DNA of 64,000 bases from Isurus oxyrinchus (lineage: Eukaryota), in NCBI GenBank assembly GCA_026770705.1, contig JANJGN010000033.1:15562001-15626000 (forward strand). The letters run 5' to 3'. Of the stretch, positions 1-64,000 are shown piece by piece; positions within the stretch are counted from its first letter, which is position 1; each line of letters opens with the position of its first letter. The translations under genes were made by a program, and so were the position numbers. The notes beneath the pieces were generated by a model. The model worked only from the letters and a program-made list of their open reading frames with translations. It was not told the DNA's origin and made no database searches.

Positions 1-12253: not shown

Positions 12254-12557
12254 TGTGCATTTGACAATCCCGCTGACAAGCTTGGCCAATTGCATCTCCT
12301 TTACATTTGCCATGGCGTTCGATTCAGAGGGCTAATTTTGAACCAGCTCGCCTGCCATTTGAATGCGCATGACTGAGCCTCTTGCGCCAGCTTCCTGCAC
12401 CGTCATTGTTTTGGCTCTTGGCCCTGCTCTTTATCTGTCCCATTGAAAGGATGCAACAGTTTGCGTCACACAAGGAGAACCATTGGACGGTTCGCTGGGA
12501 ACTTTGTCTCCAGTGTGAATGCAGAAAAGACATGATCCTGAGAGGAGCTGCAATGTG

Positions 12558-12629
12558 GGATCTGTGGTGTAACGGTGAGCACTCTTGACTTTGAGTCCAG
12601 CGATCTGAGTTCAAATCTCAGTGGAACCA
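12558..12629 (+). pseudogene. tRNA-Gln(TTG) degenerate
   Basis: GGATCTG acceptor mismatch, anticodon stem mismatch. Confidence 0.75.
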
Positions 12630-13591
12630 AGTTCCATGTTTGCCCAGCTACTGTTAAAATTTAAGGCAGGTGTGTGGAATCTAGAAAAGCTGAATGTCTC
12701 AGCTGATGACCGTCCCTTTCCTGGCTTTTGACTCTTCATATTGTTGAGCGATAGGCGGCTCAGGCTGATGCTATATGTCTGAGGTGGAGGCAGCAGTTGC
12801 ATTGGGTGCACGGCATTTGAAATTCAGCAGGCAAGCTCAAAAGCAGGCATATATCACTTCAATTGTGTCCTTGAGGAGCACCAATTTTATCCCGTGTTTC
12901 CTGTTCAAGTCTCGTGCATCACTGCCTGGCAATGGTTATTTACGAATCATTGGGCAAGAGTCATATTAGAGAGAAGTAGGGAAGAGATGCAGCAATGTCA
13001 CGAGTGGCAGCTTTACTGCAGCTCTTTCATTTGCAGAGCAGACAAACTTAGGAGCAGAGCAAGTGCGAGAGTTGAAGCAATGTGTTGCAAAACATGAAGC
13101 CAACGTGAAATGAAGGACACGGAACATAAAGCGCTTGCAATTTTGTTCCCGATATAGATTGCAAACTTTCTTGTGGCTCAGCAAATCATTGCAATTTGCA
13201 GTGCAGCTCGACGTCTCAAACTATGTTCACTCACCATAAATCCCTCTCCGTGGGAGGCTGCCTGAGTCTTTGGCAAGCAGTTCGCAACCTAGGTCTCATG
13301 GCTCACCTTGAGATGACCTGTCAACGCAGGTCCGTTGCCTCACCAGGAACAAGTGCGCACTTTGAAAGGTAATGATTTGATGAAGCCTTTGTTAAGCTCT
13401 CCTAAAATCTCCCTATGCGACTTGTGCCAAAATGGTTTGATATCATCTAGGTGTGAAGTGTCTTGCAAACTTTTCCCTTGTCAATGGCATCAAGTGATAA
13501 TGTGTTGATGTCGCTGTTCTGGTTGCTGCCATGGTAAATGTAAGAAGTAATCTTCTTTGAGAAACACTTCAGCCGGAAACAGCAACCTCTG

Positions 13592-13663
13592 GGTTCCATG
13601 GTGTAATGGTGAGCACTCTGGACTCTGAATCCAGCCTTCGGAGTTCGAATCTCGGTGGAACCT
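13592..13663 (+). tRNA. tRNA-Gln-CTG: tRNA-Gln(CTG) variant D
   Basis: Intact A/B boxes (GTTCGAATC); altered variable loop, one G-G in T stem. Confidence 0.55.
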
Positions 13664-13968
13664 TGTACTTTTGACAATCCCGCTGACAAGCTTGGCCAAT
13701 TGCATCTCCTTTACCTTTGCCATGGCGTCCGATTCGAGAGGGCAAATTTTGAACCAGCTCGCCTGCCATTTGAATGCGCATGACTGAGCCTCTTGCACCA
13801 GCTGCCTGCACTGTCATTGTTTTGGCTCTTGGCCCTGCTCTTTATCTGTCCCATTGAAAGGATGCAACAGTTTATATCACACGAGGAGAACCATTCGATG
13901 GTTCACTGAGAACTTTGGCGCCAATGTGAATGCAGATAAGACATGCAGCTGCCGACAGCTGCAATGTA

Positions 13969-14040
13969 GGTTCCATGGTGTAATGGTGAGCATTCTGGAC
14001 TTTGAATCCAGTGATCTGAGTTCAAATTTCAATGGAACCA
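13969..14040 (+). pseudogene. tRNA-Gln(TTG) degenerate
   Basis: C61T and T-stem mismatch (TTCAA). Confidence 0.7.
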
Positions 14041-15004
14041 AGTTTCCTGTTTGCCCAGCTGCTGTTAAAATTTGAGACAGGTAAGTAAAATCCTGAAGAG
14101 CTCAAGGCCTCTGCTGATGGCAGGCCCTTTTCTGGCTTTCAACTTTTCCTATTCTTGAGCGATAGGCGGCTCAGGCTGATGCTATATTCCTGAGCAGGAG
14201 GCAGCAGTTGCATTGGGTGGACGGCATTTGAAATTCAGGCAAGCTCAAAAGCATTCAAGGGCAGGCAGATAACACTTCAACTGCGTCCTTGAAGAGTACC
14301 AATTTTATCCCGTCTTTCCGGGTCAAGTCTCATGCATCACTGCCTAGCAATGCTCATTCACGGATCATTTGGCAAGAGTGTCATATTAGCGAGAAGTAGG
14401 GAAGGGAAGCAGCAATGTCACGAGTGACAGCTTTACTGCAGCTCTTTCATTTGCAGAGCAGACAAACTTAGGAGCAGAGCAAGTGCGAGAGCTGAAGCAA
14501 TATGTTGCAAGACATGAAGCCAATGTGGAATGGTGGGCATGAAATTTTCAAGCGCTTGCAATTTTGCTAGCGAGTTAGATTCACAAATTTTCTTGTGGCT
14601 CAGCGAAACATCGCAATTTGCAGTGCAGCTCGATGTCTCAAACTATGTTCACTCACCATAAATCCCTCTCCGTGGGAGGCTGCCTGAGGCTTTGGCAAGA
14701 AGTTCGCAACGTAGGTCTCATGGCTCACCTTGAGATGACCTGCCAACGCAGGTCCGTTGCCTCACCAGGAACAAGTGAGCACTTTCAAAGGTAATGATTT
14801 GATGAAGCCTTTGATGAGCTCTCCTAAAATCTCCCTATGCGACTTGTGCCAAAATGGTTTGATATCATCTAGGTGTGAAGTGTCTTGCAAACTTTTCCAT
14901 TGTCAATGGCATCAAGTGATAATGTGTCGTTGTCGCTGTTCCGGTTGCTGCCATGTTAAATGTAAGAAGTAATCTTCTTTGAGAAACCACCCCATTGTTG
15001 TCTG

Positions 15005-15076
15005 GGTTCCATGGTGTAATGGTGAGCACTCTGGACTCTGAATCCAGCGATCCGAGTTCAAATCTCGGTGGGACCT
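15005..15076 (+). tRNA. tRNA-Gln-CTG: tRNA-Gln(CTG), intact
   Basis: Canonical vertebrate Gln-CTG body, T4 downstream. Confidence 0.95.
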
Positions 15077-15380
15077 TGTTCTTTTGACAATCCCACTGAC
15101 AGGCTCGGCAAATTGCGCCTCCTTTAGATTTGCCATGGCGTACGATTCAGAGGGCTAATTTTGAACCAGCTCGCCTGCCATTTGAATGCGCATGACTGAG
15201 CCTCTCGTGCCAGCTTCCTGCACTATCATTGTTTTGGCTTTTGGTCCTGCTCTTTATCTGTCCCATTGAAAGGATGCAACAGTTTGCATCACACAAGGAG
15301 AACCATTCAACGGGTCCCTGGGAACTTTGGCGCCAATGTGAATGCCGAAAAGACATGTGCCTGAGTACTGGGGCAGTGTA

Positions 15381-15452
15381 GGTTCTGTGGTGTAACGGTG
15401 AGCACTCTGGACTTTGAATCCAGTGATCCGAGTTCAAATCTCGGTGGAACCA
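15381..15452 (+). tRNA. tRNA-Gln-TTG: tRNA-Gln(TTG), structurally intact
   Basis: All stems pair (two G-T in acceptor), A/B boxes intact. Confidence 0.85.
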
Positions 15453-15721
15453 AGTTTCTTGTTTGCCCAGCTGCTGTTAACATTTGAGGCAGGTGAGTGG
15501 AAGCCTGAAGAGTTTAAGGTCACTGCTGATGACAGGCACTTTTCTGGTTTTCAACTCTTCATATTCCATAGCGATAGGCGGCTCAGACTGATGCTATATT
15601 CCTGAGGTGCAGGCAGAGTTTCAATGGCTGCACGGCATTTGAAATTCAGCAGGCAAGCTCGAAAGCATTAAAGGGCAGGCAGATATCACTTCAATTGCGT
15701 CCTTGAGGAGCGCCAAATTTG

Positions 15722-15855
15722 TGTTCTGTCGAAGGGTCATGAGGACTCGAAACATCAACTCTTTTCTTCTCCGCCGATGCTGCCAGATCGGTTGAGTTTA
15801 TCCAGGTAAATGTGTTTTTGTTTTGGATTTCCAGCCACTGCAGTTTTTTGTTATT
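15722..15855 (+). mobile_element. 134-bp Penelope-like short element
   Basis: Same insertion and site. Confidence 0.75.
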
Positions 15856-16561
15856 ACCAATTTTAACCCAACTTTCCTGGTCAAGTCTCATGCATCACTG
15901 CCTAGCAATGCTCATTCACGGATCATTTGGCAAGAGTGTCATATTAGCGAGGAGTAGGGAAGAGAAGCAGCAATGTCACGAGTGGCAGCTTGAACGCAGC
16001 TCTTTCATTTGCAGAGCAGTCAAACTTAGGAGCAGAGCAAGTGCGAGAGCTGAAGCAATGTGTTGCAAAACATGAAGCCAAAGTGGAATGGCGGACATGA
16101 AATTTTCAAGCGCTTGCAATTTTGCTAGTGAGTTAGATTCACAAATTTTCTTGTGGCTCAGCGAAACATCGCAATTTGCAGTGCAGCTCGATGTCTCAAA
16201 TTATGTTCACTCGCCATAAATCCCTCTCCGTGGGAGGCTGCCTGAGGCTTTGGCAAGCAGTTCGCAACCTAGGTCTCATGGCTCAGCTTGAGATGACCTG
16301 TCAACGCAGGTCCGTTGCCTCACCAGGAACAAGTGCGCACTTTCAAAGGTAATGATTTGATGAAGTCTTTGACGAGCTCTCCTAAAATCTCCCTATGCGA
16401 CTTGTGCCAAAATGGTTTGATATAATCTAGGTGTGAAGTGTCTTGCAAACGTTTCCCTTGTCAATGGCATCAAGTAACGAAGTTTCGTAGTCGCTGTTCC
16501 AGTTGCTGCCATGTTAAATGTAAGAATACATCTTCATGAGAAAGCACCCTGTTGTTGTCTA

Positions 16562-16633
16562 GGTTCCATGGTGTAATGGTGAGCACTCTGGACTCTGAAT
16601 CCAGTGATCCGAGTTCAAATCTCGGTGGGACCT
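16562..16633 (+). tRNA. tRNA-Gln-CTG: tRNA-Gln(CTG), intact
   Basis: Canonical except C>T in variable loop; T4 downstream. Confidence 0.92.
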
Positions 16634-16937
16634 TGTGCTTTTGACAATCCCACTGAGAGGCTCGGCAAATTGCGTCTCCTTTACATTTGCCATGGCGTAC
16701 GATTCAGAGGGCTAATTTTGAACCAGCTCGCCTGCCATTTGAATGCGCATGACTGTGCGTCTTGCGCCAGCTTCCTGCACCATCATTGTTTTGGCTCTTG
16801 GGCCTGCTCTTTATCTGTCCCATTGAAAGGATGCAACAGTGTGCGTCACACAAGGAGAACCATTGGACGGTTCGCTGGGAACTTTGTCGCCAATGTGAAT
16901 GCAGAAAAGACATGATCCTGAGAGGCGCTGCAATGTG

Positions 16938-17009
16938 GGATCCGTGGTGTAATGGTGAGTGCTCTAGACTTTGAATCCAGTGATCTGAGTTCAAATCTCT
17001 GTGGAACCA
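16938..17009 (+). pseudogene. tRNA-Gln(TTG) degenerate
   Basis: Mismatches in acceptor, D, anticodon and T stems. Confidence 0.8.
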
Positions 17010-17961
17010 AGTTCCATGTTTGCCCAGCTACTGTTAAAATTTAAGGCATGTGTGTGGAAGCTAGAAAAGCTGAATGTCTCAGCTGATGACAGTCCCTTTC
17101 CTGGCTTTTGACTCTTCATATTCTTGAGCGATAGGCGGCTCAGGCTGATGCTATATGTCTGAGGTGGAGGCAGCAGTTGCATTGGGTGCACGGCATTTGA
17201 AATTCAGCAGGCAAGCTCAAAAGCAGGCATATATCACTTCAATTGCGTCCTTGATGAGCACCAATTTTATCCCGTGATTCCTGTTCAAGTCTCGTGCATC
17301 ACTGCCTGGCAATGCTTATTTACGAATCATTGGGCAAGAGTCATATTAGAGAGAAGTAGGGAAGAGACGCAGCAATGTCACGAGTGACAGCTTTACTGCA
17401 GCTCTTTCATTTGCAGAGCAGACAAACTTAGGAGCAGAGCAAGTGCGAGAGCTGAAGCAATGTGTTGCAAAACATGAAGCCAACGTGAAATGAAGGACAT
17501 GGAATATAAAGCGCTTGCAATTTTGCTCCCGATATAGTTTGCAAACTTTCTTGTGGCTCAGCAAAGCATCGCAATTTGCAGTGCAGCTCGACGTCTCAAA
17601 CTATGTTCACTCGCCATAAATCCTCCTCCGTGGGAGGCTGCCTGAGGCTTTGGCAAGCAGTTCGCAACCTAGGTCTCATGGCTCACCTTGAGATGACCTG
17701 TCAACGCAGGTCCGTTGCCTCACCAGGAACAAGTGCGCACTTTCAAAGGTAATGATTTGATGAAGTCTTTGATGAGCTCTCCTAAAATCTCCCTATGCGA
17801 CTTGTGCCAAAATGGTTTGATATAATCTAGGTGTGAAGTGTCTTGCAAACGTTTCCCTTGTCAATGGCATCAAGTAACGAAGTTTCGTAGTCGCTGTTCC
17901 AGTTGCTGCCATGTTAAATGTAAGAATACATCTTCATGAGAAAGCACCCTGTTGTTGTCTA

Positions 17962-18033
17962 GGTTCCATGGTGTAATGGTGAGCATTCTGGACTCTAAAT
18001 CCAGCGATCTGAGTTCAAATCTCGGTGGGGCCT
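17962..18033 (+). tRNA. tRNA-Gln body with CTA anticodon (candidate amber suppressor)
   Basis: CTGGA-CTCTAAA-TCCAG, anticodon at 17995-17997; other changes give G-T pairs; A/B boxes and T4 present. Confidence 0.75.
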
Positions 18034-18337
18034 TGTGCTTTTGACAATCCCACTGAGAGGCTCGGCAAATTGCGTCTCCTTTACATTTGCCATGGCGTAC
18101 GATTCAGAGGGCTAATTTTGAACCAGCTCGCCTGCCATTTGAATGCGCATGACTGAGCCTCTTGCGCCAGCTTCCTGCACCATCATTGTTTTGGCTCTTG
18201 GCCCTGCTCTTTATCTGTCCCATTGAAAGGATGCAACAGTGTGCGTCACACAAGGAGAACCATTGGACGGTTCGCTGGGAACTTTGTCGCCAATGTGAAT
18301 GCAGAAAAGACATGATCCTGAGAGGCGCTGCAATGTG

Positions 18338-18409
18338 GGATCCGTGGTGTAGCGGTGAGTGCTCTAGACTTTGAATCCAGTGATCTGAGTTCAAATCTCT
18401 GTGGAACCA
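18338..18409 (+). pseudogene. tRNA-Gln(TTG) degenerate
   Basis: Same damaged variant as 16938. Confidence 0.8.
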
Positions 18410-19364
18410 AGTTCCATGTTTGCCCAGCTACTGTTAAAATTTAAGGCAAGTGTGTGGAAGCTAGAAAAGCTGAATGTCTCAGCTGATGACAGTCCCTTTC
18501 CTGGCTTTTGACTCTTCATATTCTTGAGCGATAGGCGGCTCAGGCTGATGCTATATGTCTGAGGTGGAGGCAGCAGTTGCATTGGGTGCACGGCATTTGA
18601 AATTCAGCAGGCAAGCTCAAAAGCAGGCATATATCACTTCAATTGCGTCCTTGAGGAGCACCAATTTTATCCCGTGTTTCCTGTTCAAGTCTCGTGCATC
18701 ACTGCCTGGCAATGCTTATTTACGAATCATTGGGCAAGAGTGTCATATTAGAGAGAAGTAGGGAAGAGACGCAGCAATGTCACGAGTGGCAGCTTTACTG
18801 CAGCTCTTTCATTTGCAGAGCAGACAAACTTAGGAGCAGAGCAAGTGCGAGAGCTGAAGCAATGTGTTGCAAAACATGAAGCCAACGTGAAATGAAGGAC
18901 ATGGAATATAAAGCGCTTGCAATTTTGCTCCCGATATAGTTTGCAAACTTTCTTGTGGCTCAGCAAAACATCGCAATTTGCAGTGCAGCTCGACGTCTCA
19001 AACTATGTTCACTCGCCATAAATCCTCCTCCGTGGGAGGCTGCCTGAGTCTTTGGCAAGCAGTTCGCAACCTAGGTCTCATGGCTCACCTTGAGATGACC
19101 TGCCAACGCAGGTCCGTTGCCTCACCAGGAACAAGTGCGCACTTTCAAAGGTAATGATTTGATGAAGCCTTTGATGAGCTCTCCTAAAATCTCCCTATGC
19201 GACTTGTGCCAAAATGCTTTGATATCATCTAGGTGTGATGTGTCTTGCAAACTTTTCCCTTGTCAATGGCATCAAGTAACAATGTGTCGTTGTCGCTGTT
19301 CCGGTTGCTGCCATGTTAAATGTAAGAAGTAATCTTCTTTGAGAAACAATTCAGCAGACATCTA

Positions 19365-19436
19365 GGTTCCATGGTGTAATGGTGAGCACTCTGGACTCTG
19401 AATCTTGCAATCCGAGTCCAAATCTCAGTTGAAGCT
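19365..19436 (+). pseudogene. tRNA-Gln(CTG) degenerate (variant P)
   Basis: TCTTG, GTCC, TTGAAGC. Confidence 0.8.
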
Positions 19437-19741
19437 TGCGCTTTTGACAATCCAGCTGAGAGGCTCGGCAAATTGCCTCTCGTTTACAATTTCCGTGGCG
19501 TACGATTTGAGAGGGCAAATATTGAACCAGCTTGCCTGCCATTTGAATGCGCATGACTGAGCCTCTTGCGCCAGCTTCCTGCACTATCATTGTTTTGGCT
19601 TTTGGTCCTGCTCTTTATCTGTCCCATTGAAAGGATGCAACAGTTTGCATCACACAAGGAGAACCATTCAACGGGTCCCAGGGAACTTTGGCGCCAATGT
19701 GAATGCGGAAAAGACATGTGCCTGAGTGCTGTTGCAGTGTA

Positions 19742-19813
19742 GGTTCTGTGGTGTAACGGTGAGCACTCTGGACTTTGAATCCAGTGATCCGAGTTCAAAT
19801 CTTGGCGGAGCCA
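19742..19813 (+). tRNA. tRNA-Gln-TTG: tRNA-Gln(TTG), structurally intact
   Basis: Stems pair with G-T wobbles; boxes intact. Confidence 0.75.
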
Positions 19814-20082
19814 AGTTTCTTGTTTGCCCAGCTGCTGTTAACATTTGAGGCAGGTGAGTGGAAGCCTGAAGAGTTTAAGGTCACTGCTGATGACAGGCAC
19901 TTTTCTGGTTTTCAACTCTTCATATTCCATAGCGATAGGCAGCTCAGGCTGATGCTATATTCCTGAGGTGCAGGCAGAGTTTCAATGGCTGCACGGCATT
20001 TGAAATTCAGCAGGCAAGCTCGAAAGCATTAAAGGGCAGGCAGATATCACTTCAATTGCGTCCTTGAGTAGCGCCAAATTTG

Positions 20083-20216
20083 TGTTCTGTCGAAGGGTCA
20101 TGAGGACTCGAAACATCAACTCTTTTCTTCTCCGCCGATGCTGCCAGATCGGTTGAGTTTATCCAGGTAAATGTGTTTTTGTTTTGGATTTCCAGCCACT
20201 GCAGTTTTTTGTTATC
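20083..20216 (+). mobile_element. 134-bp Penelope-like short element
   Basis: Same insertion and site. Confidence 0.75.
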
Positions 20217-20922
20217 ACCAATTTTAACCCAACTTTCCTGGTCAAGTCTCGTACATCACTGCCTAGCAATGCTCATTCACGGATCATTTGGCAAGAGTGT
20301 CATATTAGCGAGGAGTAGGGAAGAGAAGCAGCAATGTCACGAGTGGCAGCTTGAACGCAGCTCTTTCATTTGCAGAGCAGACAAACTTAGGAGCAGAGCA
20401 AGTGCGAGAGCTGAAGCAATGTGTTGCAAAACATGAAGCCAAAGTGGAATGGTGGACATGAAATTATCAAGCGCTTGCAATTTTGCTAGCGAGTTAGATT
20501 CACAAATTTTCTTGTGGCTCAGCGAAACATCGCAATTTGCAGTGCAGCTCGATGTCTCAAATTATGTTCACTCGCTATAAATCACTCCCCCTTGGAGGCT
20601 GCCTGAGGCTTTGGCAAGCAGTTCGCAACCTAGGTCTCATGGCTCAGCTTGAGATGACCTGTCAACGCAGGTCCGTTGCCTCACCAGGAACAAGTGCGCA
20701 CTTTCAAATGTAATGATTTGATGAAGTCTTTGACGAGCTCTCCTAAAATCTCCCTATGCGACTTGTGCCAAAATGGTTTGATATAATCTAGGTGTGAAGT
20801 GTCTTGCAAACGTTTCCCTTGTCAATGGCATCAAGTAACGAAGTTTCGTAGTCGCTGTTCCAGTTGCTGCCATGTTAAATGTAAGAATACATCCTCATGA
20901 GAAAGCACCCTGTTGTTGTCTA

Positions 20923-20994
20923 GGTTCCATGGTGTAATGGTGAGCACTCTGGACTCTGAATCTAGCGATCCGAGTTCAAATCTCGGTGGGACCT
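20923..20994 (+). tRNA. tRNA-Gln-CTG: tRNA-Gln(CTG), near intact
   Basis: One G-T in anticodon stem; T5 downstream. Confidence 0.85.
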
Positions 20995-21298
20995 TGAGCT
21001 TTTGAAAATCCCACTGAGAGGCTCGGCAAATTGCGTCTCCTTTGCATTTGCCATGTCGTACGATTCAGAGGGCTAATTTTGAACCAGCTCGCCTGCCATT
21101 TGAATGTGCATGACTGAGCGTCTTGCGCCAGCTTCCTGCACCGTCATTGTTTTGGCTCTTGGCCCTGCTCTTTATCTGTCCCATTGAAAGGATGCAACAG
21201 TTTGCGTCACACAAGGAGAACCATTGGACGGTTCGCTGGGAACTTTGGCGCCAATGTGAATGCAGAAAAGACATGATCCTGAGAGGAGCTGCAATGTG

Positions 21299-21369
21299 GG
21301 TTCCGTGGTGTAACGGTGAGCACTGTCGACTTTGAATCCAGCGATTGATTTCAAATCTCCGTGGAACCA
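21299..21369 (+). pseudogene. tRNA-Gln(TTG) pseudogene
   Basis: Broken anticodon stem, 1-nt deletion, B box lost. Confidence 0.85.
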
Positions 21370-21639
21370 AGTTCCATGTTTGCCCGGCTATTGTTAAAAT
21401 TTAAGGCAGGTGCATGGAAGCTTGAAGAGCTGAATGTCTCAGCTGATGACAGTCCCTTTCCTAGCTTTTGACTCTTCATATTCTTGAGCGATAGGCGGCT
21501 CAGGCTGATGCTATATGTCTGAGGTGGAGGCAGCAGTTGCATTGGGTGCACGGCATTTGAAATTCAGCAGGCAAGCTCGAAAGCATTAAAGGGCAGGCAG
21601 ATATCACTTCAATTGCGTCCTTGAAGAGCGCCAAATTTT

Positions 21640-21773
21640 TGTTCTGTGGAATGGTCATGAAGACTCGAAACGTCAACTCCTTTCTTCTCCGCTGATGCTG
21701 CCAGATCGGTTGAGTTTATCCAGGTAAATGTGTTTTTGTTTTGGATTTCCAGCCACTGCAGTTTTTCGTTATT
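21640..21773 (+). mobile_element. 134-bp Penelope-like short element
   Basis: Same insertion and site. Confidence 0.75.
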
Positions 21774-22480
21774 ACCAATTTTAACCCAACTTTCCTGGTC
21801 AAGTCTAGTGCATCACTGCCTAGCAATGCTCATTCACGGATCATTTGGCAAGAGTGTCATATTAGCGAGGAGTAGGGAAGAGAAGCAGCAATGTCACGAG
21901 GGACAGCTTGACCACAGATCTTTCATTTGCAGAGCAGACAAACTTAGGAGCAGAGCAAGTGCGAGATGTGAAGCAATGTGTTGCAAAACATGAGGCCAAA
22001 TTGGAATGGTGGACATGAAATTGTCAAGCGCTTGCAATTTTGCTAGCGAGTTTGATTTACAAACTTTCTTGTGGCTCAGCGAAACATCGCAATTTGCAGT
22101 GCAGCTCGATGTCTCAAACTATGTTCACTCACCATAAATCCCTCTCCATGGGAGGCTGCCTGAGGCTTTGGCAAGCAGGTCGCAACCTAGGTCTCATGGC
22201 TCAGCTTGAGTTGACCTGCCAACCCAGACCCGTTGCCTCACCAGGAACAAGTGCGCACTTTCAAAGGTAATGATTTGATGAAGCCTTTGGTGAGTTCTCC
22301 TAAAATCACCCTATGCGGCTTTGGACAAAATGGTTTGATATAATCTAGGTGTGAAGTGTCTTGCAAACGTTTCCCTTGTCAACTGCATCAAGTAATGAAG
22401 TTTCGTTGTCGTTGTTCCAGTTGCTGCCATGTTAAATGTAAGAATACATCTTCTTTGAGAAACCACCCTGTCGTTGTCTG

Positions 22481-22552
22481 GGTTCCATGGTGTAATGGTG
22501 AGCACTCTGGCCTCTGAATCCAGCGATCCAAGTTCAAATTTCAGTGGGACCT
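22481..22552 (+). pseudogene. tRNA-Gln(CTG) degenerate
   Basis: A31C, T stem CCAAG/TTCAG broken. Confidence 0.75.
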
Positions 22553-22856
22553 TGTTCTTTTGACAATCCCACTGACAGGCTCGGCAAATTGCGTCTCCTT
22601 TACATTTGCCATGGCGTACGATTCAGAGGGCTAATTTTGAACCAGCTCGCCTGCCATTTGAATGCGCATGACTGAGCCTCTTGCGCCAGCTGCCTGCACC
22701 ATCATTGTTTTGGCTTTTGGTCCTGCTCTTTATCTGTCCCATTGAAAGGATGCAACAGTTTGCATCACACAAGGAGAACCATTCAACGGGTCCCAGGGAA
22801 CTTTGGCGCCAATGTGAATGCCGAAAAGACATCTGCCTGAATACTGGAGCAGTGTA

Positions 22857-22928
22857 GGTTCTGTGGTGTAACGGTGAGCACTCTGGACTTTGAATCCAGT
22901 GATCCGAGTTCAAATCTCGGCGGAGCCA
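22857..22928 (+). tRNA. tRNA-Gln-TTG: tRNA-Gln(TTG), structurally intact
   Basis: All stems pair; boxes intact. Confidence 0.82.
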
Positions 22929-23197
22929 AGTTTCTTGTTTGCCCAGCTGCTGTTAACATTTGAGGCAGGTGAGTGGAATCCTGAAGAGTTTAAGGTCACT
23001 GCTGATGACAGGCACTTTTCTGGTTTTCAACTCTTCATATTCCATAGCGATAGGCGGCTCAGGCTGATGCTATGTTCCTGAGGTGCAGGCAGAGTTTCAA
23101 TGGCTGCACGGCATTTGAAATTCAGCAGGCAAGCTCGAAAGCATTAAAGGGCAGGCAGATATCACTTCAATTGCGTCCTTGAAGAGCGCCAAATTTT

Positions 23198-23331
23198 TGT
23201 TCTGTGGAATGGTCATGAGGACTCGAAACGTCAACTCCTTTCTTCTCCGCTGATGCTGCCAGATCGGTTGAGTTTATCCAGGTAAATGTGTTTTTGTTTT
23301 GGATTTCCAGCCACTGCAGTTTTTCGTTATT
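23198..23331 (+). mobile_element. 134-bp Penelope-like short element
   Basis: Same insertion and site. Confidence 0.75.
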
Positions 23332-24037
23332 ACCAATTTTAACCCAACTTTCCTGGGCAAGTCTCGTGCATCACTGCCTAGCAATGCTCATTCACGGATC
23401 ATTTGGCAAGTGTGTCATATTAGCGAGGAGCAGGGAAGGGAAGCAGCAATGTCACGAGTGGCAGCTTGAACGCAGCTCTTTCATTTGCAGAGCAGACAAA
23501 CTTAGGAGCAGAGCAAGTGCGAGAGCTGAAGCAATGTGTTGCAAAACATGAAGCCAAAGTGGAATGGTGGACATGAAATTATCAAGCGCTTGCAATTTTG
23601 CTAGCGAGTTAGATTCACAAATTTTCTTGTGGCTCAGCGAAACATCGCAATTTGCAGTGCAGCTCGATGTCTCAAACTATGTTCACTCACCATAAATCCC
23701 TCTCCATGGGAGGCTGCCTGAGGCTTTGGCAAGCAGTTCGCAACCTAGGTCTCATGGCTCAGCTTGAGATGACCTGTCAACGCAGGTCCGTTGCCTCACC
23801 AGGAACAAGTGCGCACTTTCAAATGTAATGATTTGATGAAGTCTTTGACGAGCTCTCCTAAAATCTCCCTATGCGACTTGTGCCAAAATGGTTTGATATA
23901 ATCTAGGTGTGAAGTGTCTTGCAAACGTTTCCCTTGTCAATGGCATCAAGTAACGAAGTTTCGTAGTCGCTGTTCCAGTTGCTGCCATGTTAAATGTAAG
24001 AATACATCCTCATGAGAAAGCACCCTGTTGTTGTCTA

Positions 24038-24109
24038 GGTTCCATGGTGTAATGGTGAGCACTCTGGACTCTGAATCCAGCGATCCGAGTTCAAATCTCG
24101 GTGGGACCT
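24038..24109 (+). tRNA. tRNA-Gln-CTG: tRNA-Gln(CTG), intact
   Basis: Canonical body, T4 downstream. Confidence 0.95.
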
Positions 24110-24413
24110 TGTGCTTTTGACAATCCCACTGAGAGGCTCGGCAAATTGCGTCTCCTTTGCATTTGCCATGTCGTACGATTCAGAGGGCTAATTTTGAACC
24201 AGCTCGCCTGCCATTTGAATGTGCATGACTGAGCGTCTTGCGCCAGCTTCCTGCACCGTCATTGTTTTGGCTCTTGGCCCTGCTCTTTATCTGTCCCATT
24301 GAAAGGATGCAACAGTTTGCGTCACACAAGGAGAACCATTGGACGGTTCGCTGGGAACTTTGGCGCCAATGTGAATGCAGAAAAGACATGATCCTGAGAG
24401 GAGCTGCAATGTG

Positions 24414-24484
24414 GGTTCCGTGGTGTAACGGTGAGCACTGTCGACTTTGAATCCAGCGATTGATTTCAAATCTCCGTGGAACCA
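24414..24484 (+). pseudogene. tRNA-Gln(TTG) pseudogene
   Basis: Same as 21299. Confidence 0.85.
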
Positions 24485-24754
24485 AGTTCCATGTTTGCCC
24501 GGCTATTGTTAAAATTTAAGGCAGGTGCATGGAAGCTTGAAGAGCTGAATGTCTCAGCTGATGACAGTCCCTTTCCTAGCTTTTGACTCTTCATATTCTT
24601 GAGCGATAGGCGGCTCAGGCTGATGCTATATGTCTGAGGTGGAGGCAGCAGTTGCATTGGGTGCACGGCATTTGAAATTCAGCAGGCAAGCTCGAAAGCA
24701 TTAAAGGGCAGGCAGATATCACTTCAATTGCGTCCTTGAAGAGCGCCAAATTTT

Positions 24755-24888
24755 TGTTCTGTGGAATGGTCATGAAGACTCGAAACGTCAACTCTTTTCT
24801 TCTCCGCTGATGCTGCCAGATCGGTTGAGTTTATCCAGGTAAATGTGTTTTTGTTTTGGATTTCCAGCCACTGCAGTTTTTCGTTATT
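24755..24888 (+). mobile_element. 134-bp Penelope-like short element
   Basis: Same insertion and site. Confidence 0.75.
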
Positions 24889-25595
24889 ACCAATTTTAAC
24901 CCAACTTTCCTGGTCAAGTCTAGTGCATCACTGCCTAGCAATGCTCATTCACGGATCATTTGGCAAGAGTGTCATATTAGCGAGGAGTAGGGAAGAGAAG
25001 CAGCAATGTCACGAGGGACAGCTTGACCACAGATCTTTCATTTGCAGAGCAGACAAACTTAGGAGCAGAGCAAGTGCGAGATGTGAAGCAATGTGTTGCA
25101 AAACATGAGGCCAAATTGGAATGGTGGACATGAAATTGTCAAGCGCTTGCAATTTTGCTAGCGAGTTTGATTTACAAACTTTCTTGTGGCTCAGCGAAAT
25201 ATCGCAATTTGCACTGCAGCTCGACGTCTCAAACTGTGTTCACTCGCCATAAATCCCTCTCCGTGGGAGGCTGCCTGAGGCTTTGGCAAGCAGTTCGCAA
25301 CCTAGGTCTCATGGCTCACCTTGAGATGACCTGCCAACGCAGGTCCATTGCCTCACCAGGAACAAGTGCGCACTTTCAAAGGTAATGATTTGATGAAGCC
25401 TTTGGTGAGTTCTCCTAAAATCACCCTATGCGGCTTTGGACAAAATGGTTTGATATAATCTAGGTGTGAAGTGTCTTGCAAACGTTTCCCTTGTCAACGG
25501 CATCAAGTAATGAAGTTTCGTTGTCGTTGTTCCAGTTGCTGCCATGTTAAATGTAAGAATACATCTTCTTTGAGAAACCACCCTGTCGTTGTCTG

Positions 25596-25667
25596 GGTTC
25601 CATGGTGTAGTGGTGAAAACTCTGGCCTCTGAATCCAGCGATCCGAGTTCAAATTTCAGTGGGACCT
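25596..25667 (+). pseudogene. tRNA-Gln(CTG) degenerate
   Basis: D-arm changes, A31C, C61T, T-stem mismatch. Confidence 0.8.
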
Positions 25668-25971
25668 TGTTCTTTTGACAATCCCACTGACAGGCTCGGC
25701 AAATTGCGTCTCCTTTACATTTGCCATGGCGTACGATTCAGAGGGCTAATTTTGAACCAGCTCGCCTGCCATTTGAATGCGCATGACTGAGCCTCTTGTG
25801 CCAGCTTCCTGCACTATCATTGTTTTGGCTTTTGGTCCTGCTCTTTATCTGTCCCATTGAAAGGATGCAACAGTTTGCGTCACACAAGGAGAACCATTCA
25901 ACGGGTCCCAGGGAACTTTGGCGCCAATGTGAATGCAGAAAAGACATGTGCCTGAATACTGGGGCAGTGTA

Positions 25972-26043
25972 GGTTCTGTGGTGTAACGGTGAGCACTCTG
26001 GACTTTGAATCCAGTGATCCGAGTTCAAATCTCGGCGGAGCCA
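25972..26043 (+). tRNA. tRNA-Gln-TTG: tRNA-Gln(TTG), structurally intact
   Basis: Same as 22857. Confidence 0.82.
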
Positions 26044-26312
26044 AGTTTCTTGTTTGCCCAGCTGCTGTTAACATTTGAGGCAGGTGAGTGGAAGCCTGAA
26101 GAGTTTAAGGTCACTGCTGATGACAGGCACTTTTCTGGTTTTCAACTCTTCATATTCCATAGCGATAGGCAGCTCAGGCTGATGCTATATTCCTGAGGTG
26201 CAGGCAGAGTTTCAATGGCTGCACGGCATTTGAAATTCAGCAGGCAAGCTCGAAAGCATTAAAGGGCAGGCAGATATCACTTCAATTGCGTCCTTGAAGA
26301 GCGCCAAATTTG

Positions 26313-26714
26313 TGTTCTGTGGAAGGGTCATGAAGACTCGAAACGTCAACTCTTTTCTTCTCCGCTGATACTCTTTCGAGTACAAACCCATTTCCATCTG
26401 TTTCAGATGAAGTTACATTGTTTCATAGTTTGCCATTGTGAGATTTGAACTCTTGATAATCTTTTAAATGAAAACCAAATCAACAAAATTGGGATAAATC
26501 AGGCACAGCCCCTAATTCAGGTCAGCTGGAAAACCAAGAACAAAGTTTAAAGGAAACTTACAAACTTTAAATCAAAATGTGACTAAAGGGGTCAACAAAA
26601 CACTCCAGTCCCCGCGGTGCCCACCGAGCACGGAAGTGCTGCCAGATCGGTTGAGTTTATCCAGGTAAATGTGTTTTTGTTTTGGATTTCCAGCCACTGC
26701 AGTTTTTTGTTATT
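26313..26714 (+). mobile_element. Penelope-like short element interrupted by a 268-bp insert (26370-26637)
   Basis: Element split at ccgctgat|gctgccag. Confidence 0.75.
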
Positions 26715-27419
26715 ACCAATTTTAACCCAACTTTCCTGGTCAAGTCTCGTGCATCACTGCCTAGCAATGCTCATTCACGGATCATTTGGCAAGAGTGTCA
26801 TATTAGCGAGGAGTAGGGAAGAGAAGCAGCAATGTCACGAGTGGCAGCTTGACTACAGATCTTTCATTTGCAGAGCAGACAAACTTAGGAGCAGAGCAAG
26901 TGCAGGAGCTGAAGCAATGTGTTGCAAAACATGAAGCCAACGTGAAATGAAGGACATGGAATATAAAGCGCTTGCAGTTTTGCTCCCGATATAGTTTGCA
27001 AACTTTCTTGTGGCTCAGCAACTCGTCGCAATTTGCAGTGCAGCTCGACATCTCAAACTATGTTCACTCGCCATAAATCCTCCTCCGTGGGAGGTTACCT
27101 GAGTCTTTGGCAAGCAGTTCGCAACCTAGGTCTCATGGCTCACCTTGAGATGACCTGCCAATGCAGGTCCATTGGCTCACCAGGAACAAGTGCGCACTTT
27201 CAAAGGTAATGATTTGATGAAGCCTTTGATGAGCTCTCCTAAAATCTCCCTATGTGACTTGTGCCAAAATGGTTTGATATCATCTAGTTGTGAAGTGTCT
27301 TGCAAACGTTTCCCTTGTCAATGGCATCAAGTGACAATGTGTCGTTGTCGCTGTTCCGGTTGCTGCCATGTTAAATGTAAGAAGTAATCTTCTTTGAGAA
27401 ACAATTCAGCAGACATCTA

Positions 27420-27491
27420 GGTTCCATGGTGTAATGGTGAGCACTCTGGACTCTGAATCTTGCAATCCGAGTCCAAATCTCAGTTGAAGCT
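27420..27491 (+). pseudogene. tRNA-Gln(CTG) degenerate (variant P)
   Basis: TCTTG, GTCC, TTGAAGC. Confidence 0.8.
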
Positions 27492-27796
27492 TGCGCTTTT
27501 GACAATCCAGCTGAGAGGCTCGGCAAATTGCCTCTCGTTTACAATTGCCATGGCGTACGATTTGAGAGGGCAAATTTTGAATCAGCTTGCCTGCCATTTG
27601 AATGTGCATGACTGAGCCTCTTGCGCCAGCTGCCTGCACTATCATTGTTTTGGCTCTTTGTCCTGCTCTTTATCTGTCCCATTGACAGGATGCATCAGTT
27701 TGCGTCACACAAGGAGAACCATCGGACGGTTCGCTGGGAACTTTGGCGCCAATGTGAATGCAGAAAAGACATGAGCCTGACAACAGCTGCAATGTG

Positions 27797-27868
27797 GGTT
27801 CCGTGGTATAATGGTGAGCCCTATGAACTTTTAATGTAGCGATCTGAGTTCAAATCTCAGTGGAACCC
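27797..27868 (+). pseudogene. tRNA-Gln-derived pseudogene (anticodon TTT)
   Basis: Anticodon stem ATGAA/TGTAG does not pair. Confidence 0.85.
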
Positions 27869-28840
27869 AGTTCCATGTTTGCCCAGCTACTGTTAAAATT
27901 TAAGGCGGGTGCATGGAAGCTTGAAGAGCTGAATGTCTCAGCTGATGACAGTCCCTTTCCTAGCTTTTGACTCTTCATATTGTTGAGCGATAGGCGGCTC
28001 AGGCTGATGCTATATGGCTGAGGTGGAGGCAGCAGTTGCATTGGGTGCACGGCATTTGAAATTCAGCAGGCACGCTCAAAAGCATTCAAGAGCAGGCATA
28101 TATCACTTCAATTGTGTCCTTGATGAGTACCAATTTTATCCCGTGTTTCCTGTTCAAGTCTCGTGCGTCACTGCCTGGCAATGCTTATTTACGAATCATT
28201 GGGCAAGAGTCATATTAGAAAGAAGTAGGGAAGAGATGCAGCAATGTCACGAGTGGCAGCTTTACTGCAGCTCTTTCATTTGCAGAGCAGACAAACTTAG
28301 GAGCAGAGCAAGTGCGAGAGCTGAAGCAATATGTTGCAAAACATGAAGCCAACGTGAAATGAAGGACATGGAACGTAAAGCGCTTGCAATTTTGTTCCCG
28401 ATATAGATTGCAAACTTTCTTGTGGCTCAGCAAAACATTGCAATTTGCAGTGCAGCTCGACGTCTCAAACTATGTTCACTCGCCATAAATCCCTCTCCGT
28501 GGGAGGCTGCCTGAGGCTTTGGCAAGCAGTTCGCAACCTAGGTCTCATGGCTCACCTTGAGATGACCTGTCAACGCAGGTCCGTTGCCTCACCAGGAACA
28601 AGTGCGCACTTTCAAAGGTAATGATTTGATGAAGCCTTTGTTAAGCTCTCCTAAAATCTCCCTATGCGACTTGTGCCAAAATGGTTTGATATCATCTAGG
28701 TGTGAAGTGTCTTGCAAACTTTTCCCTTGTCAACAGTGTCAAGTAACGACGTGTCGTTGTCGCTGTTCCGGTTGCTGCCATGTTAAATGTAAGAAGTAAT
28801 CTTCTTTGAGAAACAATTCAGAATGAAGCTGCATCCTCTG

Positions 28841-28912
28841 GGTTCCATGGTGTAATGGTGAGCACTCTGGACTCTGAATCCTGCGATCTGAGTTCAAGTC
28901 TTGGTGGAACCT
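28841..28912 (+). pseudogene. tRNA-Gln(CTG) variant B, function uncertain
   Basis: Same as 6857. Confidence 0.55.
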
Positions 28913-29217
28913 TGTACTTTTGACAATCCAGCCGACAAGCTCGGCCAATTGCATCTCCTTTACAATTGCCATGGCGTACGATTCGAGAGAGCAAATTTTG
29001 AACCAGGTCGCCTGCCGTTTGAATGCGCATGACTGAGCGTCTTGCGCCAGCTTCCTGCACCATCATTGTTTTGGCTCTTGGTCCTGCTCTTTATCTGTCC
29101 CATTGAAAGGATGCAACTGTTTGCGTCACACGAGGAGAACCATTCGATGGTTCGCTGGGAACTTTGGCGCCATTGTGAATGCAGAAAAGACATGAGCCTG
29201 ATGTCGGCGGGCATGTA

Positions 29218-29289
29218 GGTTCCATGGTGTAATGGTGAGCATTCTGGACTTTGCATCCAGTGATCTGAGTTCAAATCTCAATGGAGCCA
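29218..29289 (+). pseudogene. tRNA-Gln(TTG) degenerate
   Basis: C37, T-stem mismatch. Confidence 0.7.
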
Positions 29290-30264
29290 AGTTTCTTGTT
29301 TGTCCAGCTGCTGTTAAAATTTGAGGCAGGTGAGTGAAAGCCTGAAGAGCTCAAGGCCTCTGCTGATGACAGGCCCTTTTCTGGCTTTCACCTCCTCATA
29401 TTCTTGAGTGATAGGTGGCTCAGGCTGATGCGATATTCCTGAGGGGGAGGCGGCAGTTGCATTGGGTGCACGGCATTTGAAATTCAGCAGGCAAGCTTGA
29501 AAGCATTCAAGGGCAGGCAGATATCACTTCAATTGCGTCCTTGAAGAGTCCCAATTTTATCCCGTCTTTGCGGGTCAAGTCTCGTGCATCACTGCCTAGC
29601 AATGCTCATTCACGGATCATTTGGCAAGAGTATAATTTTAGCGAGAAGTAGGGAAGGGAAGCAGCAATGTCACGAGTGGCAGCTTGATGACAGCTCTTTC
29701 ATTTGCAGAGCAGACAAACGTAGGAGCAGAGCAAGTGCGAGATCTGAAGCAATGTGTTGCAAGACATGAAGCCAAAGTGGAATGGTGGACATGGAATATA
29801 AAGCGCTTGCAAGTTTGCTAGCGAGATGGATTTCCAGATTTTCTTGTGGCTCAGCGAAACATCGCAATTGGCACTGCAGCTCGATGTCTCAAACTATGTT
29901 CACTTGCCATAAATCCCTGTCCATGGGAGGCTGCCTGAGTCTTTGGCAAGCAGTTCGCAACCTAGGTCTCATGGCTCACCTTGAGATGACCTGTCAACGC
30001 AGGTCCGTTGCCTCACCAGGAACAAGTGCGAACTTTCAAACGCAATGATTTGGTTAAGCATTTGATGAGATCTCCTAAAATCTCCCTATTCGACATGTGC
30101 CAAAATGGTTTGATATAATCTAGGTGTGAAGTGTCTTGCAAACAGTTCCCTTGTCAACGGCATCAAGTAACAACGTGTCATTGTCGCTGTTCCGGTTGCT
30201 GCCATGTTAAATGTAAGAAGTAATCTTCTGTGAGAAACAATTCAACCTGAGGCTGCATCCTCTG

Positions 30265-30336
30265 GGTTCCATGGTGTAATGGTGAGCACTCTGGACTCTG
30301 AATCCAGCAATCCGAGTTTAAATCTCAGTGGAACCT
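30265..30336 (+). pseudogene. tRNA-Gln(CTG) degenerate (variant C)
   Basis: B box GTTTAAATC, T-stem mismatch. Confidence 0.75.
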
Positions 30337-30641
30337 TGTACTTTTGACAATCCCGCTGACAAGCTTGGCCAATTGTGTCTCCTTTACAATGGCCATGGCG
30401 TCCGATTCGAGAGGGCAAATTTTGAACCAGCTCGCCTGCCATTTGAATGCGCATGACTGAGCCTCTTGCACCAGCTGCCTGCACTGTCATTGTTTTGGCT
30501 CTTGGCCCTGCTCTTTATCTGTCCCATTGAAAGGATGCAACAGTTTATATCACACGAGGAGAACCATTCGATGGTTCACTGAGAACTTTGGCGCCAATGT
30601 GAATGCAGAAAAGACATGCAGCTGCCGACAGCTGCAATGTA

Positions 30642-30713
30642 GGTTCCATGGTGTAATGGTGAGCATTCTGGACTTTGAATCCAATGATCTGAGTTCAAAT
30701 TTCAATGGAACCA
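30642..30713 (+). pseudogene. tRNA-Gln(TTG) degenerate
   Basis: C61T, stem mismatches. Confidence 0.75.
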
Positions 30714-31677
30714 AGTTTCTTGTTTGCCCAGCTGCTGTTAAAATTTGAGACAGGTAAGTAAAATCCTGAAGAGCTCAAGGCCTCTGCTGATGGTAGGCCC
30801 TTTTCTGGCTTTCAACTTTTCCTATTCTTGAGCGATAGGCGGCTCAGGCTGATGCTATATTCCTGAGCGGGAGGCGGCAGTTGCATTGGGTGCACGGCAT
30901 TTGAAATTCAGGCAAGCTCAAAAGCTTACAAGGGCAGGCAGATATCACTTCAACTGCGTCCTTGAAGAGCACCAATTTTATCCCGTCTTTCCGGGTCAAG
31001 TCTCATGCATCACTGCCTAGCAATGCTCATTCACGGATCATTTGGCAAGAGTGTCATATTAGCGAGAAGTAGGGAAGGGAAGCAGCAATGTCACGAGTGA
31101 CAGCTTTACTGCAGCTCTTTCATTTGCAGAGCAGACAAACTTAGGATCAGAGCAAGTGCAAGAGCTGAAGCAATGTGTTGCAAGACATGAAGCCAAAGTG
31201 GAATGGTGGACATGAAATTTTCAAGCGCTTGCAATTTTGCTAGCGAGTTAGATTCACAAATTTTCTTGTGGCTCAGCGAAACATCGCAATTTGCAGTGCA
31301 GCTCGATGTCTCAAACTATGTTCACTCGCCATAAATCCCTCTCCGTGGGAGGCTGCCTGAGGCTTTGGCAAGCAGTTCGCAACCTAGGTCCCATGGCTCA
31401 CCTTGAGATGACCTGCCAACGCAGGTCCGTTGCCTCACCAGGAACAAGTGAGCACTTGCAAACGTAATGATTTGATGAAGCCTTTGATGAGCTCTCCTAA
31501 AATCTCCCTATGCGACTTGTGCCAAAATGGTTTGATATCATCTAGGTGTGAAGTGTCTTACAAACTTTTCCATTGTCAATGGCATCAAGTAACAATGTGT
31601 CGTCGTCGCTGTTCCAGTTGCTGCCATGTTAAATGTAAGAAGTAATCTTCTTTGAGAAACCACCCCATTGTTGTCTG

Positions 31678-31749
31678 GTTTCCATGGTGTAATGGTGAGC
31701 ACTCTGGACTTTGAATCCAGCGATCCGAGTTCAAATCTCGGTGGGACCT
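31678..31749 (+). tRNA. tRNA-Gln-TTG: Slot-1 tRNA-Gln with TTG anticodon
   Basis: Slot-1 body and flanks, loop CTTTGAA; G2T acceptor mismatch. Confidence 0.65.
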
Positions 31750-32053
31750 TGTTCTTTTGACAATCCCACTGACAGGCTCGGCAAATTGCATCTCCTTTAC
31801 ATTTGCCATGGCGTACGATTCAGAGGGCAAATTTTGAAGCAGCTTGCCTGCCATTTGAATGCGCATGACTGAGCCTCTTGTGCCAGCTTCCTGCACTATC
31901 ATTGTTTTGGCTTTTGGTCCTGCTCTTTATCTGTCCCATTGAAAGGATGCAACAGTTTGCATCACACAAGGAGAACCATTCAACGGGTCCCTGGGAACTT
32001 TGGCGCCAATGTGAATGCCGAAAAGACATGTGCCTGAGTGCTGGTGCAGTATA

Positions 32054-32125
32054 GGTTCTGTGGTGTAACGGTGAGCACTCTGGACTTTGAATCCAGTGAT
32101 CCGAGTTCAAATCTCGGCGGAGCCA
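32054..32125 (+). tRNA. tRNA-Gln-TTG: tRNA-Gln(TTG), structurally intact
   Basis: Same as 22857. Confidence 0.82.
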
Positions 32126-32394
32126 AGTTTCTTGATTGCCCAGCTGCTGTTAACATTTGAGGCAGGTGAGTGGAAGCCTGAAGAGTTTCAGGTCACTGCT
32201 GATGACAGGCACTTTTCTGGTTTTCAACTCTTCATATTCCATAGTGATAGGCGGCTCAGGCTGATGCTATATTCCTGAGGTGCAGGCAGAGTTTCAATGG
32301 CTGCACGGCATTTGAAATTCAGCAGGCAAGCTCGAAAGCATTAAAGGGCAGGCAGATATCACTTCAATTGCGTCCTTGAGGAGCGCCAAATTTG

Positions 32395-32528
32395 TGTTCT
32401 GTCGAAGGGTCATGAGGACTCGAAACATCAACTCTTTTCTTCTCCGCCGATGCTGCCAGATCGGTTGAGTTTATCCAGGTAAATGTGTTTTTGTTTTGGA
32501 TTTCCAGCCACTGCAGTTTTTTGTTATC
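32395..32528 (+). mobile_element. 134-bp Penelope-like short element
   Basis: Same insertion and site. Confidence 0.75.
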
Positions 32529-33234
32529 ACCAATTTTAACCCAACTTTCCTGGTCAAGTCTCGTGCATCACTGCCCAGCAATGCTCATTCACGGATCATT
32601 TGGCAAGAGTGTCATATTAGCGAGGAGTAGGGAAGAGAAGCAGCAATGTCACGAGTGGCAGCTTGAACGCAGCTCTTTCATTTGCAGAGCAGACAAACTT
32701 AGGAGCAGAGCAAGTGCGAGAGCTGAAGCAATATGTTGCAAAACATGAAGCCAAAGTGGAATGGTGGACATGAAATTATCAAGCGCTTGCAATTTTGCTA
32801 GCGAGTTAGATTCACAAATTTTCTTGTGGCTCAGCGAAACATCGCAATTTGCAGTGCAGCTCGATGTCTCAAACTATGTTCACTCGCCATAAATCCCTCT
32901 CCGTGGGAGGCTGCCTGAGGCTTTGGCAAGCAGTTCGCAACCTAGGTCTCATGGCTCAGCTTGAGATGACCTGTCAACGCAGGTCCGTTGCCTCACCAGG
33001 AACAAGTGCGCACTTTCAAAGGTAATGATTTGATGAAGTCTTTGACGAGCTCTCCTAAAATCTCCCTATGCGACTTGTGCCAAAATGGTTTGATATAATC
33101 TAGGTGTGAAGTGTCTTGCAAACGTTTCCCTTGTCAATGGCATCAAGTAACGAAGTTTCGTAGTCGCTGTTCCAGTTGCTGCCATGTTAAATGTAAGAAT
33201 ACATCTTCATGAGAAAGCACCCTGTTGTTGTCTA

Positions 33235-33306
33235 GGTTCCATGGTGTAATGGTGAGCACTCTGGACTCTGAATCCAGCGATCCGAGTTCAAATCTCGGTG
33301 GGACCT
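33235..33306 (+). tRNA. tRNA-Gln-CTG: tRNA-Gln(CTG), intact
   Basis: Canonical body, T4 downstream. Confidence 0.95.
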
Positions 33307-33610
33307 TGTGCTTTTGACAATCCCACTGAGAGGCTCGGCAAATTGCGTCTCCTTTACATTTGCCATGTCGTACGATTCAGAGGGCTAATTTTGAACCAGC
33401 TCGCCTGCCATTTGAATGTGCATGACTGAGCGTCTTGCGCCAGCTTCCTGCACCGTCATTGTTTTGGCTCTTGGCCCTGCTCTTTATCTGTCCCATTGAA
33501 AGGATGCAACAGTTTGCGTCACACAAGGAGAACCATTGGACGGTTCGCTGGGAACTTTGGCGCCAATGTGAATGCAGAAAAGACATGATCCTGAGAGGAG
33601 CTGCAATGTG

Positions 33611-33681
33611 GGTTCCGTGGTGTAACGGTGAGCACTGTCGACTTTGAATCCAGCGATTGATTTCAAATCTCCGTGGAACCA
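33611..33681 (+). pseudogene. tRNA-Gln(TTG) pseudogene
   Basis: Same as 21299. Confidence 0.85.
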
Positions 33682-34646
33682 AGTTCCATGTTTGCCCGGC
33701 TATTGTTAAAATTTAAGGCAGGTGCATGGAAGCTTGAAGAGCTCAATGTCTCAGCTGATGACAGTCCCTTTCCTAGCTTTTGACTCTTCATATTCTTGAG
33801 CGATAGGCGGCTCAGGCTGATGCTATATGTCTGAGGTGGAGGCAGCAGTTGCATTGGGTGCACGGCATTTGAAATTCAGCAGGCAAGCTCAAAAGCATTC
33901 AAGAGCAGGCATATATCGCTTCAATTGCGTCCTTGAGGAGCACCAATTTTATCCCGTGTTTCCTGTTCAAGTCTCGTGCGTCACTGCCTGGCAAGGCTTA
34001 TTTACGAATCATTGGGCAAGAGTGTCATATTAGAGAGAAGTAGGGAAGAGACGCAGCAATGTCACGAGTGGCAGCTTTACTGCAGCTCTTTCATTTGCAG
34101 AGCAGACAAACTTAGGAGCAGAGCAAGTGCAGGAGCTGAAGCAATATGTTGCAAAACATGAAGCCAACGTGAAATGAAGGACACGGAATATAAAGCGCTT
34201 GCAATTTTGCTCCCGATATAGTTTGCAAACTTTCTTGTGGCTCAGCGAAGCATCGCAATTTGCAGTGCAGCTCGACATCTCAAACTATGTTCACTCGCCA
34301 TAAATCCTCCTCCGTGGGAGGCTGCCTGAGTCTTTGGCAAGCAGTTCGCAACCTAGGTCTCATGGCTCACCTTGAGATGACCTGCCAACGCAGGTCCGTT
34401 GCCTCACCAGGAACAAGTGCGCACTTTCAAAGGTAATGATTTGATGAAGCCTTTGATGAGCTCTCCTAAAATCTCGCTATGCGACTTGTACCAAAATGGT
34501 TTGATATCATCTAGGTGTGAAGTGTCTTGCAAACTTTTCCCTTGTCAATGGAATCAAGTGACAATGTGTCGTTGTCGCTGTTCCGGTTGCTGCCATGTTA
34601 AATGTAAGAAGTAATCTTCTTTGAGAAACAATTCAGCAGACATCTA

Positions 34647-34718
34647 GGTTCCATGGTGTAATGGTGAGCACTCTGGACTCTGAATCTTGCAATCCGAGTC
34701 CAAATCTCAGTTGAAGCT
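34647..34718 (+). pseudogene. tRNA-Gln(CTG) degenerate (variant P)
   Basis: TCTTG, GTCC, TTGAAGC. Confidence 0.8.
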
Positions 34719-35023
34719 TGCGGTTTTGACAATCCAGCTGAGAAGCTCGGCAAATTGCCTCTCGTTTACAATTTCCGTGGCGTACGTTTTGAGAGGTCAA
34801 ATTTTGAATCAGCTTGCCTGCCATTTGAATGTGCATGACTGAGCCTCTTGCGCCAGCTGCCTGCACCATCATTGTTTTGGCTCTTGGTCCTGCTCTTTAT
34901 ATGTCCCATTGAAAGGATGCAACAGTTTGCGTCACACAAGGAGAACCATTGGACGGTTCGCTGGGACCTTTGGCGCCAATGTGAATGCAGAAAAGACATG
35001 AGCCTGACAGCAGCTGCAATGTG

Positions 35024-35094
35024 GGTTCGTGGTGTAATGGTGAGCACTATGAACTTTGAATGTAGCGATCTGAGTTCAAATCTCAGTGGAACCC
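35024..35094 (+). pseudogene. tRNA-Gln(TTG) pseudogene
   Basis: 1-nt acceptor deletion, broken anticodon stem. Confidence 0.85.
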
Positions 35095-36065
35095 AGTTCC
35101 ATGTTTGCCCAGCTACTGTTAAAATTTAAGGCGGGTGCATGGAAGCTTGAAGAGCTCAATATCTCAGCTGATGACAGTACCTTTCCTAGCTTTTGACTCT
35201 TCATATTGTTGAGCGATAGGCGGCTCAGGCTGATTCTGTATGGCTGAGGTGGAGGCAGCAGTTGCATTGGGTGCACGGCATTTGAAATTCAGCAGGCAAG
35301 CTCAAAAGCATTCAAGAGCAGGCATATATCACTTCAATTGTGTCCTTGATGAGTACCAATTTTATCCCGTGTTTCCTGTTCAAGTCTCGTGCATCACTCC
35401 TGGCAAGGCTTATTTACGAATCATTGGGCAAGAGTCATATTAGAGAGAAGTAGGGAAGAGATGCAACAATGTCACGAGTGGCAGCTTTACTGCAGCTCTT
35501 TCATTTGCAGAGCAGACAAACTTAGGAGCAGAGCAAGTGCGTGATCTGAAGCAATGTGTTGCAAAACATGAAGCCAACGTGAAATGAAGGACACGGAACG
35601 TAAAGCGCTTGCAATTTTGTTCCCGATATAGTTTGCAAACTTTCTTGTGGCTCAGCAAATCATTGCAATTTGCAGTGCAGCTCGACGTCTCAAACTATGT
35701 TCACTCGCCATAAATCCCTCTCCGTGGGAGGCTGCCTGAGTCTTTGGCAAGCAGTTCGCAACCTAGGTCTCATGGCTCACCTTGAGATGACCTGTCAACG
35801 CAGGTCCGTTGCCTCACCAGGAACAAGTGCGCACTTTCAAAGGTAATGATTTGATGAAGCCTTTGTTAAGCTCTCCTAAAATCTCCCTATGCGACTTGTG
35901 CCAAAATGGTTTGATATAATCTAGGTGTGAAGTGTCTTGCAAACTTTTCCCTTGTCAATGGCATCAAGTGATAATGTGTTGATGTCGCTGTTCTGGTTGC
36001 TGCCATGTTAAATGTAAGAAGTAATCTTCTTTGAGAAACACTTCAGCAGGAAACGGCAACCTCTG

Positions 36066-36137
36066 GGTTCCATGGTGTAATGGTGAGCACTCTGGACTCT
36101 GAATCCAGCCTTCGGAGTTCAAATCTCGGTGGAGCCT
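36066..36137 (+). tRNA. tRNA-Gln-CTG: tRNA-Gln(CTG) variant D
   Basis: Boxes intact; CCTTCGGAG variable loop/T stem with one G-G. Confidence 0.55.
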
Positions 36138-36442
36138 TGTACTTTTGACAATCCCGCTGACAAGCTTGGCCAATTGCATCTCCTTTACCTTTGCCATGGC
36201 GTCCGATTCGAGAGGGCAAATTTTGAACCAGCTCGCCTGCCATTTGAATGCGCATGACTGAGCCTCTTGCACCAGCTGCCTGCACTGTCATTGTTTTGGC
36301 TCTTGGCCCTGCTCTTTATCTGTCCCATTGAAAGGATGCAACAGTTTATATCACACGAGGAGAACCATTCGATGGTTCACTGAGAACTTTGGCGCCAATG
36401 TGAATGCAGAAAAGACATGCAGCTGCCGACAGCTGCAATGTA

Positions 36443-36514
36443 GGTTCCATGGTGTAATGGTGAGCATTCTGGACTTTGAATCCAGTGATCTGAGTTCAAA
36501 TTTCAATGGAACCA
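36443..36514 (+). pseudogene. tRNA-Gln(TTG) degenerate
   Basis: Same as 13969. Confidence 0.7.
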
Positions 36515-37478
36515 AGTTTCTTGTTTGCCCAGCTGCTGTTAAAATTTGAGACAGGTAAGTAAAATGCTGAAGAGCTCAAGGCCTCTGCTGATGGCAGGCC
36601 CTTTTCTGGCTTTCAACTTTTCCTATTCTTGAGCGATAGGCGGCTCAGGCTGATGCTTTATTCCTGATTGGGAGGCGGCAGTTGCATTGGGTGCACGGCA
36701 TTTGAAATTCAGGCAAGCTCAAAAGCATTCAAGGGCAGGCAGATATCACTTCAACTGCGTCCTTGAAGAGCACCAATTTTATCCCGTCTTTCCGGGTCAA
36801 GTCTCATGCATCACTGCCTAGCAATGCTCATTCACGGATCATTTGGCAAGAGTGTCATATTAGCGAGAAGTAGGGAAGGGAAGCAGCAATGTCACGAGTG
36901 ACAGCTTTACTGCAGCTCTTTCATTTGCAGAGCAGACAAACTTAGGAGCAGAGCAAGTGCGAGAGCTGAAGCAATGTGTTGCAAGACATGAAGCCAAAGT
37001 GGAATGGTGGACATGAAATTTTCAAGCGCTTGCAATTTTGCTAGCGAGTTAGATTCACAAATTTTCTTGTTGCTCAGCGAAACATCGCAATTTGCAGTGC
37101 AGCTCGATGTCTCAAACTATGTTCACTCGCCATAAATCCCTCTCCGTGGGAGGCTGCCTGAGGCTTTGGCAAGCAGTTCGCAACCTAGGTCTCATGGCTC
37201 ACCTTGAGATGACCTGCCAACGCAGGTCCGTTGCCTCACCAGGAACAAGTGAGCACTTTCAAAGGTAATGATTTGATGAAGCCTTTGATGAGCTCTCCTA
37301 AAATCTCCCTATGCGACTTGTGCCAAAATGGTTTGATATCATCTAGGTGTGAAGTGTCTTGCAAACTTTTCCATTGTCAATGGCATCAAGTGATAATGTG
37401 TCGTTGTCGCTGTTCCAGTTGCTGCCATGTTAAATGTAAGAAGTAATCTTCTTTGAGAAACCACCCCATTGTTGTCTG

Positions 37479-37550
37479 GGTTCCATGGTGTAATGGTGAG
37501 CACTCTGGACTCTGAATCCAGCGATCCGAGTTCAAATCTCGGTGGGACCT
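37479..37550 (+). tRNA. tRNA-Gln-CTG: tRNA-Gln(CTG), intact
   Basis: Canonical body, T4 downstream. Confidence 0.95.
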
Positions 37551-37854
37551 TGTGCTTTTGACAATCCCACTGAGAGGCTCGGCAAATTGCGTCTCCTTTA
37601 CATTTGCCATGGCGTACGATTCAGAGGGCTAATTTTGAACCAGCTCGCCTGCCATTTGAATGCGCATGACTGAGCGTCTTGCGCCAGCTTCCTGCACCAT
37701 CATTGTTTTGGCTCTTGGCCCTGCTCTTTATCTGTCCCATTGAAAGGATGCAACAGTGTGCGTCACACAAGGAGAACCATTGGACGGTTCGCTGGGAACT
37801 TTGTCGCCAATGTGAATGCAGAAAAGACATGATCCTGAGAGGCGCTGCAATGTG

Positions 37855-37926
37855 GGATCCGTGGTGTAACGGTGAGTGCTCTAGACTTTGAATCCAGTGA
37901 TCTGAGTTCAAATCTCTGTGGAACCA
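37855..37926 (+). pseudogene. tRNA-Gln(TTG) degenerate
   Basis: Same damaged variant as 16938. Confidence 0.8.
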
Positions 37927-38881
37927 AGTTCCATGTTTGCCCAGCTACTGTTAAAATTTAAGGCATGTGTGTGGAAGCTAGAAAAGCTGAATGTCTCAGC
38001 TGATGACAGTCCCTTTCCTGGCTTTTGACTCTTCATATTCTTGAGCGATAGGTGGCTCAGGCTGATGCTATATGTCTGAGGTGGAGGCAGCAGTTGCATT
38101 GGGTGCACGGCATTTGAAATTCAGCAGGCAAGCTCAAAAGCAGGCATATATCACTTCAATTGCGTCCTTGAGGAGCACCAATTTTATCCCGTGTTTCCTG
38201 TTCAAGTCTCGTGCATCACTGCCTGGCAATGCTTATTTACGAATCATTGGGCAAGAGTGTCATATTAGAGAGAAGTAGGGAAGAGACGCAGCAATGTCAC
38301 GAGTGGCAGCTTTACTGCAGCTCTTTCATTTGCAGAGCAGACAAACTTAGGAGCAGAGCAAGTGCAAGAGCTGAAGCAATGTGTTGCAAAACATGAGGCC
38401 AACGTGAAATGGTGGACATGGAATATAAAGCGCTTGCAATTTTGCTCCCGATATAGTTTGCAAACTTTCTTGTGGCTCAGCAAAGCATCGCAATTTGCAG
38501 TGCAGCTCGACGTCTCAAACTATGTTCACTCGCCATAAATCCTCCTCCGTGGGAGGCTGCCTGAGTCTTTGGCAAGCAGTTCGCAACCTAGGTCTCATGG
38601 CTCACCTTGAGATGACCTGTCAACGCAGGTCCGTTGCCTCACCAGGAACAAGTGCGCACTTTCAAAGGTAATGATTTGATGAAGTCTTTGATGAGCTCTC
38701 CTAAAATCTCCCTATGCGACTTGTGCCAAAATGCTTTGATATCATCTAGGTGTGATGTGTCTTGCAAACTTTTCCCTTGTCAATGGCATCAAGTAACAAT
38801 GTGTCGTTGTCGCTGTTCCGGTTGCTGCCATGTTAAATGTAAGAAGTAATCTTCTTTGAGAAACAATTCAGCAGACATCTA

Positions 38882-38953
38882 GGTTCCATGGTGTAATGGT
38901 GAGCACTCTGGACTCTGAATCTTGCAATCCGAGTCCAAATCTCAGTTGAAGCT
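38882..38953 (+). pseudogene. tRNA-Gln(CTG) degenerate (variant P)
   Basis: TCTTG, GTCC, TTGAAGC. Confidence 0.8.
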
Positions 38954-39258
38954 TGCGCTTTTGACAATCCAGCTGAGAGGCTCGGCAAATTGCCTCTCGT
39001 TTACAATTTCCGTGGCGTACGATTTGAGAGGGCAAATATTGAACCAGCTTGCCTGCCATTTGAATGCGCATGACTGAGCCTCTTGCGCCAGCTTCCTGCA
39101 CTATCATTGTTTTGGCTCTTGGTCCTGCTCTTTATCTGCTCCATTGAAAGGATGCAACAGTTTGCATCACACAAGGAGAACCATTCAACGGGTCCCAGGG
39201 AACTTTGGCGCCAATGTGAATGCAGAAAAGACATGTGCCTGAGTTCCGGTGCAGTTTA

Positions 39259-39330
39259 GGTTCTGTGGTGTAATGGTGAGCATTCTGGACTTTGAATCCA
39301 GTGATCTGAGTTCAAATCTCAATGGAGCCA
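39259..39330 (+). pseudogene. tRNA-Gln(TTG) mosaic variant
   Basis: 5' end of the GGTTCTG type, 3' end CTCAATGGAGCC type with T-stem mismatch. Confidence 0.6.
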
Positions 39331-40305
39331 AGTTTCTTGTTTGTCCAGCTGCTGTTAAAATTTGAGGCAGGTGAGTGAAAGCCTGAAGAGCTCAAGGCTT
39401 CTGCTGATGACAGTCCCTTTTCTGGCTTTCACCTCTTCATATTCTTGAGCGATAGTCGGCTCAGGCTGATGCTGTATTCCTGAGGGGGAGGCAGCAGTTT
39501 CATTGGGTGCATGGCATTTGAAATTCAGCAGGCAAGCTTGAAAGCATTCAAGGGCAGGCAGATATCACTTCAATTGAGTCCTTGAAGAGCCCCAATTTTA
39601 TCCCGTCTTTGCGGGTCAAGTCTCGTGCATCACTGCCTAGCAATGCTCATTCACGGATCATTTGGCAAGAGTATCATATTAGCGAGAAGTAGGGAAGGGA
39701 AGCAGCAATGTCACGAGTGGCAGCTTTACTGCAGCTCTTTCATTTGCAGAGCAGACAAACTTAGGAGCAGAGCAAGTGCGAGAGCTGAAGCAATATGTTG
39801 CAAGACATGAAGCCAAAGTGGAATGGTGGACATGGAATATAAAGCGCTTGCAAGTTTGCTAGCGAGATGGATTTCCAGATTTTCTTGTGGCTCAGCGAAA
39901 CATCGCAATTGGCACTGCAGCTCGATGTCTCAAACTATGTTCACTTGCCATAAATCCCTCTCCGTGGGAGGCTGCCTGAGTCTTTGGCAAGCAGTTCGCA
40001 ACCTAGGTCTCATGGCTCACATTGAGATGACCTGTCAACGCAGGTCCGTTGCCTCACCAGGAACAAGTGCGCACTTTCAAACGCAATGATTTAGTTAAGC
40101 ATTTGATGAGATCTCCTGAAATCTCCCTATTCGACATGTGCCAAAATGGTTTGATATAATCTAGGTGTGAAGTGTCTTGCAAACAGTTCCCTTGTCAACG
40201 GCATCAAGTAATATTGTGTCGTTGTCGCTGTTCTGGATTCTGCCATGTTAAATGTAAGAAGTAATCTTCTTTGAGAAACAATTCAACCTGAGGCTGCATC
40301 CTCTG

Positions 40306-40377
40306 GGTTCCATGGTGTAATGGTGAGCACTCTGGACTCTGAATCCAGCGATCCAAGTTTAAATCTCAGTGGAACCT
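40306..40377 (+). pseudogene. tRNA-Gln(CTG) degenerate (variant C)
   Basis: CCAAGTTTAAATCTCAG T arm broken. Confidence 0.78.
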
Positions 40378-40683
40378 TGTGCTTTTTGACAATCCCGCTG
40401 ACAAGCTTGGCCAATTCCATCTCCTTTACATTTGCCATGGCGTCCGATTCGAGAGGGCAAATTTTGAACCAGCTCGCCTGCCATTTGAATGCGCATGACT
40501 GAGCCTCTTGCGCCAGCTTCCTGCACTATCATTGTTTTGGCTTTTGGTCCTGCTCTTTATCCGTCCCATTGAAAGGATGCAACAGTTTGCATCACACAAG
40601 GAGAACCATTCAACGGATCCCAGGGAACTTTGGCGCCAATGTGAATGCCGAAAAGACATGTGCCTGAGTACTGGTGCAGTGTA

Positions 40684-40755
40684 GGTTCTGTGGTGTAATG
40701 GTGAGCACTCTGGACTTTGAATCCAGTGATCCGAGTTCAAATCTCGGTGGAACCA
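40684..40755 (+). tRNA. tRNA-Gln-TTG: tRNA-Gln(TTG), structurally intact
   Basis: All stems pair; boxes intact. Confidence 0.87.
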
Positions 40756-41024
40756 AGTTTCTTGTTTGCCCAGCTGCTGTTAACATTTGAGGCAGGTGAG
40801 TGGAAACCTGAAGAGTTTAAGGTCACTGCTGATGACAGGCACTTTTCTGGTTTTCAACTCTTCATATTCCATAGCGATAGGCGGCTCAGGCTGATGCTAT
40901 ATTCCTGAGGCGCAGGCAGAGTTTCAATGGCTGCACGGCTTTTGAAATTCAGCAGGCAAGCTCGAAAGCATTAAAGGGCAGGCAGATATCACTTCAATTG
41001 CGTCCTTGAAGAGCGCCAAATTTG

Positions 41025-41158
41025 TGTTCTGTGGAAGGGTCATGAGGACTCGAAACGTCAACTCTTTTCTTCTCCACTGATGCTGCCAGATCGGTTGAGT
41101 TTATCCAGGTAAATGTGTTTTTGTTTTGGATTTCCAGCCACTGCAGTTTTTTGTTATC
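41025..41158 (+). mobile_element. 134-bp Penelope-like short element
   Basis: Same insertion and site. Confidence 0.75.
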
Positions 41159-41864
41159 ACCAATTTTAACCCAACTTTCCTGGTCAAGTCTCGTGCATCA
41201 CTGCCTAGCAATGGTCATTCACGGATCATTTGGCAAGAGTGTCATATTAGCGAGGAGTAGGGAAGAGAAGCAGCAATGTCACGAGTGGCAGCTTGAACGC
41301 AGCTCTTTCATTTGCAGAGCAGTCAAACTTAGGAGCAGAGCAAGTGCGAGAGCTGAAGCAATATGTTGCAAAACATGAAGCCAAAGTGGAATGGTGGACA
41401 TGAAATTTTCAAGCGCTTGCAATTTTGCTAGCGAGTTAGATTCACAAATTTTCTTGTGGCTCAGCGAAACATCGCAATTTGCAGTGCAGCTCGATGTCTC
41501 AAACTGTGTTCACTTGCCATAAATCCCTCTCCATGGGAGGCTGCCTGAGGCTTTGGCAAGCAGTTCACAACCTAGGTCTCATGGCTCACCTTGAGATGAC
41601 CTGTCAACGCAGGTCCGTTGCCTCACCAGGAACAAGTGCGCACTTTCAAAGGTAATGATTTGATGAAGTCTTTGGTGAGTTCTCCTAAAATCTCCCTATG
41701 CGACTTGTGCCAAAATGGTTTGATATCATCTATGTGTGAAGTGTCTTGCAAACGTTTCCCTTGTCAATGGCATCAAGTAACGAAGTTTCGTAGTCGCTGT
41801 TCCAGTTGCTGCCATGTTAAATGTAAGAATACATCTTCATGAGAAAGCACCCTGTTGTTGTCTA

Positions 41865-41936
41865 GGTTCCATGGTGTAATGGTGAGCACTCTGGACTCTG
41901 AATCCAGCGATCCGAGTTCAAATCTCGGTGGGGCCT
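41865..41936 (+). tRNA. tRNA-Gln-CTG: tRNA-Gln(CTG), intact
   Basis: Canonical with two G-T acceptor pairs; T4 downstream. Confidence 0.9.
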
Positions 41937-42240
41937 TGTGCTTTTGACAATCCCACTGAGAGGCTCGGCAAATTGCGTCTCCTTTACATTTGCCATGGCA
42001 TACGATTCAGAGGGCTAATTTTGAATCAGCTTGCCTGCCATTTGAATGCGCATGACTGAGCCTCTTGCGCCAGCTTCCTGCACCATCATTGTTTTGGCTC
42101 TTGGTCCTGCTCTTTATCTGTCCCATTGAAAGGATGCAACAGTTTGCATCACACAAGGAGAACCATTCAACGGGTCCCAGGGAACTTTGGCGCCAATGTG
42201 AATGCAGAAAAGACATGTGCCTGAGTTCTGGTGCAGTGTA

Positions 42241-42312
42241 AGTTCTGTGGTGTAACGGTGAGCATTCTGGACTTTGAATCCAGTGATCCAAGTTCAAATC
42301 GCGGTGGAGCCA
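42241..42312 (+). pseudogene. tRNA-Gln(TTG) degenerate
   Basis: G1A, T stem CCAAG/CGCGG broken. Confidence 0.78.
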
Positions 42313-42581
42313 TGTTTCTTGTTTGCCCAGCTGCTGTTAACATTTGAGGCAGGTGAGTGGAAGCCTGAAGAGTTTAAGGTCACTGCTGATGACAGGCGCT
42401 TTTCTGGTTTTCAACTCTTCATATTCCATAGCGATAGGCGGCTCAGGCTGATGCTATATTCCTGAGGTTCAGGCCCAGTTTCAATGGCTGCACGGCATTT
42501 GAAATTCAGCAGGCAAGCTCGAAAGCATTAAAGGGCAGGCAGATATCACTTCAATTGCGTCCTTGAAGAGCGCCAAATTTG

Positions 42582-42715
42582 TGTTCTGTGGAAGGGTCAT
42601 GAGGACTCGAAAGGTCAACTCTTTTCTTCTCCGCCGATGCTGCCAGATCGGTTGAGTTTATCCAGGTAAATGTGTTTTTGTTTTGGATTTCCAGCCACTG
42701 CAGTTTTTTGTTATC
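42582..42715 (+). mobile_element. 134-bp Penelope-like short element
   Basis: Same insertion and site. Confidence 0.75.
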
Positions 42716-43422
42716 ACCAATTTTGACCCAACTTTCCTGGTCAAGTCTCGTGCATCACCGCCTAGCAATGCTCATTCACGGATCATTTGGCAAGAGTATC
42801 ATATTAGCGAGAAGTAGGGAAGGGAAGCAGCAATGTCACGAGTGGCAGCTTGAACGCAGCTCTTTCATTTGCAGAGCAGACAAACTTAGGAGCAGAGCAA
42901 GTGCGATATCTGAAGCAATGTGTTGCAAAACATGAAGCCAAAGTGGAATGGTGGACATGAAATTTTCAAGCGCTTGCAATTTTGCTAGCGAGTTAGATTC
43001 ACAAATTTTCTTGTGGCTCAGTGAAACATCGCAATTTGCAGTGCAGCTCGATGTCTCAAACTATGTTCACTCGCCATAAATCCCTCTCCATGGGAGGCTG
43101 CCTGAGGCTTTGGCAAGCAGGTCGCAACCTAGGTCTCATGGCTCAGCTTGAGATGACCTGCCAACGCAGGTCCGTTGCCTCACCAGGAACAAGTGCGCAC
43201 TTTCAAAGGTAATGATTTGATGAAGCCTTTGGTGAGTTCTCCTAAAATCACCCTATGCGGATTTGGACAAAATTATTTGATATAATCTATGTGTGAAGTG
43301 TCTTGCAAACGTTTCCCTTGTCAATGGCATCAAGTGACAATGTGTCATTGTCGCTGTTCCGGATGCTGCCATGTTAAATGTAAGAAGTAATCTTCTTTGA
43401 GAAACAATTCAGTAGATATCTG

Positions 43423-43494
43423 GGTTCCATGGTGTAATGGTGGGCACTCTGGACTCTGAATCCAGCGATCCGAGTTCCAATCTCAGTGGGACCT
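43423..43494 (+). pseudogene. tRNA-Gln(CTG) degenerate
   Basis: B box GTTCCAATC, T-stem mismatch. Confidence 0.65.
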
Positions 43495-43798
43495 TGTGCT
43501 TTTGACAATCCCGCTGACAGGCTCGGCAAATTGCATCTCCTTTACATTTGCCATGGCGTACGATTCAGAGGGTAAAATCTGAATCAGCTCGCCTGCCATT
43601 TGAATGCGCATGACTGAGCCTCTTGCGCCAGCTTCCTGCACCGTCATTGTTTTGGCTCTTGGCCCTGCTCTTTATCTGTCCCATTGAAAGGATGCAACAG
43701 TTTGCGTCACACAAGGAGAACCATTGGACAGTTCGCTGGGAACTTTGGCGCCAATGTGAATGCAGAAAAGTCATGATCCTGAGGACAGCTGCAATGTG

Positions 43799-43870
43799 GG
43801 GTCCATGTTGTAACAGTGAGCACTCTGGACTTTGAATCTATCAATCCATGTTCAAATCTCGGTGGAACCA
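43799..43870 (+). pseudogene. tRNA-Gln(TTG) pseudogene
   Basis: Many substitutions in all arms. Confidence 0.8.
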
Positions 43871-44842
43871 AGTTCCATGTTTGCCCAGATACTGTTAAAA
43901 TTTAAGGCAGGTGCGTGGAAGCTTGAAGAGCTCAATGTCTCAGCTGATGACAGTCCCTTTCCTGGCTTTCGACTCTTGATATTCTTGAGTGATAGGCGGC
44001 TCAGGCTGATGCTATATGGCTGAGTTGGAGGCAGCAGTTGCATTGGGTGCGCGGCATTTGAAATTCAGCAGGCAAGCTCAAAAGCATTCAAGGGCAGGCA
44101 TATATCACTTCAATTGCGTCCTTGAAGAGCAGCAATTTTATCCCGTGTTTCCTGTTCAAGTCTCGTGCATCACTGCCTGGCAATGCTTATTTATGAAACA
44201 TTGGGCAAGAGTGTCATATTAGCGAGAAGTAGGGAAGAGACGCAGCAAAGTCACGAGTGGCAGCTTGAACGCAGCTCTTTCATTTGCAGAGCAGACAAAC
44301 TTAGGAGCAGAGCAAGTGCGAGATCTGAAGCAATGTGTTGCAAAACATGAAGCCAACATGAAATGGTGGACATGGAATATAAAGCACTTGCAATTTTCCG
44401 CCCGATATAGTTTGCAAACTTTATTGTTGCTCATCAACTCGTCGCAATTTGCAGTGCAGCTCGACATCTCAAACTATGTTCACTCACCATAAATCCCTCT
44501 CCGTGGGAGGCTGCCTGAGTCTTTGGCAAGCAGTTCGCAACCTAGGTCTCATGGCTCAGCTTGAGATGACCTGCCAACGCAGGTCCGTTGCCTCACCAGG
44601 AACAAGTGCGCACTTCCAAACATAATGATTTGATGAAGCCTTTGATGAGCTCTCCTAAAATCTCCCTATGCGACTTGTACCAAAATGGTTTGATATAATC
44701 TAGGTGTGAAGTGTCTTGCAAACTTTTCCCTTGTCAATGGCATCAAGTGATAATGTGTTGATGTCGCTGTTCGGGTTGCTGCCGTTAAATGTAAGAAGTA
44801 ATCTTCTTTGAGAAACACTTCAGCAGGAAACGGCAACCTCTG

Positions 44843-44914
44843 CGTTCCATGGTGTAATGGTGAGCGTTCTGGACTCTGAATCCAGCCTTCTGAGTTCAAA
44901 TCTCTGTGGAACCT
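44843..44914 (+). pseudogene. tRNA-Gln(CTG) degenerate (variant D derived)
   Basis: G1C, altered D stem, T-stem mismatch. Confidence 0.75.
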
Positions 44915-45219
44915 TGTGCTTTTGACAATCCCGCCGAAAGGCTCGGCAAATTGCATCTCCTTTACAATTGCCATGGCGTACGATTCGAGAGGGCATATTT
45001 TGAACCAGCTCGCCTGCCATTTGAATGCGTATGGCTGAACTTCTTGCGCCAGCTGCCTGCACCCTCATTGTTTTGGCTCTTGACCCTGCTCTTTATCTGT
45101 CCCATTGAAAGGATTCAACAGTTTACTTCACACGAGGAGAACCATTGGACGGTTCGCTGGGAACTTTGGTGCCAATGTGAATGCAGAAAAGACATGAGCC
45201 TGAGGGCAGCTGCAACCTA

Positions 45220-45291
45220 TGTTCCATGGTGTAACAGCGGGCACTCTGGACTTTGAATCCAGCGATCTGAGTTCAAATCTCGTTGAAACCG
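45220..45291 (+). pseudogene. tRNA-Gln(TTG) pseudogene
   Basis: G1T, A-box and acceptor damage. Confidence 0.8.
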
Positions 45292-45468
45292 TGTTTCTCA
45301 TTCGCCGAGCTGTTAAATTTGTTAAAATTCATCTAGGTGTGAAGTGTCTTGCAAACTTTTCCCTTGTCAATGGCATCAAGTAACAATGTGTCGTTGTCGC
45401 TGTTCCGGTTGCTGCCATGTTAAATGGAAGAAATAATCTTCTTTGAGAAAGGGTTCAGCAGACATCTG

Positions 45469-45540
45469 GGTTCCATGGTGTAATGGTGAGCACTCTGGAC
45501 TCTGAATCCAGCGATCCGAGTTCAAATCTCGGTGGGACCT
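45469..45540 (+). tRNA. tRNA-Gln-CTG: tRNA-Gln(CTG), intact
   Basis: Canonical body, T4 downstream. Confidence 0.95.
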
Positions 45541-45844
45541 TGTGCTTTTGACAATCCCGCTGACAGGTTCGGCAAATTGCGTCTCCTTTACATTTGCCAC
45601 GGCGTACGATTCAGAGGGTAAAATCTGAAACAGCTTGCCTGCCATTTGAATGCACATGACTGAGCCTCTTGCACCAGCTGCCTGCACCGTCATTGTTTTG
45701 ACTCTTGGCCCTGCTCTTTATCTGTCCCATTGAAAGGATGCAACAGTTTGCATCACACGAGGGGAACCATTCAACGTGTCCCAGGGAACTTTGGCGCCAA
45801 TGTGAATGCAGAAAAGACACGAGTCTGATGTCAGCTGACATGTA

Positions 45845-45916
45845 GGTTCCATGTAGTAATGGTGAGCATTCTGGAATCTGAATCCAGCGATCCAAGTTCA
45901 AATCTCGGTGGAACCA
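45845..45916 (+). pseudogene. Slot-2 tRNA-Gln with CTG anticodon, degenerate
   Basis: Loop ATCTGAA; D-stem and T-stem mismatches. Confidence 0.7.
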
Positions 45917-46890
45917 AGTTTCTCGTTTGCCCAGCTGCTGTTAAAATTTGAGGCAGGCGAGTGGAAACCTGAAGAGCTCAAGGTCTCTGCTGATGACAGT
46001 GCCGTTCCTGGCTTTCACCTCTTCATATTCTTCAGCGAGAGGCGGCTCAGGCTGATGCTATATGGCTGAGGTGGAGGCAGCAGTTGCATTGGGAGCGCGG
46101 CATTTGAAATTCAGCAGGCAAGCTCGAAAGCCTTCAAGGGCAGGCAGATATCACTTCAATTGCGTCCTTGAAATGCACCAATTTTATCCCGTCTTTCCGG
46201 GTCAAGTCTCGTGCATCACTGCCTAGCAATGCTCATTCACGCATCGTTTGGCAAGAGTGTCATATTACGAGGAGCAGGGAAGGGAAGCAGCAATGTCACG
46301 AGTGGCAGCTTGACCGCAGCTCTTTCATTTGCAGAGCAGACAAACTTAGGAGCAGAGCAAGTGCGTGATCTGACGCAATATGTTGCAAGACATGAAGCCA
46401 ACGTGAAATGGTGGACATGAAATATAAAGCGCTTGCAATTTTGCTAGCGAGATAGATTTACAAATTTTCTTGTGGCTCAGCAAAACATCGCAATTTGCAA
46501 TGCAGCTCGATGTCTCAAACTATGTTCACTCGCCATAAATCCCTCTCCATGGGAGGCTGCCTGAGGCTTTGGCAAGCAGTTCGCAACCTAGGTCTCATGG
46601 CTCACCTTGAAATGACCTGCCAACGCAGGTCTGTTGCCTCACCAGGAACAAGTGCGTAATTCCAAACGTAATGATTTGATGAAGCCTTTGATGAGCTCTC
46701 CTGAAATCTCCCTATTCGACATGTGCCAAAATTGTTTGATATAATCTGGCTGTGAAGTGTCTTGCAAACAGTTCCCTTGTCAACGGCATCAAGTAATGAC
46801 GTGTCATTGTCGCTGTTCCGGTTGCTGCCATGTTAAAGGTAAGAAGTAATCTTCTTTGAGCAACGATTCAGTATCTGTATGTATCTTCTG

Positions 46891-46955
46891 GGTTCCATGG
46901 TGTAATGGTGAGCACTCTCAATCCAGCAATCCGAGTTCAAATCTCAGTAGAACCT
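46891..46955 (+). pseudogene. tRNA-Gln pseudogene lacking anticodon
   Basis: 7-nt deletion between the two ACTCT direct repeats. Confidence 0.85.
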
Positions 46956-47250
46956 TGTACTTTTGACAATCCTGCCGACAGGCTCGGCAAATTGCGTCTC
47001 ATTTACAATTACCCTGGCGTAAAATTCGAGAAGACAACTTTTGAACCAGCTCACCTGCCATTTGATTGCGCATGACTGAGCCTCTTGCACCAGCTGCCTG
47101 CACTGTCATTGTTTTGGCTCTTGGCCCTGCTCTTTATCTGTCCCATTGAGAGGATGCAACACACGAGGAGAACCATTCGATGGGTCGCCAGGAACTTTGA
47201 CGCCAATGTGAATGCAGAAAAGACATGATCCTGAGGGTAATAGCTCCATT

Positions 47251-47322
47251 GGTTCCATGGTGTAATGGTGAGCACACCGAACTTTGAATCCAGCAATCAA
47301 CATTCAAATCTCGGAGGAACCA
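47251..47322 (+). pseudogene. tRNA-Gln(TTG) pseudogene, last copy of array
   Basis: Anticodon and T arms broken. Confidence 0.85.
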
Positions 47323-47424
47323 ATTTCTTGTTTGCCCAGCTGCTGTTAGATTCTGCGACAAGCAAGTGTAAGCCTGAAGAGCTGCAGTTGTTTTAGTTTA
47401 TTCCCTACTCCTGCTCTTATTTTA

Positions 47425-47535
47425 TATGGCAGGAGCAGGCTATTGAGTTGGATGATCTGCCATGATCACAATGAATGGTGGAGCAGTCTTGAGGGGCCGA
47501 ATGGCCTCCTCCTGCTTCTATTTTCTCTGTTTCTA
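47425..47535 (+). mobile_element. CR1-clade (HER1/HE1-like) 3' tail fragment
   Basis: gatctgccatgatcacaatgaatggtggagcag...ggggccgaatggcctcctcctgct resembles CR1-type 3' ends; recognised from memory. Confidence 0.6.
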
Positions 47536-47739
47536 GAACGTCAGAAACTACGTCGGGTTGATGCGCAAATCGATTCAAATTCAGTGTGTTTCTTGTTCTC
47601 CTTTGTATTTGCAAAATCTCTGAAATTTTCCACGGATTTTGGGCTACTTTGTAAAATTTGAATAAAAAATAGCAAGTACTTGAATAGCAGAGGAGGAACT
47701 AAAGTGAGTGTTGCTCTTCTGGAGCACGTTCACAAGGCA

Positions 47740-47960
47740 AAACAGCAAATGGCGGGAGTATTGAACACGTATTTTGTGTCTGCATTCACTGTACAAGACT
47801 CTTAAAGATACTTGAAAATGGAGAGATGAAAGGGAAGAAGGGGAGTAAAACAATGACCATCACCAGGGAAAGGGCACTGGGAAAATCATTCGGACTAAAG
47901 TCTGACAAGCCCCCAGGACCTGAGGCCTACATCCTCGGCCTTAAAAGATGTGGCTGCAAA
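47740..47960 (+). mobile_element. Degenerate CR1-clade LINE ORF2 fragment
   Basis: Translates with frameshifts to QMAGVLNTYFVSAFT...LGKSFGLKSDKPPGP/GLHPR/LKDVA, matching CR1 motifs LNxYFxSVFT and KSPGPDGLHPRVLKE. Confidence 0.75.
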
Positions 47961-48449
47961 CTACTGCATCCTGAAAACTGTTAACAAATTGTATATTGAG
48001 AACTTGTCAAAAACATCTTTCCTTCAGAAATTCCTACATGGTGGAAGCGTGAGTTATCTTTGTATAAACAGGAGATGGGGTGGTTTGAATGGACTTGCTG
48101 GTTTTTGATTGATTAAACTGCAAATATAATGATGACCCTTTCAGATAAACTGTTTACAGTAAGTGTCCTGAGAGAATTAAAAGCTTCCACACTGTCTGTC
48201 CAAGTATCAATCCTTCAGCCACATGAAGGAAGCAAAGTGATTGGTAAGTACAAAAGGTGAGATGGCAGCTAACCATTGAATTGAAGGTGTGAGGCTTGTT
48301 TGGAATCTGTTTTTAATCTGGAAACCAGGGCTGATCCCAAAAGCAGGAATTTATCTAATACCACACCGGGCTGGTGTGAATTAAAATACTGTTTTCTGAA
48401 TAAAAAAAATAATCTGCAAGTAAAAGGACCTTCTACACAGAATGACTCA

Positions 48450-48667
48450 NNNNNNNNNNNNNNNNNNNNNNNNNNNNNNNNNNNNNNNNNNNNNNNNNNN
48501 NNNNNNNNNNNNNNNNNNNNNNNNNNNNNNNNNNNNNNNNNNNNNNNNNNNNNNNNNNNNNNNNNNNNNNNNNNNNNNNNNNNNNNNNNNNNNNNNNNNN
48601 NNNNNNNNNNNNNNNNNNNNNNNNNNNNNNNNNNNNNNNNNNNNNNNNNNNNNNNNNNNNNNNNNNN
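48450..48667. other. Assembly gap
   Basis: N run. Confidence 1.
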
Positions 48668-48823
48668 GTATGCCTGTCTCAGCTTGTTTGTAGATGCCTA
48701 TCACTCTCTCTGACAACCTCCACAACCATAATTTCACCATTTTAAGTCAGTTCATGGTGGCCATTTTAACTCCAAAGTTCTGTTTCATCACAGCAAGTCT
48801 TCGTTAAATCTTTACACCAATTG

Positions 48824-49990
48824 CTGGGACTGTGTAGAGGGAACTTTACTCTCGATCCAACCCTGTGTCGGATCAGCCCTGGGAGTGTTTGATGGGGACG
48901 GTGCAGAGGGAGTTTCAGTTTATACCTTGCTCCGTGCTCTACCTGACCTGGGAGAGTTTCATGGGCACTGGGTGGAGGGAACCTTACTGTGTATTTAACG
49001 TTGAGACCTGGAAGTGTTTGGTTGGAACTCTATGTTAGGACATATATTCTGAATACAATTGTACCCTGTATTGTAGCTGTGCTGGGAGTGTTCACCGGGG
49101 ACAGTGGAAAGGAAATTTTACTCTGTATCTAATCGTAAATTGTGACAGAACTGAGGGAGTTTGAGAGGGAAAGTGTAGACAGAGATTTCCTCTATTTCTA
49201 ACCCGGTGCTGTGCCTGTCCTGGAAGTGTTTCTGAGGATAGTTCTGACAGACAGAGCTTTCTCTGTATCTTACCTGATGCTGTATCAGTTCTGGGAGTGT
49301 TTGATGGGAGCAGCGTGGATGGAGGTTTACTCTGTGCCTAACCCATAGTGTACCTGCCCTGGGAGTGTTTGATGGGGACAGTGTAGAGGGAGCTTTACTC
49401 TGTATCTAACCCTGTGCTGTACCTGTGCTGGGAATGTTTGATGGGGACAGTGTAGAGGGAGCTTTACTCTGTATCTAACCCCATGCTGTACCTGTCCTGG
49501 GAGTGTTTGATGGGGACAGTGTAGAGGGAGCTTTACTCTGTATCTAACCCTGTGCTGTTCCTGTCCTGGGAGTGTTTGATGGGGAAAGTGTAGAGGGAGC
49601 TTTACTCTGTATCTAACCCTGTGCTGTACCTGTCCTGGGAGTGTTTGATGGGGACAGTGTAGAGGGAGCTTTACTCTGTATCTAACCCTGTGCTGTACCT
49701 GCCCTGGGAGTGTTTGATGGGGACAGTGTAGAGGGAGCTTTACTCTGTATCTAACCCTGTGCTGTACCTGTCCTGGGAATGTTTGATGGGGACAGTGTAG
49801 AGGGAGATTTACTCTGTATCTAACCCCGTTCTGTCCCTGTCCTGGGAGTGTTTGATGAGAACAGCGTAGAGGGAGCTTTACTCTGTATCTAACCCCGTGC
49901 TGTCCCTGTCCTGGGAGTGTTTGATGAGAACAGCGTAGAGGGAGGTTTACTCTCTATGTAATCCCATGTTTTCCTGTCTTCCGAGTGTTT
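48824..49990 (+). repeat. 69-bp minisatellite, ~17 copies
   Basis: ctgggagtgtttgatggggacagtgtagagggagctttactctgtatctaaccctgtgctgtacctgtc; left copies more diverged. Confidence 0.93.
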
Positions 49991-50090
49991 GCAGATGATG
50001 ATCAAAGTGACCGCAGTCAGGGACGGGGGAAACATGTTTTCCTTTTACCTCAGTCATTGCTTTAGTTTGTAAGTAGTTGGGGCTTTAGCA

Positions 50091-50450
50091 GTGTGTGTGT
50101 GTTTGAGTGTAGTGTAAGTGTTTGAAAGTATGAATGAGTGTGAGCGCAGTGTAACTGTGAAAGGATGAGTGAATGTGTGTAAGTGTGTGCATCTTTGAGT
50201 ATTTTTGCGACTGTGTGAGTGCTTGAGTATGTGTGTGTGTGAGTGTGAGAGACTGCGCAATAATGTGTGTGTTAGTGCATGTGAGTGCTTGTGTGAGAGA
50301 TTTTATGATTGAGTGTAAGAGTGTCTGTTCAAGAGCAAGTGTGAGAGCATTTGTGTGTGAGCATGTGAACCAGAGATTCTATTTGTGAGGATGTGGAGAG
50401 AGACAGAGACGGGGAGATAGAGCGACAGAGAAAGGGAGACAGACACAGAG
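50091..50450 (+). repeat. Degenerate TG/GA microsatellite
   Basis: Low-complexity tract. Confidence 0.85.
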
Positions 50451-50559
50451 AGGGATTCCCCAATTTTAAAATGATTGTGGGTTTTCATTGAGTCAGGTCA
50501 GAGGCAGCTTGGGATTTATAGAGAATTTCATAATGAAGTGGGATCATTGACACTGAGGG

Positions 50560-50922
50560 AAACATACACAGAGACACACACGTGGAGACACATATGGACA
50601 GACACACACACATGGACACAGACACACGGATACACACACACACGGAGACACATACAGACAGACACAGACATACGTATGGACAGACACACACATGGAGACA
50701 CGTACAGACAGACACACACACATGGACACACAGACACATGGAGATACACACACAGGGAGACACATACAGACAGACACACACACAGGGAGACACATACGGA
50801 CAGACACACACACATGGACACACAGACACACGGAGATACACACACAGGGAGACACATACGGACAGACATACACACACACGGACACATATGGACACATATG
50901 GAGACACACGGACACATGGACA
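50560..50922 (+). repeat. CA-rich compound tandem repeat
   Basis: ggagacacatac/agacacacacacatggacac motifs. Confidence 0.9.
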
Positions 50923-51246
50923 TAACTTGATATTTTGAAACTGTAATGACATTCCCAACATTAAGTGTTAAAGAGTTAAATGTTAAAAAATAATCAAGAA
51001 AAAGCTAAACTTTGCTGTTGTGGAATTAACATTTCAATGGACAGGAAGATTCCAAAAAGTGTTTGCCCTGGGATTAACATTTCAGGCCTCCTAGGGAGCA
51101 GACGGAGAGACATTCCAACATGTCTGAGACTCTGGGGGTGGAGTCAGCAAACAACTCACTCAGGATAAATGTGGGAAAGAATGTTTCATTCCTAACCCCA
51201 AACCCTCTTCTCCCTCTCTCTCTCTATCAGGAGAGTAGACACATGT

Positions 51247-51387
51247 TCTGTTCTGTTGAAGGGTCATTCAGACTCGAAACGTTAACTGTGTTCCTCTCCG
51301 CAGATGCTGCCAGACCTGCTGAGTATTTCCAGGTATTTTTGTTTTTGTTTTGAATTTCCAGCATCCACAGTTTTTTGCTTTTATATT
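51247..51387 (+). mobile_element. 141-bp Penelope-like short element with perfect 15-bp TSD
   Basis: agagtagacacatgt at 51232-51246 and 51388-51402; homologous to the array insertion. Confidence 0.85.
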
Positions 51388-51542
51388 AGAGTAGACACAT
51401 GTCCCTGGTTGAGATTGTGTGTGTGTGTTCATTGTGTGGTTTCTGTCTCTGGTTTATTACTGTACTGTGATGTGTTTGTATTTAGGTGTTGCTGTGAGGT
51501 TGTGGGAGGAAGGGTTGGGGGTGGGGGGGCGGTTGTAGAAGC

Positions 51543-52870
51543 CTGGGCTCTTGCTGTGCTATTTTGATTAAAAAGTTTCTTGCTTCGCATTTTAACTAAT
51601 TTATCTCTTTCTCCTGAGGAATTATTCTTTCGAAAGCTGCGAAATAAAGATCCAGAGAAGGAAAGTTTGGAATCGTTGGACAAGAGCTTCCCCCAGAGGC
51701 CTGAGGCCTGTTCTCACCCTATGGCAGAGCCTCCACATGAGTTCTGCCTGATTATGACCCCGAGGTTTAATTTTCTCTCTGGGACTCTGTTTTTTTTGGG
51801 GTGCCTCAGCTTAACTAGTTCCTGTTGGAACGGCAGTCCTGGGGCAAGATTTTAAGTTCCCGCTGAAGTAAATTGGGTTTAGAATGTCTCGCCACATTTT
51901 AAGGCTCCATCCCTGCCGAAATAGGGCCATAAAATTCTGTCCCTGGAGTTTGAGGCATGGGGTTAAAATAATCACCTTGCGATTTGACACAAACATGCTA
52001 ACCCCCCTGGTGACTGAACTGCAGGATTCACCCCACCTCAAGTGGAAATTAAAAATCCTGAATCTAAAGGCTTAAATGCCTTTTGTGGACAGGGCAGTGT
52101 GATAAATTTGGCAGTGGGAGGGTGAGAGATATACCCGAGAGAGAGAGAGAGACAGAGAGAGAAAGCTGGAGAAAGAGGGAGAGTGTTAAACGACAGGAAC
52201 GTGAGTCTCTGGAGTTCTAGCACATATTGAACACTTAACCAGTATCACCAAAAACAAAGATTACCACACTGCTGCCTGTGGGATCTTGCTGTGCATTAAT
52301 TGCCTGCCGTGTTTCCTATCTTGCGATATTGACTGTGCTTTAATAATTAATCCACTGAGTTTAAAACTCTCCAAAGGGCCTGGAATTTAAACTCCTAAAT
52401 GTTTTAACTGAGTGGTTTGTATTTGGATGTTGCTCATTGAGATGGTTTGTGTATAGAGAGGAAACCCTGGGTTCTTGCTGTGCTATTTCCCTTAACAACG
52501 TTCTTGTCTTTGAATCACTTTTTTCCCTTTCTCTTCCTCCCCAGCAGGAATTTTCCTTTTGAAAACTGCCAACGTGAGGAGGAATCCTTGGACGGCTTCC
52601 TCCAGAGGGGACCCGGACAGAGGCCTATTCCACAGGCCTCGCCCAACACAGGCCTCCATGTGAATTGAGCCTGTTCATTACCCCAAGGTATGATCTCCTC
52701 TCTCTGGGACCCGTTTTTTTTTGGCGGTGCCTCAGGTTAACTAGTTCCAAATTACGGCCTTGGAGTTTTAAATCCGGTTTGAAGCCTGGGGTTAAAGTAA
52801 CCCACCCCCTTGTGAATTGACACAAACATGTTTCCCTCCCTGGTGTCTGACAGACAGGACTCCCCCCCAA
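51543..52870 (+). repeat. Diverged local direct duplication (~51543-52035 and ~52467-52870)
   Basis: Shared blocks tcttgctgtgctattt, ctctctgggac, gtgcctcag.ttaactagttcc, ttgacacaaacatg. Confidence 0.75.
52263..52370 (+). mobile_element. Deu-domain SINE-like relic (related pieces at ~53166, 54392, 54981, 55292, 55680, 56743)
   Basis: tgtgggatcttgctgtgc...attgcctgccgtgtttcct resembles the AmnSINE1/SacSINE1 Deu region; from memory. Confidence 0.5.
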
Positions 52871-53394
52871 AGAGGAAAGAGGTTTTGTGCAGAGCAGTGA
52901 TTTGGACAGTGAAATGAAAAGCACAGCAGCCAGTTTAATTCAGTTGACTGAGGATCTGATTGTTGGGACTGTCAGGTCCGTGCAATGTGAGGGTTTAAAT
53001 CGGGGGAGGGGGGTTAGTGGGGGGGGGACAGTGGCCATTTTAATTCAGTTCAAAATTTCCGAAGGGGGAGATTTCGCTGTCTTAGTCTCTCTCTCTCTCT
53101 CTCTAGTCAGTCATCAAATGAAAAGCAGTGCTTAACACAACTGATAATTCATCAATTTGCAGCATGTGGGATATTGCTGTGCCAAAAAATGCATTCAGTG
53201 TTTCACACTGCAACAAAGATTTAAATTTTAAAATCTTGTTGTTGTAAAAGCTTTCCTGAGGGGCTGGGAAATAAGGTAGTGAAAACGTGTAGGCGATTGG
53301 GATAATTCCCGAATCATGCTTGTGTTTTAGGCAGGGCGATGAATTTAATGGATAAATTTGAGGAGCCATTTTTAATACTGTCTGTCTCTCTCTG

Positions 53395-53560
53395 NNNNNN
53401 NNNNNNNNNNNNNNNNNNNNNNNNNNNNNNNNNNNNNNNNNNNNNNNNNNNNNNNNNNNNNNNNNNNNNNNNNNNNNNNNNNNNNNNNNNNNNNNNNNNN
53501 NNNNNNNNNNNNNNNNNNNNNNNNNNNNNNNNNNNNNNNNNNNNNNNNNNNNNNNNNNNN
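53395..53560. other. Assembly gap
   Basis: N run. Confidence 1.
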
Positions 53561-54185
53561 GAAAGGGGAGAGAGGGAGAGACAAAGAAAGAGAGAGAGAG
53601 AAAGAAGAGAGAGAGAGGGAGACAGTGAGGCAGAGAAAGGGGAGAGAGGGAGAGACAAAGAAAGAGAGAGAGAGAAAGAAGAGAGAGAGAGAGGGAGACA
53701 GCGAGGGAGAGAAAGGGGAGAGACAAAGAAAGAGAGGGAGAGAGACAGAGAGGGAGAGAGAAATGGAGAAAGATAGGGAGAGAGCGAGAGAAAGAAGAGA
53801 GGGAGAGGGAGACAGCAAGGGAAAGGGGAGAGAGGGAGAGACAAAGAAAGGGAGAGAAAGGGAGAAAGAGGGAGACAGCGAGAGAAACATAGAGAGGGGG
53901 AGAGAGAGAAAGAAAGAGTCAAAGAAAGTAAAAGAGAAGGGGAGAGAGAGAGATAGGGGAGAGAGTGAGGGGAAACAGACAGAGAGGGATATAGGGAAAG
54001 AAAGGTGAGAGTGAGGGGAAACAGGGACAGGGTGAGAGAGAAAGGGGAGGGTGAGGAGAAACTGAGTGGAAGGGACAGAGAGAAGGAGAGAGAAAGAGAG
54101 ACAGGGAGAGAGGGAGAAAGAGAGTCAGAGAATGAAAGAGAGAGAGAGAGAGAAAGGGAGAGAGGGACAGTGAGAGAGAGGGAAA
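53561..54185 (+). repeat. GA-rich polypurine tract
   Basis: Nearly pure purine strand. Confidence 0.92.
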
Positions 54186-54475
54186 TGGAGTCGGTGGTGT
54201 GGGGAGGGGGGTTGAAGTGAGACAAGATTGGGATTGGGCGGGTGTCTCCAGTGTGGATTCACTGCCCAGCTCCAGTCACATCCTACCAGAAATTGGGATT
54301 TGCAAATATAAATCCTGGGTTGGCAATTTTGAAAAAGTGTCCTGTGAGCTCAGGGATGGATTTCCTATCTGGAGAGGAACTCACTGCCGCTTGTGGGATC
54401 TTGCTGTGCAACACTGGGCTGGAGTCTGCAACAGTGAGCACGCTTTTAAAAAACTGGATCATTGACTTTAAAGCA

Positions 54476-54636
54476 NNNNNNNNNNNNNNNNNNNNNNNNN
54501 NNNNNNNNNNNNNNNNNNNNNNNNNNNNNNNNNNNNNNNNNNNNNNNNNNNNNNNNNNNNNNNNNNNNNNNNNNNNNNNNNNNNNNNNNNNNNNNNNNNN
54601 NNNNNNNNNNNNNNNNNNNNNNNNNNNNNNNNNNNN
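54476..54636. other. Assembly gap
   Basis: N run. Confidence 1.
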
Positions 54637-55869
54637 AATGTATAAGCAACACCCATGTGATCTGTCATTATTTTGAATTGGGTGAGGATTAGGGGTTTGG
54701 GTGGGGGTGGGAGATGGTGAAGGACTGGGTCCCATTTGCCATTTGTTCCTTCCAGCCTTGCTGGTGAGGTTTAGGGCTGAGCTGTGGATTGGTCTGTGTG
54801 ACTGGCCCCTGTTCTAGTCCCTGAGGTTTTAGTGCAGCGTCTGTGACTGACGCTCAAAGGGTTAGAACGTTACAAACTGCAGTTTTCTACTCTTCTCGCT
54901 GCCTGACATTTCAGACAAGATTTATTCTGTCAATCGCCATCACTGAGACCGATTCATCTGGAGATTTACAGGTTGCGGCTTGTGGGATCTTGCTGTGCGC
55001 ACAAAATGGCTGCAGCCTTGGGGAACTGAGAGACAGCAAAACTGAGAGAGGCAGTGGGGGTAGGGGAAAGGACAGGGGTCTGGGGGTCTCCGAGTGTCGT
55101 CACTGCCCAGCTCCCAGTCTCAGGAGGAAAGGCCCATTCTTGCTCATATGCTTCCAGAGGGCAGGGGTTAGTTACAAAAGTAAAACTGTGCACCTGAGAG
55201 GGTGAAACGTGACCTGCTGCTTTGCTATTTTGTGTAAAAGTCTTTATCCCACCCTGTCTTTTCATCAATTCTCACCTAGAACACTTTGGTGTGCGGGATC
55301 TTGCTGTGCACAAATCATGTGCATTTGCTGCACTGCAACTTTGAAAAAAGATCATTCATTGAGTGTTTGAGGGCCTGGAATTAAATTTCTCAAGGTGAAC
55401 GGACACTGGGTAAAGGCTTGTAACGCTAAATAATTCCCGAGTTTCAGGTCAGATGAGGAATTGGACAGATGAAGTGTGTGGGTGGGATGGGGGATGTCGG
55501 GGAGGATTGGGAAGCATCAACATTTCCTAACCCCATCCCCCCTCGACCCCCACCCCCCCCCCCCCCCCACCACCCCCACCACCCCCACCACCCCCCCCCC
55601 CCCCCAAAGTTTTAAAGAAGGAATTGAGTCCTTTCTGGGGGATTATGGGGAGGATGCCTGGCTGAACACATTGCTGCTTGTGGGATCTTGCTGTGCACAC
55701 AGTGCCTGCGGCCTTTTCTGAACTGCAACCACGGCTACACTGCCCCAAAGTGAGTTTTGCTGATGCGCTGAGGGTGGATTGTTTCCATTTCGTGACCCCC
55801 CAACGCCCTTCAGCCCACCTCTCCACATAAATCACTGCAAAATCTCAAACATGGCCGGTGTTGTGATTG

Positions 55870-56120
55870 AAAACAGAGAGAGGAGGGAAAACAGAGAGAG
55901 AGAGAGGGGGCATTTTGATCAAGATTCATCTGAGATAGAGAGAAAACACCAGATTGAAAGATTTGCAGAAGAGAAAGATGAGCAGAGATAGAGGGAGGTG
56001 TAGAGAGAGAGAGATACAGAGGGAGGTAGAGAGGGATAGAGATATAGAGAGAGACAGGGTGAGAGGGAGGTACAGAGAGATAGAAATAGATACAGAGAGG
56101 TGGAGATAGATAGAGAGATA
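55870..56120 (+). repeat. GA-rich low-complexity tract
   Basis: gagagagata-type motifs. Confidence 0.75.
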
Positions 56121-56121
56121 G

Positions 56122-56196
56122 AAAGAATCACAGTGCAGAAGAGGCCCTTCGGCCTATCGAGTCTGCACCGACACGTGAGAAACACCTGACCTACCT
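56122..56196 (-). mobile_element. CR1-type LINE/SINE 3' tail fragment
   Basis: gaggcccttcggcctatcgagtctgcaccg is the reverse of a ccgaagggcct tail motif; from memory. Confidence 0.5.
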
Positions 56197-57384
56197 AGAG
56201 AGAGAGAGAGAGACGAGTGCCAGAAGTTGGAAGGTTCACTGTTACTTGTTAACGTATAAACAGCATCAATCGTGGGCTGAGTGGGGATGGGGAGGGGCAG
56301 TGAATGAAGAGTGGGGGTGGGGGGGGGGGGTGCGGTGGGGGGACAGAGAGGGAATCGTCAGTGTTTGTACTTTTAGTGATGAGGCAGGAAAACAGCTGGA
56401 GGAGGCAGGTTCCACCCAGAGAGAGACACAGGATCTGGGGGGTGGGGTGGGGGCGGGGGGGGGGGGGGGGGGAGGGGTGGGGGAGCTCTGTGGGTGGGGG
56501 TGTTTGGGGGGTGTATCCAGTGTTTAGCCAGTGCCCAGCCTCTGGAGTAAAGCACCCCCACCCCCACCCTTTCCCTTCCTCACACAGGATGTCTGATATA
56601 TTTTTTAAAATGCTGGGACAGCATTTGCGGCATTTTCAGTTTCATTCCATTTGAGACCTGTTCCCACTGCCTGGGTTTCATATCAGGGGAACGTGAAATG
56701 GTCTCTCTGTGATTGTGCATCGTCAGGGAGTGAGAGGAGTGCTGGGATCTTGCTGTGCCTTTTGTTTCAGCCCCTTTGCTTTATTTTAATCAATTTCCAT
56801 TTCTCTCTCTCTCTCTCTCTCCCCCAGGGGGAATTTATCTAGAAGCTGCAGCTCTGTCGATGCTGAGGGTGAATCATTTTTGCCGGGAAGATTCCTGGGA
56901 CAAGAGCTGGAGAGAATAATAGCAATAAATGTCCACACGTCTTTTTGTCAATTTATTTTCCAAGGCTTGTGTTTGAGGCAGTCAGTGCAGGTTTGACAAT
57001 AAGGGGGTGAGGGTGGGGGTGGGGGTCGAGCTGTTGTACAGGGGAAAATGATCCGGGATCTTTCTGCTTCCCATCTCTCCCATTGATGTAAAAACAGGGG
57101 GGGGAGATGTGAAAGTGGGTGGCCTGTCCCCAGGCACCAGCTTCACATGGAGGCACTGAGTCAATTCCCATCCCAGCGTTCCCGCTCCCTCTAAACATAC
57201 CGTCTCCTGGGCCCTCTCTGCCCCTCTTCCATGGGGAAATGGAGGGAAGGGCAGATTAAGCATTGCGGGTTGTGGGGGGGGTGGGTGTGGGGACAGCCTC
57301 GAAAGGGCTGAATGGCCTCCTGCTGTCCCTGTGCCAAACAATGTGTGTGTTTGTGTGGAGTGAGCGGGCTGCATGGGGAAGAGG

Positions 57385-58870
57385 GTGTTAGACAGGGGTT
57401 TGTTCATGGGGTGGTGGGGGGGGTATTAGACACGGGTCTGTTCACATGGTGGGGATTGGACAGGGGGGATTAGATAGGGGTCTATTCACTGGAGAGGAGG
57501 ATTAGACAGGGGTCTGTTCACAATTGGGGGGGATTAGACAGGGGTCTGTTCACACTGAGGAGGGGATTAGACAGGGGTCTGTTCACAGTGAGGGGGGATT
57601 AGACAGGGGTCTGTTCACACTGAGGAGGGGATTAGACAGGGGTCTGTTCACACTGAGGGGGGATTAGACAGGGGTCTGCTCACAGTGAGGGGGGATTAGA
57701 CAGGGGTCTGTTCACACTGGGGGGATTAGACAGGGGTCTGTTCACACTGAGGGGGGATTAGACAGGGGTCTGTTCACACTGAGGGGGGATTAGACAGGGG
57801 TCTGTTCACAATGTGGGGGGATTACATGGGTCTGTTCACAATGTGGGGGGGATTAGACAGGGGTCTGTTCACACTGAGGGGGGTTAGACAGGGGTCTGTT
57901 CACACTGAGGGGGGATTAGACAGGGGTCTGTTCACACTGAGGGGGGATTAGACAGGGGTCTGTTCACACTGAGGGGGGATTAGACAGGGGTCTGTTCACA
58001 CTGAGGGGGGATTAGACAGGGGTCTGTTCACACTGAGGGGGGATTAGAGAGGGGTCTGTTCACAATGGGGGGGGGATTAGACAGGGGTCTGTTCACACTG
58101 AGGAGGGGATTAGACAGGGGTCTGTTCACACTGAGGGGGGATTAGACAGGGGTCTGTTCACACTGAGGGGGGATTAGACAGGGGTCTGTTCACACTGAGG
58201 GGGGATTAGACAGGGGTCTGTTCACACTGAGGGGGGATTAGACAGGGGTCTGTTCACACTGAGGGGGGATTAGACAGGGGTCTGTTCACACTGAGGGGGG
58301 ATTAGACAGGGGTCTGTTCACAATGGGGGGGGGGATTAGACAGGGGTCTGTTCACACTGAGGGGAGATTAGACAGGGGTCTGTTCACAATGGGGTGGGAT
58401 TAGACAGGGGTCTGTTCACACTGAGGGGGGATTAGACAGGTCTGCTCACACTGGGAGGAGGATTAGACAGGGGTCTGTTCACATTGAGGGGGGATTAGAC
58501 AGGGGTCTGTTCACACTGGGAGGAGGATTAGACAGGGGTCTGTTCACATTGAGGGGGGATTAGACAGGGGTCTGTTCACACTGGGAGGAGGATTAGACAG
58601 GGGTCTGTTCACATTGAGGGGGGATTAGGTGGGTCTGTTCACAAGGGGGGGGGGGGTGATTAGACAGAGGTCTGTTCGAGGGGGGGCAGGGGAATTAGAC
58701 AGGGGTCTGTTCACAGTTGGGGGGGGGGAATTAGACAGGGGTCTGTTCATGGGGTGATTAGACAGGGGTCTGTTGGGTGGGGGGTTTAGACAGGGGTCTG
58801 TTCAGAGGGGGGTTTAGACAGGGGTCTGTTCACACTGAGGAGGGGTTTAGACAGGGGTCTGTTGGGTGGG
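57385..58870 (+). repeat. 31-bp G-rich minisatellite
   Basis: ggggattagacaggggtctgttcacactgag repeated >40 times. Confidence 0.95.
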
Positions 58871-59573
58871 GGGTGGTGCGGAAGCGAGTACATGAATGAT
58901 TAAAGTTTAACATGGGGAGTTTACATTGTGAGTGTGACAGAGAGACAGCGTGTGAGAGATAGTCAGATGGGGCAGGGGGAGTGGAGTGTTTTAGATGGGG
59001 GGGTTTAAGGGATGTCTGTCCTCATGGGGAGGTGGGGGTATTAATCAGGAGCTGTTCAGGTGGGGGGGTGGGGGTGGGAGTCAGACACTAGTTTGCAATT
59101 TTTGAGTGTGGGGTGGGGTGTGAAATATGGAGGAGCAAAAATGGTGAGGGTGGGGCTGGCATAAATTCAGAGGGGGGAGAAATCGAGGTGCTCCCCCAAA
59201 TTTGAGGAGGGACCTGAAATGAGGGGGTTGCGGGGTCTTTGAGGGCGGGGCCTCCAATAATGAGGGCGGGGCCATTCCCCAGAAAATGGAGAATGGGGCA
59301 AAATTAAGGAGGGAACCAAAAAGCAAAGTGGGTTAAGGGGAAATAAATGCATGAGTTCCCCCCCTCCCCCTCCCCCACCCCCACCCCAGATATTGAGGTT
59401 GGGGAGAATTAAGGGGACCCACAGAATGGAGGTGATTTATGGGTGGACCACAGATTGATTGGGAATGTGTCCCTCACAGCACACAACCAATTCCAGGAAA
59501 CACAACTTAACCAGGGCCAGAGAGGGACAAAAAACTAAGGCTGAACTTCCTGGAGATCCAGACAGGGCTCAAT

Positions 59574-59613
<40 letters not shown>

Positions 59614-59629
59614 AACAGGTATAGAGCAG

Positions 59630-60155
59630 ACACTGCCTCACAGGGTACAGACACACACAAAAAAAACTCACACAGTCCCAGCACACAGAGTACAGAGGCA
59701 CACACAGTCCCAGCACACAGGGTACAGACATATACACAGTACCGGCACACAGGGTACAGACATACACATACTCCTGGCACACAGGTTACAGACACACACA
59801 AAAAAACTCACACAGTCCCAGCACACAGAGTACAGAGGCACACACAGTCCCAGCACACAGGGTACAGACATATACACAGTACCGGCACACAAGGTACAGA
59901 CATATACATACTCCTGGCACACAGGGTACAGACACACACAAAAAAACTCACACAGTCCCAGCACACAGAGTACAGAGGCACACACAGTCCCAGCACACAG
60001 GGTACAGGCATATACACAGTACCGGCACACAGGGTACAGACATATACAAAGTCCCAGCACACAGGGTACAGGCATATACAAAGTCCCAGCACACAGGGTA
60101 CAGACACACACAAAAAACCCCACACAGCCCCAGCACACAGGGTACAGACACAGAT
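59630..60155 (+). repeat. Minisatellite of ~28-bp subunits in a 140-bp higher-order period
   Basis: aaaaaactca at 59661, 59801, 59941; core gcacacagggtacaga. Confidence 0.9.
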
Positions 60156-60540
60156 GTACACAACACTCTTTAGAGATCCTCCCCTCCCTATTTTCTACAC
60201 ACTGTTACGAGGCCCTTTCAGATAGAGAAAGGGTAAAATACCCACCTTCACCAACCTGCATGCTGATGTCCATCACAGGGGTGAAAGAGGGAGCAGGGGC
60301 CGCTCACCTGTTCTCTGATAGCAGAGGGTCTGTCACTCAGACCCCACTCCACTCAGAGAGGGATCCTTCACCTATCAGCCACCAGCTTTGAGTGTCTCCA
60401 TTCCAGCCCCCAGGTACAGGACAGTCCAAATTAAATTTCCCTGTGTCCGAGAGGTGGCTGGAGAGAGCGAGAGGGTGTTAACATTCTACCATGTGGCAGT
60501 GGAATGGTTGCTCCCATTAACCCTTTGTGCAATTAAAGAC

Positions 60541-60660
60541 AAAAAACAACGCACTGCAGGAGCTGGAAATGTGAAACCAGTAGAGAAAAATCCTGGACAT
60601 TTTCAGCAGGTCCGGCAGCAACTTTGGACAGGGAGTCAGAGTGAATATTTCAGGTCAGCC
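60541..60660 (-). mobile_element. Diverged copy of the Penelope-like short element
   Basis: ctgcaggagctggaaat...cagcaggtccggcagca matches the reverse of the element. Confidence 0.55.
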
Positions 60661-60841
60661 AGCTGGGAAATCATTTTCGGGAAGGGAGTGGGGCGAATAA
60701 AAATCTAAGATCATTTCAGAAGCAGCAGGCTCTGCAATGGGTGGTCTTTTGTCTTTGGGCGAATGATTGAATTTAAAAAAATGATCAAAGCCTCTCTCCC
60801 CCTCAAACCTGTTTCACAGTCTTGTGATTAAAGTGATACAA

Positions 60842-60859
60842 CGCCACCCTCTGCTGGCG
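60842..60859 (-). promoter_or_regulatory. CTCF-like motif
   Basis: Reverse complement CGCCAGCAGAGGGTGGCG resembles core CCAGCAGAGGGCGC. Confidence 0.45.
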
Positions 60860-60879
60860 GGTCACAGCTACTGCAGGGG

Positions 60880-61033
60880 AAAAAATAAAAAAAACTGCGG
60901 ATGCCGGAAATTCAAAACAAAAACAGAAATACCTGCAAAAACTCAGCAGGTCTGGCAGCATCGGCGGAGAAGAGCAAAGTTGACGTTTCGAGTCCTCATG
61001 ACCCTTCAGTTCTGTTGAAAGGTCATGATGACT
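60880..61033 (-). mobile_element. Penelope-like short element with short inverted duplication of its 5' end
   Basis: Reverse complement of the array insertion; inverted arms 60991-61008 and 61016-61033. Confidence 0.8.
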
Positions 61034-61416
61034 TTTGTGTTACTCCCCCTCCCATCTCAGAACCCATCCAGGTTGTGCATTGACACGGATATAATGTAAA
61101 AAAAAACTTGGCAATTTCACTGTTTCTTTTTGCAGTTGGATTCCCGCTGAATGGACTTGCTTTGTGTGATGGTGAAATCTACAATTCTGCATCACCTTCA
61201 AATACCAGGGGTCATTACTCAGCAGCAACTGAATTGCTGAGCTGCCTGGAGGGGAGATGATTGGAATTTTGATGGAAGCGGGAAAATCTCCCATGGATTA
61301 GACTCGTACTTTGTAATTTACCATCAGTACCAGACTCCTGACCAGGGATTTGTGAGGTTTCCCAATGATAAAGCTGCAAGTTTCAGTTTATTTGTTCGAC
61401 GTGCAGTGCGGCCATT

Positions 61417-61434
61417 CGCCAGCAGAGGGTGGCG
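61417..61434 (+). promoter_or_regulatory. CTCF-like motif
   Basis: CGCCAGCAGAGGGTGGCG. Confidence 0.45.
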
Positions 61435-61691
61435 ATGTATCACTTTAATCACAAGACAGAAACAGGTTTGAGGAAGAGAGAAATTGACCCTTTTTTAAAT
61501 GAATTGACCCCGAGACAGAAGATCTCCCATTACAGCTGCATCTGAAATGACTTTTAGGCTTTTTCAAACCCAATGCCAAATCAATTCCTGACATGATATT
61601 TCCCTTTTTCTCCCTGTAATGATCTTTCTCTTCAGGTATTTATCCAATTTCCACTTGTAAGTTAATCTTGACAGCATCTGATTCACAGAAT

Positions 61692-62700
61692 GAGTGAGGG
61701 GGAGAGGGGGCAGGATGATGTACCTGGACAGGTGAGTGAGGGGAGAGGGGGCAGGATGATGTACCTGGACAGGTGAGTGAGGGGGAGAGGGGGCAGGATG
61801 ATGTACCTGGACAGGTGAATGAGGGGGAGAGGGGGCAGGATGATGTACCTGGACAGGTGAGTGAGGGGGAGGGGTGCAGGGTGATGTACCTGGACAGGTG
61901 AGTGAGGGTGTGAGGGGGCAGGATGATGTACCTGGACAGGTGAGTGAGGGGGAGAGGGGGCAGGATGATGTACCTGGACAGGTGAGTGAGGGGGAGAGGG
62001 GGCAGGATGATGTACCTGGACAGCTGAGTGAGGGGAGGGCGCAGGATGATGTACCTGGACAGGTGAGTGAGGGGGAGAGGGAGCAGGATGATGTACCTGG
62101 ACAGGTGAGTGAGGGGGCAGGATGATGTACCTGGACAGGTGAGTGAGGGGGAGAAGGGGCAGGATGATGTACCTGGACAGGTGAGTGAAGGGGAGGGAGG
62201 ACAAGATGATGTACCTGGACAGGTGAGTGAGGGGGAGAGGGAGCAGGATGATGTACCTGGACAGGTGAATGTGGGGGAGAGGGGACAGGATGATGTACCT
62301 GGACAGGTGAGTGAGGGGGAGAGGAGGCAGGATGATGTACCTGGACAGGTGAATGTGAGAGAGAGGGGGCAGGATGATGTACGTGGACAGGTGAGTGAGG
62401 GGGAGAGGGGGCACAATGATGTACCTGGACAGGTGAGTGAGGGGGAGAGGGGGCAGGATGATGTACCTGGACAGGTGAGTGAGGGGGAGAGGGGGCAGGA
62501 TGATGTACCTGGACAGGTGAGTGAGGGGGTGAGGGGGCAGGATGATGTACCTGGACAGGTGAGTGAGGGGGAGAGGGGGCAGGATGATGTACCTGGACAG
62601 GTGAGTGAGGGGGAGAGGGGGCAGGATGATGTACCTGGACAGGTGAGTGAGGGGGAGAGGGGGCAGGATGATGTACCTGGACAGGTGAGTGAGGGAGAGA
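61692..62700 (+). repeat. 42-bp minisatellite, ~24 copies
   Basis: gggggcaggatgatgtacctggacaggtgagtgagggggaga. Confidence 0.95.
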
Positions 62701-64000
62701 GGGATTACTTTACATTCTGCATTTTCTTACAAACAAACATATTCCAATAATAGGAGTAGAAGTACGAAATCTGTGTTATAGATTAAAGAGTTTCTAAAGA
62801 AAACGGACAAGTTTCTTGCCATAAAATGTGTTTTTTTTTATTTTGCAAGTGAAGCACAACCATTTTGCCCACCATTGACCAGCTACAAACTGGAGTTTAC
62901 ATCAATCACAAAACAAAATATTATCATTTAACTTAACCCAACCCAATAGACTCTCTAACCCCCTTTCAACACCCTACCCCCTCTCCCCCATAAGCTTTTC
63001 ACTGAGTCCAACTCTTTCCCGTAGGGTCGAGCACAACATCGAACTAAACTCGACTCATCCTTTGGAGTTTCCAATCAACCCAAGATGCTGCAACATTTCA
63101 AACCAAAAGCCAGTTCATGGTGACAAATGGAGGTCACTGCTTTCGAGGGAAGGAGGTTTCCACATTGTAAATGAAATGCTGACGAATGCTTTCGGTGTCA
63201 GCTTAGCTTCTAAACTGCAGAGGTTGTATTTTCAAATCGCCCAAAGTAAGAGCAAGGGATTGCAATGGGTTTACAGCCGAGTTGTTAGTGAACACAAGCT
63301 GCTTTACCCTAGAAGTTGGATTGTGTTGGCCTGCCAGGGTTAAGCGTTTGTAGAAAGCAGCCCTGTATTGTCACAGGCAGGCCCAGTGTGCACTCCATAC
63401 CGGCTCTGGGGCCTAATCTCCATCAGAGAAGTGAGTTCCAAGTGGCTGCTGATCGACCCTGGGAGGCTTCACCAGCACCGAGGATGTGGAGCTTGAACAA
63501 TTGAATGGATATCTCTCAGCTAGAATCTGGAGAGATGAGGAGGTAGAGGGAGGGATGGATGGAGTGAGAGGGAGAGCTTGTGTAAACATCAGGACCCAGA
63601 GGGTGATCAGAGAAAGGACCGAGGAAGTGATGGAAGCCACCGACATGTGAGAGGCGGGTGTATAGGACAGCGGGGAGGGAGGAGGGTGTGTGGGGGTGAC
63701 CTGGAAGGTCTTCTATCTGAGGAGTGATGTGTTGAGGAGGGAGGCTCAATCCTCAAGGGAAGGGTGGTGGGAAACAATGGGGATAAAACCCGGCTGAAAG
63801 CAGCACCGACCTTTGAAACTTCAGCGGGGTTTGGAGGAGCAGCTCCTGTTCCTCTGGCTCCATGGAGACAAACTTTTTAAATCGCTTGGTGGCAGCGTCT
63901 TTCGGCTCCTGAACATGAAAGTTAGTTCGATCACACAGAAGAGGAGCTTCTAGCAACAGAGGCTTTCATAGCTGCTCAGTTTATCCTGGGGATCTGATAA

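Follow-up and report, generated by a model that had tools for sequence, protein, structure and literature searches.

Stop-anticodon copies in redundant, fast-mutating tRNA-Gln arrays of the shark Isurus oxyrinchus: an amber-reading gene as probable mutational load

A tRNA-Gln-derived gene with an amber-reading CTA anticodon, embedded in a tandem tRNA-Gln array of the shark Isurus oxyrinchus, probably belongs to the mutational load of a redundant, fast-mutating array and has little effect on translation. The gene lies in a 64,000-nucleotide stretch of the 4.98 Gb assembly (C33:15,562,001-15,626,000; hereafter the window), the first 47 kb of which are occupied by arrayed tRNA-Gln genes whose two slots, CTG-slot and TTG-slot, alternate and lie about 375 bases apart; one gene of each slot makes up a repeat unit of about 1.4 kb. 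Array 1 comprises 94 full-length copies and runs from C33:15,535,963 into the window, and array 2, built of the same unit, lies about 1 Mb away on the opposite strand (C33:14,502,059-14,574,247) and comprises 80 copies. For the census of copies 200 kb more of contig C33 was added, covering both ends of each array. The anticodon of the 174 full-length copies is CTG in 98, TTG in 67, CTA in four, TTA in two, and ATG, CTT and TTT in one each; a further 13 partial or gapped matches gave no additional CTA or TTA where the anticodon was covered. Genome-wide, the arm pattern returned 140 matches, and among the 100 matches listed at least 27 were off C33, at least 19 of these with CTG or TTG. The features discussed below are located in Table 1.

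Table 1. Positions of the amber-reading copy, its parts, its relatives and other elements of the arrays. Positions are those of the window unless a locus (L) or contig (C) is named.
Feature	Position	Strand	Remarks
tRNA-Gln-derived gene, CTA (amber-reading) anticodon	17962..18033	+	72 nt, no broken pair, 5 G-U pairs
Anticodon CTA	17995..17997	+	G36 to A at 17997
A box, positions 8-19	17969..17979	+	same sequence as array majority; location by established tRNA numbering
B box, positions 53-61	18013..18021	+	same sequence as array majority
T4 run, minimal RNA polymerase III terminator	18039..18042	+	five bases past gene end
G69 and G70	18029..18030	+	adjacent wobbles U4-G69 and U3-G70 in acceptor stem; both also in CTG copy 41865
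Cluster of private changes C25U, G36A, C50U	17986..18010	+	all common to L003:476-547
Inner 5' flank	17942..17961	+	hypervariable array-wide; identical to close sister units here
Repeat-unit part (CTG-slot and TTG-slot gene)	17546..18741	+	ungapped register with 16146-17341
Sister copy, anticodon CTG	16562..16633	+	1400 bp upstream, 5 gene positions differ
Closest gene sequence, anticodon CTG	41865..41936	+	3 differences; sister on unit tree
TTG-slot partner of the CTA copy's unit	18338..18409	+	degenerate; 44.4 bits
Window part of array 1	908..47322	+	array begins C33:15,535,963
Second CTA copy	L003:476-547 = C33:15,552,476		59.6 bits, three G-U pairs, A10-U25 pair, intact
Third CTA lineage	L004:4315-4386; L004 near 7410		broken anticodon-stem pair; 5' part deleted
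Two ochre-type TTA copies, array 2	L015:1705-1776; L012:2059-2130	-	2 and 3 broken pairs
TTT, CTT and ATG copies (grouped)	27797-27868; L005:3963-4034; L015:9032-9103		
Arrays with raised gene and upstream divergence	908-47322; L003-L005; L012-L019		
Minisatellites and simple repeats past array	49063-49961; 57462-58863; 59639-60152; 61691-62703		

The CTA anticodon claimed in the preliminary description is borne out by the sequence and by ARAGORN, within a fully paired stem, and the claimed A box, B box, downstream T4 and CTG sister exactly 1400 bp upstream are all present. With CTA at positions 34-36, a 7-base loop, a paired anticodon stem, both boxes and a T-run terminator, the gene has the make-up of a predicted Sup-CTA gene, and its Gln-array body and possible cloverleaf pairs place it in the tRNA-Gln family. 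In the ungapped register of the two sister units, followed up to 17277, 21 positions differ, five of them inside the CTA gene. Compared with the majority of the 174 copies the CTA copy also has five differences, C25U, G36A, C50U, A69G and A70G, and the four outside the anticodon all make G-U pairs (G10-U25, U50-G64, U3-G70 and U4-G69), giving a total of five with the native U13-G22. It had been stated earlier that the differences other than the anticodon only create such pairs, which is true of all of them, but four were added and not three; U4-G69, already present in the local subfamily, had been missed because the sister used for comparison has that pair too.

All 12 invariant bases checked are kept in the CTA copy. 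Against RF00005 it scores 58.3 bits and ranks 43rd among the 110 matches in the six stretches scanned, with 67.1 bits for the sister at 16562. Held in the cloverleaf, its folding energy is -18.8 kcal/mol, as against -23.6 kcal/mol for the majority sequence, and 70 of the 174 copies are as stable or more so; free folding (MFE) was rejected as a discriminator, a non-cloverleaf being obtained even for the majority and the sister. ARAGORN also detects the gene, reads its anticodon as cta and names it 'Pyl', a label driven by the anticodon only, and a tRNA-Pyl identity was rejected, the body being 93% identical to the array Gln majority.

Among six closely related units, that of the CTA copy has three private changes, all in the gene within 25 bases, and none elsewhere from -335 to +372, about 630 flanking bases that include the 5' flank. 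The same three changes are found in the second CTA copy, which lies 27 kb upstream in another clade, and an exact 37-base tract is common to both, despite strongly different flanks (about 55 differences in 400 bases). U25 is present in only three slot-A copies, two of them CTA, a sharing that on its own has a chance of about 0.07. A short gene-conversion tract is likely the simplest account of the three clustered changes. The preliminary description had held a base-call error to be a serious alternative, and near-identical repeats are indeed hard to assemble and polish; nevertheless, since the changes recur as one tract in the L003 copy, a random base-call error at 17997 is unlikely. Given also that the third CTA lineage is found in two duplicated units, and that all three private changes are transitions, we consider an assembly or base-call error at this position very improbable.

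The CTA copy had been described as single, and this holds only inside the window, where there is one exact match to its arm (none in 100 shuffles). A count of CTA and TTA copies in the rest of the array had been proposed; as run on both arrays, it accounts for the four CTA and two TTA copies given above. The CTA copies fall into three clades and two of the four are damaged, and the third CTA lineage and both TTA copies appear to be independent in origin. Two further candidates were rejected: a CTA arm match on C8 (L023), at first sight a retroposed suppressor, lacks any tRNA body and matches over 21 bases by chance, and a locus on C14 (L024) is a decayed TTA copy where ARAGORN makes no call.

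The frequency of such copies was compared with that of other changes on unit trees (81 units for slot A, 83 for slot B), in which each unit comprised the gene and 200 bases on each side. Ten of the 174 copies were left out of the trees: three had incomplete flanks, six had mixed flanks (one TTA copy among them), and one was the 5'-truncated CTA copy. By parsimony, position 36 changed from G to A four times (P(>=4)=0.18), or five times when the omitted TTA copy is added (P(>=5)=0.07), as compared with an average of 2.19 events over 16 other G sites outside CpG; these figures are based on four to six events and on trees distorted by gene conversion. At five of the 16 other sites the copies bearing A are as many as at position 36, or more, and under the neutral rate such copies would be missing from an equally large array only 11-17% of the time. 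Structural integrity, taken as all pairs and all 12 invariants, was found in 48 of the 174 copies, 46 of them CTG or TTG and two CTA. We found no excess of stop-anticodon events (P=0.18) and no preferential integrity of stop copies (two of six intact, against 46 of the remaining 168; Fisher P=0.67), both on small numbers. Event counts and integrity, both at the neutral level, give no indication that selection favors or opposes the stop copies, and G36A is neither enriched nor purged in the arrays. There is consequently no support for the CTA copy being special, stop anticodons arising at the rate of any other non-CpG G-to-A change, and neutral decay, an alternative that the preliminary description itself had offered, fits best. 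Its proposal that redundancy allows such a copy to persist agrees with the 46 intact CTG or TTG copies that stand beside the two intact CTA copies.

Two findings would favor a programmed suppressor under selection, or the beginning of a ciliate-like UAG-to-Gln recoding: a G36A count at the upper end of the per-site values (four to five events as against 2.2) and the seeming copying of this change between units. However, the excess of events is not significant, the CTA copies are as scattered and as often damaged as described above, and the histone genes point the other way. In 39 histone ORFs from 20 loci the stop codon was TAA in 23 and TGA in 16, Gln was encoded by CAG 216 times and by CAA six times, and no gene of the sample ended in TAG; an internal TAG was found in only nine of the 150 scored histone-family matches. 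Recoding of UAR in the ciliate manner is excluded by histone stops and Gln codon usage, in a sample without terminal UAG, and we regard selection or incipient recoding as extremely improbable. The histone loci themselves belong to very large gene clusters (L030-L049, on contigs C37, C40, C48, C50 and C73), with 2496 first-look candidates.

Other observations concern the make-up of the arrays. Three copies of array 1 are on the minus strand in a local inversion (window ~8900-10776), and the anticodon loop is lost through a shared deletion of 7 bases in window copies 4400-4464 and 46891-46955 and in L004:2475-2539. Switches to anticodons other than stops also occur in Gln bodies, namely TTT and CTT (Lys-type) and ATG (His-type), and all three copies are damaged; a four-base 'ctga' call by ARAGORN in L019 turned out to be a degenerate CTG copy. 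In none of the 87 units with the relevant flank do TTG-slot genes of either array (e.g. window 16938-17009) have a T4 in the first 60 bases downstream: the first T4 is at 65-96 bases in 42 units, and none is present within 200 bases in the other 45. Their transcripts may end at interrupted T tracts or carry long trailers. Beyond the end of the array, the window contains minisatellites with periods of 69, 32, 140 and 42 and purine-skewed simple repeats.

The way in which the arrays mutate bears on the activity of their genes. On the unit trees, changes per non-CpG column were 2.29 in the gene, 1.91-2.08 in the distal spacer and 6.6 in the 20 bases upstream. Between units that diverged recently (36 pairs in array 1 and 37 in array 2) differences per site in arrays 1 and 2, respectively, were 0.037 and 0.026 in the gene, 0.054 and 0.088 in the inner 5' flank, and 0.023 and 0.038 in the first 10 bases downstream, with 0.010-0.020 in other flanks and spacers (0.012-0.020 in array 1 spacers). 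Relative to the spacers, divergence between recent sister units is thus two to three times higher in gene bodies and four to six times higher in the 20 bases upstream. The sister pairs were picked on the distal spacers, which lowers those two rates; a fair comparison is therefore with the 21-40 and 11-40 flanks. The gene figure may also be raised by conversion between genes. A transcription-linked mutation pattern is seen both in the tree counts and in the recent sister pairs. The variable 5' flanks looked palindromic by eye, an impression that was rejected when only 51% of 101 distinct flanks folded better than shuffles.

Transcription-associated mutagenesis in tRNA genes has been reported by Thornlow et al. 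to leave this flank pattern, more strongly at active genes, with conservation of the mature sequence (PMC6130373). Since the shark arrays have the flank pattern and lack the conservation of the gene, we infer that they are transcribed in the germ line now or were so recently, and single copies would be under little purifying selection. CpG sites in the genes decay on the unit trees as fast as in the spacers or faster, which suggests that the arrays may be methylated during part of the germline cycle.

Taken together, we propose that the CTA copy arose as mutational load in the following manner. Germline transcription by RNA polymerase III would drive mutations in the array, redundancy would lift selection from single copies, and the G36A tract would have entered the CTA unit by gene conversion. 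Any CTA transcript would then be diluted among many sense copies, the tRNA would be weakened by its five G-U pairs and by altered synthetase contacts, and at normal stops it would be outcompeted by release factor.

It is also conceivable that the copy is an unselected but active suppressor, the array being transcribed in oocytes or germ cells and the two intact CTA genes giving a Gln-charged tRNA(CUA) with low but measurable readthrough of UAG. Boxes, stems and T4 are all intact and no pair is broken; two CTA genes among 48 intact copies would not be trivial if copies were transcribed equally; and the variability of the inner 5' flank described above implies array transcription now or recently. 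Zebrafish egg tRNAs come from repetitive arrays, which supply maternal tRNA (PMC11417395). Human tRNA-Gln edited to read UAG or UAA has been screened for suppression, and anticodon-edited forms suppress strongly, Gln-UAA giving more than 2000-fold suppression over background and an about 2-fold rise in ribosome density in 3'UTRs (10.1101/400127). Basal readthrough at normal stops is 0.001-0.1% (PMC8244042). Furthermore, the second CTA copy, at L003, with only three wobbles, the pair A10-U25 and 59.6 bits, is by its sequence a better suppressor candidate than the window copy.

Against such activity, the window copy carries five G-U pairs, two of them adjacent in the acceptor stem, and its wobbles outnumber those of 46 intact copies out of 48. 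Glutamine identity in E. coli uses pairs 3-70 and 10-25 and G36 (PMC9976931), and in the CTA copy both pairs are wobbles and G36 is replaced, although these identity rules are those of a bacterium, and the vertebrate enzyme may follow others. CCACCA marking and subsequent decay are set off by a 5' GG where the acceptor stem is unstable (PMC10275265). The transcript of the CTA copy would be diluted among 165 CTG or TTG copies and at least 19 dispersed arm matches, the decay of CpG in the genes may point to germline methylation for part of the cycle, and the 5' flank of the CTA unit itself bears no private change. We therefore consider an active suppressor unlikely. Still more speculative, and in our opinion doubtful, is the broader scenario in which maternal arrays with a high mutation rate and gene conversion spread stop copies, two of the 48 intact copies are charged, and eggs tolerate measurable UAG readthrough.

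The same position-36 change in a tRNA-Gln body is found in E. coli supE and other classical amber suppressors for Gln. The edited human tRNA-Gln(CUA/UUA) resemble the shark gene in this same change (10.1101/400127). Edited or selected suppressors have an otherwise intact body and were shown to work, whereas the shark candidate is natural and has four extra G-U pairs. Ciliate tRNA-Gln genes for reassigned UAA and UAG likewise have a Gln body with a CUA or UUA anticodon (PMC9858662, PMC11687900); in ciliates, however, the code is reassigned genome-wide, whereas the shark histone genes use UAA as an ordinary stop and the stop-anticodon copies are rare and decaying.

Predicted suppressor tRNAs are commonplace in fish genome annotations, with 10 in blue catfish (PMC9270728), and two in medaka, one in guppy and none in mosquitofish (PMC5982815), and Sup-TTA is predicted in 21.65% of surveyed eukaryotes (PMC9858662). 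A zebrafish Sup-TTA gene is part of a read-filtered reference but shares a cluster with Lys-TTT, from which its expression cannot be told apart (PMC11417395). These fish predictions resemble the present case in joining a sense body to a stop anticodon in a many-copy vertebrate genome, as predictions only, but as reported in these sources they give totals, whereas here array placement, counts of origins, a neutral expectation and a likely conversion tract are provided (PMC9270728, PMC5982815, PMC11417395). In rust fungi a mobile element is the source of Sup-CTA calls (PMC10886601), which counsels caution with calls of this kind. In nematodes, rare anticodon-switch alleles have been read as mutation load, as is proposed here for the shark copies; the terms 'suppressor' and 'stop codon' are absent from the main text of that paper (PMC13010820).

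Zebrafish maternal arrays are similar in having many tandem copies in a repetitive region and few dispersed genes, but egg expression is shown in zebrafish and would be only a deduction for the shark arrays (PMC11417395). Human tRNA genes share with the shark arrays the hypervariable inner 5' flank and the excess of transitions of transcription-associated mutagenesis, but active human genes keep the mature sequence, whereas in the shark arrays gene bodies outpace spacers (PMC6130373). In the literature searched, with most subscription papers outside it, we found no report of stop-anticodon copies in shark tRNA arrays and no natural cognate suppressor shown working in a vertebrate.

An inert CTA copy would be one more ordinary case of a redundant tRNA array decaying. 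Were the copy expressed and charged, this vertebrate would possess a natural amber suppressor that is fully cognate, through which the stop-codon readthrough tolerated by eggs could be measured, with a bearing on how safe suppressor-tRNA therapy is and on the first steps of ciliate-type recoding. Furthermore, tRNA bodies that mutate faster than their own spacers offer a clean setting for transcription-associated mutation without the usual purifying selection.
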